Shown one piece after another: positions 1 to 64,000 of a stretch of 64,000 nucleotides of DNA. The DNA comes from an uncultured Verrucomicrobiae bacterium. Its GTDB lineage: Bacteria; Verrucomicrobiota; Verrucomicrobiia; Chthoniobacterales; Chthoniobacteraceae. The notes under the pieces are model-generated. The model saw only the letters and a list, made by a program, of their open reading frames with translations, did no database searches and had not been told where the DNA came from. How positions within the stretch are numbered: position 1 is the first letter of the stretch; every line of letters begins with the position of its first letter. Both the position numbers and the translations under genes were made by a program. The stretch lies in NCBI GenBank assembly GCA_963769025.1, contig CAVYKI010000003.1, positions 320,001 to 384,000 on the forward strand, given 5' to 3'.

Positions 1-2107
1 TGCCCGAGTCCCCTGCCCTCCCACTGGTCGTGGAGCATGATGTTCAGCAGCGCTTTCAGCGGCGGGCACGCCTGCTTCACGCTCCCGTCGTCGAAATACA
101 TCTGCGCGACGCGCTTTTGCGTGACGACGATGTTGTCCATGCCGTCCGCAAAAATATCCATGCCCTGCAATTCGGGCCGCAGCATCTCGTCGGTGAAAAC
201 GGAGTGCGGATGATTGAACACGCGGCCAAAGAACATGCGGACGAAGCGCGCGTTGATGCGAAATCCGAGCCGGCTGGCCAGGACTTTCCTGCCGTTGTGC
301 TCGAAGTCCGCGCACCGATCGAGGCATCGCTCGGCGAGCAGGAATTTCGGATTCCGCTCCTCCGCGGTCATGTGGCACCAGACCTCGGGGACGAGCAGGC
401 TCACGTCGTGATCCACGCGGACTTTCGGCCCCACATAGCCGGCGGCAGTCACGAACGCGTGGTGGCCGGTCACGATGTACGAAACGAGCGCGTTGTTCAG
501 GTCGATGATCGGCGGGAGCGCGTTGAACGGCCCCTTGGTCAGCGCGCCTTCCGAGCCCGCGCCGGTCGTCGAGGGCGACTTGCCCGTCATGCTGCAGATG
601 AACTCCATGAAAAGCTCCGGCAGCTCGAAGTAGTGAATCGGGTTGTAGCACGCGAGCGAGCGGATGCCGGCCTCGGGCGGGTTGTTCCGCCGGCCCGGCA
701 GCACCGCGGCGACAGGATTGTAGATTGGTTTTTCCGGCGGCAGCCGGCGGCGCAGGCGCGCAGACATCTCGGCGAGATAGCTCTCGCGCGGCTGCGTGAG
801 GTCGGGCCGGATTTGCAGGTAGCGGGGGTTCTTGCTCGGCTTGCCATCCACGATCCGCGGATGCGCCGAGCACACGAAGAAATTCGGCACGCCGGTTTCC
901 GCCACTTCGCGGATCAGTTTCTGCATCGGCTCGGTGAACGAATGGAAGCCGATGGAATCCTCCAGCAAATCGCGCGCGACCTTTGCGGTGAGCGGCTCGT
1001 AGTTGGAGAAAAGATTGTCCGGCTGCGAGAAGTCGCTCTCGGTCATCTTGTCGTAGCCGCGATGGATCGCGTCATCGGGCCGCTGGAAAAGCCGCATCTC
1101 GGCGTTCTGCACGAACTTCAGCGATGCGCCACCCGCCTCGCCCGCGTTCTCGATCCGGTCCGCCGGGACGACGACGGATGCCGTGATGTCGTCCTCCATC
1201 TGGATTTTCACCGCGGGATGAAAATCCTTCCGCAAGCCGAACGTGCGCCACGAGCCATCGGCGTCGAAGCCCACGCGCAGGTAGGTGGTCACGAGCTTGC
1301 GGCTGTCGCATTTCAGCTCGTTGGCCGGAGTGCCGTTGATGATGTCCACGCTGAAATGCTCGCGCCAGTTCGTGCCCCACTCGGGCTTGTGGTAGCGCTT
1401 CACGACGAAGACGAGTTCCCGGAGATACTGAGGCGTCGCCTCCAGCCATGCATTGTATTCGGGCGTATAGTCCTGCTCGTCCGGCGTGAGCAGCTTGATC
1501 ACCGATCCCAGCGAACGCTCCGGGCTGAGGATTGCGCGCTCGTCCGTGCGCGATGGATCGCTGAAGCGGTCGCCGTGGTCGCGCGCCAGCAGCTCCGCGA
1601 CCTTGTTGAAGTCGTTCTTGAAGTCCGCAACGAACACCGGCCCGACGAGGATCGCATCCGTGATCGGCTTCGAAATTTCCGACTTCCCTCCGCCGGAGAC
1701 GGTGCATGGCTTGTGGCAGACGAGCCCTTCGGCCACCGTGCCGACCAGCCGCCACCCGCGGTTCGGCCCGGGCTTTTCCATGGTCACCTTGTAGCCGGAA
1801 GGCCGCACGTACGTCTTGCCGGGAAGCAGCTTGATCGAGCGCTCCGTGCTGCCACCGGGCCACGAGACCTTCTGCTTGTGCAGCTCTCGTAGAGAAACGA
1901 CTGGATGCGATGGTCCGCCGGGCAGAGATGGCTGGCGAGCAGCCGCTCCTTCTCGCGGTACTGCTCGACCAGCGTGGAGACCAGATTGCCGAGCTGCGAA
2001 GCATCGCCCGTGGTCACCGGCTGGAACCCGAGCAACGCGAGTTTGACGTTGATGTAAGCCACCAAGTCCGCCGGAGTGCCGCTCTTCACGCTGAGATTCG
2101 GAATCAT
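1..2107 (-). pseudogene. PPi-dependent phosphoenolpyruvate carboxykinase, interrupted by an internal deletion/frameshift at ~1886; 3' end runs off the window
   Basis: N-terminus MIPN..YINVKLALLG..HLCPADHRIQSFL (2107-1886). A second frame, open from 1886 to base 1, reads KLLPGKTYVRPSGYKV..CHKPCTVSGGGKSEISK..KIQMEDDITAS..LKALLNIM. These motifs match the PPi-PEPCK family as I recall it. Confidence 0.8.
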
Positions 2108-2195
2108 TTTCCGCCCACCTTGCGCGGCAAGATTGGCCAATTCAAGATTCTCCCTCCTGTTTCACCCCAGAGGCGCAGAATGCGCTCAACGACGC

Positions 2196-3455
2196 TCACA
2201 ACCGGTCGGCGGCGAGCAGGATTCCGGCGGCCTTGTCGAGCGTCTCCTGCCACTCGGCCTCGGGCGAGCTGTCGGCGACGATGCCCGAGCCGACTTGGAA
2301 ATGCGCAACGGCGCCGGTGCCGTTTTCGGGGCGCTCGATGACCACGGTGCGGATGGCGATGGAAAACTGGCTCTCGCCATTGAACCCGAACCAGCCGAGC
2401 GCGCCCGTGTAGAGGCCGCGCGGCGCCGGTTCAAGTTCGGCGATGATTTCGCGGGCGCGCTTTTTCGGTGCGCCGGTGATGCTGCCGCCGGGGAAGCACG
2501 CGCGGAATGCGGCCGCGTGATCGATGCCGGGACGGAGGCGGCCCTCGACGGTGGAGACGAGGTGGAAGACCTGCTCGTGGCGCTCGAGCTTCAGCAACTC
2601 GGGGACGGTGACGCTGCCGAAGTCACACACACCGCCGAGGTCGTTGCGCTCGAGGTCGGTGATCATCACGAGCTCGGCGACCTCCTTTGCCGAAGTGAGG
2701 AGATCGAACGCGCTGCACTCGTCGGCAAGTGCATCGGCGCGGCGCGGGCGCGTGCCCTTGATCGGGCGCGTGCGGATCGCGCGGCCGCTCATTTTCAAAA
2801 ACGACTCGGGCGAGGTGGAGAGGATCGTGCAGCCGCCGAGGTCGAGGAACGCGGCATTTGGCGCGGGCGAATAATGCCGGAGCGCCTCGTAAAATGCCCA
2901 CGGCTCGCCGCTCCACCGAGCCGACATGCGATGCGAAAGGTTCACCTGATAGATGTCACCGGCGGCGATGTATTCCTGCGCACGGCGGACCATGGCGAGG
3001 AAGGTTTCGCGCGGCATCGTGGGCTGGAAATCGGGTCGTTCGCAGCGCGGCGAGCCGGCGCCGTGCGCGAGGCGAGACGCGAGATCGCCGGTGCTGTACC
3101 AGCGCTGCTCGGCGTGGCGGTAGAGCAGCGCATCATCGTAGAGGCCGAAACAAAAGCGGCCGTCGTAATCCACATGCCCCGCGGCGAAGCCGTGCGGCAG
3201 GCCGTCGTCGCTCCCATGCGGGCATTCGCGAGCCGCGAGCGCCGCGCGCAGCGAATCCCAGTCGTGCGCGACGTGGCCGCGAAGCACCTCGCACGGGGAA
3301 GCAGCCACGACGGAGATGGCCGCGGGATCGCCCTCCGCCTTTGCGGTGTCAAAGAAGGCGAGGCCCGGCAGGTGACGCAGTCGCGCCGCGACTTCGGCAG
3401 GAGCGAGCTCAAGCGTGATCGGCTGTGCGGCGTGACTTGACGTGAAGACTGGCAC
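2196..3455 (-). CDS. pabB: Aminodeoxychorismate synthase component I / anthranilate synthase component I family (start approximate)
   Basis: GDIYQVNLS, SPESFL, TRPIKGT, MITDLERNDL, FPGGSITGAPK and IAIRT motifs of the chorismate-binding fold. Confidence 0.85.
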   Translation of the reverse strand: MPVFTSSHAAQPITLELAPAEVAARLRHLPGLAFFDTAKAEGDPAAISVVAASPCEVLRGHVAHDWDSLRAALAARECPHGSDDGLPHGFAAGHVDYDGRFCFGLYDDALLYRHAEQRWYSTGDLASRLAHGAGSPRCERPDFQPTMPRETFLAMVRRAQEYIAAGDIYQVNLSHRMSARWSGEPWAFYEALRHYSPAPNAAFLDLGGCTILSTSPESFLKMSGRAIRTRPIKGTRPRRADALADECSAFDLLTSAKEVAELVMITDLERNDLGGVCDFGSVTVPELLKLERHEQVFHLVSTVEGRLRPGIDHAAAFRACFPGGSITGAPKKRAREIIAELEPAPRGLYTGALGWFGFNGESQFSIAIRTVVIERPENGTGAVAHFQVGSGIVADSSPEAEWQETLDKAAGILLAADRL

Positions 3456-3520
3456 TCCCCGGCAATTCGCCAGATGCGCGGGCTTTTCAAACGAAAACTC
3501 TCCGCATACCGTGCGCCCCG

Positions 3521-4081
3521 ATGCGCTTTTCATACCATCTCGTGCCATGGCTGGCAGTCGCCGCCGCGTGCTCGGCATTTGCCGCGGACCCCGCCGCTCC
3601 CGGTGGCGCAGATCTGCTCCCGCCGTTGCCTGCTACTCCCGCAAAGGCTCGCGCCATAAATCCGGAGCCACTCCAATTCGACGAGCCACTCGTCCGGCCC
3701 CACACGCCGCCCCAGCTCTTGCCCGACGATCTCCCGCCGGCACGGAAACGTCCCGGCTCCGCGAAATCGCCCGCCGGCGGAAAGCCGCGTCCGATTCCAA
3801 AGGAACAGGCCGCTGCCGTCGAACTCGACCTGCGCATCCGCTACAGCAAAGCCCGCAATATCGCCGATGCCCACGCAAAGGTCCGCGCCGCGTGGGACGA
3901 TTCGCGCAACCTGAAAACCGACTACGCAAAACGGGAGGCCCTCAAGCGCTACTACGAAGTCCTTTTCGCGCAGATGCTCGCCGTGGATCGCGGCATCGCC
4001 CCGCTGGTCGAGAAGCGCCGCAAGACGGAGTTCGCCAATCTCACCCAGTCGAAAATCGCCCCGACCGTCCCGAACGAGTAA
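3521..4081 (+). CDS. Secreted hypothetical protein with Pro-rich linker and helical C-terminus
   Basis: Signal peptide ending CSAFA; plausible composition; divergent from pabB. Confidence 0.7.
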   Translation: MRFSYHLVPWLAVAAACSAFAADPAAPGGADLLPPLPATPAKARAINPEPLQFDEPLVRPHTPPQLLPDDLPPARKRPGSAKSPAGGKPRPIPKEQAAAVELDLRIRYSKARNIADAHAKVRAAWDDSRNLKTDYAKREALKRYYEVLFAQMLAVDRGIAPLVEKRRKTEFANLTQSKIAPTVPNE

Positions 4082-4153
4082 AAATCCGCCGGGCACAGAT
4101 TCCCATTGCGGAGCGGGACACTCACGGTAACCTCCCGCCCCTGTTTTCCAACT

Positions 4154-4226
<73 letters not shown>

Positions 4227-4229
4227 CTT

Positions 4230-4280
4230 CTCTGAAATTCGCGTCTTCAGAGCCAGGGCACGAGTTGTCCTTTCGTGCTC
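4230..4280. terminator. Two tandem hairpins downstream of the tRNA, possible terminator or processing signal
   Basis: CTCTGAA..TTCAGAG (4230-4252) and GGGCACGA..TCGTGCTC (4256-4280); no strong U-tract. Confidence 0.35.
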
Positions 4281-4415
4281 ATTCCGGGGCGTCCCAGCCC
4301 TTGTTTTTCCGTTCCCACACGCGGACAGAGTCCACCTCCACCACGGCCGGGATTTCCGCTCATCGCCGCCGAGGAACGCTCTGAGGCGTCACGTGTTCGT
4401 CCATGCAGCGCTCGC

Positions 4416-5948
4416 TCACTTCCACGCCTTCTCCCGCACTTTCATCAGGTCGGGATACCTCTCATCGAAGTCACCGACGTGCTCCTTCACGCGCAACAGT
4501 TCCTTTTTCAAATCATCGCGCACTTTGCCGTATTCGGGCTCGGCAAAGACGTTGCGCAGTTCCATCGGGTCTTTGCGCAAGTCGTAGAGTTCCCAACCGG
4601 GCGTGCTCGGCGGATGCGGGGTCTTGGCGTAGATCTCGGCGTCGAGCGGGAGGCCGTAGAAGAAGATCAGTTTATGGTCCTTCGTGCGGATGCCGTAGTG
4701 CGCCGGGTTGTCGTGATGCTCCATGTGCATCCAATAGCGGTAGTAGGTCGCCTTGCGCCAATCGGCGCGTTCGGCCTCGCCGCGGAGCATGGGCAGGAAG
4801 CTGCGGCCTTGCATGGACTCGGGCGTGGTCGCGCCGGCGGCCGCGAGCAGCGTGGGCGCGAAGTCGGTGTTGTTGATCAACGCATCGGGCCTGGTGCCGG
4901 CTTTGATCCACTTCGGGTACCGCGCGACGAAGGGCATCCGCAATGACTCCTCATACATCCAGCGTTTGTCGATGTAGTCGTGCTCGCCGAGCATGAAGCC
5001 CTGGTCGGACGTGTAAATGATGAGCGTGTTGTCGAGCTGGCCGGACTTTTCGAGGTAGTCGAGCAGGCGCGCGATGTTGTCATCCACACCGCGGACGCAG
5101 CGCAGGTATTTCTTCATGTAGCGCTGGTAGGCGGTGCGCTTGTATTCGTCATCAGGCAGGTTTGGATCGACGAACATGTGCATGCCCATGTTGCGCCGCA
5201 TGTTCCGTTTTCCGACCGACGTGCCTGTGCCTTTCGTCGCCTCGGAGCCATAGTTGGGGTTCGTCCACAGGCTCTCCGGCTCGGGGATTTTCACGTCGTC
5301 GTAGAGAAAGTCGTAGCGCTCGGCGTTCTCGAAGTTGTCATGCGGCGCCTTAAAATGGTGCATGAGGAAAAACGGCTTGCCGGACTTGCGGCTCTTCAAC
5401 CACGCCAGCGAGATGTCCGTCACCGCATCGCTCTCGTGCGTCGAATCGGAGCCCGCGACGCGGCGCGTGTTCTGCGGCCACGGCTTCGGCCCGCGCTCGA
5501 GGTAGATCGGGTTGAAATACGAGCCCTGTCCCGGATAGACGGAGTAGTAATCAAACGCCGCAGGCTCCGCTTCGAGATGCCACTTGCCGACCATGGCGGT
5601 CTCGTAACCGGCGGCCTTCATTTGCAGCGGCAGGGTTTGCTTCGCCTCCGGCAGCGAGCCGATGAGCGTGCGGATGCCGTTCACATGGCTGTATTGGCCG
5701 GTGAGGATCGTCGCGCGGCTCGGCGTGCAGATGGAGTTGGTGCAAAAGGCATTGGTGAGCATCACCCCTTCCCGCACGAGCCGATCGATCGTCGGCGTCG
5801 GATTCAGGGCCGCAAGCCGTCCGCCATAGGCGCCGATGGCCGACGACGCATGATCGTCGGACATGATGTAGAGAATGTTCGGCTGCTCTGCGGCACGCAG
5901 CGGGAGCGCGGCAACGAATGCGAAGACCAAGGCAAGGAACCGTTTCAT
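4416..5948 (-). CDS. Formylglycine-dependent (S1) sulfatase, secreted
   Basis: Signal peptide, PNILYIMSDD, CTPSR (CxPxR), GKWHL, SDQG. Confidence 0.95.
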   Translation of the reverse strand: MKRFLALVFAFVAALPLRAAEQPNILYIMSDDHASSAIGAYGGRLAALNPTPTIDRLVREGVMLTNAFCTNSICTPSRATILTGQYSHVNGIRTLIGSLPEAKQTLPLQMKAAGYETAMVGKWHLEAEPAAFDYYSVYPGQGSYFNPIYLERGPKPWPQNTRRVAGSDSTHESDAVTDISLAWLKSRKSGKPFFLMHHFKAPHDNFENAERYDFLYDDVKIPEPESLWTNPNYGSEATKGTGTSVGKRNMRRNMGMHMFVDPNLPDDEYKRTAYQRYMKKYLRCVRGVDDNIARLLDYLEKSGQLDNTLIIYTSDQGFMLGEHDYIDKRWMYEESLRMPFVARYPKWIKAGTRPDALINNTDFAPTLLAAAGATTPESMQGRSFLPMLRGEAERADWRKATYYRYWMHMEHHDNPAHYGIRTKDHKLIFFYGLPLDAEIYAKTPHPPSTPGWELYDLRKDPMELRNVFAEPEYGKVRDDLKKELLRVKEHVGDFDERYPDLMKVREKAWK

Positions 5949-5961
5949 CGTGGGTGGAAAG

Positions 5962-7398
<1,437 letters not shown>

Positions 7399-7404
7399 CG
7401 GGGC

Positions 7405-10290
7405 TTAGTAGAGGTAGGTGAATTCGTGCGTGTTGAACAAAGCGAGGCAGAGGTCCGCCAGCCCGCGCGTCTCCGGGCCGACGTCAGACGGCTTCGCGTC
7501 CGGGACATAATTCTCAAACACCGGCAGGATCTCCTCATACTCGAAAATCTTCCCGGAAAACTCCTCGACGAGTGAGCGAGTGACCTTGGTCGGATACTTC
7601 ACCGGCTCCACTTTCACGCCGCGATGATAGTCCTGCATCTTGCGCACATAACCCGACATGCGCTGCAACTCGGCATCGCTCGGCGCACGATTGAGCGCGA
7701 GTTCGAAAGCGCGGCGCACCTGCTGCCCGATGGTCGCGGCCTCCTTTTGCACGCGGAGTGCGAAGGCGATCGAGCGATCCGTGATGAGGTCGCTGTTCAT
7801 CATCGTGAATGCCTGCGGCGAAACCGCGGCGGAATCGCGAAGGTCGCACGACTCGTTCGGATTCGGCAGATTGAAGACTTCGAGGAATGGGTCGGCCTGG
7901 CCGCGCACCCGATAGGCGTAGATGCTCCGGCGGTTGCGCTCCTGCGGGGTGCGCGAGGGCTGGTAAGCCGGCGCCAGCGAGAATTGGATCATGCGCGGCT
8001 GCAGGGCGACTTCGAGATTGATCTCCGGCATCGCGGGGAGGCCGCCGAGCGCAGGATTCAGTTCACCGGTGACGTGCAGCATCGCGTCGCGCAGTTCCTC
8101 GGCCGTCAGCCGGCGGTTCGGAAAGTAGGCGAACAGATCGTTGTTCGGATCGTCGTTGCGCAGCTTTTCACCGTCCGGGTGGCGCGCGTCCATTTGGTAA
8201 GCCTTCGACGTCATGATGAGTTTGTGCAGGCGCTTGAACGTCCAGCCGTGCTCGACGAAATCCGCGCTGAGCCAGTCGAGCAATTCGGGGTGGGTCGGCT
8301 TGCCGCCCTTCACCCCGAAATTGTTCGGCGTGCTGACGATTGGCTTCCCAAAATGATACTGCCATACGCGGTTCACGATTGAGCGTGTGGTCAGCGGATT
8401 GCGCGCATCGGCGATCCACTTCGCCAGGCCGAGACGGCGGTTTGTCAGATCATCCGGCAGCACGTAAGGATCGGACGGAGCGCCCTCGACGGCCAAACCT
8501 ATCGCGCTGAGCACGCCGGGCTGCACTTTTTCGCCCGGTGCCTCGATGGAGCCGCCCGTCAGAATGTGCGTCTCGGGACGCCAGTTGGCATTGATGGTTT
8601 CCGGCATCCGCAGCTTGCGGGCACTCTTGAAGGAAAGCTTCGGGTCCGGCCCGTCGAACACACTCTGGACCATCGGCTCGTAACGCTCCCGGGCGCGTTC
8701 CCATATCCACTCGTCCTGCTCGCGCACCTTGAGCTGGCCTTCCTCCACATGATCGAGCCCGACGGCGCGCGGCGGCTTCTCTTCATCGGGCAGCTTCTGG
8801 CGCGCCTCATTCGATTTGTAAGGGAGCCGGTGCTCCTTGAACCATTCGCGCGCCGCGGCCTCGCGCTTTTCAACGATCTTGTTCTTCTCCGCCGACGCGA
8901 AGGCCAGCATCCGCTCCACAAATGCCTTCCCGTCCTCAAATCCGCCGCGCCTTTCCTCCGGCAGAAAGCGCAGCGGACGCTCGGCCATCTGGGTGCCGGA
9001 GATCGCGGAGTAAATGCGGTAGTAGTCGCGCGTCGGCAGCGGATCGAACTTGTGATCGTGGCACTTGAAGCAGCGCAGTGTTGTCGCGAGAAACGTCTGG
9101 CCCACGACATTCACGAGATCATCGCGATAAATCTGCCGCGCCTCCTCGTCCTTCACCATCGCATTGTCCCATGGGCCAATGCGCAGGAAGCCGGTGGCCA
9201 CGATTTGCTCGGCTTCCTTCTCGGCAAAAGCTCCCGTCTTGCGCACCTCCTTGACCCTTTGCGGGTCGCCGCCGAGACGCTTTGCCGCGGAAGCATCGGC
9301 GAGTTGGTCGCCCGCAAGCTGTTCGATTACGAATTCGTTGTAAGGCTTGTCCGCATTGAACGCGCGGATCACGTAGTCGCGATAGCGCCACATGTTCGAG
9401 CGCTCGAAGTCATTCGCCATCCCGCCCGTGTCCGCGTAGCGCGCGACATCGAGCCAATGCTGCGCCCAACGCTCGCCGTAGTGAGGACTCGCGAGCAGGC
9501 GATCAATGAGATCGCTCCACGCCTTTTGCGCGTCCGCCTTCCACGCCGCGAGAAAAACCGCGCTCTCCTCCGGCGTCGGCGGAAGGCCGAGCAGGTCGAA
9601 AGTCGCGCGTCGGATCAGCGTGCGCGGATCCGCCTGCGCGGCCGGCTGCACCGACGCCTTCGCGAGTTTGGTCGCAATGAAATGATCCACCGGGTTCTCA
9701 CCTTTCGCGTCTGCGAGCGCAGGCTTCTTCACCGGCAGAAATCCCCATACGTCCTCCGGCTTGTAGCGCCGGTAAGTCCACGCATCGTCGAGCCCGCCGC
9801 TGGTCTTCCAGATGACGCCATCCGCGTTTGATGCGACCGCCCATTCCTCTTCGCGCAGTTTCTTCTGCTCGGCCTCGCTTGGCCAGGGCGCGCCGGCGTC
9901 GATCCATTTGCGCACGAGTTCGATCTGCTCCTGGGTGAGCCGGTCGTTCTCCTTCGGCGGCATTTCGAGGTCTTTATCCTTCCACGTCACGGCGACGAAC
10001 ATCGAACTGCCTTCCGCATTTCCCGGCACCAGCACTTTATCCGAGCTCTCGCCTCCTTTGAGCAGCCCTTCGCGCGTCAGCATGTTCAGGTCGCCTTTGA
10101 TCTTCTTCGGGTCGTCGCCGTGGCAGGCGAAGCACTTCGATTTCAGCAGCGGCAGCACCTTGATCGCAAAGTCCTTCACAGCCACCTGCGGATCGGCGGG
10201 AGCGGCGTGAAGCGCGCCCACGGGCAGGAGCGCGGCAAAGGTGGCGAGGAGCAGTGGGAGGTTACGGTTTTCCATATTCGTAAAAGTCAT
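7405..10290 (-). CDS. Planctomycete cytochrome c + DUF1549 + DUF1553 (PSD1) protein
   Basis: CFACH and CFKCHDHKFDP haem motifs, YGERWAQHWLD, VNRVWQYHFG, PTHPELLDWL. Start is ATG 10290 (ATGA overlap) or ATG 10275. Confidence 0.93.
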   Translation of the reverse strand: MTFTNMENRNLPLLLATFAALLPVGALHAAPADPQVAVKDFAIKVLPLLKSKCFACHGDDPKKIKGDLNMLTREGLLKGGESSDKVLVPGNAEGSSMFVAVTWKDKDLEMPPKENDRLTQEQIELVRKWIDAGAPWPSEAEQKKLREEEWAVASNADGVIWKTSGGLDDAWTYRRYKPEDVWGFLPVKKPALADAKGENPVDHFIATKLAKASVQPAAQADPRTLIRRATFDLLGLPPTPEESAVFLAAWKADAQKAWSDLIDRLLASPHYGERWAQHWLDVARYADTGGMANDFERSNMWRYRDYVIRAFNADKPYNEFVIEQLAGDQLADASAAKRLGGDPQRVKEVRKTGAFAEKEAEQIVATGFLRIGPWDNAMVKDEEARQIYRDDLVNVVGQTFLATTLRCFKCHDHKFDPLPTRDYYRIYSAISGTQMAERPLRFLPEERRGGFEDGKAFVERMLAFASAEKNKIVEKREAAAREWFKEHRLPYKSNEARQKLPDEEKPPRAVGLDHVEEGQLKVREQDEWIWERARERYEPMVQSVFDGPDPKLSFKSARKLRMPETINANWRPETHILTGGSIEAPGEKVQPGVLSAIGLAVEGAPSDPYVLPDDLTNRRLGLAKWIADARNPLTTRSIVNRVWQYHFGKPIVSTPNNFGVKGGKPTHPELLDWLSADFVEHGWTFKRLHKLIMTSKAYQMDARHPDGEKLRNDDPNNDLFAYFPNRRLTAEELRDAMLHVTGELNPALGGLPAMPEINLEVALQPRMIQFSLAPAYQPSRTPQERNRRSIYAYRVRGQADPFLEVFNLPNPNESCDLRDSAAVSPQAFTMMNSDLITDRSIAFALRVQKEAATIGQQVRRAFELALNRAPSDAELQRMSGYVRKMQDYHRGVKVEPVKYPTKVTRSLVEEFSGKIFEYEEILPVFENYVPDAKPSDVGPETRGLADLCLALFNTHEFTYLY
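10262..10288. repeat. Copy 1 of a 27-bp imperfect direct repeat (copy 2 at 13225-13251)
   Basis: Minus strand GACTTTTACGAATATGGAAAACCGTAA versus GACATTTACGAACATGGGAAACCGTAG, 23/27 identical. Confidence 0.75.
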
Positions 10291-11177
10291 TTTCTTTCCC
10301 ACACCCGGACGTAGTCCACGTCCATGGAAGTCGGGAAACCTTCGGCGGTCGCCGCTTGCGGAACCGGTTTCATGTCCTGGCCCACCCAACCGATGTGAGG
10401 ATGCCGCAGGCCGAGTGAAAGGGTGACGTTCATTGGCAGGTGCCAGTATTTGTTCGGCTTCCTGGCGACCTCCTTGCCGTCGATATACCAGACGATCGTC
10501 TCCGGGGTGACATCGCAGCCATAGACGTGAAAGTCAGCACGCGGATCCCAAGGGGCCGTCCATGAATTCGCACACAGTTCCGGGTCCATCAGCGGCCGCA
10601 CCCATCGGACCTTCCCGTCTTTGTCAGCCAGGCGCAGGTGGAGATTCATATCGATGACATTGACCGCGTCGCGCTCCTTGGTCTGGCGGTTCAGCTCATT
10701 CATCTGCAGTTCGACGAAATCAATCTCGCAGTAGCGGACTTCGCCAGTGGTCTCCTTGCCATCGCTGAACACCCAGAAGGCCGGGCAGGCTCCCGGGAAA
10801 AGACTGCACCCTTTGATCCGCGCCTCATAGTAGCCGTAGGTGCGTTTCTGGTAAGAGCGGAGGATGCCTGACTTGTAAAAAAGTTTTTTGCCGTTCCTTT
10901 CGTGCGGCTCATAAGTCATGCGGAGGACAAGTTTGCCGTTCTCCACAAAGGCGTTGTCTTTGTCCCAAGTCCACGGACCCCAGCTTGGCGGATGGTTGGT
11001 CCACTTCCGCGAATCGAGTTCGGACGCATTAAACTCGTCAGAATATCCCGGCTTGAGTTCCCAGGCGCCCGACTGTCCAAGCGGCGCCGCAGGCATTGGC
11101 TCCGCTGCGGGAGCGGTGAGCGGATGCAGCCCCGCCAGTACCAGGCAGGCGACGAAAGGTAGGCAGTGCGTTTTCAT
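10287..11177 (-). CDS. GH16 glycoside hydrolase, kappa-carrageenase-like, secreted
   Basis: Catalytic EIDFVE (ExDxxE); [39 protein letters not shown] and [15 protein letters not shown] resemble CgkA kappa-carrageenases. Confidence 0.85.
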
Positions 11178-11579
11178 GGCTTGGGAGGCAAAGCGCCTTG
11201 CTCCTCGTGGACGCCGGTTATGTGTGCGCGGAGTTGTGCGGCGAGAGTCTCAACGTTTTGTGGATTCGCCTTCGCGATGTTCACCGTCTCGTGCGGGTCG
11301 GTCTCGTGGTCGTAGAGTTCTTCGGCGAGCGGTTCACTCATGGGCTTGCGGCGGTCGAGCCAGGCGGTGTAGCGGTAGCGGTCCGTGCGCATGCTGTAGC
11401 CCATGAGGTGTTGGTTGAAGAGTTCGGCATCATAGCGATCGCCGTGCTCTTGTTTGAGCTTCGCTTCCACCTCGGCAATGACGGGACCGAAGTAGGTTCC
11501 GCGCATCGCGGGAGAGCGCGGACGCGCGGCCCACTCTCGCAATGCAGGTGACGGAAACTGGCTGAACGCGGCGGGCTTC
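11174..11579 (-). pseudogene. C-terminal fragment of a sulfatase (5' part missing)
   Basis: [46 protein letters not shown] is a sulfatase C-terminus; no CxPxR region upstream. Confidence 0.8.
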
Positions 11580-13238
11580 CTTCCACGATCCGTCTACCTG
11601 CTGCGCGAGGATGCGATAGCCGGGGAACACTCCCCTGCCACCCTGTTCGAGGTAATCGGTCTCGAAATAGTATTCGCGATTCGAACTGAAGCGGAAGCGA
11701 TTCACCTCCTGCGCCTGAGGGAAATGAATCTCGACCCGCGGCTTCTTCTTGCCGCCCGGCGGCGCCTTGGATTTCCAAATCATCGTGCCGTATTGCCCGT
11801 CGTTCGCCCTCTCGACGCCGGCTCCCGGATCGGCCATCTCAGGGTCTTCCGCCAGCTTGGTGCCAGCGGACGCGAGCGCGAGATTCACTTTGAAATCCTT
11901 GGTGCCGAAGACTTCGAGTTCATCAATGAACGTGCTCGCGCGATCAAACTCGATGCGCAGCGCCTGCGTGGTCGTATTCGGAAAGACCATGTCCGTGTAG
12001 CCGCCCTTGTCCTCCTCCCAGACTCCGACGCCTTCGCGCAGGACCGCGCGCTCCTTGTTGAGCTGCGGATAAAGCCCGTTCGCACGCTCCACACGCGGAT
12101 GCTCCTTCGCCAATTCCGGGCGGCGTCCGCCGAAATCCACGCCCTGAAATACGGCCGTGAGCGAGTAGTAATCCTGAATCGAAATCAGATCGAATTTGTG
12201 ATTGTGGCAGCGTGCGCAGCTCACGGTCATGCCGAGCACGGAGGCGCCGACGGTTTGCATCATTTCATCCAGACGATCCGCGCGCGCCTGGCGGATCGCC
12301 GTCGGCTCCCGCCCCACCGTGGCCGCGGGCACATGCGGCCCGGCAACAAGAAAGCCCGTCGCTTCCCCCGCGCCCATCTGATCGCCCGCGATCTGTTCCT
12401 GGATGAAGCGATCATACGGAACGTCGTTGTTGAACGCGCGCACGACGTAGTCGCGATAGATCCATGCGTTCTTGCGGTAAAGATTCGCCTCCGAGCCATT
12501 CGATTCCGCCCAGCGGATGACATCGAGCCAGTGCTGCGCCCAGCGTTCGCCGCAGCGCGGCGAGGCGAGCAGCTCATCCACGAGCGCGGTGTAAGCTGCC
12601 CCGGCATCGGCCTTCGAGTCGGCGAGGAATTTCTCCACGCGCTCCGGCGTCGGATCGAGGCCGGTGAGAATCACGGACACGCGCCGGATCAGCGCGCGCG
12701 GATCGGCCGGCGGATTGCAGGCGAGATTCATTGCGCCGAGTTTCTCGAGAAGGAATGCATCAATCGCAGTCGCCGCGCCCGCCTGCTTCGGCACCGCGGG
12801 TCGCACGACCGGCTTCAGCGACCAAAGATCGGAGGTCACTTTCGCGACCGCCTCCATTTGCCCCGGCCACACCGCGCCCTCGGCGATCCATTGCTCCAGC
12901 AGCGCGATCTGTTCTGCGGTGAGCGGGTCGCCCTTCGGCGGCATTTTCAAATCCGGGTCGGTGCCCTTCACTGCGTCGATCAGCGCACTGCCCTTCGGAT
13001 TCCCAGGAACGATCCCCGGAAGCCCCGAGTCGCCGCCCTTCAGCATCACCGCCCGCTGATCCACACGAAACCCCGCCTTCTGCTTCTCCGGCCCGTGGCA
13101 TTTTATGCACCGCTCCTCAAAGATCGGCCGGATCTCCTTCTCGAAATCCACCGCCCGCACAGCCGGTGTGGCTAGCGCGGCGAAGGCAAGGCAGAGTGAG
13201 AACCCTATAATTATGTGTGTCGGCCTACGGTTTCCCAT
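11580..13238 (-). pseudogene. Second PSD1 protein (cytochrome c + DUF1549), truncated before DUF1553
   Basis: CIKCH, ERWAQHWLD, CARCHNHKFD; similarity ends at VDGSWKE where the sulfatase fragment begins. Confidence 0.8.
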
Positions 13239-13251
13239 GTTCGTAAATGTC
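13225..13251. repeat. Copy 2 of the 27-bp imperfect direct repeat
   Basis: Covers the FecR-LamG stop codon and the start of the second PSD1 gene. Confidence 0.75.
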
Positions 13252-14829
13252 GGCGATTTCCTTGGGGGTGAGTGCGGCGGCGAAGAGCGCGAACTCATCC
13301 ATGCTGCCATTCAGATTGCGCACGGCGAAATGCGCGTCCGTCCGGTAAACGGGCTCGCTCCAATTGCAGATAGACGCCGCCCCGATGCTGACCGTTTCGA
13401 CGAGATATTCCTCCGGGATGGTCTCCTCACTCAGCACTTTGCCGTTGAGAAAATGCGTCACCGTGCGCGCGTCCACATCATAGCTCGTGGCGATCATCAT
13501 CCACTGCCCGCTTAGCGAGGCATTCCAGAAAGGCGGCGAGAAGAAGTGGTGCTTGTCCTTCAGACGTTTCTTCCCATCCCAGCCATCACGCTTTTTCACC
13601 GAGAAAAACAGGCGCCCGTCATCCATGATCTGCCAGTGAGGCTGGTTCAGCTTGGCCCCGTCCGTGAGGAAGAGCGAATTATACCAGCGATCGAGACTGT
13701 TGATCCGCACCCAGGCAAACATCGTGACGGAGCGGTATTCGCCCGGCACATTCACGCGCACACGGCTGCCGGCCGGGCTGAAATCGAGCGCGCCGCCGGC
13801 TGTTTCCCAGCGATCCGCCACTCGCGCCGCCGCGACGATCGCACCTTCGCTCGCGCTGGCCGCGGCGCCGGTCGCGGCATTCAGGAGACGACGATTGCCT
13901 CCGTCCGCGGTCCCCATCCGATAATACGTCACCAGCCGCGGATCGTGACGGAATTTCTCGCTGTACTGTTCCCAAGCTTCGCGTCGTTCCTTGCGGGCCG
14001 CGCCGAGCTTTTCGCGCATGTCACTCATGCCGACAAATCCCGCGGCGTCCGCCACCAGCTTCGTGCCTCTGCCATCCGCACTCCACCGCAGCGCCTCGCC
14101 CTTGGCCATCCGTTGCATCGGTTCCGTACGCGGGTGCCATTCCACTTCGCCATCGAGCACATGCATCTCGGATTGCGTGGGTGAGACATTCAGCGCGAAC
14201 TCCGTGCCGAGATCCACCACTTCGCCCTCCGCTGTATGAATGCGGAAGCCGTGCGCGGGCTCGGGCACGCGGACGCGCACTTTGCCGCGCGCGACCGACA
14301 TTTCCATCGGTGAAAGTATTTCAAACTCCGCCTCACCCTCGACGATGACCGTGACGCCGCTGAACAGCTCGATCTGTGCGACACCCGACGCCAGTTGCAG
14401 CGGTCCCGAGGGCAACAGCGCGCCATCGGCGAGCGCCAGCGTGTGCTTCCAGACCGTGCCGGCCTGCCCGGCGAGCACCGCAAAGCCGCTGGCCTTCGGC
14501 TCCGCCGGAGCAGTCGCGACATTCACGGATTCGCGCCTCTGCAAAATGATGCCGACGACAATCGCCAGCGCGATGAGCACCGCCGCGATCGCAGTGAAAG
14601 CCGGAATCCATGGCCGCGCCGGAACTGGCATCGCGACGATCTTGCTCCCGTTTTCCGCCGCCGCACCCGCCTCGGTTTCCAGTGCCGCGGAAAGCGCGAG
14701 CCGGTCATAATATTCCTTCCGCGCCGCTGGATCGACGGAGAGCTCTGCCTCGAGCCGGAGAAAGTCGGCCTCGGAGATATCGCCTTCAATCAGTTCGTCG
14801 ATGAGCTGGCTGAGTTCCTTGCGATTCAT
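13225..14829 (-). CDS. FecR-like anti-sigma factor with C-terminal LamG/concanavalin-like domain
   Basis: N-terminal anti-sigma helices, one TM segment, VVDLGTEF FecR motif, C-terminal NGSMDEFALF; ATGA overlap with the sigma gene. Confidence 0.88.
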   Translation of the reverse strand: MNRKELSQLIDELIEGDISEADFLRLEAELSVDPAARKEYYDRLALSAALETEAGAAAENGSKIVAMPVPARPWIPAFTAIAAVLIALAIVVGIILQRRESVNVATAPAEPKASGFAVLAGQAGTVWKHTLALADGALLPSGPLQLASGVAQIELFSGVTVIVEGEAEFEILSPMEMSVARGKVRVRVPEPAHGFRIHTAEGEVVDLGTEFALNVSPTQSEMHVLDGEVEWHPRTEPMQRMAKGEALRWSADGRGTKLVADAAGFVGMSDMREKLGAARKERREAWEQYSEKFRHDPRLVTYYRMGTADGGNRRLLNAATGAAASASEGAIVAAARVADRWETAGGALDFSPAGSRVRVNVPGEYRSVTMFAWVRINSLDRWYNSLFLTDGAKLNQPHWQIMDDGRLFFSVKKRDGWDGKKRLKDKHHFFSPPFWNASLSGQWMMIATSYDVDARTVTHFLNGKVLSEETIPEEYLVETVSIGAASICNWSEPVYRTDAHFAVRNLNGSMDEFALFAAALTPKEIADIYEHGKP

Positions 14830-15368
14830 GAAATCCCCTCCCCGGTTTTCAGTTGTCTCTGCATGCATTCGAGCAAGGCGTTGCGGAGGCGATGCAGCGT
14901 CACCTTCAGCCCGCCCACACTGCGTCCCGCCTGCGCGGCAAAATCACTCAGCGTCCCACCCTTCGCGTAGCGATGCATCAGGAGCTCGCGATCCTGCGCG
15001 CGCAGTTTTCCCAGGCAGCGCTGCAGCGCCTCATGCTGATTCTCCGCGCCCTCGTCCCGCTCCGCGAATTCCTCCGCGAATGTCTCCTCCAGTTCCTCGC
15101 TGAAAATCAGCCGCGAATCCCGCGCCTGCCGCTTGCGATAGTTGAGCACCTCGTAGCGCGCGACGCTGAAGGCCCACGCCTTGAAATTCGTGCCCAACTC
15201 GAAGTCGTCCCGCTTTTGCCACAGCGTCGCATTCGCCTGCTGCGCCACGTCCTTCGCCGCCGCATCGCCGGGCAGCAATGACTGCACATACAGCCGCAAC
15301 GGCATCTGGATGCCGGTCAGGAGCGTGACGAATGCGCTCTCATTCGGATTGTCGCTGGGAGGTTGCAC
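14826..15368 (-). CDS. ECF sigma-70 factor (Rhodopirellula/Verrucomicrobium type)
   Basis: DVAQQAN..LWQK..FELGTNFKAWAFSVAR (region 2) and C-terminal HTH VTLHRLR; probable GTG start at 15368. Confidence 0.9.
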   Translation of the reverse strand: MQPPSDNPNESAFVTLLTGIQMPLRLYVQSLLPGDAAAKDVAQQANATLWQKRDDFELGTNFKAWAFSVARYEVLNYRKRQARDSRLIFSEELEETFAEEFAERDEGAENQHEALQRCLGKLRAQDRELLMHRYAKGGTLSDFAAQAGRSVGGLKVTLHRLRNALLECMQRQLKTGEGIS

Positions 15369-15543
15369 GAAAGGAAATGCCGATGGTCGGCGAAAGGTTA
15401 ACAGGATCTTCCGCGCCCACAAACCGGCGGAGGGGCGCATGCGCAGTGCAGTGGCCGGGTGCAACGATGAAAGTCTCGCGCGAGCCGGGGAAAATGGGTG
15501 TGAATGGCGTCCTTTCCTGAACTGACGCCCCCATCACTTTCCC

Positions 15544-18500
15544 ATGAAGCTCTCCCTCCTCCTCGGTTACTTCGCCGCGGTCGCATCTGCCGCCGATTTT
15601 CCAGCGCCTTACAACAGCGAAAAGGGAACCCTGCCATTCACCACCCCGACGGAGGCGCTCGCGGCGCTGAAAATGCCCGAGGGTTTCCACGCGACTCTTT
15701 TTGCAAGCGAGCCCGATGTGCAGAATCCCATCGCGATGGCGTGGGACCGACGCGGGCGCATGTGGGTCGCGGAGAATTACACCTACGCGGAGCGGCCCAC
15801 GCGTTTCGACCTCGCGCTGCGCGATCGCGTGATCATCCTCGAGGACAAGGACGGCGACGGCCACGCAGAGTCGCGCAAGGTGTTCACCGATGATGTGCAG
15901 ATGCTCACGAGCGTCGAGGTCGGCCGCGGCGGCGTGTGGTTGATGTGTCCGCCGCAGTTGCTCTTCATTCCCGATCGCGATGGCGACGATGTGCCGGACG
16001 GCCCGCCGCAGGTGGTGCTCGATGGATTCACGGTCGCCCAGGACAACTACCACAACTACGCCAACGGCCTGCGCTGGGGGCCGGACGGCTGGCTCTACGG
16101 GCGCTGCGGCCATTCATGCCCCGGGCGGCTCGGCGTGCCCGGCACGCCCGACGCGCAGCGCGTGCCGATCAAGGGCGGCGTGTGGCGTTTTCATCCGGAG
16201 CGGAAAGTCGTGGAGGTGCTCACGCACGGGACGACGAATCCGTGGGGCCACGATTGGGACAGACACGGCGAGGGGTTTTTCATCAACACCGTCACCGGCC
16301 ACCTCTGGCATCTCATCCCCGGCGCGCATCTCGTGGACTCGAATCCTTCCCCGAACCCCGGCGTCTACGAGCGGATCGACACGATCGCGGATCACTGGCA
16401 CTTCGACAAGGCGGGCGGACGCAAGGCGCTGAGCGATGCCACGGCGGACTCGCTCGGCGGCGGCCACGCGCACATCGGCATGATGATCTATCAGGCGAGC
16501 CAATGGCCCGCGTCATATCCGGGACAGGCTGTTCACGCTGAACATGCACGGCCGTCGCGCGAACGTGGATCGCCTCGAACGCCACGGCAGCGGCTACGTC
16601 GGACGCCATGAGCCGGATGTTTTCATCTCGGGCGATCCGTGGTTCCGCGGCTTGGAGATCAGCACCGGGCCGGATGGCAGCGGCTACATTCTCGACTGGA
16701 GCGACATCGGCGAATGTCACGAATCCACCGGCGTCCACCGCACCAGCGGGCGCATTTTCAAGATCACCCACGGCGCTCCGCAACGCGTGGGCCTCGACGA
16801 TCTCGCCACTTTCACGACAGAGGGCGCCGAGCGCCTGCTGCGAAATCCGAACGTTTGGTTTGAGCGCCAGTGCCGGGAGCGGATCGCGGATGGCGAAAAG
16901 CCCGCCGGTCTCACGGCGATGCTCACGCGCCTGCTGGACGAGAAAAGCGATCCCGTGGTGCGGCTCCGCGCGCTGTGGAGCCTGAACCTCGCGGGCGGAC
17001 TCACCCGTGAACGGCTGCAGGCGTTGCTGCGCGAAAAGGACGAGCACCTGCGCGTGTGGGCCATCCGCCTGCTCGCGGACCGCTGGCCGATGGACGCCAT
17101 CACCGGACCGATGCCGGGCGCGACTCACGTCACGGATGACGCGCTGCTTCGGGAATTCGAGACACTGGCGGGCAACGATCCCTCGGGCCTCGTGCGGCTG
17201 ACGCTGGCGAGCACGTTGCAAAGACTGCCTGTGCCGCGCCGCGCTGCGATTGCGGCGACGCTCGTCGCTCGGAAAGAGGATGCCGACGATGCGCATCTTC
17301 CCCCGCTGGTGTGGTACGGACTCATTCCGGTCGCCGACGCGAATCCCATGGCGCTGGCCGGAGTCGCGCGTGTCTGCGAGTGGCCTGCGACGCTGAAATG
17401 GATCGCGCGCAATCTCGCATCGCGCATGGAAACGGACGCCGCTCCGCTGAACGCACTGCTGTCGCATGCGCGGCCCGGTCAGGGTGCCGCGATTCTCGCC
17501 GGCATCGGCGAGGCGGTGCGTGGCTGGCGCAAGGCGCCGAAACCGCAGTCGTGGGATCGTTTCGCAGCCGGGCTCGCGTCGCAGAGCCACGACGCAATGC
17601 TGCGGGATCTCAGCGTGGTATTTGGAGACGGACGTGCGCTCGACGCGGTGAAGGCCATCGCGATGGACGGGAAGGCGGACATTTCCGCACGGCAGTCTGC
17701 GCTGAAAGCGCTCATCGAAAGCCGACCGACCGACCTGCGTGCCATCTGCGAGTCGCTCCTCGACGTGCGTGTCCTGAATGGCACTGCCGCGCGCGGCCTT
17801 GCGCTGTTCGACGACCCGCAAATCGGTGCAAAGCTCGCCGACAGCTACCGCAAATTCGCGCCGGCGGACCGCCCAGCCGTGATGGAGATACTCGTCTCGC
17901 GCGCCACGTTCGCGAAGCCGCTGCTCGACCAGATCGCCGCCGCCAAAATCCCGCGAACCGAGCTCACGGCGTTTCATGCACGGCAAATCCGCGCCCTGAA
18001 CGCGCCAGCACTCACGCGGCAGCTCGCCGATGTTTGGGGCGAACTTCGCGATTCACCCGCCGACAAGCAAAAGCTCATCGCCGATCTCAAGGGCACGCTC
18101 ACCACCGTCGCCCTCGCCAAAGCCGACCTCGCCGCAGGCCGTGCGGCGTTTCAAACCCTCTGCGGCGCGTGCCACACGATGTACGGCAACGGCGGCAAAA
18201 TCGGCCCCGATCTCACGGGCTCCGGCCGAGCAAATCTCGATTATCTCCTGGAGAACATTGTCGATCCCAGCGCCGTCGTGAGTGCCGACTACCGCATGAG
18301 CACCGTCACACTCAAGGATGGCCGCGTGCTCCTCGGCATCGTCGCCGCACAGACGGATCGCACGCTCACCCTGCGCCTGCTGACCGAGGAGACCACCTTG
18401 GAAAAGAAGGACATCGCCAGCCAGGAAGCGTCCGCCGTCTCCATGATGCCAGAGGGCCAGTTGCTCGCACTCACACCGGATCAGGTGCGCGATATGGTCG

Positions 18501-18550
18501 CCTATCTCATGCACCCCGCGCAGGTCCCTCTTCCCCCTGCGCAAAAGTGA
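15544..18550 (+). CDS. PVC-type haem-binding CxxCH protein (membrane-bound dehydrogenase-like propeller + HEAT repeats + cytochrome c); one frameshift at ~16520
   Basis: LFASEPDVQNPIAMAWD, WGPDGWLYG, TNPWG, C-terminal CGACH..IGPDL..SMMPEG; two ORFs join across one indel. Confidence 0.9.
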
Positions 18551-18653
18551 TCCCGGCGCGCGGACGCTGGGAAGACTGCGGCCAAACCCTGCGCAAAACG
18601 GATTCCAGACACGCCCCACAGTTGCCGGGCAACGATGTGTCGCTGCTGCCGAC

Positions 18654-21600
18654 TCACTCCCCCTGAAGCGCGAACCAGGCCTTCATCTGGTAGCTACAAT
18701 GGCATTTCGATGAGCCGTCGGGCACGAGCACGAGGCCGGCGGCGGGGATGGCGTTGATCCAGCAGCTCGGGCGGATGCCGCCAAAATTCTCCGTGCCTTC
18801 CGTGCGGGAGAGATCGATGTAGCCGAGCGTGGCGGACCGGAAGAGCATGAGGTTGCGGCTCGCGGAAATCTGGCCGCAGCCGTAGGAGCGCTTGAATTCC
18901 CACGCGAGTGGAGCGCCGGTCGTGAGATCCCACGCTCCGCCTTGCGCGTAGATCTTGTCGTCGTTGATCAGCGGGCGCGTTTCATACTTCACCTGTTGGT
19001 CCCATACTTTTGCCCCGGTGCGGATGTCGAATCCGCCGAGACGCCCGCCGACTTCCGATGGCAGCTCGAAGAAATTATGGCGCACTGCCTTGTAGTTCAT
19101 CAGCAGCGTGTGGTGCTTCGCGCTGACGGCGATCTGTGTGCCCCAGATCTCGGTGTCGTTTTTCCACACGGTCTTGCCGGTCGCGACATCGAGCGCGAGC
19201 AGCGTGCCGCTGGGCACGGCTTCCGGCTTGAGCTTGGGCGCGGATTTTCCGTCCCGCTTGGGATTGGACACATGGTCCGCATCCACGAGCGGGCGGTCGA
19301 TCAGGTAAACGCGCTCAGCGGCGATGGCCACGGAGTTGTGGCGGATCGAACCCTTGGGCTGGTATTCCCATTTCACCGCGCCGGTGTCCGGGTTCATCGC
19401 GAAGAACGAAACCGACTCGGTGCGCAGGTTCGTGAGCTGGTAACGCGGACTCACATTGTGATCCTGGTTTTCCACCGAGCCAAAAAGTACGCCGTTCTCC
19501 CACGCGAGGTATCCCCAGTTGCGATTGTCGGCGTTGGCTGCGACGGGCGTGGCGAATTCTCCGCGCAGCTTCCCGGTGACGAGATCGATCCGCAGGCAGC
19601 GAGGGCCGCTCTTCACGTAGACCGAATCGCCGCCGATGCAGAACGGTCCGCCGGTGTCGCCGATGCCGACGTCGTGGTGGATGCCGTCGTAGTCGCCGAG
19701 CAATTCCTTGAGTTCGAATTCCCAAAGTTTGCGTCCGTTGTAGGCGTCGAGGCAGCACAGCCCGTTGACTCCGCTGACAACCATGAGGCCCTGCGAAACG
19801 AGCGGCGCGGGGCCCTGCCCGTGACGATTGGCCACCTCGAAGTCCACATCGCGGAACCAGAACATCGAGAGCTGGCCCTTGATGACCTCGTCGTCGGAGC
19901 AGAGCGTGTTGGCGGCATTCGAGTTTTGATGGGTCCAATTGCCAGTGCCCGCGGGTGCGCCGGCTTTCTCCACGACGATTCTGCCCGACTGCCTCTGACA
20001 AAGCGCACCCGTGTAAGGGCGGCGCAGGCGTCGCATCTCGGCTTGCATCTTTTCCCCGGTGCCGTCGCTGGGAGCGATAACGAGATTTGCGAATTGTTTT
20101 GGAAACGCCGTCGCATCCAGCGCTGCGATGTGGACGGTGATGCGCGAGCCGTAGAGCCCAGCCGCAGCGACGCGCTGGCGTGCTTCCGCTCCGCGTGCGG
20201 GATCGGATTCCACGGCGAGAATGTGCAGCTCCGACTGGCGCGCGAGCGCGAGCGCGAGGTCGCCATCTCCCGCGCCGAACTGCACCGCGTAGCCAGCGCT
20301 CACTCCGCTCGCCGCGAGAATCGCCGCGGCTTCAGCTTCTGCGGCGCCATTGGCGGGCGCAGCGGATGCGGCAGGTGCAGCGACGATCGGATGCGGACTC
20401 GGGTTGCCGTCGAAAAGATAAACCACGCCGCGATCCGTGGTGGCCACGACGCGGCCATTGCCCGCGGCAATGCCGAGCACGCGTCCGTCCACGGCGTGCT
20501 TCCACCACTGCGTGCGTTGGCCGCCGTAATCGATCGCGCAGATTTGCCCGTCGCCGCCGACTACGGCTTCGCTCCCGGCGATGATGAACTCGGTGATTTC
20601 GCGATCCACCGGTGCGATCTTGTCCTGCTCCAGCGTGCGCACTTTCTGCGGCTGGCCTTTGCGATCGATCTTCTCGATGTCGCGCCAGCGGTAGCTCGCC
20701 AGCGAGCGGCCTTCCGCGCGCACGAGTCCGCCCGGCACTGCCACGGTGGAGCCCATGCCGAGTTGCGATGCCTGCTCGCCTGTGGCGACATCGAAGAGAA
20801 CGCCGGAGTTCAGGAAAAACGCGTCGGTCACCACCACGCGCGTGCCGCCGCGCTGCTGGTTCTTTTGCAGATTGTAGTAGCGCAATTTTCCATCGGCACG
20901 GTCGAACACAGCGGGCACCGCACGTCCGGTGGGCACGATGAGCGCGTCGTTCGTTGCGAGCAGGTAACCCTGCGGCGAGACGCCGCTGAGCGCTTCCGCG
21001 CCGCCGTGCGGCTGCTTCATCAGCATGCGCCCGGTCTCGCTGTTGGACCAAAGCGGCCGTCCAGTCGCCGCATCAAGCGCGTGGACGAAAACCCCGTCGC
21101 TCGGCCAGATGCCGCCGGCGAAATACACCGCATCTTCCCGGACCACCGGGCCTCCGCGCGCGGGCCAGTGCGAGATCATCCGCTCATTGCCGAGGACGCG
21201 GCCCGGCCCCGGCCCTGCGCGGTGTTTCCAAAGTACCGCGCCATCGGTGAGCGCTAGCGCGTAGATCCAGCCGTCGTCGCTGGCGACGAAGACGCGATCC
21301 TTCCACGCAGCGGGCGCAAAGCGGATCGGCCCTTCGCTGAAAAAGCGCCAGCGGATCGCGCCCGTCATCGCGTCGAGCGCATAGACCTGATCGTCCGCGG
21401 AACTTCCAAACAGCACGAGGTCGCCGACGATCATGGGTTGGAACACGAGGTCGAAATCGATGCGCTCCGAGGTGGGCCATGCGGGCTTCGGTCCCTGCCC
21501 GGTGTGAAATTTCCACCGCAGGCGCAGCTGATTCGGAATCGTCTCCGACGTGTAGCCGCTGCGCGAAGCATCGCCGCGATAGGTGGGCCAGTCCGCTGCG

Positions 21601-21668
21601 GGCGCGGAGTCCGGGCTCATCGTGAGCAGCAAGGCTGCGACGAAAGGGAGGGAGCGAAAGGTCTTCAT
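18654..21668 (-). CDS. Secreted PQQ/BamB-like beta-propeller protein with a central methyltransferase-like fold (paralogue 1)
   Basis: DWPTYRGD N-terminus, repeated LDAxTGxxxW blades, VQFGAGDG, C-terminal RSYGC..RPSCW..CHCSY. Confidence 0.85.
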   Translation of the reverse strand: MKTFRSLPFVAALLLTMSPDSAPAADWPTYRGDASRSGYTSETIPNQLRLRWKFHTGQGPKPAWPTSERIDFDLVFQPMIVGDLVLFGSSADDQVYALDAMTGAIRWRFFSEGPIRFAPAAWKDRVFVASDDGWIYALALTDGAVLWKHRAGPGPGRVLGNERMISHWPARGGPVVREDAVYFAGGIWPSDGVFVHALDAATGRPLWSNSETGRMLMKQPHGGAEALSGVSPQGYLLATNDALIVPTGRAVPAVFDRADGKLRYYNLQKNQQRGGTRVVVTDAFFLNSGVLFDVATGEQASQLGMGSTVAVPGGLVRAEGRSLASYRWRDIEKIDRKGQPQKVRTLEQDKIAPVDREITEFIIAGSEAVVGGDGQICAIDYGGQRTQWWKHAVDGRVLGIAAGNGRVVATTDRGVVYLFDGNPSPHPIVAAPAASAAPANGAAEAEAAAILAASGVSAGYAVQFGAGDGDLALALARQSELHILAVESDPARGAEARQRVAAAGLYGSRITVHIAALDATAFPKQFANLVIAPSDGTGEKMQAEMRRLRRPYTGALCQRQSGRIVVEKAGAPAGTGNWTHQNSNAANTLCSDDEVIKGQLSMFWFRDVDFEVANRHGQGPAPLVSQGLMVVSGVNGLCCLDAYNGRKLWEFELKELLGDYDGIHHDVGIGDTGGPFCIGGDSVYVKSGPRCLRIDLVTGKLRGEFATPVAANADNRNWGYLAWENGVLFGSVENQDHNVSPRYQLTNLRTESVSFFAMNPDTGAVKWEYQPKGSIRHNSVAIAAERVYLIDRPLVDADHVSNPKRDGKSAPKLKPEAVPSGTLLALDVATGKTVWKNDTEIWGTQIAVSAKHHTLLMNYKAVRHNFFELPSEVGGRLGGFDIRTGAKVWDQQVKYETRPLINDDKIYAQGGAWDLTTGAPLAWEFKRSYGCGQISASRNLMLFRSATLGYIDLSRTEGTENFGGIRPSCWINAIPAAGLVLVPDGSSKCHCSYQMKAWFALQGE

Positions 21669-21727
21669 AGATTTGCTGGTTAGGGCCGCGGATCGATCGA
21701 GCGGAATCGTGGTCTGAATCGCAACGT

Positions 21728-23828
21728 TCACTTCATTCCATCCGAAGCACCCCACGGATCGATGCTCCGCAATTTCTTCGATTCCAGCTCCGCGTAGCAG
21801 TCGGGCAGGTCGAAGCGCTCCAGCACATGCGGCAGCATGACGGCATAGGGCCACTTGTGGTCTTCGTTTTCGATCAAGCCGCCGAATGAGGTCAGCGCAT
21901 TCTTGAGCGTCACCTGGTTCACCCGTTCGCTGAGCAGGGCCGCGAAAGCAGCGGGCAGCGCACCCCAGCCAACGCCCGCGAGATGCACCTCGCGATGTCC
22001 CGCGGCGAGAAGGAGCTGGATGACGCGCAGCACGTCGAACGTGCGCTGGCCGAGCAACGGGCGGTCGAGCATCAGGCCGTGTGCGGCGTAGAAGTAGTGG
22101 TTGCCGTAGGGCTTCAGGAATTGATCCGCGCCGCAGGTATTCGGCTGCGAGTCGCCGATGCCGCGCACGTCGCAGGCGTAAAAGGCGGCCTCGGGTGAGG
22201 CGGCGATCAGCTCCTTGACGAGCGGCTCGTCGCGCAGTTCGGCGTCGGCGGAGCGGTGCGAGATGTAGAGCACGGCCTGCTTCGCGTCACCGGGAAGGCG
22301 CGACGTGAGCGCGTCGTCGTGCAGCCGGGTGAGCAGCGCGTGAATGCGCGGCTCGGTCTCCACGGCGTAGGCGCAGTAGGCCTTGGCGGGATATTTTCGC
22401 GCGCCGACGCTGCGGAGGATGCGGTAATCCGGCGGCGTCGCGCCGATGGCCGGCATTATCAGCAAATCGCGCGCGGCCTGCTTCAGCGCATCGCCGCGCA
22501 GGGCGGTGCGCTTCCTCGCAAGCGCCTCTGCCGTCTCGCGCGTGAAGGACATGAGCGTGCGCGATTTCAAATCCGCGACCTGCCCGCCCGGAGCGCACCA
22601 GAGGACTTCGTCTTTCTCGACCGTCAGCGCCGGGCTCGCGTCTTTGCATCCGAGACGCCGGTGACCTTGTTGAAGAAGCGGTACATCGCCTCACGATTCG
22701 CCTGCGTGTAGCCGTGCGGATCGGGGCCGATGTGGAGTTGGATGTTCTCCGGCTTGCCGAGCAGCGTGTAGAGCGGCTTCAGCCGTTCGTAGGTCTCCGC
22801 CGAGCCGCGCGCGTCGAAGAAATCCTTTTCCTGCGCGAGGATGATCACGGGCTTCGGCGCCATCGCGGCGAGGAAATCCGAGTGATCCAATCCGAGCGCG
22901 AGCACGCGGGGCGGGCACTGCTCGGTGTCGGCGGGCAGTTCGTTCTCGGCGTTGCGGCGGAAGGTCGTCACGAAACACGCGGGCGCGGCCATCGTGAAGC
23001 GCGGCTCCATTCCGCAAAGCCATGTGGTCTGCGTGCCGCCGCCGGAGTTGCCCGTCACGCCGACGTGCTGCGGATCGACCTCCGGGCGCGTGAGCAGGTA
23101 GTCGAGCGCGCGGATCGCGTCCCACGCAAACCACGTGCCGAGGAACTCACCGACCAGCGCCTGGTTGTTGCCCATCTGGATGTGCTCCGCGACTCCGCCG
23201 CCGAGGCGCGACTTGTGCCCGTCGGTGAGGAACTGGAAGCGTTCGCCCTGCCCGACCGGATCGATGATGAAACACACGTAGCCCAGCCGCGCGAGGTTCT
23301 GCGCGAAGCCTGATACGCCTCCGCCGCCTTGCCATTCAGCGAATGTCCGCACACGCCGATCACGCCGGGCATCGGCTGCTTCCTTCCGGCGGGCACGTAG
23401 AGATTTCCCGTGACCAGGTAGTTCGGCCGGCTCTCGAAGATGACGTTCTCGATCCGATACCCTTCGCGCTCCACCGTGCGCGTCACCTTCGCATTGAGCG
23501 GCGTCTTTTCCGGCAGCGGACCGAATGCCTGACGGATGCGCTCCTGCGCGGACTTCACGTAGGCCTCCGCGTCCGCCTTCGTCTTCACCGCGTTGCGCAA
23601 CGCATCGCCACGCGCCTCGGCCGCGCGCACCTGATCGATCAGCCAGTCCTGCATCATGCGCGGGAAACGATTGAGCGGCGGCAGAACGGCAGCACCGGTG
23701 ACGGGGTTCGTTTGAGCCGCCGCGGTGCCGGTCCCCGAAAGCATCGCACTCGCGAATGGCCACGCCATGAGGCCAAGGCCGGCTGTCTGGAGAAAATGAC
23801 GACGGCAGGAATGAAGGCCTGAGTTCAT
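21728..23828 (-). CDS. Tat-exported double alpha/beta-hydrolase (acetylxylan esterase-like); frameshifts at ~23305 and ~22650
   Basis: RRHFL Tat signal, FESRP, CGHS, GVTGNSGGG nucleophile elbow, second domain DVRGIG; three ORFs are collinear. Confidence 0.85.
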
Positions 23829-23877
23829 GAGGAGGGAAATGATTCGTACGTGTGCGGGGAAGGGATGATTCCTTTGA

Positions 23878-26742
23878 TCAGAGCCGCCCCGGAACGCGCG
23901 CGGGCGATGGCAGCGGCGCGATGGGAAGTCCTTCGCGGATGATTTCGATGCCGCTCAGGACTGTTTCGCCGACGTGCGGCGTGAGTGCGACGGTCAGCGT
24001 GCCGTCCGTCACGGAGACTTTCGGAATGGTCTTCGTGAGGGCGCGCATCACGCCGCCCGATTCGGCAAACACGTCGAACTTTTCCAGCGCGACATTGTTC
24101 TGCACGCGCACGTCGAAGCGACGGGCACCCGTTTTCCCCGCAGCGTCGGGCTCGGCGAAGACCAGACGCACCACGTAGGTCGCGGCTTTCAGGCCGGAGA
24201 CGGTCACGGTGCGCAGACCTTTGCAACCCGAGGCGGCGACCCACGGCCAGCCTTCGCCGCCTTCGATCCAGACGGAGTGACGGTAGTACATTTCCGGTGC
24301 GGCGGGCTCGGTGCGCACCGCGATTTCGGGCGATGGCCCGCCGACGGATGGGTGGTCGAGCCACAGCGTGCCGTCGTCGGTCTTGCGATCGCCGGGCGCG
24401 CCGAAGTTCACGCCGATGCGCTCGATCTTCCCCGCGAGCGCAGCGCCCGGGACCGCGCCCCATGAAGTCCATTGCTCGAAAGTGGGCGGCAGGCTCACGA
24501 GCGAGAGCGCCATCGGCAGCGGATAGCTGCATGTGCAGCCCTCGTAAAAATATGGCACGTTCAGAAGGCCGTTTGCGGGCACGATGCTGTTCGTGCAGCC
24601 GGAGCGCGGGCCGCTGATGTGGATCGTGCCACTGTCGAGCCGCTTGTCGTAAAACGCCGCGGTGCCCGAGCGCATCGTGTAGATGAGCCCGTAATCGAAG
24701 CCGCCGTCGCAGCCGTAGCTCTTCGGAAAGACACGCAGTTCGCTCTGCCCCGTGAGCGGATCGGTGCGCATCCCCGCTTTCGGCGCATCGGGCTTCCAAT
24801 CATTTTTCTGCTGCGGCGGACGGTACTGGCTCGGCTGGATCGTCTGGAGATCCAGTGTGGAAAAACTTTTGCGCACGTCCGCGGCCTCGCCCTCGGCGAG
24901 AACGCGGCCCGTGTAAACATCGCTGAAGACCGGCGGCAGGAGGCGGTAGTCCACCGCGCCCTTCCGCGTGGAGGCGTCGAGCCAGTCCTTGTCGGAGGTG
25001 ATCATGACGCCATCGACGAACTTCGGCTGCGGCGAGCGTTTGAAGTGGCCGAGGGTGTCGTCGAACCACAGCACGCCGAGCGGTGCTTTCACCAGAGCGT
25101 CCTCGCTGGGCGACCAGTCGCCTGTGTAGTTCGTGCTGCCCTCGAGCGCGCCCTCGCGCGTGATCACCGCGAGGCCGTTCACGTGCGCTTTGATTTCTGC
25201 GCGCGGGAGGCGGGCGGCTTTTGCAATTTCGAGGAGCGCCGCCGGACCGACGAGACGGCCACCGTAGGGCCGCAGCCATGCGTAGATTCGTTCCAGCGCG
25301 GCGGCATCGGGCAGCGGCGCATCGGGCGCGATCACAACGAGATTGGCGAAGTAGGGCGGCAGGCCCGAGGCGGCGGGCGCGATCTGGCGCGAGGCGACGC
25401 GTTCACCGTAGAGGCCGGCAGCGACCAGGCGTTGCCGCGCGGATTGGATGTCCGTTCCCGCCGGCGCGAGGCCGAGAATCTTGAATTGGCTTTGTGCTGC
25501 GAGTGCTTCGACGAAAGCGTCCGCACCCAATCCCACGACCACGGCATGTCCGCGCTCCGCCCCGCAGGCGGCCAACACCTTTTCGGCGTCACCGCCGTCG
25601 GACTTTGGCGCAAGCTTCTCCTGCTTCCAATGCTTCGCTTTGCCCTGTGCATTATCCTGCGCCGCGAGCGCGAAAAGCTGCCCGTCTTCGGTGACGACAA
25701 AGCATTTTTCATCAGCCGCGATTACACTGTGCACCTTGCCCGAAACGCCGGGAAACGGTTCGTCGAAGCTCCACTCGCGGTCGCCGGCGCGCAGGCTGCG
25801 ACGGATGCCGGGCAGGCCTTCCTCACGCGGTTTGTCCTCGTGGCGCTTGGCGTTGACCTCGCTGTCGAAGAGCAGTCCGCGCCGTTTCAGCTTCTGCTCT
25901 TCCTTCGCATCCGGAGTCGAGGCGAACCATCCGCCGGGGAGTCGTCCGGCGGCGGGCAGTGCGAACTCTTTCAGCACGCCCGTCGCGAGGTCGAAGCGCG
26001 CGGGATACGCGGAGCTGCTCGGCACGACGAGATCCGCGCCATCGATCAAGACGTAGCCCTGCGGTGCGACGCCGCCGAAGGCCTCGGCCTGGTGCGGATG
26101 CACGCCGTAGAGATAGCCCGTGCGGTCATTCAGCCAGAGGACGCGTCCTGTCGCGGCATCGAGGCAATATACGAAAACGCCTTCCAGCGGCCAGACGCCG
26201 GCGGCGAAATAGACGCGCCCGTCGCTCAGCACCGGGCCGCCGCGAATCGGCCACACGGAAATGAGCCGCCCATTTCCGAGGAGCTGGCGATCCGAAGGCA
26301 CGGCGCGCTTTTCCCACAGCAGCTTGCCGGTGTCCGCGGCGACGCATCGCAACACGCCGTCGTCCGAGCCGAAGATCACGCGGCCGTCGCCTGCGACAGG
26401 AGCAAAGCGCACCGGGCCGTCGGCAAACACCCGCCAGATTTCCGCGCCGGTTTCCGTGTCGTAGGCGGTGACACTGTCCTCGCGCGACGACGCGATGAAG
26501 AGGCGCTTGCCGAGGACGATGGGCTCGTAGCTGCGGTCGAACTGCAGGCGCACATCGCGATAGGCAGGCTTCAACGCCGGCAGGTCGCGTGTCCACAGCA
26601 CGGCCATCTTTTCCGGCAGCGCGGGCGTCACACTCGCCGTCCGCCCCGCGTCGGCCCGCCACATCGGCCAGTCCGCGGCGTCCACAAGGCGGCTCACGAG
26701 GAGAATGAATGCGAAAAGAAAGCGAGGAGGAACGGATTTCAC
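23878..26742 (-). CDS. PQQ/BamB-like beta-propeller protein with C-terminal malectin-like domain (paralogue 2)
   Basis: DWPMWRADAGRT, WPIRGGPV, KSYGC..RSGCT..CTCSY, NFGAPGDR, VRLVFAEP..RRFDV..LSGIE. Confidence 0.85.
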   Translation of the reverse strand: MKSVPPRFLFAFILLVSRLVDAADWPMWRADAGRTASVTPALPEKMAVLWTRDLPALKPAYRDVRLQFDRSYEPIVLGKRLFIASSREDSVTAYDTETGAEIWRVFADGPVRFAPVAGDGRVIFGSDDGVLRCVAADTGKLLWEKRAVPSDRQLLGNGRLISVWPIRGGPVLSDGRVYFAAGVWPLEGVFVYCLDAATGRVLWLNDRTGYLYGVHPHQAEAFGGVAPQGYVLIDGADLVVPSSSAYPARFDLATGVLKEFALPAAGRLPGGWFASTPDAKEEQKLKRRGLLFDSEVNAKRHEDKPREEGLPGIRRSLRAGDREWSFDEPFPGVSGKVHSVIAADEKCFVVTEDGQLFALAAQDNAQGKAKHWKQEKLAPKSDGGDAEKVLAACGAERGHAVVVGLGADAFVEALAAQSQFKILGLAPAGTDIQSARQRLVAAGLYGERVASRQIAPAASGLPPYFANLVVIAPDAPLPDAAALERIYAWLRPYGGRLVGPAALLEIAKAARLPRAEIKAHVNGLAVITREGALEGSTNYTGDWSPSEDALVKAPLGVLWFDDTLGHFKRSPQPKFVDGVMITSDKDWLDASTRKGAVDYRLLPPVFSDVYTGRVLAEGEAADVRKSFSTLDLQTIQPSQYRPPQQKNDWKPDAPKAGMRTDPLTGQSELRVFPKSYGCDGGFDYGLIYTMRSGTAAFYDKRLDSGTIHISGPRSGCTNSIVPANGLLNVPYFYEGCTCSYPLPMALSLVSLPPTFEQWTSWGAVPGAALAGKIERIGVNFGAPGDRKTDDGTLWLDHPSVGGPSPEIAVRTEPAAPEMYYRHSVWIEGGEGWPWVAASGCKGLRTVTVSGLKAATYVVRLVFAEPDAAGKTGARRFDVRVQNNVALEKFDVFAESGGVMRALTKTIPKVSVTDGTLTVALTPHVGETVLSGIEIIREGLPIAPLPSPARVPGRL

Positions 26743-26832
26743 TGGAGAAGTATGAAGCGCATACCTGCCGGACCGCTAATCCTTTGCTGACAACTCTTCC
26801 CCGTGGCACCGTCGCATTGCCATTTCCCTCCC

Positions 26833-27891
26833 ATGAATCGTTCTCGCCTGTCTGCCATCTGGATTTCGCTCGTGCTCAGCCTCGCGAGCGGCACCGCCGC
26901 GCGCGCGTGTCAGGTGCCGGTGTTCCGCTACGCCTTGGAGCGCTGGGCTCCGGCGGAATACCGCGTCTCCGTCCCATCTGCCGAGACCGTGCTGACCGAT
27001 GCGGAAAAAAAAGCGTTGGAACTTCTTCGGGCATCGCCGCGCGATGCGACGAATCCTGTGAATCTCGCAATCGAAGCCGATCCACCCCCACCCGGCGCGA
27101 GCGGTCCCGCGCAGTTTGTCCTCCATTATCCGCAGAAGGCGCGCGACCCGCGCAAGCAGGTGATCTGGCAGGCGCCGTTGACGGAACAGAACGTGCAGCG
27201 CCTCCTCGATTCCCCCCTGCGTCGCGAAATGCGAAGCCGCCTGCTCGCCGGGCAATCCGCCGTGTGGGTCCTCGTCGAAAGCGGCGACGCAGCGAAGGAC
27301 AATGCCGCCGCCAGCGTGATGACCGCCGCACTCGATCATGCGCAATCGTCGCTCAAGCTCCCCGATGGCGTGATCCCTGCCAGCGAGGCAGCCAAAGGCG
27401 CCGGCGCGAAAGGCAACGAACAGGCGGACGCGCTCCGCTCCGATCTGCCGCTGAAGATCGAATTCTCCCTCCTGCGGCTTCAGCGCAATGATCCCGCAGA
27501 GGCGACGCTGCTCGCGATGCTCACGCACTTGGAAGACGACCTGGTCGATCTTGCCAGCGAGCCGATGGTGTTTCCCGTCTTCGGTCGCGGACGCGTGATC
27601 GAGCCGCTCATCGGTGCCGGCATCACCAAGGAAAATGTGATGGAGCATTCCGGCTATCTTTGCGGCGCGTGCTCCTGCGAAGTCAAAGACCAGAACCCCG
27701 GGATCGATCTCCTCGTCGCCGCGAATTGGGAACCGGTGGACACCACGCCAAAGCTCGAGATCATCCGCATCGCACCGGAAGCCGCAGTGGTCCCTGCACG
27801 ACCGTCGATGCTCCTGCCCGCCGTGGGTGCCAGCGTCCTGCTGCTGGGCTGCGCGGCCTGGCTGCTCCGCCGGCGCGGAGCGGTGCAATGA
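26833..27891 (+). CDS. Secreted Cys-motif hypothetical protein with C-terminal membrane anchor
   Basis: Signal peptide then CQVPVFRYALERW; FPVFGRGR; YLCGACSCEVKDQNPG; hydrophobic tail ending LLRRR. Confidence 0.75.
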   Translation: MNRSRLSAIWISLVLSLASGTAARACQVPVFRYALERWAPAEYRVSVPSAETVLTDAEKKALELLRASPRDATNPVNLAIEADPPPPGASGPAQFVLHYPQKARDPRKQVIWQAPLTEQNVQRLLDSPLRREMRSRLLAGQSAVWVLVESGDAAKDNAAASVMTAALDHAQSSLKLPDGVIPASEAAKGAGAKGNEQADALRSDLPLKIEFSLLRLQRNDPAEATLLAMLTHLEDDLVDLASEPMVFPVFGRGRVIEPLIGAGITKENVMEHSGYLCGACSCEVKDQNPGIDLLVAANWEPVDTTPKLEIIRIAPEAAVVPARPSMLLPAVGASVLLLGCAAWLLRRRGAVQ

Positions 27892-27966
27892 GCGGCGTTT
27901 CGTAAACTGCAGGCAGAGCCCCGTCCGGCCGTCCATTCTCCCCACTCCTTTCCACCGCCACGTCCG

Positions 27967-30900
27967 ATGTTATCCCGTCCCCATTCCCTTCCCGCCGCGT
28001 TCGCGCTTTTCCTCGTCTCCCTCACGATCTCAAACGCGGAGGACTGGCCGATGTGGCGCTACGACGCGGGACGCACGGCGGCTTCATCGGAAAAACTCGC
28101 CGTCCGCTCTGCACCTGCAGTGGGAACGGAAGTACGCGCCGCGGGTGCAGGTCTGGGACGACCCGCTCAATCACGACCTGATGACTTACGACAAGGTCTC
28201 GAGCCCGTCGTCCTCGGCAGCCGCGTGTTCATCGGCTTCAACGACATGGACAAGGTGGTCGCGCTGGACTTGGAAACCGGCAGGGAGCTCTGGACTTTTT
28301 TCACCGGCGGCCCCGTGCGGATGCCGCCAGTCGCGTGGAAGGACAAGGTCTACGTCACCAGCGACGACGGTTTTCTCTACTGCCTCTCCGCCGCCGATGG
28401 CGCGCTGCTCTGGTCGTTCCGCGGCGGTCCGTCCGACCGCAAGGCGCTCGGCAACGGGCGTCTCGTCTCCGCATGGCCGGCGCGTGGCGGGCCGGTGATT
28501 CGTGACGGCCAGGTCTATTTCGCCGCCAGCATCTGGCCGTTCATGGGCACATTCCTTTACGCGCTGGATGCGGAAACCGGAAAGGTCATCTGGGTCAATG
28601 ACGGCACCGGTTCGCAGTTCATCAAGCAGCCGCACAGCGCGCCGTCATTTGCCGGCGTGGCCCCGCAGGGCGCCCTGGTCGCCACGGAAAAAATGCTCGT
28701 CGTCCCTGGCGGACGCTCCGTGCCTGCCGGTTTCGATCGCAAGACGGGCGCGCTCGTCCACTTCAATCTCAACGACGGCGGCAAGGGCAACGGCGGATCC
28801 TTCGTCGCTGCGGGCGAGAAGAATTTCTACGTCCACACGCGGCTCCGCGGCGTCCGCACCTATGATCTGCCGACGGGCAAGGCGTCGAAGTCCACCTGCA
28901 ACGAGCCCGTCATCGCCGGCGACCGCCTGTATTCCGCTGCGGAATCGAAGGAAGGCACCGCCGTCGTGCGCGAACTTGGCACCAGCGACAAAATCAACTG
29001 GGAGATCGAGGCGGACGCCTCGGGCGATCTGATCAAGGCCGGCGATCATCTTTACGCCGCCGGGAAAAACGGCATCACCGCCATCCGCCTGCCGGAGGCG
29101 AATGGAGCGCCTTCGATCGCGTGGACACTCCCCGTGCAGGGCGAAGTCCTCCGCCTGCTCGCGGCGAACGGCAAACTCATCGCCGTCACGATGGATGGCC
29201 GCATCCTGGTCTTTGGCGACAAGGCCGTGCCGCATCAAAATGCGATGACCGGGACGGCAATCGCGCTCCAACCCGCTCCGGTTGCCGTCGCGAAAGCGCG
29301 GGAGTTGCTGAAGCTCGCGACAGAACCCGCAAGGCTCCATCCTCTGCCACGGCACCGATGATTGGGAACTCATCGAGGCGCTGATCCACGAGTCGGCGAT
29401 GCAGATCGTCATCGTCGAACCGGACGCCGCCAAGGTGGAGACGCTGCGCCGCCGGCTCGATGCCGCAGGACTGAACGGCATCCGCGCGACCGTGCATCAC
29501 GGCACGCCGACGTCGTTCATGCCGCCGCAATATTTCGCACAACTCGTCGTCGTCAGTCCTTCCGCGGCGGCATCGCTGAAGGACGAGACGGTGCTCCGGC
29601 AGGTGTATCAGGGCGTGCGTCCGTACGGCGGCGTGCTGTGCCTGCCGTCAGCGGATCCGGAGTTTCCCGAGCTCGTCAAAAAGACCGCGCTCGAACAGGC
29701 CACGCTGCGCCGGCGGAAAATCACCTCCTCGTCGTCCGCGAAGGAGCGCTGCCGGGTTCGGCCGACTGGACGCATCAGTATGGCGACATCGGCAACACCG
29801 TGAAATCCGACGACCGTCTCGTGAAGGCGCCGCTCGGCATCCTGTGGTTTGGCGGCAGCTCGAACCTCGACGTGCTGCCGCGCCACGGCCACGGACCGCC
29901 CGAGCAGATCGTCGGCGGACGCCTTTTCATCGAGGGCATGAACAGCATCAGCGCGCGCGATGTGTACACCGGCAGCGTGCTGTGGAAACACGACTTCGGC
30001 GATCTCGGCACGTTCGGGATCTATTACAACGAGACCTACGCGGACACGCCGCTGAGCACGGCCTACAATCAAAAGCACATCCCCGGAGCGAATGGCCGCG
30101 GCAGCAATTACGTCGCCACCGCCGACACCGTCTATGTCGCCGTCCGCGGCGAATGCCACGCGCTCGACGCCCGCACCGGAGCGGTCCGCCAAAAGATCCA
30201 ACTCCGCCCGCAGCGGGACACGACCGCTCCCGCGGACTGGGGCTTCATCGGCGTGCTCGACGACGTCCTGCTCGGCGGCGACGGCTTCGCGCACTACAGC
30301 CTCAAACTCGGTGCCGCCGCCACGCTCAAAGCGACGCCCATCGACGACTACTCCGCCAGCGACGGCCTCGCCGCCTTTGACCGGCACACGCGGCACACTG
30401 CTCTGGCGCGTGAAGGCGCGGCACAGCTTCCTGCACAATGGCATCGTCGCCGGCAACGGCCGCATCTACTGCCTCGACAAGCTCACCACGTATGCCGAAG
30501 GGCTGCTCAAGCGCCGCGGCACCCCGATGCCCGCCGACTATCGCATCGTCGCGCTCGACGCGCAAACCGGAACCGTGCTTTGGGAGCAGACAGGCGAACA
30601 TCTTCGGCACGTGGCTCGGCTACTCCAAACAGAACGACATCCTGCTCCAGGCCGGAGCAAAAGCCAGCGACCGCCTCGCCAGCGAAGTCGGCGACGGAAT
30701 GATCGCCTATCGCGGCGGCGACGGCGGCATCCTCTGGCAGGATCTGAAAAACAAATACACCGGCCCCTGCATCCTGCACAACGACCTCATCTTCACCGGC
30801 GCGAATTCCTACGCGAATTCGAACGGCGTCCTCAATCTGAAGGACGGCAAGCCGCATCTCGTGCGCAATCCGCTCACCGGAAAAATGGAGCCGTGGCGCA

Positions 30901-31869
30901 TCAATCGCACGTATGGATGCAACACCGTCGTCGCGAGCGAAAACCTGCTCACCTACCGCTCCGGCGCCGCGGGATTCTACGACCTCGAAACCATGAGCGG
31001 CACGGCGAACCTCGGCGGCTTCAAGTCCGGCTGCACCTCGAACCTCGTCGTCGCGAACGGCGTGCTCAATGCGCCCGACTACACGCGCACCTGCACCTGC
31101 TCGTATCAAAACCAGACGTCGCTCGCGCTCGTCCACATGCCCGAGATCGAGATGTGGACCTACAGCCAGTTCGGGCTCGACGGCAAGGACGGCGAGCGCA
31201 TCCAGCGCGTCGGGATCAATTTCGGCGCGCCCGGCGATCGCCGCGCACCCGACGGCACGCTCTGGCTCGAATATCCCGACTACCGACGACGGCATCTCGC
31301 CCGGACTCGCCATCGAGATCAAGGGCGGCAAGGTCGACTGGTTTCGCCGCCACTCCTCGCAGATCACCGGCACGTCACTTCCGTGGGTGGGTGCGTCCGG
31401 ATTCACCGGAGCCGTCGAGATCATCATCCGCCCCGCGCTCCGGAAAGGGGAGCTGAAGAAGCCGCCGACATCCAAGAAGAAGAGCGACGACGATGACGAT
31501 GAACCTGCCGGCGTGATCGCGAAGATCGTGAGCAAGCTGTCCACGCCGCCAATCACGCCGGCGGTGAAACCGGCGGCGAAGCCCGTCGCCCCCGCTGCCC
31601 TTCCGCCAGCCCGCTACACGGTGCGCCTGCACTTCGCGGAGCCCGACGACCTCGCCGCGGGCAAGCGCGTCTTCTCCGTCGCACTCCAAGGCAAAAATGT
31701 CCTCGGAAATTTCGACATCGCCCGCGAAGCCGGAGCGTCGGCGAAAACACTCGTGCGCGAGTTTCCCGCCGTCGTCATCGGCAACGCCCTCAGCATCCGG
31801 CTCACGCCATCGGCCGGTTCCACAGCGGCTCCCGTCCTTTGCGGGGTCGAATTGGTCGCCGAGAAATAA
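27967..31869 (+). CDS. PQQ/BamB-like beta-propeller + malectin protein (paralogue 3), several frameshifts
   Basis: DWPMWRYDAGRT, WPARGGPV, WTHQYGD, RTYGC..KSGCT..CTCSY, NFGAPGDR, VRLHFAEP. Frame changes near 28100, 28198, 29330, 29715, 30390, 30595 and 31280. Confidence 0.8.
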
Positions 31870-31884
31870 GCCGCGGCAGCACCG

Positions 31885-32727
31885 TCAGGATCGGCCGCGT
31901 GCGGACGCTCCGAGGGCGCCGGCTACTTCGAGGAAGACGAGCTCCTTGATCCCCTCGGGCGTGAAATCGCGGTCGGTGTACTTCACGTCGTGCTTGATTT
32001 TCGAGCCGTCCAGTTCGGTGACCGAGTCGGCGCTCCGGCCACGAACGGTCATGTTGGCGGGGATGAACCGGTCGATGTCGTCGTTCGCCACCTTGGTAGT
32101 CTCGATGCGGCGGGCGAGTTTTCCAGAAGGCGTATATTTTTCGACACGGAGCGGGACGAGGCGGCGGGTGTCCACCCACGAACGCACGCTGCCGTAGGTG
32201 GAGCTCTGGCCTTTGCCCGGTTTCGATTCGAGAATCTGGCAGCTCACGCGGTCCACGACTTCGGTGCCGACGATGGCCTGCCGATCCCACGCGAAGAAGT
32301 TTTCGATGACATCCTCATACGTCAAATCACTGCCGAACAGCGCGTCACTCATCTGTTCGGCCGAAAGCGAACGGACCGAATCCGGCGGCTGGAAAAGTGA
32401 ACCGGTCGCGGAACGGTCGCCGATCCTTTTCAGGAGGACCGCCTCGCCCTTCCGCTCCCGGGGCCAGAGGACCTGGTAAACAACTTCGGATGCCGCCTTC
32501 GTGCGGCGCTGTTTGATCTGGAGTTGAAGTGCACTCTTCGTAGAGCCGGTCACATCGAGCCGGAGTCGCACGTAGGATGAGCCATCCTGCTGGGCGGCGC
32601 TGAGCCGCGCGGCGAGCTCGGCCGCTGACATGGCCGGCGCACTGTCCGCAGCGCGGACGGAAAAATTGCCGAGCACGCAGCAAAGGATGGCGGCAGGCAG
32701 ACAAAGGTGGGTCGGGCGGATTTTCAT
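31885..32727 (-). CDS. Outer-membrane lipoprotein-sorting (LolA-like) protein
   Basis: Signal peptide; RKGEAVLL, LFGSDLTYED, CQILESKP, VRSWVD..PLRVEKY. Confidence 0.8.
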   Translation of the reverse strand: MKIRPTHLCLPAAILCCVLGNFSVRAADSAPAMSAAELAARLSAAQQDGSSYVRLRLDVTGSTKSALQLQIKQRRTKAASEVVYQVLWPRERKGEAVLLKRIGDRSATGSLFQPPDSVRSLSAEQMSDALFGSDLTYEDVIENFFAWDRQAIVGTEVVDRVSCQILESKPGKGQSSTYGSVRSWVDTRRLVPLRVEKYTPSGKLARRIETTKVANDDIDRFIPANMTVRGRSADSVTELDGSKIKHDVKYTDRDFTPEGIKELVFLEVAGALGASARGRS

Positions 32728-32773
32728 GGCGGTGCGTTTCGGTAAAGGTTCGTCGTGCGAGGCATGCCATGCA

Positions 32774-33883
32774 TCAGGCGCAGACCGGGAGGTGGTTTTT
32801 CTCGTAAACTTCGACGTCGTAAATGTTACCGGACCCCACAAGCGATGAGTGGCGGAAATTCGCCGAAGCCAGGAGACAGCGCAGATTCTCCCTGCTGCGG
32901 TAGTTAAATTTCCTCCCAAACAATTCCAAAATGCGCGTGCTGGCCTCGTCCCGGTAGGTGTTGATGATCAGATGGGATTCGGGCGTCGTCATTGCGTGCA
33001 ATCTCGCTGCCAGATCCTGCGCCGTGGCCGAAGCGTCCGTCGGCTCGAGTTTGAGCCGCTGCTCGGTGGTGGCGTAGGAAAAGCCCTGAAAATACTCCAG
33101 GATGCCCATTGCGGTGACCACATCATACTTTGCCGGACCCTCCTGCCCGTGATCCGCGAAAATGTCCTCGGTCTCCGCTGAAATCCCGTGGCCCTTGCTG
33201 TGGCAAAATTTCGCCCCCTTGGTCGTCGCGAGTTTTTCCAGCAGGCGGTTCGCCTTTTCGATGTTCCCCTGCTCCCGGTCGGTGATGATCGCGGTGATCA
33301 GCTCGGGCCTGTAGCCATCCCGAACGAGCCTGTCGTATGCGAGGATCATGCTCAGGCCGGTGCCCGCCGCCACCGCTTTCAGGCGGACCCGCTCGCCTCG
33401 GTCGAGCCAGCGCTTCGCGGCATCGTACGTCGCCCGCGTTTCCCATGCGAGCCGGAGCTGCACGTCCTTCCCCTGGACCGAGTCAAAAAAGATCCGATCC
33501 CACATTCCGCCGTTCATCCTGAGCTCGGGCGCGATCATCATGTAGTGGCCGTTCATCGGATCTCCTTCGATCAAGGCCGCATTTTCCTTCCTGGAAGATC
33601 CCATCAGCGACCCGGCGAAACCATGCTTGCACCGTTTGAGGATGGCATTGGTGAAGACCGCAACTCCGGCGTTTCCCTCGCCCACGCCCCTCTCGGATTT
33701 CGTCGTCAATCGGAGGATCTGGTAAAAAGCCCTGGCGAAAGTTCTCCGGATGCGCCCGGCAGGCCTCTTGTCCTTGGTGGTGAAGATGACGCGGCTCAGG
33801 CTCGCGACGATCGATTCCGAAGATTCATGGTGGTCGGCGGAATAGAGTGCCGCGACCGCTTCCAAGGGCTGGAAATTTTTCAT
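32774..33883 (-). CDS. Putative class I SAM-dependent methyltransferase-like protein
   Basis: LKAVAAGTG (motif I-like), IITDRE (acidic motif II), YDVVTAMGILEY; N-terminal half not recognised. Confidence 0.6.
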   Translation of the reverse strand: MKNFQPLEAVAALYSADHHESSESIVASLSRVIFTTKDKRPAGRIRRTFARAFYQILRLTTKSERGVGEGNAGVAVFTNAILKRCKHGFAGSLMGSSRKENAALIEGDPMNGHYMMIAPELRMNGGMWDRIFFDSVQGKDVQLRLAWETRATYDAAKRWLDRGERVRLKAVAAGTGLSMILAYDRLVRDGYRPELITAIITDREQGNIEKANRLLEKLATTKGAKFCHSKGHGISAETEDIFADHGQEGPAKYDVVTAMGILEYFQGFSYATTEQRLKLEPTDASATAQDLAARLHAMTTPESHLIINTYRDEASTRILELFGRKFNYRSRENLRCLLASANFRHSSLVGSGNIYDVEVYEKNHLPVCA

Positions 33884-33961
33884 TGGGAATCTCGCTGCGT
33901 CGCCGGACTGAACGGAACCAAGCCGGCTGCTGGCTGAGGAGGGAACGATAGGCAGGATCGG

Positions 33962-35077
33962 CTACCCGTAAAGGGCCAGACTGGGCGAAAGTCGCGAACT
34001 GCGCCATGCCGGATACAATCCGCTGAGGATTCCGACCGCGACGGCGATGGCCACGGAGATGAGCACGAGGTCGGGGCCAAAGTCCGGCTCCAGCAGTCCG
34101 CGCACAGCCGGCGTCGTTTCGAGGACCTTCAGTCCGATGGCGCCCATGATCACGCCGGTCACGCCACCCAGCAATCCGAGCAGGGCGGACTCACACAGCA
34201 CCATGTAAACAATGCGCCGCCGCTTCCACCCGACGGCCAGGAGGATGCCGATTTCGTGGGTCCGCTCGAACACGGTCATCAGCATCGTATTCATCACGCC
34301 GAGAATGCCGACCACGATGGCAAGGATCGAAGTGCTCCAGCTCATGGCCCTCGCGATTTGGAATCCCTGGCTGGTGCCGACCACTTCCCGCGCCACCATC
34401 GCGCGCCCTTCCGGAAAGATTTCCTTAATCGTGCCGCAAAGCGCGGCCACCTCGTCTTTCGTCGTGTTGGGGATGACGCGGATATCGATGAAATTGATCT
34501 TTCCTTGGTTCTCCGTGACCTCCTGCAGGACGGGAAGGGCGAGGATGATCGCGCCATTCTCCACCACGGCCTGACCATCCACGATTCCCACCACTGGCAA
34601 TTCCGCGGCCTCGATCTGCACCGTGTCACCCACCTTTTTCTTGAGCACTTCAGCCGCCAACCGGCCCAGGACGACCGCGCGCTCACTGGCGTCGCGCGGC
34701 AGTCTTCCTTCGATCACTTTCACCTGATCCCATGTGAACCCGCCCCACTCTCGCCCGGAAACCATCATCATCGGCGCATCCTCGATGCTCAGCATTTGCA
34801 TCAAGACGGAAGTCACTTCCGAGACCCGCGGCAGCTTGGCGATCCGGTCCTTTAGCGACTCATCGTACACCTTCGGCATGATGCCTCCGCTCATGTTGCT
34901 CACCACCACGTCGATACCCATCACGTCCAGTTGCTTGGTGATGCTCTTCTCGTAACCCCACGCCATCCCGACCAGCGCCACGACCGCCGCGATGCCGATG
35001 GAGATGCCCACCAGCGTGAGCGCCGTGCGCACCGGGCGCCGCAGCAGCCCCCGCACGATGATGGTGAAAAAGGTCAT
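33962..35077 (-). CDS. ABC transporter permease, MacB/LolE/FtsX family
   Basis: RTALTLVGISIGIA, MNTMLMTVFERTHEIGILLAVGW, YPAWRSSRLSP. Confidence 0.92.
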   Translation of the reverse strand: MTFFTIIVRGLLRRPVRTALTLVGISIGIAAVVALVGMAWGYEKSITKQLDVMGIDVVVSNMSGGIMPKVYDESLKDRIAKLPRVSEVTSVLMQMLSIEDAPMMMVSGREWGGFTWDQVKVIEGRLPRDASERAVVLGRLAAEVLKKKVGDTVQIEAAELPVVGIVDGQAVVENGAIILALPVLQEVTENQGKINFIDIRVIPNTTKDEVAALCGTIKEIFPEGRAMVAREVVGTSQGFQIARAMSWSTSILAIVVGILGVMNTMLMTVFERTHEIGILLAVGWKRRRIVYMVLCESALLGLLGGVTGVIMGAIGLKVLETTPAVRGLLEPDFGPDLVLISVAIAVAVGILSGLYPAWRSSRLSPSLALYG

Positions 35078-35078
35078 G

Positions 35079-35813
35079 TCAGCCGGCTTTGGTGGTGAAG
35101 GTGGATTTGCCGTCGGAGACGATGCGCCCGTCCTTCATCTGAATCGTGCGCGAGGCCCGCTTCGCGATGGAAAGATCGTGCGTGATGAGCACCAGCGTCA
35201 TCTTCCGCTCGCGGTGAAGGCGGGTGAGAAGCTCCAGGACGTGTTCGGCATTCTTGCTGTCGAGGTTGCCGGTCGGTTCGTCGGCAAGCAGGACCGAAGG
35301 GCCGTTTGCAAGGCTGCGCGCGATGGCGACGCGCTGCCGTTCGCCGCCGGAAAGCTTCGCGGGGAAATGATCGAGCCGGTGCTCCAACCCCACGGCCTTC
35401 AGCAATTCCACAGCCTGCTCCGTTCGCTCCGACGCGCTGCGTTTCGTTTCGAACATCGGGATCTGCACATTCTCCAGCGCCGTGAAGGTCGGGAGCAGAT
35501 GAAACGCCTGGAAGATGAACCCGATTTCGCGGGCCCGATACTCCGCGGGGTCGTGCAAGCGGCCGAGCGAACCTCCGCGGTAGAGAAGGGTTCCTGCACT
35601 CGGTTGATCGAGCGCGCCGAGCATCTGCAGCAGCGTGGTCTTTCCGCATCCGCTCGGGCCGGTGATGGCGACGAACTCGCCCTCGGCGATGTGGAAATCC
35701 ACGCCGCGCAGCGCCTGCACCTGGCCGTCGTCAAATTCCTTCATCAACCCGGCCGCGTCGAACACGCGCTCCGGCGCTCCATCCGGATCAGCATCGGTCG
35801 TGTCGGCGCTCAT
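35079..35813 (-). CDS. ABC transporter ATP-binding protein, LolD/MacB family
   Basis: [32 protein letters not shown]. Confidence 0.95.
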
Positions 35814-37480
35814 CGGGCTCCTTTCAAGATCTCCATCACAGCCTTTACCGTCTTGGGCTTCTCGATGCAGACGTGCATGTAGGGGACGGTCGTCTCCGAG
35901 GCGGCTCCCGGCAGATGCGCGCTCCAGTAGGGCACGACGCCATCGCCTCGCGTTTGAAAATCAGCCACCCCGCGCGTGGCGATGATGGAATGATAGCTGA
36001 CGCTCATCGGCCGCTGCGCCAAAGCAATGAAGAAGGGATGTCCGGTGGAACAATTCTCGGTTCCCTCGATGCCCCAATTGTGGAATCCGCGCAGTGTCGG
36101 ATGAATGAAGGATGGAGGAAGCGCCGCCAGTGCCTGCACCTGTTCCTTGGCAGTTTTCGGCAGGAAGAGGATGACGCGCAGCACCGTCTGGACGATGCCC
36201 ACGTCTGCAAGCACGCTGCCCTGGTGCGGCGTGGCGACAAACACGACGGTCTTCACGCCGGGGGCGTGTTTGAAGAACAGCGCACCCTGCAGCACGCGCT
36301 GCGTCCTGGCATCGACCTGACGCGCCACCTTTCTCGGTGGGACTGCAAAAAATGAGCGCCAAAAATCCGGCCCCGAATCAATGGCCTGCATGCGCGTCAG
36401 CAATCCGCCCATGCTGTGCCCGACCAGAACGACGCGGTCGAACCCGGGATCCCGATGTTCGGGATCCAGCGTGTCGCGCGAGCGTTTCAGCAACTCCCGC
36501 AGCCGTGCAGCCGAGACAGGGATAGGCAGCTTGGATGGGTAAAAGAAACAGGCGGGCTGATAGCGGCGGCGGAGTTCGGGGTCGGCCAGCAGTGCGTTGA
36601 CGGAATTCTTCCAAATGACCGGCCCGGAGTGCAGCCCGTGGACGAAGACGACGGGCACTTTGTTGCGGTCGTAGCGATTGAGAAAAAATAACTGCGACTC
36701 GTCCTCGCCGGACGCTGATGGAGCCACGCTACGTCGCCCATCGGCCTCGCGGATGGAATCCGTCAGCGACAATTGCAAAGCGGCGGTGAGATTTTCCGCC
36801 AGCAGCCGGGCATGGTTCGCCACCGTCACGACCGAGACCTTCAGCGGATTGTAAAAACGGACCCTTGCCTCGGCAGGCTGACCGGGAGCTTTTGCAGGGA
36901 ACTCCAGCATCGCAGTCGCCGAAAGAAACTCGCCGCGCGGAGGATGGAAGGGCTGGGCTGCGCGCCGGGAATCCGGTTGTGCCAGCACCACCGGAACGCC
37001 AATCCCGCCACGCGACACCACCCGGTCAAAGCCGGTCAATTTCACATCGCTGGCCAGCGTGCAATGGGCGAACTCCGCGAGCGCCAGCGTACGCCCGGAG
37101 CCATGTCGCACGGGGGCATCGAAGGTCACCCGCCACGGCTGCGCGCCGCGCACTTGGAATTCCTTGGCCCACGCGGCGGTCCCTTCACTTGCACGCAAGC
37201 CCTTCACCACTGCGACCACGGCCCGGTCGTATTTCCGCAGGGCATTTTGTGCCGCCACACTCCCGGGCTCCTCCTGCAGCATGACCTGCCACGCTTTGTA
37301 CGCCTTATCCAAATCGGATGCGGTGCGCGCGCCTGCGGTTGGATGCACCGCAGTGGTCTTGATCCCCTGGCACGCGGGGAGAAATACAAACACTGCTCCG
37401 GCGATGACCAGCGAGCGTGACCAGCGGGTCAGGCGTCCGCGGGCAGTGACGTCCGCAGGCGTGGGAAGTGAATGCGTCAT
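35810..37480 (-). CDS. Lipase/esterase-like alpha/beta hydrolase, probable lipoprotein
   Basis: Lipobox-like FLPAC, VFVHGL, GHSMG, ATPHQGS, DGVVPYWS; ATGA overlaps on both sides. Confidence 0.85.
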   Translation of the reverse strand: MTHSLPTPADVTARGRLTRWSRSLVIAGAVFVFLPACQGIKTTAVHPTAGARTASDLDKAYKAWQVMLQEEPGSVAAQNALRKYDRAVVAVVKGLRASEGTAAWAKEFQVRGAQPWRVTFDAPVRHGSGRTLALAEFAHCTLASDVKLTGFDRVVSRGGIGVPVVLAQPDSRRAAQPFHPPRGEFLSATAMLEFPAKAPGQPAEARVRFYNPLKVSVVTVANHARLLAENLTAALQLSLTDSIREADGRRSVAPSASGEDESQLFFLNRYDRNKVPVVFVHGLHSGPVIWKNSVNALLADPELRRRYQPACFFYPSKLPIPVSAARLRELLKRSRDTLDPEHRDPGFDRVVLVGHSMGGLLTRMQAIDSGPDFWRSFFAVPPRKVARQVDARTQRVLQGALFFKHAPGVKTVVFVATPHQGSVLADVGIVQTVLRVILFLPKTAKEQVQALAALPPSFIHPTLRGFHNWGIEGTENCSTGHPFFIALAQRPMSVSYHSIIATRGVADFQTRGDGVVPYWSAHLPGAASETTVPYMHVCIEKPKTVKAVMEILKGAR

Positions 37481-38440
37481 TCCCGGTGGGCAGTCGTCCG
37501 CCATTGGGCGCCGACGCGCGGGTCGCCGAGGTTGCGGAGCAGGTGCAGCAACGCATGCCGATAGCTTGGGAACGGATGGATTTCGTCCTCCGTCCGCGGC
37601 GTGAGCTCCGCGGCGTGCAGCGGCAGTTCCGCGTGCGGGATCCCCATCCGAATGTGATGCACGCCGTGGTACGGCTCGTGAAGCAGCGTGAAGGCGACGA
37701 GCCGGCCGGGCCAGCCCCTCGCGACGATGCTCCGCGTCGAGCTGTTCACCGTGTCGCCCGTGAGACCGACGTGCTCGATGTATTTCCGCCAGCTCTGCAA
37801 GTTCGCGGCGATATACGCGGGCACCAGATACATCCACAAAAGGTAGCGCCACCCGTTCCAATGCCACGCAGCGAGCACGATCGCCAGTCCACACGACGAC
37901 GATCAGCGCGTACTCCTGCCAGATTCTCCGGCGCACTTTCTTGCTGCGAATCGGCGAACCGGCGCGGAGGAAAATCCGCAGGAACAGGACCGGCAGGAAA
38001 ACGAGTCCGACGGTGAGTTCGAGGATCGCCGCGAGAATCCTCCCCCAGCGCGGCGCCGTCGGATGGACGAACGGCCACAGTTCCTCATCGCGCTCGGTGG
38101 CCAGGTGCATGTGGTGGAGCTGATGCGCGGCGCGGTAGAGGCTGAAGCTCATGAAGCTGAACAGCCCGAGAAGGACGCCATCGAATTCGTTGAAGCGCCG
38201 ATTTTTCCGCAGCAGGCCGTGCGTCGCCTCGTGAAAACCGACCGCAGCCCCGTGCATGAGATGGCTGAGGACCAGGACGAGCGGCACCGCGAACCAGAGC
38301 GACACTCCGCTCTGCAAAACCAACGCCAGCGCGATCTCGGTGATGAGGATCAGAATGATCAGGATTTGAAACGCCGAGCGGCTCACCCAGTGGGGCTCGT
38401 GCATCTCGGTCGATCGCTCCATGGTTTGCGTGGTGTTCAT
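37477..38440 (-). CDS. Membrane fatty acid desaturase/hydroxylase family; one frameshift at ~37885
   Basis: Three His boxes HEATH, HQLHH and HGVHH plus TM segments, split over two frames. Confidence 0.88.
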
Positions 38441-39807
38441 CGCAGTTCGCCCATGAGGGCGGAGGTCAGGATTTCCGGCGACTGGCAGGCGCCCTTGAGG
38501 ACCGCCTCAAACATGCGTCCGAGGTGCCGGATTTCTTCGGCGGAAAACATATCCAGCCGGAACAGCCACACCACCTCGAGTCCGTCGCCCTCCTCGGTGA
38601 TTTCGCAGCCGAGGTCGAAGCGCGCCGTGCCCGTCGAGCGCATCCGCAGCTTCGGCGAAAAGCCGGGCAGCGAGATGTCGGGAACGGGATGATTTTGCAG
38701 CGCGAAGCGCACCTCGAAAACCGGATTGCGGCCCGGCACCGGCGCTTCGCCGAGCGCCTTGGCGAGTTCGGCAAAGGGCATGGCATTGGCGAAGGCATTC
38801 GACCGTGGCCTCATGCACCGCGCGCAGGCTGTCGGAGAATGACCGCGTGCGATCCACCTGGCCGCGCAGCGGCACGATGCCGGAAAAGTAGCCCATCGTT
38901 TCGCGCACGGCCTGTTTGTTGCGATTCGCCACCGGCGTGCCGACGAGGATGTCGTCCGCGCCCGTCCATTGCGAGAGCGTGATCTGGAATGCCGCCAGCA
39001 GCGTGCTGAAGAGCGTCGCGCCGTCGCGCCGCGCGCAGCTCCCGCACGGCGCGGCCGAGTTCGGCGGAGAGATTGCATCGCCCAGCGCTCGCGCTCGCCG
39101 GCCGGCGGCGTCGGAATCCGCGGGCGGACTCCAGAGCCGGCGCGTTCCGGCGAGCTGCGCTTTCCAAAACGCGGCGCGCGCGCGCGAGTTCCGCCGGCTG
39201 CCAGAATGCACGCTCGGCGGCGCCCCACTCGGCGTAGGTGAGCGGCACGGGCGGCAGCGGGCCGTGCACGCCTTTCACGCGTCTCCATGTAGGCGCGCGA
39301 ACAGATCCTGCACGAAGACGCCGAGCGTCCAGCCATCGGCGATGGCGTGATGGATCGCGAAGACCAGCACGTGATCGTCCGCCGCGCGCCGGAGCACTTC
39401 CACGCGATAGAGCGGCCCCTGCACGAGGTCGAAGGGCTCGCGGAAAATCTCCGTGCGCCAGTTCCTCGATCGCCTCCGGGTGCGCTTGCGCCGGCGGAGA
39501 GCTCGCGGAATCCGAGCACTGGCCTCGCCGGTCTTGCCGGACCATCTGCACCGGCCGCTCCTTGCCCGGCAGAAAGGACAGGCGCAGCACCTCCTGCCGC
39601 TCCACGACCCGCTGCATCGCCGTCTCGCAGATCCGCCGGCGTGATCGGGCCGCGCATCGTGATGAGGCAGCAGATGTGGTTCGCCGGATCGCCGACCGGG
39701 ACCGGCGACGCCTCCCACAGCTCGCGCTGCGGAAAGGTCAGCGGCTGGAGGCGGGCTTCCCCGCTCTCCAGCCATTGCTTCAGCCGGGCTCGGTTATCTT
39801 GTGACAT
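38437..39807 (-). CDS. Stand-alone NRPS-type condensation domain protein (multiple indels)
   Basis: PLTFPQRELW, RQEVLR, PFDLVQGPLYR, active site HHAIADG, VGTPVANR, FEVRFALQN; no A or PCP domain. Confidence 0.85.
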   Translation of the reverse strand: MSQDNRARLKQWLESGEARLQPLTFPQRELWEASPVPVGDPANHICCLITMRGPITPADLRDGDAAGRGAAGGAAPVLSAGQGAAGADGPARPARPVLGFRELSAGASAPGGDRGTGARRFSASPSTSCRGRSIAWKCSGARRTITCWSSRSITPSPMAGRSASSCRICSRAYMETRERRARPAAARAAHLRRVGRRRACILAAGGTRARAPRFGKRSSPERAGSGVRPRIPTPPAGERERWAMQSLRRTRPRRAGAARGATARRSSARCWRHSRSRSRNGRARTTSSSARRWRIATNRPCAKRWATFPASCRCAARWIARGHSPTACARCMRPRSNAFANAMPFAELAKALGEAPVPGRNPVFEVRFALQNHPVPDISLPGFSPKLRMRSTGTARFDLGCEITEEGDGLEVVWLFRLDMFSAEEIRHLGRMFEAVLKGACQSPEILTSALMGELR

Positions 39808-42800
39808 CCGACGATTTCAGGGTCGCGGTTTCGTCCGCGGGTTGCTTGGGATCCGGCGCTGCCTCCTCGCCGAGCAACTGGTCGATGTCCTCGTCGGAAA
39901 GCGCGTCCAGATCCACGTCATCGGCGGGCGCCTCTTCCGCGGTCACGGGCGCTGCGGCGGCCGGCTTGGCCGCGCCCGCTCCGCCGCCCATGTGCTCGGC
40001 GATCAAGGTCGCGATCTGGCCGATGGTGCGCGCGCGCATGAGGCTCGTCGGGCGGCAGGGCGACGCCGATGGCGGCTTCGAGCGAGTTTTCGATTTCGAC
40101 GCCCATGAGCGAGTCGAGCCCGAGGTCGGTGAGCGGCTGATCGTCGCGCAGGCTCTCCGGCTTCACGCGCAGCACCGAGCCGACGACTTCGCGCACGGCC
40201 TGGCCGATGACGCCCTCGCGTTCCTCCGGCGCGGCGGCTTCGATCCGGCAGCCGCCAGTCGCTCGTCGCGCCGCTGGTTTCCTGGCTTTCGACGCCGCCG
40301 GCGAAGATGCGCTCGAGCAGCGGATTCTCCTGCATGCCGCGGAAGGACTGCCGCCACTTGGCCCAGTCCACGCGGATGGCCGTCGACCTGCGCGGCGTGC
40401 CGCGCGTGAGGAAGGATTCGAGGAGCGTGGTGACCTCGCCCGGCGAGAGCGCGCGCGGTGCCCTGACGGGCGAGGAATTCGGCGACGCGCTCGTTGCGCG
40501 CGACGTAGCCTTCGCCGCCGAGCACGCCCCAGTTGATCGTGAGCGCGGGCAGGCCGAGCGCGCGGCGATGATGGGCGAGCGAATCGAGGAAGGCATTGGC
40601 CGCGCCGTAGTTGCCCTGCGCGGGATTGCCGAAGATGCTCGAGACGGACGAGAACATCACGAAGCAATCGAGCGCCATCGCCTTGCGTGTCCTCGTGCAG
40701 CAGCCATGCGCCGTGCGCCTTCGGCGCCATGACGGTCCGCATGCGCTCGCGGGTGAGCGCGGAGAGCGGCGCGTCGTCGATGACCATCGCGAGGTGGAAG
40801 ATGCCCTGCAGCGGCTGCGCCTGCGGAGCCGGCTTCCTCGATGCAGGCGCTTCACGTCCTTCGGCGAGCCGACGTCCGCCTTGACGACCTTCGTCGTCCA
40901 CGCCGCGGCTCTTCAGCTTCTCCACAAAGGCGACCGCCTCCGGAGTGGAGGCGCCGCTGCGGCTGCGTGAGCACGAGGTGACGCGCGCCGCATTCCACGA
41001 GCCATTCGGCGAGCACTCTGCCGAATCCGCCGAAGGCCGCCGGTGATGAGATAGCAGCCGTCCGCCTTGACCGCGAAGGCCGGCAGCGAGCGGTTCGCCG
41101 CGCCGCGGGACGAATGCCTCGGCGAAGGCGACGACGACCTTGCCGATGTGCTTGCCGCCCGCCATGAGGCGGAAGGCCGCATCGATGCGGCTGGCCGGGA
41201 AGGAGCGGAACGGGCAGCGGCGTGAGCGCGCCCTTCTCCACGAGCCCGGCGATCTCCGCCAGCAGCTCGCGCGTCAGCGCTTCGTCGCCGGCGAAGACGG
41301 CGTCCATCGCGACGACGTGGAACGAGGCGTTGCGCCGCAGCGACCAGAGCGGGATGCGCGAGTTCTGGTAGATGTCGCGTTTGCCGATCTCGATGAAGCG
41401 GCCGAACTCCGCGAGGCAGGAGAGGCCCATCGGGATCGCCTCGGCGGCGAGCGCGTTGAGCACGACGTCCACGCCGCGGCCGTTCGGTCAGTTCCATGAC
41501 CGCCTCCGCGAAGTCGCCGCGCCGCGAGTCGATGACGTGCTTGACGCCGAGCGTCTTCGAGCAGCGCGCGCTTGGTCGGGCTGCCGGCGGAGGCGATGAC
41601 TTCGGCGCCGAGGTGATGCGCGATCTGGATCGCCGCCATGCCGACGCCGCCCGCGCCCGCGTGGACGAGGATGCATCTCGCCGGCCTTGCATCCGCGCGA
41701 CGTTCTTCAGCGCATACCACGCGGTCATGAAGACGACCGGGATGCGTCGCCGCTTCCTCGAAGGAAAGGCCCTTCGGCATGCGGCCGCACATCGCCGCCG
41801 CGCGCGAGCGTCTGCGTGGCCAGGCCGAAGACGGCGAGACCGAAGACGCGGTCGCCCGGCCGCGACGTGCGTGACGCCTTCGCCGACCGCAGTCACGATC
41901 GCCGCCGACTTCGTCGCCGAAGATGCGCGCATCCGGCGTCTCCGCCGGGATAAAGCGCGAGCGCCTTGAGCACGTCGCGGAAGTTCATGCCCGCGGCCTT
42001 CACCTCGATCGAGCACTTCGCCGGGTCCGCAGCGGCGGCAGCGCGAACGGCGTGAAGCGCAGGTGTCGAGCAGGCCGCGCTCGCGGGATTCGAGGCGCAG
42101 CGGGATGCGAGGCATCGAGCTGCTGCTCGCGCGCGGGCATGCCGCGGTCGAGGCGCTGCACGTAGCGCGCCTCGCCGCGGAGGGCGATTTCGCGCTCGGC
42201 TGTCCAGATGGCAGCAGTTCGCTCCAGAGCGAGGCCGACATCGGTCTTGCGACGGCTGCCGGCGGCAGGTCGATGCCGCGGCAGGCGAAGTTCGGATGCT
42301 CGTTGAGGATCACGCGGAAAAGGCCGATCGACGGGCGCCTGCGCGACGGCGGTGGCGCCCATGTCGCGACCCGCCGGCTGCGCGCCGCGCGTGACGAGAT
42401 CGATGCGGAGCTTGGCCGCGGGCATCGTGCCTTCCAGCGCGTGCGTGAGATGGAGCAGCGAGTCGATGCCCATGAGCGCATCGTCCTCGTTGCCGCCCGT
42501 TTTCGCATCGAGGCTCCAGAGGTAAACGATCCGCTCCGGCGGCGCGTCCGCGGCGACGGTTCGCGAAAAGCTGCTTCCAGTCGTCCGGCTCCTCCGCGCG
42601 AAGGGTGAAGGCGTCCGCGCCCTTCGCGGCGAAAGCCGTTGCCGCGGCGGACGACGCGGCAGCGCGCGCCGGCGGACGTCACGCGGGCGATCGAGCTCGT
42701 TCGCCGAGTTCCGGACTCATCGGCAAAGATGAGCCACGACGTCTCGACTGGCGCGTCGGTCGCTCCGGATTCAGCATGGACCGACGCGGCGTCGCCGCGC

Positions 42801-45800
42801 CTTCCGGGCGAGGAGGCCGATCTGGCCTTCGCCCTTCCGGCCCGTGCAGGCCCGGCGAGCGAAGCCGTTTCCGCGAAGCCGCTTTCGCGGAGCGCGGATT
42901 CCCACTGCGCGCGCTGGAGCAGCGGCTGCTCCGGGCGCAGGTCGCGGTCGGTGAAGCGCCACCAGCCGCTGGTCAGGCCGAAGACGGATTCCGTCCAGAG
43001 CTGCGGCGTGGCGACATCCATGAAGACGAGGCGTGCCGCCCGGCACGAGCAGCTCGTGCAGGTGCCGCAGCGCGGCGCGCACGTCGGCCACGGCGTGGAG
43101 CACGTTGGTGCCGATGATGAAGTCGAAGGAGCCCGGCTCGAAGCCCTGCTCGGCGCCGGTTTTTCGAGGTCGAAGATCTTGTATTCCACCTCGGGGAAGG
43201 CCGCGAGCTTCTGGTTCGCCGCCGGGGAAGAAGCCCGCGGAGACGTCGGTGAAGGTGTAGGAATGCAGGCCGCGCTCGAGCAGCGGCAGCACCTGCGCGC
43301 GCGAGGCCGCCGGTGCCGGCGCCGACTTCGAGGATGCGCAGGCCGCGTCCTTCCGGCAGATGGCGCGCGGCTTCCTGCACCGCGGCGGCGATGGCCGCCA
43401 TCCAGTGGCTGGTGAACAGGCCGTCGCCGTAGAATTGATCGAGCAACTCCGCGTCCGGGACCGCTGAAGAGAACCTGCACGGCATCTTTTTCGCCGCGCA
43501 GGATCGGGCCGAATTCGGCGCCGGTGGCCGCGCAGAGCAGGCCTTCCGGCAGGTGGCCCGGATGCTCCGCGATGAACGTCGCGCAGCGCCTCGTGCGCCG
43601 AGTCGGCCGCCTTGCCGAAATTTCGCCGTGGGCTTGTAAGTGCCGCCTTTGGCTGTGAGCAGGCCGCGGCTTGCCGAGCTTCGTCATCAGGCGCTCGAAA
43701 ACCGGTCTGCATCGGCTGCGGCGACGCCGAGCGACTCCGCGGTGAATCCCTTGCGCGACGACGGGTCGACGCCCATCTCGCGCAGGCCATGCGCGAGCTG
43801 CACGGCGGCGAGATCGTCCTCGGCGGCCATGCAGCGCCTCGAGCTTCGGCACGACCCCGCAGGCTGACGACGTCTTCGAAGCGCACTCGACGGCGACATC
43901 CCGGAGACGCGCGAGCGGCAGCGGGCTGCTGCGGCGCGGGAGCCATCGTGGACGGCGTGCGCTCCCACCCGACGTGGTAAACCAGATCGCGGCCTCCGCC
44001 GGACGCGCCGGGGCGGCGGGCGGCCGTGCACGCTGATGGCGCGGAAGCCATCCACCAGCACGCACGGCTGGTCCGGCCTCGTCATAGAGCGCGATCCGGC
44101 CTTCGATGAGTTCCTCGTTGAACTGCAGCACCCGCGCGGTGACGCGCGCTGGCAGCGCCGGGCGAGCGCAGGAAAAGGATGCGCGCGAAACGCACCGGCA
44201 GCTTCATCTTCGCGCGGCGATCCTCGATCGTTTTCGCGCCGGCGGAGAAGACGTGCAGCGCGCCATCGAGGAGCACCGGATGCAGCGCATACTCCGGCGC
44301 GCGGCCCGCGCTTTTCTCCGAAAGCGACACCTTGCCCGCGGACTTTCCGCCGCCCGCGAACAAGCTCGCGGACCGCGCGGAACTCGTCGCCGTAGCGCAG
44401 CCCGAGATCGCTCATGTGGCCGTAGAACTGCCCGATGCCTTCGCGGCTCGAGTTCGCTCCCCGGCGTTTCCCAAGTCGTCGCGCCAAAGGACGACTCCGT
44501 GCGCTCGCCGCGCATCGAGCCGACGACATGCACCGACCACGACGCCGCCTGCTCGAAGCGGCTCTGGATCGTGAAGGTGCGCTCGCTCGGCTCGTAGGTC
44601 AGCTCGAGCGACACGCCCGACGCGGGCTCGGGCAGGATGAGCGGCTTGCGAATCTCAAAGTCCTCGATGACAAACGGACGGCCCTCGAACAATTGCACGC
44701 CGGCTTCCAGCGCCATTTCGACAAAGGCCGCGGCGGGAAAGATGACGTGGCGTCTCGACCTTGTGATCCTTGAGGAACGCCATGTGGCGGGCGTCGAGAC
44801 GGGCGGTCCACGTCGGCGTCGCGCGCGGCAGGCGCGATGTCGAGCAGGCCGCGGCCGCCGGGGCCGAGGCGGCCTTCGCGCCAGTCGCTGGATTCATTCC
44901 ACCAGCGGCTCCTGTCCCACGCGTAGGCCGGGAGCGAGAGCAGGCGGCGCGAGGGCGTCATCGCCGCGAAATCGAGCGCGCACGCCGGCGCGATGCAGAT
45001 CCATCGCGGTTTCGAGCAAGGACTCGTGCTCGCGTTCGCGGCGGGCGGAGGAGAGGACGGGCGGCCTTCGCTGCCGCCGCGCGGCGAGGCATTCCTGGAT
45101 GGAATGGACGAGCGCGGGATGCGCGCTGATTTCCAGCCAGACATCGACGCCGAAGTCGGCCAGCGCGCTGACCGCGGGCGCGAACTGCACGGGCTGGCGG
45201 ATGCCGCGGCCCCAATGCGCGGCGTCGCAATCTTTGCCGGCGCAGACGCGTCGCCGGTGACGGTGCTGAAAAACGGAACGGTCTCCGCCTGCGGCTCGAG
45301 ATCGCCGAGCGCCGCTCTCGAGCGCATCGGCGGCGGGCTGCATCAGCGCGTGATGGAACGGATGATCCACGCGCACGAGCCGCGCGAAGACGCCCTGCGG
45401 CTCCAGTTCGGCGAGCATGGCCTCGAGCGAGACGCGCGGGCCGGAGAGGGTCAGCGAGCGCGGGCCGTTGAAGGCGGCGATGGTGCACCGTGCGGTCGTG
45501 GCGGCGATCAGCGCGCGCGCCTCTTCCTCGGCGAGACCGACGGCGAGCATGGTGCCTTCGCCGCGGGCGCATTCGTCCATGAACTGGCGCGCAGCACGAT
45601 GATCGCGCGCGCCTTCCTCCAGGCTGAGAACGCCGGCGACGCAGGCCGCGGCGATTTCGCCGACGCTGTGGCCGACGATGGCGGCGGGCTGCACGCCCCA
45701 GGACTTCCACAGCTCCGCGAGCGCGACCTGCATCGCGAAAATCGCGGGCTGCGCGATTTCCGTGCGGCTGCATCTGCGATGTTCTTCCTCGGTGCGCCCG

Positions 45801-47590
45801 AGTTCCTCGAGCAGCGAGAACTGCGCCTACGGCGCATCGCCGCGTCGCAGCGCTCGATGGTCTCGCGGAAGACCGGCTCGTGCCGCATGAGCTCGCGGCC
45901 CATGCCCCACCATTGCGGACCCTGGCCGCTCATGACGAAGGCCGACGCGCGGCGCGTGCTCCGGACGCGGGGTGAAGGACGGTGCGGACCTTCGGCCCGG
46001 TCGCTGCCGGCCGGCGAAGGCCTCGAGTTCCTGCGCCAGTTCGCTCGAGCGACTGCGCGACCACCGTGAGGCGGTGCGAATGGTGATTCCGCCGCGCGCC
46101 GAGCGTGTAGGCGAGATCGGGCAGCAGCGGCGGAGCTGCCATTGCGCGTTCGCGCGCTCCTCGAGCCACGCGCCGAGCTGCGCGGCGGATGCCGCGCAGC
46201 GCTTCCTCGGAACGCGCGGAGAGCACGAGCGGCCAGCGCACGTTCGGTGGCCGGGCTCGGGATGCTCGGGCGCGCGGACGTGCGGGGGCTTCCGCGAGGA
46301 TGACGTGCGCATTCGGCGCCGCCGAAACCGAAGGAATTGACGCCGACCATGCGCGGCCCGTCCGTCTCGGGGAACGGCTCCAGCGTCGTCGGCACGCGCA
46401 GCTTCAGCTCTGCGAAGTCGATGTGCGGGCTCGGCGTCTTGAAGTGCAGGCTGGCGGGGATCTGGCCGTGCTTGAGCACGAGCAGCCGCCTTGACCAGGC
46501 CGGCGACGCCGGCGGCGGTTTCGAGGTGGCCGAGGTTGGTCTTCACCGAGCCGATCGGCAGCGGCTTGTCCGCGGGGCGGTCCACGCAGAGCGCCTCGGC
46601 GAGCGCGTGCGCCTCGATGGGATCGCCGACCGCGGTGCCGGTGCCGTGCGCTTCGACGAAGCCGACTTGCGAAGGCGCGATGCCCGGCGTCCTTGCAGGC
46701 GTCGCGCACGAGCCGGGCCTGCGCCTCCGGGCTCGGGAGCGAGATGCCATTGGTGTGGCCGTCCTGATTCATCGACGGTGCCGACGATGACGCCGTGGAT
46801 CGGGTCGCCGTCCGCGATGGCCTGCGAAAGGCGCTTGAGCAGCACCATGCCCGCGCCTTCGCCGCGCACGAAGCCGCTGGCCGACGCGTCGAACGCCTCG
46901 CAGCGCCCCTCGGGCGAGAGCATGCCGGCCTGCGAAAATCCGATGAATCCGCCGGGCGTGATCATCACCGTCACGCCGCCCGCCAGCGCCACGTCGCCGC
47001 GGCCGCGTCCAGATGTGCTCGCACGCCGACATGCACGGCGGTCAGCGCGGAGGAGCAGGCCGTGTCCATCGCGACGCTCGGGCCGCGGAGATTGAAGCAG
47101 TACGAGATGCGATTCGCGGCGATGCTGTGCGCGCTGCCGGTGGGCGAGTGCGGCGCTGATGCCCGAGCGAATCCGCACGGCGTGCCCTGGATGATCTGGT
47201 AGTCGTTGTGCGAGATGCCCGACGAAGACGGCGATGTCGGTGCCCTTCTCGAGATCGAGCACGAGCCCGGCGTCTTCGATCGCCTCCCAAGCCGTCTCCA
47301 GCAGCAGACGCTGCTGCGGATCGACGTAGGGCGCTTCGCGCGGCGAGATGCCGAAGAACTGCGGATCGAACTGGTCGATCTGACTCCAGAAATCCGCCGC
47401 GCTTGGCGATCGATTTGCCGGCGATGCCCGGCTCCGCATCGTAGAAGCGCTCCACGTTCCACCGGTCGGCCGGCACTTCGCAGACCGCCTCGCGGCCCTC
47501 GGTCAGCAGCTTCCAAAATGATTCCGCGTCGTTGACGCCGCCGGGAAAGCGGCAGCCGATTCCGATGATGGCGATACCTTCTTTGGACAT
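39794..47590 (-). CDS. Type I polyketide synthase KS-AT-DH-cMT-ER-KR-ACP (many indels)
   Basis: [121 protein letters not shown]. Confidence 0.92.
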
Positions 47591-47811
47591 TGAGGGAAGC
47601 ATAGCATCCGGCTCGCCACTCGCGTCACGCGCATTTTTCAGATGCGAACCGTTGCGGAAGGGGTCCCGCGGTGTATTTTCGTGCGCGCCGTTGGAGGCGT
47701 TAAGTTTGGCCATTCACCGCTGAATCGCGGCCGGCCGGCGTTCTGGCTGTGCAAAGATGTCAGATTAATACGGATTGGCCGGCGACGAGCGGCGAAGTAC
47801 AAGGAATCATC

Positions 47812-49810
47812 ATGTGCGGCATCGCAGGAATCATCGATCTCGTCCGGGCACCGACCCGTTCCGGAGGGGGCCATCCAGGCGATGTCCCGGGCGCTCTTCC
47901 ATCGCGGGCCGGATGAGGAGGGCTTCCTCCTGCGCCCGGGGCTGGCGCTGGCGTCGCGGCGGCTGAGCATCGTCGGGCCTCGCGGACGGCCAGCAGCCGA
48001 TGTCGAACGAGGACCGGAGCGTGTCCGTGGTGTTCAACGGCGAGCTTTTCGACCACGTCGAAAGGCGGGCCGAGCTGACGGCCGCGGGCATCGCTCGCAC
48101 ACGCATTGCGACACGGAGATCATCCCGCACCTGTGGGAGGAGCATCAGGAGGGGATGTTCGAGCGGCTGCGCGGACAGTTTGCGATCGCGCTGTGGGATG
48201 AAAGGCGGCGGCAGCTCATGCTCGGGCGCGACCGCTTCGGCATCGCGCCGCTCTACTGGACGCGGCAGGGCGACTGGCTGCTCTTTGCCTCGGAGATCAA
48301 GGGCCTGCTCGCCTCGGGAATGGTGCCGGCGAAGCCCGATCTGCGCGGGCATCGATCACATGTTCACCTTTTCCGCCATGCCGGGGCCGGTGACGTGTTT
48401 CGAAGGCGTGCAGCTTCTGCGCGCCGGGCCACTTTTTGGAGATCACGCCGGGCGACGCAAGGCGGCACGGCGCCTGCCGTCAGCGAGCGCGCCTATTGGG
48501 AGATGGACTTCCCGGATCAGGGCGACGAGGATCCGGGCGACGATCCGCAGAAGCTGGTGGATGAGTTTGAGCAGGTCTTGCTCGGAGCGGTGGAAAAACG
48601 GCTGCGCGCCGATGTGCCGGTCGGCGCGTACCTCTCGGGCGGGCGTGGATTCGAGCATGATCGTGGCGCTGGCCTGCAAGCTGAAGGGCCCGGCGATCAA
48701 CACCTACACCATCCGCGTGGACGACCCCGCGCTCGACGAACTCAGCGCGGCCAATCTTTCCGCCCGGCACATCGGCACCAAGCCGCCGATCGTGCAGGAC
48801 TTCCGCGCCGACGACGCGCTGGCGACCTATCCCGAGCTGATCCAGGCCGCCGAGGCGCCGGTCATCGACACCTCCTGCGCGGCGCTGCTGCAGCTCGCAA
48901 AGCGCGTCCACGCCAGCGGCCAGAAGGTGGTGCTCACCGGCGAAGGCGCCGACGAATGGCTGGTCGGCTATCCTTGGTACAAGGCTGGACCAAGCTGATG
49001 GGCATGCTCGATGTCATCCCCGGCCTGCGGCTGAGCGACGTGGCGCGCCGCGCGTATCTCCGGCTGAACAACGTGCCGCAATTTTCCCCGTGCGTCGCGC
49101 GCGGCGTGGAGGAATCCATCGGCGGGCCGAATGCGTGGATCGATTCCTACGGCCTGCTCGCGCTCTCGAAGCTGCGCTTTTACGCCGAGCCGATGCGGGA
49201 AGTGCTGCGACAAGACCGGCCCGTGGGCCGAACTCGGCATCGATCTGGAACGCGCCAAGCGCTGGCATCCGCTGAATCGCGGCATCTGGGTCGGCGGCAC
49301 GCGTCACGCTCGCCGGACATCTGCTGCAGGCAAAGGGCGATCGCGTGGCCATGCATTCCTCGGTGGAAGTGCGCTACCCGTTCCTCGACGAGGACGTCTT
49401 CGATTTCACCGCGAAGCTGCACCCGAACTGGAAGCTGCGCGGCTTCCGCGACAAACACCTGCTGCGCCTGCTCGCCGAGCGCTGGCTGCCGCCGCAGATC
49501 GCCCGCCGCAGCAAGGTCATCTTCCGCGCGCCGCTGGACAGCTTCCACATGGACCCCGAGCCGAAATTCGTCGCGGAACTCCTGAGCGAGGAATCGCTGC
49601 GCCGCACCGGCTATTTCGACATCGCCGGAGGTGCAACACTGGCGGAAAGACTTCCGCAAGATGCGCGCCGGCTCGCTGCCGCGCCTCTCGGTGGAGATGG
49701 GCCTGTGCGCCGTCGTCGCGACGCAGCTCTGGCATCACACATTCATCGACGGCTCGCTTGCCGACCTGCCCACGAGGGCGGGTTCCGGCAACACGGTGCA
49801 GCCGCGCTGA
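47812..49810 (+). CDS. asnB: Asparagine synthetase (glutamine-hydrolysing)-like amidotransferase (several indels)
   Basis: MCGIAG Ntn start, HRGPD, VFNGE, RDRFGIAPLY, LSGG(V)DSS, LTGEGADE, SVEVRYPFLD. Confidence 0.9.
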
Positions 49811-49931
49811 ACGACATCGCGGCAACCGATGTGCGGACGGATACATCCGACATGTCCACCGCCCGCGATAGGAAGGCGGAGGGCTACAGTCGCTGCGGAT
49901 CATTCCGGCTCACAGCAGCCCGACCCTTGTC

Positions 49932-50165
49932 ATGAAACGAAACATCCTCATCGGCGGCGCGGCAGAAACCGGAGAAGCGGGTCCTTTCCAAACGGGACAG
50001 GGGCCAGCGGAGGACACCCTTTCTCTGTCCCCTCCTGCCAAACCGACGCAGGTCATCACACGAATGATCCTCCGGCTCCCCTCCGCGCCGGCGCTCCCGG
50101 GTGAAGGTGCCGTCGCGAGCGAGAGTCCGGCCGCCGAACCGCTGAAAGTCGACACGGGCTGCTAA
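49932..50165 (+). CDS. Possible small hypothetical protein
   Basis: Short ATG ORF filling the intergenic gap; no motif. Confidence 0.25.
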   Translation: MKRNILIGGAAETGEAGPFQTGQGPAEDTLSLSPPAKPTQVITRMILRLPSAPALPGEGAVASESPAAEPLKVDTGC

Positions 50166-50196
50166 TTCGGATCCCCAACTTCAAGCCCCATATCCC

Positions 50197-50784
50197 ATGT
50201 CCAAGACCGCCGTCATCTGCATCACCCAGTCCCGCCTCCAGACCGAGCGCATCATCGATCGGCTGAATGTGTGGGGCTTCGCCTACTCGGACATCTCGGT
50301 GCTCATGCCGGAGGGCGATGCGGAGCACGGCATCGGCCACGTGAAGGCGAGCAAGGCGCCGGAAGGCACCGCCGCGGGAGGCATCACCGGTGGAATCGCG
50401 GGCGGAGTCATCGGGCTGCTCGCGGGCCTCGGTGCGCTCGCCGTCCCCGGTGTCGGGGCGTTCATCGCGGCGGGGCCGATCATGGCGGCGCTCAGCGGTG
50501 CCGCGCTCGGAGCTGCGACCGGGGGAGTCCTCGGAGGCCTGATCGGGCTCGGCATTCCGGAGATCGAGGCAAAGATTTACGAGGAAAAACTCAGGACGGG
50601 CAACTACCTCATCGCGGTCCACGCGCTGGATGAGGAGCAAATCGCGCAGGCCAGCGACATCTTCGAGGAAGCCGGTGCGCAGGACATCTGCACCACGAAG
50701 GAGGCGTCGCTCCCCAAGCAGGCAACGGCCGCGAATCCGCCGACAGTTCAACGCGGACAAGTGTACGGCCACGGCGTTCACTGA
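50197..50784 (+). CDS. General stress protein-like membrane protein with glycine zipper (DUF3341/YflT-like)
   Basis: DISVLMP, KAPEG, GxxxG repeats, GLGIPEIEAKIYE..LIAVH. Confidence 0.8.
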   Translation: MSKTAVICITQSRLQTERIIDRLNVWGFAYSDISVLMPEGDAEHGIGHVKASKAPEGTAAGGITGGIAGGVIGLLAGLGALAVPGVGAFIAAGPIMAALSGAALGAATGGVLGGLIGLGIPEIEAKIYEEKLRTGNYLIAVHALDEEQIAQASDIFEEAGAQDICTTKEASLPKQATAANPPTVQRGQVYGHGVH

Positions 50785-50865
50785 CGCACTGTCGCACCCC
50801 TCGCCGCCATCCCGCTTCCCATACGGCGGAAAGGCTGCGGCGCGGGACAATTCCGCGGCCAGCGT

Positions 50866-52518
50866 TCATGCCCCATCGCGGCTCCGCAACAGCTCGCGGA
50901 GGCGATCCAGATCCACGGGCTTCACCATGTATTCGTCGAAGCCCGCGGCCTTCGCCTTGGCGCGATCTTCATCGCTGCCGTAGCCGCTCATCGCCACGAG
51001 GAATGCGCCGGCGAGTGCAGGCATGGCGCGGAGGCGGCGCGCGACTTCGAAGCCGTCCATGCCGGGCAGGCCGATGTCGAGCAGCACCACGTTCGGTATG
51101 AATTCGGCGGCGGCGGCGACGGCATCCGGGCCGGTGAATGCGGTGCGCGTCTCGTGGCCGCGCCTTTTCTGGAGGATCGCCATGCTGCGCGTGGAGTCCT
51201 CGTTGTCGTCCACGATGAGGATGCGGCGCGGCGTCTCGCGCGCGGCGGGCGCGGACGGTGCGGGGACCGCGACCGGCAAGGCGAGGATGGGAAGGCGGAC
51301 GGTGAATTCGCTCCCGCACGTGAGGCCCTCGCTGCGCGCCTCGACGGTGCCGCCGTGCGACTGCACGAGCCGCCGCACGAGCGTGAGCCCGATGCCCAGC
51401 CCGCCGTGCTCGCGATCCAGCGAGCGGGTGGACTGCACGAAGAGATCGAAAATGTGCGGCAGCAGTTCGGGCGCGATGCCCATGCCGTCGTCGCTCACGC
51501 GCACGATCACCTCGGGCGCTCCGCCCCCGGCGGCGCGCTCGGCGCTCAGCCGGATGTGGCTGCCGGTGTAGCTGTACTTGCAGGCGTTCGTGAGAAGATT
51601 GCCGAAGACCTGTTCGAGCCGCGTGGAGTCCGCATTCAAGAAAATCGGCTCGGCGGGCAGCGAGACCGCCAGCTCCTGGCTGCGCGCCGCGATGCCCGGA
51701 CGCGCGATGCTCGCCGCGGCGTTCAGGATTTCCGCGAGCGCGGTGGGCTGCCGGCGCAGTTCGATTTTCCCCGCGGTGATGCGCGACACGTCGAGCAGGT
51801 CGTCGAGCATCCGGGCCATGTTATCGATCTGCCGTGCCATGATGGCCTGGGCCTCCGCGCGCTCCGCGGCCTCCGCGCCGGGGGTGCGCAAGATCTCCGC
51901 CGCGTTGCGCAGCGGCGCGAGCGGGTTGCGCAGCTCGTGCGCGAGCATGGCGAGGAATTCATCCTTGCTGCGATCGGCCTGCGCCATCTCCAAGGCGCGC
52001 ACGACGAGCGAGTCTTCCAGCGCGCGACGCTCGGAGATGTCGGTGAAATAGCAGACCACGACGTGCTCGCCGCCGGGCAGGGTGACGCGCTGCATTTCCC
52101 ATTCGTAGGATTGCACCGCGCCGATGTCCTGGCGGCGCTCGGTGAACGGAGGCGAGAGGTACTTTTCGCCGGTCTTCAGCGTGCGCCGGAAGATGTCCGC
52201 GATCTTCCCGCCGACTTCCGGGCCCCAGAGGATCCGGATGACTTCGGAAAAGTCGCGGCCAATCAGCGGTTTGACCGTGGCGAAGACCGGCATCGCGCGA
52301 CGGTTCACCTGCTGCACGCGGAACTGGGCGTCCACCACGTACATCCCGAACGGCGCCTGCTCGACGAGGCTGGAGAACAGGCCCTCGCTGGCGCGCAGTT
52401 GCGCATTCAGCTTCTGCGCCGCCTCCGCGAGCTCATGCTGCCGCACGGAGCCGAGCATCAGCGCCTCGTTCATCGCGAGCAATTTTGCCTGGAGCTGTGC
52501 GGCTTCGTCCATGGGCAT
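50866..52518 (-). CDS. PAS-domain hybrid histidine kinase with C-terminal receiver
   Basis: H box LAHELRNPL, N box NLLTNACKY, G boxes DDGMG and GLGIGL, receiver LIVDD..LLDIGLP..KP. Confidence 0.95.
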   Translation of the reverse strand: MPMDEAAQLQAKLLAMNEALMLGSVRQHELAEAAQKLNAQLRASEGLFSSLVEQAPFGMYVVDAQFRVQQVNRRAMPVFATVKPLIGRDFSEVIRILWGPEVGGKIADIFRRTLKTGEKYLSPPFTERRQDIGAVQSYEWEMQRVTLPGGEHVVVCYFTDISERRALEDSLVVRALEMAQADRSKDEFLAMLAHELRNPLAPLRNAAEILRTPGAEAAERAEAQAIMARQIDNMARMLDDLLDVSRITAGKIELRRQPTALAEILNAAASIARPGIAARSQELAVSLPAEPIFLNADSTRLEQVFGNLLTNACKYSYTGSHIRLSAERAAGGGAPEVIVRVSDDGMGIAPELLPHIFDLFVQSTRSLDREHGGLGIGLTLVRRLVQSHGGTVEARSEGLTCGSEFTVRLPILALPVAVPAPSAPAARETPRRILIVDDNEDSTRSMAILQKRRGHETRTAFTGPDAVAAAAEFIPNVVLLDIGLPGMDGFEVARRLRAMPALAGAFLVAMSGYGSDEDRAKAKAAGFDEYMVKPVDLDRLRELLRSRDGA

Positions 52519-52525
52519 TTCGCAG

Positions 52526-54093
52526 CTACCGTTTGGCCTTCGGTTCCGGCGCGGCTTCCTGGTTTTGCGCCATGCGCGGTCCGGTGCGCGTGGGGATTCC
52601 GGTGGTCAGCCCTTCGTAGTCCGTGCTGCGCGGACCGATGACGACGACGCCTTTGTCCGTGATGACATATTCGCGGATGTCCTTGCTGTGGTTCCCGCCG
52701 CGCATCTTGATCACGACCATCACCTTGCGGAGCTGGCCGTCGATCTCCACGTAGCGCATGCGGATGATGTCGTCGGTGAGAAACGAGATCGCGTACTGGC
52801 TGAACGGCATCGCGGTGAAGGTGTCCTCCACTTCCACCGTGCTGAGGATCGTGACCCCGACGCCGGTGAGCGCGCTGATCATCCGGTAGAGCGATTCGCG
52901 AAAGTCCGCGCGGAAGCCGGGCGCGAGCGCCATCTCGAATCCGACGAGCGAATCAATGACCAGCCGTTTCGCGCCCACGCGTTCGATGGCATCGAGGATT
53001 TCCTGCATGGTTTCATCCACCGAGAGATCGAGGGGACGGAGATAGAGGAGTTCGAGTTTTCCATTTGCTGCGGCGCCTTGAGATTCAGCCCGAAGCTTTC
53101 GGCGCGCTCGGTGTAGCCGTGCGGGCGCTCCTCGAAAATCGCCATGATGCCCGGTTCGCCGCGGCGCAGTCCCTCGGCGATGAATTGAGTGGCCAGCGCG
53201 GATTTTCCCGTGCCCGAGGGCCCGGCGATGAGGAGGCTGTCGCCTTCGAGCAGCCCGCCGCCGAGCATTTTGTCCAGCTCCGGGACGCCGATGGAAAGCC
53301 GCGGCGATGCGCAGGCTGCACCCTTTTTCCGACGAGGCCCAGCGTGCGCGAGAAGGCCTGCAGGCCCGCCGCACTGATGCGGACGGTGTGCAGCCCCGGC
53401 ACGGATTCCTGCCCGCGCAGCTTCATGATTTGCAGTTTGCGCACCACGGAATTCCGCTCCGCCACCTGCGAGAGCCAGAGCAGCCCGTCGGCGACGGTGA
53501 AGACGGGATTGTCGCGGATCTCCTCGTGGACATATTCGCCGACGAGAAACGTGGTCGCCTGCCAGCTCGTGAGAAATTGCGCGAGGCGCTGGATGAAATC
53601 CTGCATCTGGAATTCGCTCGCGCCGCTGATGGCCTTGCGCACCACGGTGCGGAAGGAATCCACCACGACGATGCCCGGGTTCATCGCCGCGACCTGCTTC
53701 GATGATTTCCTCGAAGACCGCTTCCAGGTCCTGCTCCATCACCAGGTCGCTCAGGTTGATGAAGCGGATGGCCTTGCCGAGCTTGGATGCGTCGAAGAAG
53801 GAATATTGCTGCTGATAGCGCAGCATCTTCAGCGCGGGTTCGCCGAGGACGGTGAAATAGAGCGCGGGCCGCTTCACGGTCGCATTCGCAAAAACGATCT
53901 GGTGCGCCAGCGTGGTTTTGCCGCAGCCGGGCGTGCCCGCGATGATGTTGAAGGAAAACTCCGGGATGCCGCCGCCGAGGATGTCGTCGAGCCCGCGCAC
54001 GCCGGTCGGCATTTTGCGAATCGTGACCTTGGCGGGCTGACTCGCCGCCTTCGCCGGCAGTTTGGATTTTTTGGCAGCGTTTTTCTTTTTCAT
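52526..54093 (-). CDS. Double-domain KaiC/RAD55-like ATPase; frameshifts at ~53700, ~53310 and ~53065
   Basis: TGVRGLDDILGGG, Walker A GTPGCGKT and GPSGTGKS, VVDS/VIDS, KLRG/KMRG. Confidence 0.88.
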
Positions 54094-54104
54094 GTTCTGT
54101 GTCC

Positions 54105-54527
54105 TTATTCAAAATCCAAACCGTCGAACGACAGTCTCGGCCATACCTCGCGCACCATCTGCAGCGCCAGATGCTCGCCGATGAATGTGACCAGCAGTCC
54201 GAGCAACTGCGCGACCAGAACCACATTGCCCACGGCCATCTCCTCCGCGTCTGCCCACACATCAGTTCCGTCGAATCCTTCCACAGTGCCGTCCGCCCTG
54301 ACCTGCAGCCTGCACAGCGACGGAGTCTCCGCTTTGGCCAGCATGAGTGCGCGCGAAATGAGCCCCCGGAAGCCGGTGGTCCCCATGAGCGTCGCCAGAT
54401 GCGGACGCAGCTTCTCGAATATCTGGAGAGCCGTGGGGCCATTGATCCCGGAGGATTTGTTTCCCTTCGTCTCATCGGCGATGAGACGCTCGGCGAAAGC
54501 CCGCAGCTTGGGAGTGGTCCGGCTCAT
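54105..54527 (-). CDS. Small helical hypothetical protein, first gene of the KaiC-like operon
   Basis: 140-aa ORF ending 11 bp before the ATPase start; LATLMGTTGFRGLISRAL and LLGLLVTFIGE. Confidence 0.75.
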   Translation of the reverse strand: MSRTTPKLRAFAERLIADETKGNKSSGINGPTALQIFEKLRPHLATLMGTTGFRGLISRALMLAKAETPSLCRLQVRADGTVEGFDGTDVWADAEEMAVGNVVLVAQLLGLLVTFIGEHLALQMVREVWPRLSFDGLDFE

Positions 54528-54630
54528 TTAGAAATCCAAATTGCACACGACCCAGCTTGGGCGTGACAGGGTGGAACCGCGAGTGGAAAAGGCGGCCGGT
54601 GCATGTCTGCAGTTTGTCATCCTCCATCCA

Positions 54631-54774
54631 GCGATGGGATGTCACGCAAAGGCGCAAGGACGCAAAGAAGAAGCTGAAGCGGACCAGCAGGCATTCACCC
54701 GGCGGGTGGGTGTGAACCAATGCACATCCCTTTGCGTCTTTGCGCCTTCACGTGACATCTCTTCATCCCATCGC
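54631..54774. repeat. Long imperfect inverted repeat (REP/MITE-like hairpin)
   Basis: 30-bp arms 54638-54667 and 54730-54759 with 3 mismatches; outer GCGATGGGATG/CATCCCATCGC; internal CGCAA(A/G)G periodicity. Confidence 0.8.
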
Positions 54775-54785
54775 CGCTTTCAGGG

Positions 54786-55060
54786 TCATTCGCTTCTCGT
54801 CCCGGCGCGCGCGCCGTATCGAGCGCGCCTGTCAGTTCCGCGACGCGATTCGCGCAGCGTTTTCCCCAGCACGCGCTCGCCGCAGCGCAGGCGCGCGAGG
54901 AGTTGCAGGCTGTCGATCGGCTTGCTGAGGAAATCATCCACGCCGGCTGACAATGCGGCGAGCGCATCCGCGGGCTCGGCTCGCGCGGTGACCATGACGA
55001 AGTAAGAGAGGATGTTGACACAGCCTGCCCGTCATTCGCCACGGTCACCTCGGGATTCGC
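54786..55060 (-). pseudogene. Response-regulator receiver remnant
   Basis: EVTVANDGQA joined out of frame to YFVMVTAR..ALSAGVDDFLSKP..LLARLRCGERVL; start and phospho-Asp strand absent. Confidence 0.6.
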
Positions 55061-55081
55061 AGACGCCGCCTGCGCCAGCGA

Positions 55082-55876
55082 TCAACGCAGCTTCGCCAGC
55101 GTCTCGCGGCCGAGGCGCTTGGTCTCGGTGTCGTCCTTTTCCACGCTCGCCATCGCAAGGCCCTTCGAAATCAAACGCCGCGCCTCTTCCTTCCTGCCCA
55201 TCGCCGCGTAGGTGCGCCCGAGCTCGATCTGGTGCATGAGACGGTTGGGATTGATCGCGATGGCCTTCTCGAAGCACGCCACCGCGGCCTCGTTCGTTGA
55301 GGAAGGCAGCTTGCCGTAGAGCATCGAACCCATCGCCCGCTTGAACGAGCTCACCTCGGCGATTGCCCTGTGCCAGCGCCCGAGGATGTACCAGGCCGTG
55401 TCGTTGCGCGGGTCGAGCCTGAGCGCCCTGTCGGCGGAGGCCTTGATGAGCGCCGACGCCTCGACCTGCTCCTTGCTGCCTTCGAACGGAAGCATCTTCC
55501 CGTACGTGATCGCGAGGGCCAGCTGCGCTTCGGAATCGTTCGGCGCGAGCGCAGCCGACCGGCGTGCGTATTCCAGCGCGACATTGCCGAGCAGGAGCTT
55601 CTGGTCGCGCGATGAGGCATCCGTCATCAGGTGGCGATACTGCCGTGAAATGTTGACCACGATGCGCACATTCTTCGGGTCCAGCTTTTGCGCCGGGAGA
55701 TAATATTGAAGCGCCTCGGTGGCTTGGAACGCCTTGTCGCAAGCATCTCCCTTTTTGATGAGCTCCTCGGCGGGGGTTTCGGCGCGGCCCGCCATGCAGG
55801 TGAGCACGAGCACCGCGACCGCGGAAATTACTTTGAGGGTGGGATGAATACTGCGGGAGGGAAGGAGGGGAGTCAT
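55082..55876 (-). CDS. Secreted TPR-repeat protein
   Basis: Signal peptide; repeats ALAPND, ALRLDPRN, AIAINPNR. Confidence 0.85.
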   Translation of the reverse strand: MTPLLPSRSIHPTLKVISAVAVLVLTCMAGRAETPAEELIKKGDACDKAFQATEALQYYLPAQKLDPKNVRIVVNISRQYRHLMTDASSRDQKLLLGNVALEYARRSAALAPNDSEAQLALAITYGKMLPFEGSKEQVEASALIKASADRALRLDPRNDTAWYILGRWHRAIAEVSSFKRAMGSMLYGKLPSSTNEAAVACFEKAIAINPNRLMHQIELGRTYAAMGRKEEARRLISKGLAMASVEKDDTETKRLGRETLAKLR

Positions 55877-56030
55877 TGGAGTTAACGACCAGTCGTTCGC
55901 ATTTGCTAACGATCAAATGAAAAATCATTCGGATTTGATCGCCCGACTCGCCCCGTTCGCAGGCACCGTCATCCCTCTGAAATCCCCGCCATCGGGACAT
56001 TCGCCGCGAGGGCTCATCTTTTCCCGCCTC

Positions 56031-57323
56031 TCAGCGGCCCTCGATGATCCGCCCTGCATTGAGCAGCTGCGCCTCGCCGAGCCGCGGGCCGATGAGTTGC
56101 AGGCTGGTGACCGGCACCGTCCTGCTCTTCACCGGAATCGGGATCGCGAGCGCGGGATTCCCAGCCAGGTTCACCGCCACCGTGGCCTGCACGGCCAGCA
56201 CGCGCGCTTCAAACGCCGGAGATCCCCCGAACAACGGAATCTTTGGCGGCAGGCTCTTGAGCGTCGGCAACGCGATGAGGTCCACCTTCCTGAACATGGC
56301 GTTCAGGGTGCGCTGCCATTGTGCCCGCCTCGTGAGGGCGGCCTCGTAGTCCGTTTTGTAGTTGATGGAGCCGAGAACGAGGATGGCCTTGGTCAGTCCG
56401 CTGACTCCCGTCTTGTCCATGAAATTGCCGTCAGTGAGCCAGCCGCTCGCGGAGGTGATGATGTCCCCGTCGCTTTCCGCCTGCTCCCACTGCGCCTTGA
56501 AAGCCGCGTCCAGCGCGACAACGTCGAACCCCCTCGCCGCAAGAGCTTCATCGATCGCGCGGTCGATTTTTTCGTCAGTCCCGTCCACGTAGAGCCGTCC
56601 GATCCGGATGCCGCGGGCGGAAGGCCGCGCTGCGGTGGCCCGCGCATATTTTCCGGCAAACCCGCGCTGCAACAAATCCATGCCCTGCACGACGCCACGG
56701 ATGTCCCTGGCCAGCGGGCCGACGGTGTCCAGGTGCTGCGCTGAGATCGGATACACGCCATCCAGCGGGATGAGCCCGAAGGTCGTCTTCAACCCGACGA
56801 CGCCGCAACAGGCCGCAGGGACACGGATGGAACCCCCCGAATCCGTCCCGAACGCGATGTCGGCACTGCCATTCGCGACCACCACCGCGGAACCGCTGGA
56901 CGATCCGCCCGGGATAATCCGATGCCTCCGGTTCACCGGGTTTTTCGGCGTTCCGAAATACGAATTGATGCCGGAAACCCCGAGCCCAAATTCCGCCAGA
57001 TTCGTTTTCCCGACGAGCTTTACGTTGCGCTCCCGGGCTATCGCCAGGCACTTGGCGTCCTTCACGGCCGGTGCATTGTTTTTTGCAAAATGTCGCGAGC
57101 CCGCCGTCGTCACCACATCCTGGATGTCGATGAGATCCTTGACCGCCAACCGCAGCCTCGCATCGTCCCCTCCGGGCGGCCAGTAGGCGGTATAGGCGCG
57201 ATCCGGGGAGCTGCGGGCGGCGCGGTTTTTGGGGGCGATGCAACCGGTGAAAAAGTTCACTGCCGCCGTCGCAGACAGGATGTATGCGACCATCCGGGAT
57301 CGGGTATCCATGGGAATCGGCAT
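56031..57323 (-). CDS. Amidase signature family lipoprotein (start approximate)
   Basis: Lipobox-like FTGC, AVKD (catalytic Lys), PGGSSSGS, GTDSGGSIRVPA. Confidence 0.9.
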   Translation of the reverse strand: MPIPMDTRSRMVAYILSATAAVNFFTGCIAPKNRAARSSPDRAYTAYWPPGGDDARLRLAVKDLIDIQDVVTTAGSRHFAKNNAPAVKDAKCLAIARERNVKLVGKTNLAEFGLGVSGINSYFGTPKNPVNRRHRIIPGGSSSGSAVVVANGSADIAFGTDSGGSIRVPAACCGVVGLKTTFGLIPLDGVYPISAQHLDTVGPLARDIRGVVQGMDLLQRGFAGKYARATAARPSARGIRIGRLYVDGTDEKIDRAIDEALAARGFDVVALDAAFKAQWEQAESDGDIITSASGWLTDGNFMDKTGVSGLTKAILVLGSINYKTDYEAALTRRAQWQRTLNAMFRKVDLIALPTLKSLPPKIPLFGGSPAFEARVLAVQATVAVNLAGNPALAIPIPVKSRTVPVTSLQLIGPRLGEAQLLNAGRIIEGR

Positions 57324-57410
57324 CGTCTCCGGCGCCGAATTTGGCAAGCCTAGTTTGGATCGCGGAGGCGTCCCCGATCGCTTCCGAAATGTACGGAAGC
57401 GCATTCCCGA

Positions 57411-60400
57411 CTAAGGCAGCAACAGCGCGCGGTAAAAGCGGGAGAGGTGCGTGTCCAGGACGCCCGGGTCCTGCACCTCGGTGGTCGCGCCGGTCGCCTT
57501 GAAGTCCGCGCCGAGCGGCATCCACGTGGGATCGTCGGGGGTGTCCTTGTATTCGATCCGGTAGTTGCGACCGGCGACGGATTTCAGGGTGAGGTAAAAA
57601 TCCGCGCCGTCCGTGCGCACTTCGACAATGCTCAGCGGGTCCGCCGCGTCGCGGGGATTGCTGCGCTGCTGGAACTCCCGAAGGTTCGACACCCCGTCGC
57701 CATCGGCATCGAGCGCGGCGTCGGCGGGATCGTCCGGGTCGAAGAGGTGCAGATTTTCCCAGTAGTCGGGCATTCCGTCGGCATCCGTGTCCAGTGCCGC
57801 GATGGTGCAGTTGCCGTTCGATCTGAGGATCGTGGCATTGGTCGGATTGCTGAGACGTAGCAGAAAATTCGCCGACGGCTGCGCGAGGGTGCCGCCGTTG
57901 ACGCTCACATTCACCTGCGCAGTGGTGGAGCCTGCGAGGAAGGCGAGCGTGCCGGCGGCGGCAGTGTAATTCGTCCCCGCGATGGCCGTGCCGTCCACCG
58001 TGTTGAACTCAATGGTCACGTCGCGCACCGCCGCAGCGGAGAGCGTCACGGTGAATGTCGCCGTCACGGTGGCCGCCGCCGGGCCTTCATTGATGCTCAC
58101 GTCGTCGATGCTCAGCGATGGCAGCGCGCTCTCGACGGCTTTCGCGGCATTCACGCGCCCGTAGCCGTACTCGGGGTGCGTGCCCGCGGTGTAAGTCACG
58201 CCGCCGACCTTGTCGCACGTCGCGCGCAAGATGGCGCGAACCTCGGCCTCGGTGAGCGTCGGATTCACCGAGAGCATGAGCGCCGCGATCCCGGCGGCCA
58301 GCGGCGTCGCCGCCGAGGTGCCGCCGAAGTTCATTTTGTAGTCGCCGGGCGTCCAGCCGACGGCGCCGACGGGATCGAGCGTCGCGATGTCGTTCCACCC
58401 GCCATTGCTCGGCGCGAGAAAGTCGAGATGCCCCGCGTAGCCGCTGTAGTCGCTGCGCAAGTCCGCGTCCGTCGCCGCGCCGACGGCGATGCTTTTCGCA
58501 TAGCTCGCCGGGTAGAGCGAATCCGGCGCGGTGGGATCGGGCGACCCGGTGAATGGCCCGTACGCCAGGCCCGTGAACATTCCGCTGACGCCGTCGAAAA
58601 GCAGGACGTAGAAATCCGAGTCGGGGGAAAAGGAAAACGACTGTGCAAACGCAACCGTCTCCGCGCCGGTCACGGTGAACGGCGGCGTGATGAAGATCGA
58701 ATATTGTCCGTCCATGAGCGGCGGCGAGACGGCCGAGTAAATCCCGCCCGTCCCCTTCAGCGCATTCGCCGTCTCGAACGTCCAGTAGGGCGCGGACGCA
58801 TCGCTCGTGAGGCCCTGCCACCAGCCGGAATTCGTGATGACGAACTGCCCGAACGACAGCCATGACTCAAAATCCTCGTCGGGCAGAATCGAAGGCATGT
58901 GCGTGTAGCCGTTCGCATCGAGCACGCACACGTTGTCGATGCGGATGGTTTCCTCGCCGGCGGAGGTCGCATTTTTCCCGTAGTAAAAGCCGAAGTAATA
59001 GCTGCCGTTCAGCCCCTGCGTGGAGAGCCGCACGCGCCCGCCGCCATTCATCCAAGTGCTCGCGGAGTTGCCCGTCGCGAAAAAAACCGGGCAGCCCTTG
59101 CCCCCTCGCCCGTGCGCCACGGCGTAGTCGATCGCCGCGTTGATGTACGGGCTTTCGCTGCCGCCGCCCCAGCTGTTGCTGAGCACATCCGCAAATGTGG
59201 ATGCATAGATGATCGCCGTGCCGATGCTGGCATCGGTCGCGAAGTCGCCGGTGTCGTCCGCGATCTTCACCGGCAAGATCGTGCAGTCGCCCGCGATGCC
59301 GGCGGTCGCCGCTGCGACGGTGAATTTCCCCGCGGCAATGCCCGCGGTGCCCGTGCCGTGGCCGTTCGAGCCGATGGGCGACGGATTGCTGTCATTGTTC
59401 GCGAAGTCCCAGCCCTGCACGTCGTCGGCAAATCCGTTGCCGTCGTCGTCGAGCAGGTTGGCGTCCTTTCCACCGCCGGCCTCGCCGGGGTTCGTGAAAA
59501 TGCGCAGGCCGGGATGCGCGATGTCCACGCCGTCATCGATGATGGCGATGACCACCGAGCTGTTGCCGGTGGTCCTGTCCCACGCGCTCGTCGCCCGCAC
59601 ATCCGCCCCGGCGACGGCGTGGTTCAGGCCGAGGTTTCGGAGCGCCTGCTGCGCGCTGAAGAGCGGGTTTGGCGGCGTGTAGGCGTGTCTGATCTCGCGG
59701 AGGAAATTCGGCTGCGCCCAGAGCACGCCCTTCGCCTGCGAGAGCGTGCGCGACACTTGCAGCGGATCAGCCGTCTTGGGCTTCAGCAGGCGCAACCGCC
59801 ACGCGTTGATCTTCCCACCGCCCACCCGCGCGACGATTTGCAGCCCGGCGCTCGCCGCGAGCGAACGCATCTGCGGGGGCGTCACATTTTCGCGAAACGC
59901 CGCGAGGATTTCATCCGTCGCGATCATCCGCGTGCGCGACTTCGGATCGACGAGCACGTGCCGCGCGTACGCGACGGAGGGCTCCGCCTGCATCGTCTTC
60001 GGGTCCATCGCCCGGCCCGGCTCCTTGGCGCGCATGATGTGAAAGCTCGCGCCGTTGCGGAACTGCGCGCGCGCGGCCTCGCCGTGCGCGGGAACGCCCT
60101 TGCGCGATTTCAGCGAGCCCAGCCCGCGGTCGCGCTCCGCCTTCGTCGAAAAAGTGATCGCCGCGCTGTCCGTCGCGCGCAGGAGCCGGATCTCCCGTGC
60201 GTCGGGCATGCGGAAAAAATCGCCCGCATCCGCCACCGCGTCCGCGCGCGGGACCGGCTGCGTGTTGAGTTTCCGGAAATCGTGGATGCGCGTCCCCGGC
60301 GGGATGCGCTGCACCTTCACATCCGCGGCACCCGCCGCCAGCCCGAGGCACAGCAGCAGCGCGACGCCACGCAGGGCAAACGCGCGGACGAACGTCGTCA

Positions 60401-60458
60401 CTTTGAAGAAAGCGATCCGTCCGCAAACTGAGCGAATCTTTGCGGCGGTGCGGTTCAA
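57411..60458 (-). CDS. Secreted S8 subtilisin-like protease with inserted domain, Calx-beta and Asp-rich Ca-binding repeats
   Basis: IIDDG, HGT, ATGN, GTSAATP; SIDDVSINEG..DGTAIAG Calx-beta; DTDADGMPDYWE; C-terminal FYR. Confidence 0.92.
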   Translation of the reverse strand: MNRTAAKIRSVCGRIAFFKVTTFVRAFALRGVALLLCLGLAAGAADVKVQRIPPGTRIHDFRKLNTQPVPRADAVADAGDFFRMPDAREIRLLRATDSAAITFSTKAERDRGLGSLKSRKGVPAHGEAARAQFRNGASFHIMRAKEPGRAMDPKTMQAEPSVAYARHVLVDPKSRTRMIATDEILAAFRENVTPPQMRSLAASAGLQIVARVGGGKINAWRLRLLKPKTADPLQVSRTLSQAKGVLWAQPNFLREIRHAYTPPNPLFSAQQALRNLGLNHAVAGADVRATSAWDRTTGNSSVVIAIIDDGVDIAHPGLRIFTNPGEAGGGKDANLLDDDGNGFADDVQGWDFANNDSNPSPIGSNGHGTGTAGIAAGKFTVAAATAGIAGDCTILPVKIADDTGDFATDASIGTAIIYASTFADVLSNSWGGGSESPYINAAIDYAVAHGRGGKGCPVFFATGNSASTWMNGGGRVRLSTQGLNGSYYFGFYYGKNATSAGEETIRIDNVCVLDANGYTHMPSILPDEDFESWLSFGQFVITNSGWWQGLTSDASAPYWTFETANALKGTGGIYSAVSPPLMDGQYSIFITPPFTVTGAETVAFAQSFSFSPDSDFYVLLFDGVSGMFTGLAYGPFTGSPDPTAPDSLYPASYAKSIAVGAATDADLRSDYSGYAGHLDFLAPSNGGWNDIATLDPVGAVGWTPGDYKMNFGGTSAATPLAAGIAALMLSVNPTLTEAEVRAILRATCDKVGGVTYTAGTHPEYGYGRVNAAKAVESALPSLSIDDVSINEGPAAATVTATFTVTLSAAAVRDVTIEFNTVDGTAIAGTNYTAAAGTLAFLAGSTTAQVNVSVNGGTLAQPSANFLLRLSNPTNATILRSNGNCTIAALDTDADGMPDYWENLHLFDPDDPADAALDADGDGVSNLREFQQRSNPRDAADPLSIVEVRTDGADFYLTLKSVAGRNYRIEYKDTPDDPTWMPLGADFKATGATTEVQDPGVLDTHLSRFYRALLLP

Positions 60459-60634
60459 CTTCGGTTCTTCGCGGGGTGGAAAATCACGAGCTACCCCGCA
60501 CCTTTAGCAGCGCACGAGGTGTCCGCAAATGACATCACCGTCCTCCGTCCGACTTCGGAGCGCTCCGCAGACCGCCGCATGTCACCCGCGGAATGTTACG
60601 CGCAGCTTGCGACCTTCACCCCGCGGCGCCGCCG

Positions 60635-61774
60635 CTATCGCACGGAAAACTCGTGGACCGTCGTGGTGCGATACGTTTCGCCGGGCCGCAACACGGTGCT
60701 CGGGAAATTCGGGTGATTCGGGGAATCCGGGAAGTGCTGCGTCTCGAGGCAGAGGGCGAAGTTCTTTTTGTAAACCTTCCCGCCTTTGCCGGTGACGGTG
60801 CCATCGAGGTAGTTCGCCGTGTAGAACTGCACGCCCGGCTCGAGGGTCGAGACCTTCATCACGCGGCCGCTCTTGGGATCGTAAAGTTCCGCCGCGGGCT
60901 TGAGTGCGCGGGATGCGGCTTTTTCGAGGACGAAGTTGTGATCGTAGCCGCCCGGCGTACCCCCGACCTGCGCGATGTCCCTGCCGATGACTTTCGCCTC
61001 CGTGAAATCCATCGGGCCTCCGGCGACGGGCTCGATTTTTCCGGTAGGGATGCTGCCCTCGTCCACCGGCGTGAAGTGGCTCGCGTGCAACATGAGTTCG
61101 TGGCCGAGGATGTCGCCTTCGCCCGCGCCCGCGAGGTTCCAGTAGGCGTGGTTGGTGAGGTTCAGCACGGTCGGCTTGTCCGTCGTGGCCGTGTAGTCGA
61201 TGCGCAGTTCGTTCTTCTCGGTGAGCGTGTACGTCACGGTCGCGCGCAGCGTGCCGGGGTAGCCCTCGTCGCCGTCGGGGCTCGTGAGGGAAAAGCGCAC
61301 GCCGGCCGTCGCGTGCGGGATTTCCGCGGACCAGTTCTTTTTGTCGAAGCCCTTGATGCCGCCGTGCAGGTGGTTCGCGCCGTTGTTCGTCGCGAGCGTG
61401 TATTCCTTGCCGCCGAGCGTGAACTTTCCCTTCGCGATGCGGTTTGCGTAGCGGCCGGCGGTGCTTCCGAAAAACGGATGCGCGCCGAGCCAGCCGTCGA
61501 GCGTGTCGAAGCCGAGCGTGACGTCCGCAAATTTCCCGGCGCGATCCGGCACCGACATGCTCACGAGCGTCGCGCCCCACGTCATCACCCGCGCCGTGAG
61601 CCCGTGCGAGTTCGTGAGCGTGAAAACCTCGACCGCTTCGCCATCCTTCGTCTTTCCGAAAACCTCCTTCTGCACCGCGGGCGTTCCCTTTGCCGCGAGC
61701 GCGGTGCCGGAGGCGGGAAAAATGGCGAAGCCGAGTGCGGCGGAGACGACGGCGAGACGGGAAAGGGTGTTCAT
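60635..61774 (-). CDS. galM: Aldose 1-epimerase (galactose mutarotase) with signal peptide
   Basis: GRYANRIA, NHLHGG, NLTNHAYWNL, GYDHNF, CLETQHFPD. Confidence 0.95.
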   Translation of the reverse strand: MNTLSRLAVVSAALGFAIFPASGTALAAKGTPAVQKEVFGKTKDGEAVEVFTLTNSHGLTARVMTWGATLVSMSVPDRAGKFADVTLGFDTLDGWLGAHPFFGSTAGRYANRIAKGKFTLGGKEYTLATNNGANHLHGGIKGFDKKNWSAEIPHATAGVRFSLTSPDGDEGYPGTLRATVTYTLTEKNELRIDYTATTDKPTVLNLTNHAYWNLAGAGEGDILGHELMLHASHFTPVDEGSIPTGKIEPVAGGPMDFTEAKVIGRDIAQVGGTPGGYDHNFVLEKAASRALKPAAELYDPKSGRVMKVSTLEPGVQFYTANYLDGTVTGKGGKVYKKNFALCLETQHFPDSPNHPNFPSTVLRPGETYRTTTVHEFSVR

Positions 61775-61919
61775 GGCGGGAGGTGTTTCGGAGCCCGCGA
61801 AAAGCCCGCGCCGGAAGGCGGAGTCAATCCGAAAGCCGACGCGCGCCCCGGCGCAAGGGTCACTCAACTCCCGGGTCCCGGACGGGCCCGGCATTTGAAA
61901 TGTCAGCGTCGGGCGCGTT

Positions 61920-62666
61920 TCACTTCACCGGCGCTGTCGGCACGGCGGCGGGCCGCATCCACCCGGCGAGCTGCGGCGCGGCGGCGGGGAGTTCCTTCAT
62001 CACGAGTTCCGCCATGGCCCGCGCGCCCTTCTCGTTGAAGTGCGTGAAGTCGGTCGGCGCGTTCGCAAACTCGGGGCAGCGCTCCCTTCCGAGGCTGCGG
62101 AAAAGCCCGCCGCTCGAGGTGTGCAGATCGATCAGCGCCACTTTCTTCTCGGTGGCGACGGCCTTCATGGATTCGGAATACGGCTGGAGGATGTCCGTGA
62201 GCTTGCCGTCCGCGTCGAACGTGCGGCGGTGCATCGGCGTCACGAAAATCGGCGTCGCATTCACGGCGCGCGCCTCGTCCACGTAGCGGCGGAGGAAATC
62301 GCGGTAGTCCGTCGCCGCGTCGGTGGCCTCGGGCCGTGTCGGGGCGTGCGAGTCGTTGTGGCCGAATTGAATCAGCACCACGTCCGGTTTCTCCGCGAGC
62401 GTGCGCTTCCAGCGCCCCTCGGCGATGAAGGTCTTCGTGCTGCGCCCGCTCGCCGCGAGATTCACCACGCGCACCTTGTCATTGAAATATCCCGCGATGA
62501 ACTGCCCCCAGCCCTTGCACGCGTGTTCCGCGGGATAATCGCACACCGTCGAGTCGCCGATGATCGCGATGGTGAGTTTCTCAGGCGCGGCGGATTTCGC
62601 GGAGGCGAGCATCGCGGCGACGGCCAGCGAGAACGCGGTGGCGAGAAGCAGCGGGCGGCGAAACAT
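61920..62666 (-). CDS. SGNH/GDSL esterase, rhamnogalacturonan acetylesterase (CE12)-like
   Basis: IGDSTV, GWG, SGRST, IQFGHND, DFTHFN. Confidence 0.9.
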   Translation of the reverse strand: MFRRPLLLATAFSLAVAAMLASAKSAAPEKLTIAIIGDSTVCDYPAEHACKGWGQFIAGYFNDKVRVVNLAASGRSTKTFIAEGRWKRTLAEKPDVVLIQFGHNDSHAPTRPEATDAATDYRDFLRRYVDEARAVNATPIFVTPMHRRTFDADGKLTDILQPYSESMKAVATEKKVALIDLHTSSGGLFRSLGRERCPEFANAPTDFTHFNEKGARAMAELVMKELPAAAPQLAGWMRPAAVPTAPVK

Positions 62667-62827
62667 TCGCAATCGTGGTGCTGGTTTCAGTTCTCAGTCT
62701 GGGCTGGCTCGGTCCGCGGTGCGCGATTGTGCGTTTCTAAGTCCGCCATGGATCCCTGCCAAGCAGACAAAACGCAGCCTCGAGAAAACGAGTTGCGGGA
62801 CGCTTCGCAAATGGCCAAGCTGACTTC

Positions 62828-63598
62828 ATGTTCACCCGCCGGGATCAGGTCGCCTGTATCGTCGTCGCGATGGCCGTAGCCGGCACTGGGGCCTGTCTCA
62901 CCATGACGGGTTGCGAGGGACTCGACTACTCGGCGCGCTCGGAGGGCACCGGGTTCCAGATCGTGGGAGCCATCGTCGTCCTTGCAAAATACCATGCGAG
63001 CAACCGCCAGAAGGCCGAGGCGGAGGCACGGGCCCGCAGGGCTCTCGCCCAGGCGGCGACACCGGCTCACGAGCGCAGGCGCGCCGCAGCCCAGGCGGAT
63101 TCGAGGAGAAAGATCGCGGCGGTGGAAAAGGATTACAACCGGCGGATTTCGCAGGCGCAACGCGGCCCGGCCGCGGCTGGGACCTCCGCGGCACAGCTCG
63201 AGTCGGAGAAACAAAAAATGCTGGCCAAGCTCGAGGCGGAGCGGGCGGCTGACGAGGCCCTCCGGCTGCAGGAGTTTCGCTCCCTCGCGGGCGGTTCCAC
63301 CGGTGGCCTGCGGATGGGCGACACCCCGGCCTCCTCCGGCGACAGCATGCCGCTCGCGAGTTCGCGCGACACGGAGGCGATGATGGCCTCGGCTGCGGCC
63401 CATTTGCCGAAGTATGTGGCTGTTTCCGTGCCGCCGCAGGGCATCGCCGCCGAGCAGGGCGGCAAGAGCCTGATCATGCTTTGGGATACGCGACGGGGTC
63501 GATTGGTGGACGGAGACGTCCGCGTGCTGGATCGCACGCTCCGCGACGGGGTGGATTTCAAGGTCGATGGGTATACCGCCCGTTACGCCAGCAGGTAA
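62828..63598 (+). CDS. Hypothetical lipoprotein with coiled coil
   Basis: Lipobox-like MTGC; Ala/Arg/Glu-rich helix; C-terminal YVAV..IMLWDT. Confidence 0.65.
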   Translation: MFTRRDQVACIVVAMAVAGTGACLTMTGCEGLDYSARSEGTGFQIVGAIVVLAKYHASNRQKAEAEARARRALAQAATPAHERRRAAAQADSRRKIAAVEKDYNRRISQAQRGPAAAGTSAAQLESEKQKMLAKLEAERAADEALRLQEFRSLAGGSTGGLRMGDTPASSGDSMPLASSRDTEAMMASAAAHLPKYVAVSVPPQGIAAEQGGKSLIMLWDTRRGRLVDGDVRVLDRTLRDGVDFKVDGYTARYASR

Positions 63599-63743
63599 GT
63601 GCTGAACGTTCGGGAGTGAAACGCCGCGCGGCGTCCGCTTGGAGAAGCCGTGCGATTGTGCGCAAATCCAGCGTCCATGCGCGTTTTACGAGTTTCTCGT
63701 TGCCTGTACGGGGCCCGGATCGCTAGCGTCCCGCTCCGTCCCC

Positions 63744-64000
63744 ATGAAAATCAACGCATCCATCCAATCAGCGGCTCTGGCATTCATCGCAATGGCACTG
63801 CCGGTCCACGCAGGTCACGAAGTCGTCGCTTCCAAGAATCCGGTCGCGCCCGAGACGCAGTACGAAGGCGGCCGCGGCTTGCTGACCATCGAAGGTCCAT
63901 CCGGACTTTTCATCAACCCGACCTCGGGCACCCTTCCGGCGCATGCGTTCACGGCGCAGTATTGCTTTTTCATGCCGAACAACGAGTCATCGCCGGTGAT
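63744..64000 (+). CDS. Secreted hypothetical protein, 5' part only
   Basis: MKINASIQSAALAFIAMALPVHA signal, then EGGRGLLTIEGPSGLFINPTS; open to the window end. Confidence 0.7.
   Translation, partial: MKINASIQSAALAFIAMALPVHAGHEVVASKNPVAPETQYEGGRGLLTIEGPSGLFINPTSGTLPAHAFTAQYCFFMPNNESSPV

Follow-up and report, generated by a model that had tools for sequence, protein, structure and literature searches.

A conserved Verrucomicrobiota locus linking a single-module polyketide synthase to Lol-like export genes: A candidate source of a methyl-branched polyketide lipid

In the mycobacterial PDIM and sulfolipid lines, a fully reducing type I synthase (Mas or Pks2) produces a methyl-branched acyl chain, an HHxxxDG enzyme off-loads it, and the accompanying genes include those for an ABC transporter and for LppX, a carrier of LolA fold. 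The off-loading acyltransferase of the PDIM line is PapA5. Background on Mas, DrrABC, MmpL7, and LppX follows excerpts of a published account (PMC11539658). SupA, the "sponge symbiont ubiquitous" PKS, is a further small mono-modular synthase, likened to the present one by description. Its domain order includes an MT domain. SupA has been proposed to make methyl-branched fatty acids, its product being unproven, and a free C domain, an AsnB, a desaturase, and a LolA-like partner go unmentioned in the available passages (PMC4245539, PMC3908369). Aryl-polyene and flexirubin loci (ApeL/ApeM/ApeN; LolA2/LolB2) join a polyketide-like lipid pathway to dedicated LolA-like chaperones, which excerpts of two reports describe as serving outer-membrane placement (PMC8253772, PMC11885536). 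LolA3 of Porphyromonas gingivalis, in the available part of its description, does not pair with LolB and has no known function (PMC13103446). VibH provides a free-standing HHxxxDG enzyme without an A or PCP domain of its own. It uses free norspermidine. Among AsnB homologues, excerpts of a preprint report that GbnC amidates succinyl-ACP, with the amide hydrolase GbnM acting later, and that malonyl-ACP is the proposed substrate of MgsD-type enzymes (bioRxiv 10.64898/2026.04.24.720606).

Here we describe a compact, strongly conserved locus that pairs a polyketide synthase with a private Lol-like carrier line. Its host belongs to the Chthoniobacterales, which together with related groups rank among the most common bacteria of soil and whose envelopes are almost unstudied. 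The window, a 64,000-nt stretch of DNA, carries at 31885–49810 a nine-gene locus, in which eight genes run together on the minus strand and AsnB is divergent from them (Table 1). This is the set that the initial annotation proposed, and Pfam recovers all of its domains, the methyltransferase being recognized by model fold only. The junctions read from the sequence match that annotation exactly: The PKS stop overlaps the C-gene start by 14 nt (39807–39794); the C/desaturase, desaturase/hydrolase, and hydrolase/ATPase junctions share an ATGA; and the permease starts 1 nt from the ATPase stop. The AsnB stop codon occupies 49808–49810. The divergent gap, annotated as ~220 bp, measures 209–221 nt because AsnB starts at 47812 and the PKS at 47590 or 47602; no Rfam family was found within it. 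Nor did Pfam detect a TE, an A domain, or a discrete carrier protein within the locus.

Table 1. Features of the locus, in window coordinates
Feature	Position	Strand	Details
LolA-like periplasmic carrier	31885..32727	-	280 aa, ATG 32727; Pfam LolA_like 93.5 bits
Accessory protein, class I SAM-methyltransferase fold	32774..33883	-	369 aa; predicted model
MacB/LolCE-type permease	33962..35077	-	371 aa; Pfam MacB_PCD + FtsX
ABC ATPase, LolD/MacB-like	35079..35813	-	ABC_tran 120.5 bits
Accessory lipoprotein alpha/beta-hydrolase	35810..37480; alternative start 37504	-	Pfam Abhydrolase_6/PGAP1
Membrane fatty-acid-desaturase family protein	37477..38440	-	FA_desaturase; one frame switch near 37885
Stand-alone condensation (C) domain protein	38437..39807	-	Condensation fragments; 5 frame switches
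Single-module PKS, KS-AT-DH-cMT-ER-KR-ACP	39794..47590; alternative start 47602	-	~2590 aa; 51 frame switches
PKS/AsnB divergent intergenic region	47591..47811	.	Read from sequence
AsnB-type glutamine amidotransferase, starts MCGIAG	47812..49810	+	GATase_7 + Asn_synthase; 10 frame switches

As the best explanation of the whole, we propose with moderate confidence that the locus makes, joins, desaturates, and exports a methyl-branched polyketide lipid. A methyl-branched fatty chain is the likely product of the single-module, fully reducing, C-methylating PKS, with the branches probably supplied by SAM through the cMT domain and the extender units by malonyl-CoA, as the AT motif HPFH suggests. 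An acidic tail after the ACP may dock on the conserved basic N terminus of the C domain, and the stand-alone C enzyme is predicted to join the chain to a free amine or alcohol. Introduction of a double bond by the membrane desaturase would follow, AsnB may amidate a carboxyl group (belonging either to the finished head group or to a malonyl starter), and transfer toward the outer membrane would fall to the LolDE-like ABC pump together with the LolA-like periplasmic carrier. In this genome, the SAM methyltransferase and the periplasmic lipoprotein hydrolase would tailor the product further. We infer the iterative action of the PKS, the amide or ester acceptor, the order of the steps, and the destination.

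Sequence comparisons support the assignment of the PKS as a putative single fully reducing, C-methylating module. Its fragments match ketoacyl-synt, Acyl_transf_1, PS-DH, Methyltransf_12, ADH_zinc_N_2, KR, and PP-binding in Pfam, and on the intact G030 orthologue the same database gives the order KS-AT-DH-ER-KR-ACP with an inserted cMT and no loading module, so that the annotated one-module architecture without TE or A domain stands. Orthologues are open frames of 2447–2614 aa and retain every catalytic motif: DTACSS/HGTGT/NLGH in KS, GHSVG in AT, HRVENLVVFP and DGAMQ in DH, c[11 protein letters not shown] and NVLH in cMT, GGVG in ER, GAFGGFG and YGAAN in KR, and GLDSL in ACP. The annotated HPFH is present in the AT of both the window PKS and its orthologues, and we take it to denote a malonyl-CoA rather than a methylmalonyl-CoA extender. 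This reading draws on a remark about IAFH in an excerpt of PMC3908369. A methylmalonyl-specific AT was rejected as the source of the branches on account of HPFH and the inserted cMT domain; the PDIM and sulfolipid lines, in contrast, use methylmalonyl-CoA. Mycocerosic acid synthase (Mas) is the top PDB match (1042 bits), and the best NCBIfam rows, PKS_plus_SDR and Pks2, both fall below their cut-offs (Pks2_ls1_myc equivalog, 1247.9 bits vs. 2400). By analogy with Mas, its nearest solved relative, the PKS may work iteratively. A single round on a fatty-acyl primer would fit the architecture as well.

The C domain is, judged by sequence, of the ordinary NRPS type. An intact orthologue scores 201 bits over positions 5–443 of the 456 in PF00668, essentially full length, and HHAIADG is invariant among seven orthologues; this motif and the 14-nt overlap, which couples the gene translationally to the PKS, agree with the initial annotation. 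A profile search against the PDB (E ≤0.001) returned 58 hits, including Txo2 (189 bits) and TycC (182 bits), with VibH (1l5a) at only 21.6 bits. A PapA5-type acyltransferase identity was rejected, PapA5 being absent from these hits. The off-loader thus differs from the PapA5-type enzymes of the mycobacterial lines, and it differs from VibH both in its distance by sequence and in its donor, which here would be the PKS ACP. NRPS C domains usually take a PCP-bound acceptor, which speaks against the proposed joining step. Pfam finds no A domain or PCP partner encoded in the locus, the G030 locus contains no carrier domain besides the ACP of the PKS, and G030's remaining NRPS genes lie ~200 kb away. 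With neither these domains nor head-group genes linked to it, the C enzyme probably uses a free common metabolite as acceptor. The adjacent desaturase keeps three His boxes in the window (HEATH, HQLHH, and HGVHH), and an orthologue scores 112.7 bits on FA_desaturase (PF00487).

Gene order is retained well beyond this genome. The linkage set comprised 80 related loci, 79 labelled Verrucomicrobiota and one, on a 1.6-kb contig, labelled Rhizomicrobium. The PKS end (KR/ACP) lies upstream of the C domain in 71/72 loci and KS in 52/53, the desaturase follows the C domain in 70/71, and AsnB is divergent from the PKS in 45/52, with one further case elsewhere in the locus; two genomes of another family have the same gene order. 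Such linkage far exceeds chance because it is repeated in dozens of species. The synteny that the initial annotation asked after across Verrucomicrobia is therefore present, and its gene set holds for a core that includes AsnB. It does not hold for the hydrolase (4/53 related loci) and the methyltransferase-fold protein (5/53), which are rare accessories. The locus occurs in 9/24 same-genus genomes (AT query) and in 3/400 genomes of an even draw across the phylum, a patchy distribution and therefore not that of a universal envelope component. Many Verrucomicrobiota of soil and fresh water carry it, and some of the soil genomes bear the label Candidatus Udaeobacter. Our literature search found no paper on the locus, and its product is undescribed.

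AsnB raises the question of where an amide would be placed. Against the TIGR01536 cut-off of 267.1 bits, the G030 orthologue reaches 400, and MCGIAG at the N terminus, in the window and in orthologues, marks an intact glutaminase Cys. The gene is an extra paralogue: Two other intact copies occur in G000 and one in G030. One option, concerning the AsnB step alone and compatible with the lipid pathway above, is that AsnB amidates malonyl on the PKS's own ACP, giving a malonamyl starter and a chain that ends in a carboxamide, which the accessory hydrolase could later remove. The lack of a PKS loading module favors it, as does a core, glutaminase-competent (by sequence) AsnB divergent from the PKS; AsnB homologues do likewise in glutarimide and gladiolin pathways. 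GbnC and MgsD, likened to this AsnB by description rather than by sequence, are in the excerpted account also glutamine-dependent homologues beside a type I PKS without a normal loading module. Those trans-AT systems, however, use a separate ACP (GbnA, MgsC), whereas the present locus has a cis-AT single module and no discrete ACP, and the hydrolase is found in only 4/53 loci. We regard a malonamyl starter as doubtful.

The export trio is supported as Lol-like by family and by fold, in agreement with the initial annotation. It has the ABC_tran, MacB_PCD, and FtsX architecture in Pfam, and every Lol-family NCBIfam score lies below its cut-off: The ATPase matches LolD best (249 bits vs. 307.75), and the lolCE models give 46–63 bits vs. 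362. The permease is 77% identical to its G015 orthologue and 371 aa long in nearly all of 55 orthologues. The carrier has a signal peptide that ends VRA/AD and lacks a lipobox, and signal peptides recur in 46 orthologues. Its predicted model (pLDDT 89.1) shows a LolA-superfamily, LolA3-like fold, with TM 0.72–0.86 to 4z48, 3bk5, and LolA3 (9tp6); fold matches including 3buu span TM 0.64–0.86 and E 1e-14 to 1e-19, and LppX (2byo) is among them. LolA3 and the structural-genomics LolA_like proteins (4z48, 3bk5, and 3buu) share Pfam PF17131 with the carrier and are ~20% identical to it. Canonical LolA (PF03548) was rejected as an identity, the carrier matching only PF17131 LolA_like; G030 encodes a separate canonical LolA away from the locus. 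Docking predictions weakly suggest that the carrier may dock on the periplasmic domain of the permease: The ipSAE median was 0.41 (runs 0.59, 0.29, and 0.41), a mark reached by 116/157 solved complexes and 2/215 mismatches, although at ≤0.60 by only 18/157 solved complexes and by both mismatches. Controls gave 0.00 (best of 3), partner pLDDT was ≥87, and contacts agreed between runs at ≥58%. The pass may reflect likeness, because a similar complex, LolA–LolC (6f3z), has already been solved.

These genes set the locus apart from its counterparts. The mycobacterial lines use an ABC-2 plus RND pump and a lipoprotein carrier, whereas here the pump is of MacB/LolCDE type, the carrier is soluble, AsnB and a desaturase are added, and the genes sit in a diderm from a different phylum. 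Aryl-polyene and flexirubin loci, as excerpted, combine type II FAS-like enzymes with an RND pump and a LolB-like partner; the present locus has a type I PKS and a MacB/LolDE-like ABC pump, and encodes no LolB-like outer-membrane acceptor. The absence from the locus of such an acceptor and of membrane-fusion and TolC genes counts against the proposed delivery.

The same genes bear on whether the product stays in the envelope. It could instead be a secreted small molecule—a fatty amide acting as a signal, surfactant, or antibiotic, for example—expelled by a MacB-type pump, with the LolA-like protein as a periplasmic binding or self-protection factor. MacB-type pumps do export small molecules, the ATPase matches the export models MacB, DevA, and DarD with 177–203 bits, and the patchy distribution is as in secondary metabolism. 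Linkage of the export genes is also incomplete (ATPase 45/53, permease 44/53, all three 40/53): At least one is missing within 10 kb in 13/53 loci and all three in 7/53, and locus L060, which lacks the ABC and LolA genes, has an OEP-HlyD-AcrB efflux set downstream. We nevertheless consider secretion unlikely, given a dedicated soluble LolA-superfamily carrier linked in 42/53 loci, a locus core with no membrane-fusion or TolC-like gene, and a membrane desaturase, patatin-like protein, and lipoprotein hydrolase that suggest a membrane-resident substrate.

Within the envelope-lipid reading, it is possible, though short of probable, that the product is an outer-membrane lipid of a class not yet described, in which a desaturated, SAM-methylated polyketide chain bears an amide-linked small head group and an AsnB-made carboxamide cap. 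Its transport would then be the first case of a Lol-type ABC-plus-chaperone route that serves a free lipid and not a lipoprotein. If so, the lipid would characterize the envelopes of abundant soil Verrucomicrobiota and might serve as their biomarker, the locus would be a test case of whether LolDE/LolA-type machines move free lipids, and the synthase would be a rare bacterial example of a single-module methylating PKS with trans C-domain release.

The window copy contains ~67 frame switches relative to intact orthologues, and the indels flagged in the initial annotation leave the PKS, C-domain, desaturase, and AsnB genes not open here. These breaks are assembly or sequencing indels, not decay. 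A decaying pseudogene cluster with genuine frame shifts might be read from their clustering at 37.9–49.8 kb, with all five genes that follow the desaturase open, and from the PKS bin, which has the highest phase-switch count among 1328 genome bins. It is very improbable because no stop interrupts 3565 aligned codons that are 70–77% identical to orthologues, the essential rpoC of this genome is split likewise, and 7/10 listed single-letter omissions in related environmental contigs coincide with junctions in the window. In addition, 52/67 switches run in one direction (net +1 nt), 34 bins over 8 contigs have high switch density, and the 13-contig assembly is 83% complete.

To our knowledge, no C domain acylates proteins. 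That the acyl chain is instead placed on a specially lipidated lipoprotein sorted by the Lol-like genes is scarcely credible: LolCDE and LolA normally carry lipoproteins, the accessory hydrolase is itself one, and the same alternative was raised for aryl polyenes in an excerpted report (PMC8253772), but the core locus has no conserved lipoprotein substrate gene and the hydrolase occurs in only 4/53 loci.

The two accessories would, on the envelope-lipid reading, extend the pathway in this genome. The hydrolase has the lipobox FLPAC and the nucleophile motif GHSMGG; lipoboxes are present in it and in two homologues, and a sequence search found no PDB relative. The 369-aa protein has no Pfam or NCBIfam match, and its 529 homologues are all annotated "hypothetical." Its model (pLDDT 80.7) adopts a class I SAM-methyltransferase fold, with PsoF, citrinin-PKS CMeT, and CurJ CMeT as best Foldseek matches (E ~1e-9, TM 0.43–0.46), matches to CMeT and OMT structures at probability 1.00, and a glycine-rich SAM loop, AAGTG, invariant in 31 sequences. 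Variant loci carry other lipid-acting accessories, a patatin-like protein and a lipoprotein lipase-like hydrolase. In public metagenomes, the C domain is represented by at least 2036 protein clusters at E ≤1e-80.

The locus is real, conserved, and uncharacterized; a search of the full-text literature, which may miss papers in subscription journals, found no published description of it. We regard it as a variation on a known theme, in which a PKS supplies a lipid for the envelope and dedicated genes export it; here, product and route are predicted from sequence. Pfam searches on the open pieces in the window placed KS, AT, DH, methyltransferase, ER, KR, and ACP domains in the PKS, and found Condensation, FA_desaturase, alpha/beta-hydrolase, ABC_tran, MacB_PCD with FtsX, LolA_like, and GATase_7 with Asn_synthase in the remaining proteins. 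An intact PKS orthologue of 2567 aa in a related genome (G030) shows the order KS-AT-DH-cMT-ER-KR-ACP by Pfam and lacks a TE, an A domain, and any further carrier. The compact layout described in the initial annotation is reproduced exactly in the sequence: PKS and C domain overlap by 14 nt, ATGA overlaps join C domain to desaturase, desaturase to hydrolase, and hydrolase to ATPase, and 1 nt separates ATPase from permease. The AsnB–PKS gap, put there at about 220 bp, measures 209–221 nt, according to which start codon is taken for the PKS. Among the locus proteins, only AsnB receives a specific NCBIfam name.

Coordinates of the locus, its surroundings, and related features (G000, the window's own genome; L handles, related loci)
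Feature	Where	Position	Strand
Eight-gene set	window	31885-47600	minus
AsnB (ninth gene)	window	47812-49810	opposite to the eight-gene set
Large secreted-looking proteins	window, left of locus	18654-31869	
Hybrid kinase and KaiC-like double ATPase	window, right of AsnB	50866-54093	
Sub-threshold ASpks match	window	46541-46615	plus
PKS junctions matched by relatives' one-letter omissions	window	40049, 41212, 41939, 44752, 44980, 45944, 46777	
rpoC	G000, outside window	G000:C3:128439-132440	
OEP-HlyD-AcrB efflux set	L060	15004-20283	
Gene for 1285-aa patatin-like protein	L034	14321-18178	
Gene for 1285-aa patatin-like protein	L053	10773-14630	
Second PKS-NRPS locus	G000	G000:C9:111500-131300	
Second PKS-NRPS locus, relative	L099	1379-19814	
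Second PKS-NRPS locus, relative	L100	276-4948	

Both flanks are unrelated to the locus. On the left, a row of large, apparently secreted proteins bears PQQ/BamB-like beta-propellers and malectin domains, and one of these proteins carries a methyltransferase domain; on the right are a hybrid histidine kinase of PAS-HisKA-HATPase-receiver architecture and a double ATPase of the KaiC-like type. Neither of the latter occurs on the annotated downstream side of six related loci, where the far side of AsnB falls outside the annotation. Rfam returned nothing in the window beyond one sub-threshold match to ASpks (39.2 bits, where the gathering score is 52). ASpks is a mycobacterial sRNA antisense to pks genes; the match lies antisense to KS-coding DNA, and we set it aside as most likely due only to the conserved KS sequence.

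Searches with the AT piece recovered orthologues at 62–70% identity from 9 of the 24 genomes in the same genus and from 1 of 16 further genomes in the order. Eight matches within the genus, together with the single match from elsewhere in the order, fall in open frames of 2447–2614 aa; in the ninth (genome G024), a contig end truncates the frame at 1189 aa. An alignment of the C domain, run against a single genome from each species, yielded 265 relatives, the best 80 of which were analyzed. All but one of these 80 carry a Verrucomicrobiota label (Chthoniobacterales, Candidatus Udaeobacter, Terrimicrobiaceae, Prosthecobacter, Luteolibacter, Akkermansiaceae, or Pedosphaera), the exception being a 1.6-kb contig labeled Rhizomicrobium. 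Chthoniobacter, too, is among the genus labels of the metagenome-assembled genomes recovered, along with Prosthecobacter and Luteolibacter. In an even draw of 400 genomes from the phylum, three held an orthologue (>650 bits), all from one genus of another family; two of these three were checked, and both preserve the full gene order. The locus is thus widespread across orders yet patchy.

Linkage was counted by tblastn (E ≤ 1e-8, ≥50% query cover) in the same best 80 of 265 loci, using for each gene only loci with sufficient flanking sequence. Synteny across Verrucomicrobia bore out the proposed linkage of the core: KR/ACP and KS lie upstream of the C domain in 71/72 and 52/53 loci, the desaturase lies downstream in 70/71, and a divergent AsnB is present in 45/52, with one more at the operon's far end. 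Near the C domain we found the ATPase in 45 of 53 loci, the permease in 44, the LolA-like gene in 42, and all three export genes in 40; seven of the 53 have no export gene within 10 kb. Extra genes displace the LolA-like gene out of reach in three related loci (L034, L053, and L061). Of the seven loci lacking export genes, L060 encodes an OEP-HlyD-AcrB tripartite efflux set a few kilobases downstream of the desaturase, which in this one locus examined may be an alternative exporter.

Relative to intact orthologues, the window copy carries 67 frame switches (PKS 51, C domain 5, desaturase 1, AsnB 10), 52 of them in the net +1 nt direction. A codon-phase scan clusters them sharply at 38–50 kb of the window. 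Across 3565 aligned codons, at 70–77% identity to the orthologues, there is no stop. Among sequencing runs, six of DNA were found, with 5–7% of the words, and none of RNA. For the indel question only, we placed on the PKS short contigs that come from relatives sampled in four public sediment runs; they omit one letter at at least 10 places, and 7 of the 10 listed are frame-switch junctions. Elsewhere in the genome, the essential rpoC is split into nine pieces over several frames, and 34 of 1328 4-kb bins, spread over eight contigs, contain at least 14 phase switches, the PKS bin being the most extreme with 23. Together, the lack of stops, the relatives' omissions, the split rpoC, and the genome-wide high-switch bins argue against decay: The breaks are assembly errors only. 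The genome, in 13 contigs and 83% complete, is consistent with long-read assembly that left some indels uncorrected. A possible cause of the local patch is low coverage in this region, or a mixing of strains when the assembly was polished. High G+C alone was rejected as a cause, since the 50–52 kb stretch reaches 0.688 G+C yet holds one switch, and so were homopolymers, the longest runs near junctions (2–4) equaling those in random pieces. Because the assembly contains patches of uncorrected indels, "pseudogene" calls in this genome should be treated with caution.

The PKS orthologues retain every catalytic motif of a functioning reducing module, and the best solved relative of the PKS is mycocerosic acid synthase. 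The HPFH motif of the AT, which we take to be malonyl-type, and the in-line cMT suggest malonyl extender units methylated from SAM. Passages of PMC3908369 echo this reading of the AT motif. Sequence comparison places the C domain among ordinary NRPS domains: Among solved structures, Txo2 and TycC score best and VibH reaches 21.6 bits, and PapA5 is absent from the matches. HHAIADG is invariant in seven orthologues, a conserved basic N-terminal stretch precedes the Pfam domain, and the start codon falls inside the PKS stop region; at the end of the PKS, an acidic tail follows the ACP. From these features we infer that the acidic PKS tail would dock on the C domain and that the chain would be off-loaded directly. 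With no A domain or PCP within reach of the C domain, the likeliest acceptor would be a free amine or alcohol.

The ATPase and permease resemble LolD/LolCE/MacB proteins yet score below every NCBIfam cut-off. Across 46 orthologues, the LolA-like protein has a signal peptide without a lipobox. Its predicted structure (pLDDT 89.1) aligns with LolA_like structures and with P. gingivalis LolA3 at TM 0.72–0.86, with LolA, LolB, LppX, and LprG ranked lower; G030 encodes a canonical LolA elsewhere. A complex prediction for the carrier with the permease's periplasmic domain (ipSAE 0.41 versus 0.00 for the best control) weakly favors docking of the carrier on that domain; a similar complex is already solved, so this score may reflect that likeness.

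The hydrolase and the 369-aa protein, counted in the initial annotation as part of the cluster, are not core: They occur in 4/53 and 5/53 related loci, respectively. All 529 relatives of the 369-aa protein are named hypothetical. Its predicted structure (pLDDT 80.7) adopts the fold of class I SAM methyltransferases; the nearest structures are PKS C-methyltransferases (PsoF, citrinin CMeT, and CurJ CMeT) and small-molecule O-methyltransferases (E ~1e-9, TM 0.43–0.46). The hydrolase carries a GHSMGG nucleophile motif and is, by its lipobox (FLPAC in the window, AASC and VTGC in two homologues), a periplasm-facing lipoprotein. In the expanded variants L034 and L053, the genes for the methyltransferase-fold protein and the lipoprotein hydrolase flank one for a 1285-aa protein that has a patatin-like phospholipase domain, and the whole trio lies between ATPase and permease; tblastn (E ≤ 1e-5) found no match to the 1285-aa protein in the window's own genome. 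Sequence searches of solved structures gave no match under E 0.2 for the hydrolase or the desaturase. The latter retains three histidine boxes and, in the protein atlas, falls only in generic "fatty acid desaturase" clusters.

The locus AsnB is a dedicated paralogue in which the glutaminase cysteine is present. Two roles fit such an enzyme: It could amidate a free carboxyl of the completed head group or, by analogy, the malonyl starter. As precedent for the latter, bioRxiv 10.64898/2026.04.24.720606 has amidation of succinyl-ACP by GbnC as shown and amidation of malonyl-ACP by MgsD-type enzymes as proposed. Starter amidation is weakened because the locus has no discrete ACP.

Among known systems, the mycobacterial PDIM and sulfolipid lines (as treated in parts of PMC11539658) and the aryl-polyene and flexirubin loci that encode Lol-like carriers of their own (passages of PMC8253772 and PMC11885536) share the logic of the window locus but differ in their parts on most defining features. 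SupA of sponge symbionts, in sections of PMC4245539 and PMC3908369 a proposed maker of methyl-branched fatty acids, is likewise a single-module PKS.

A second conserved PKS-NRPS locus in the same genome contains an AMP-binding enzyme, KS-AT-KR-ACP, KS-AT-C-A-PCP-TE (two carrier-domain matches), an ABC-2/Wzt transporter, glycosyltransferases, another AsnB, and LpxB. Its AsnB beside PKS genes was considered as support for an AsnB–PKS link and discarded as uninformative, given the Wzm/Wzt-glycosyltransferase surroundings in the relative's locus (genome G014). This second locus may produce a lipopeptide or glycolipid in connection with polysaccharide export.
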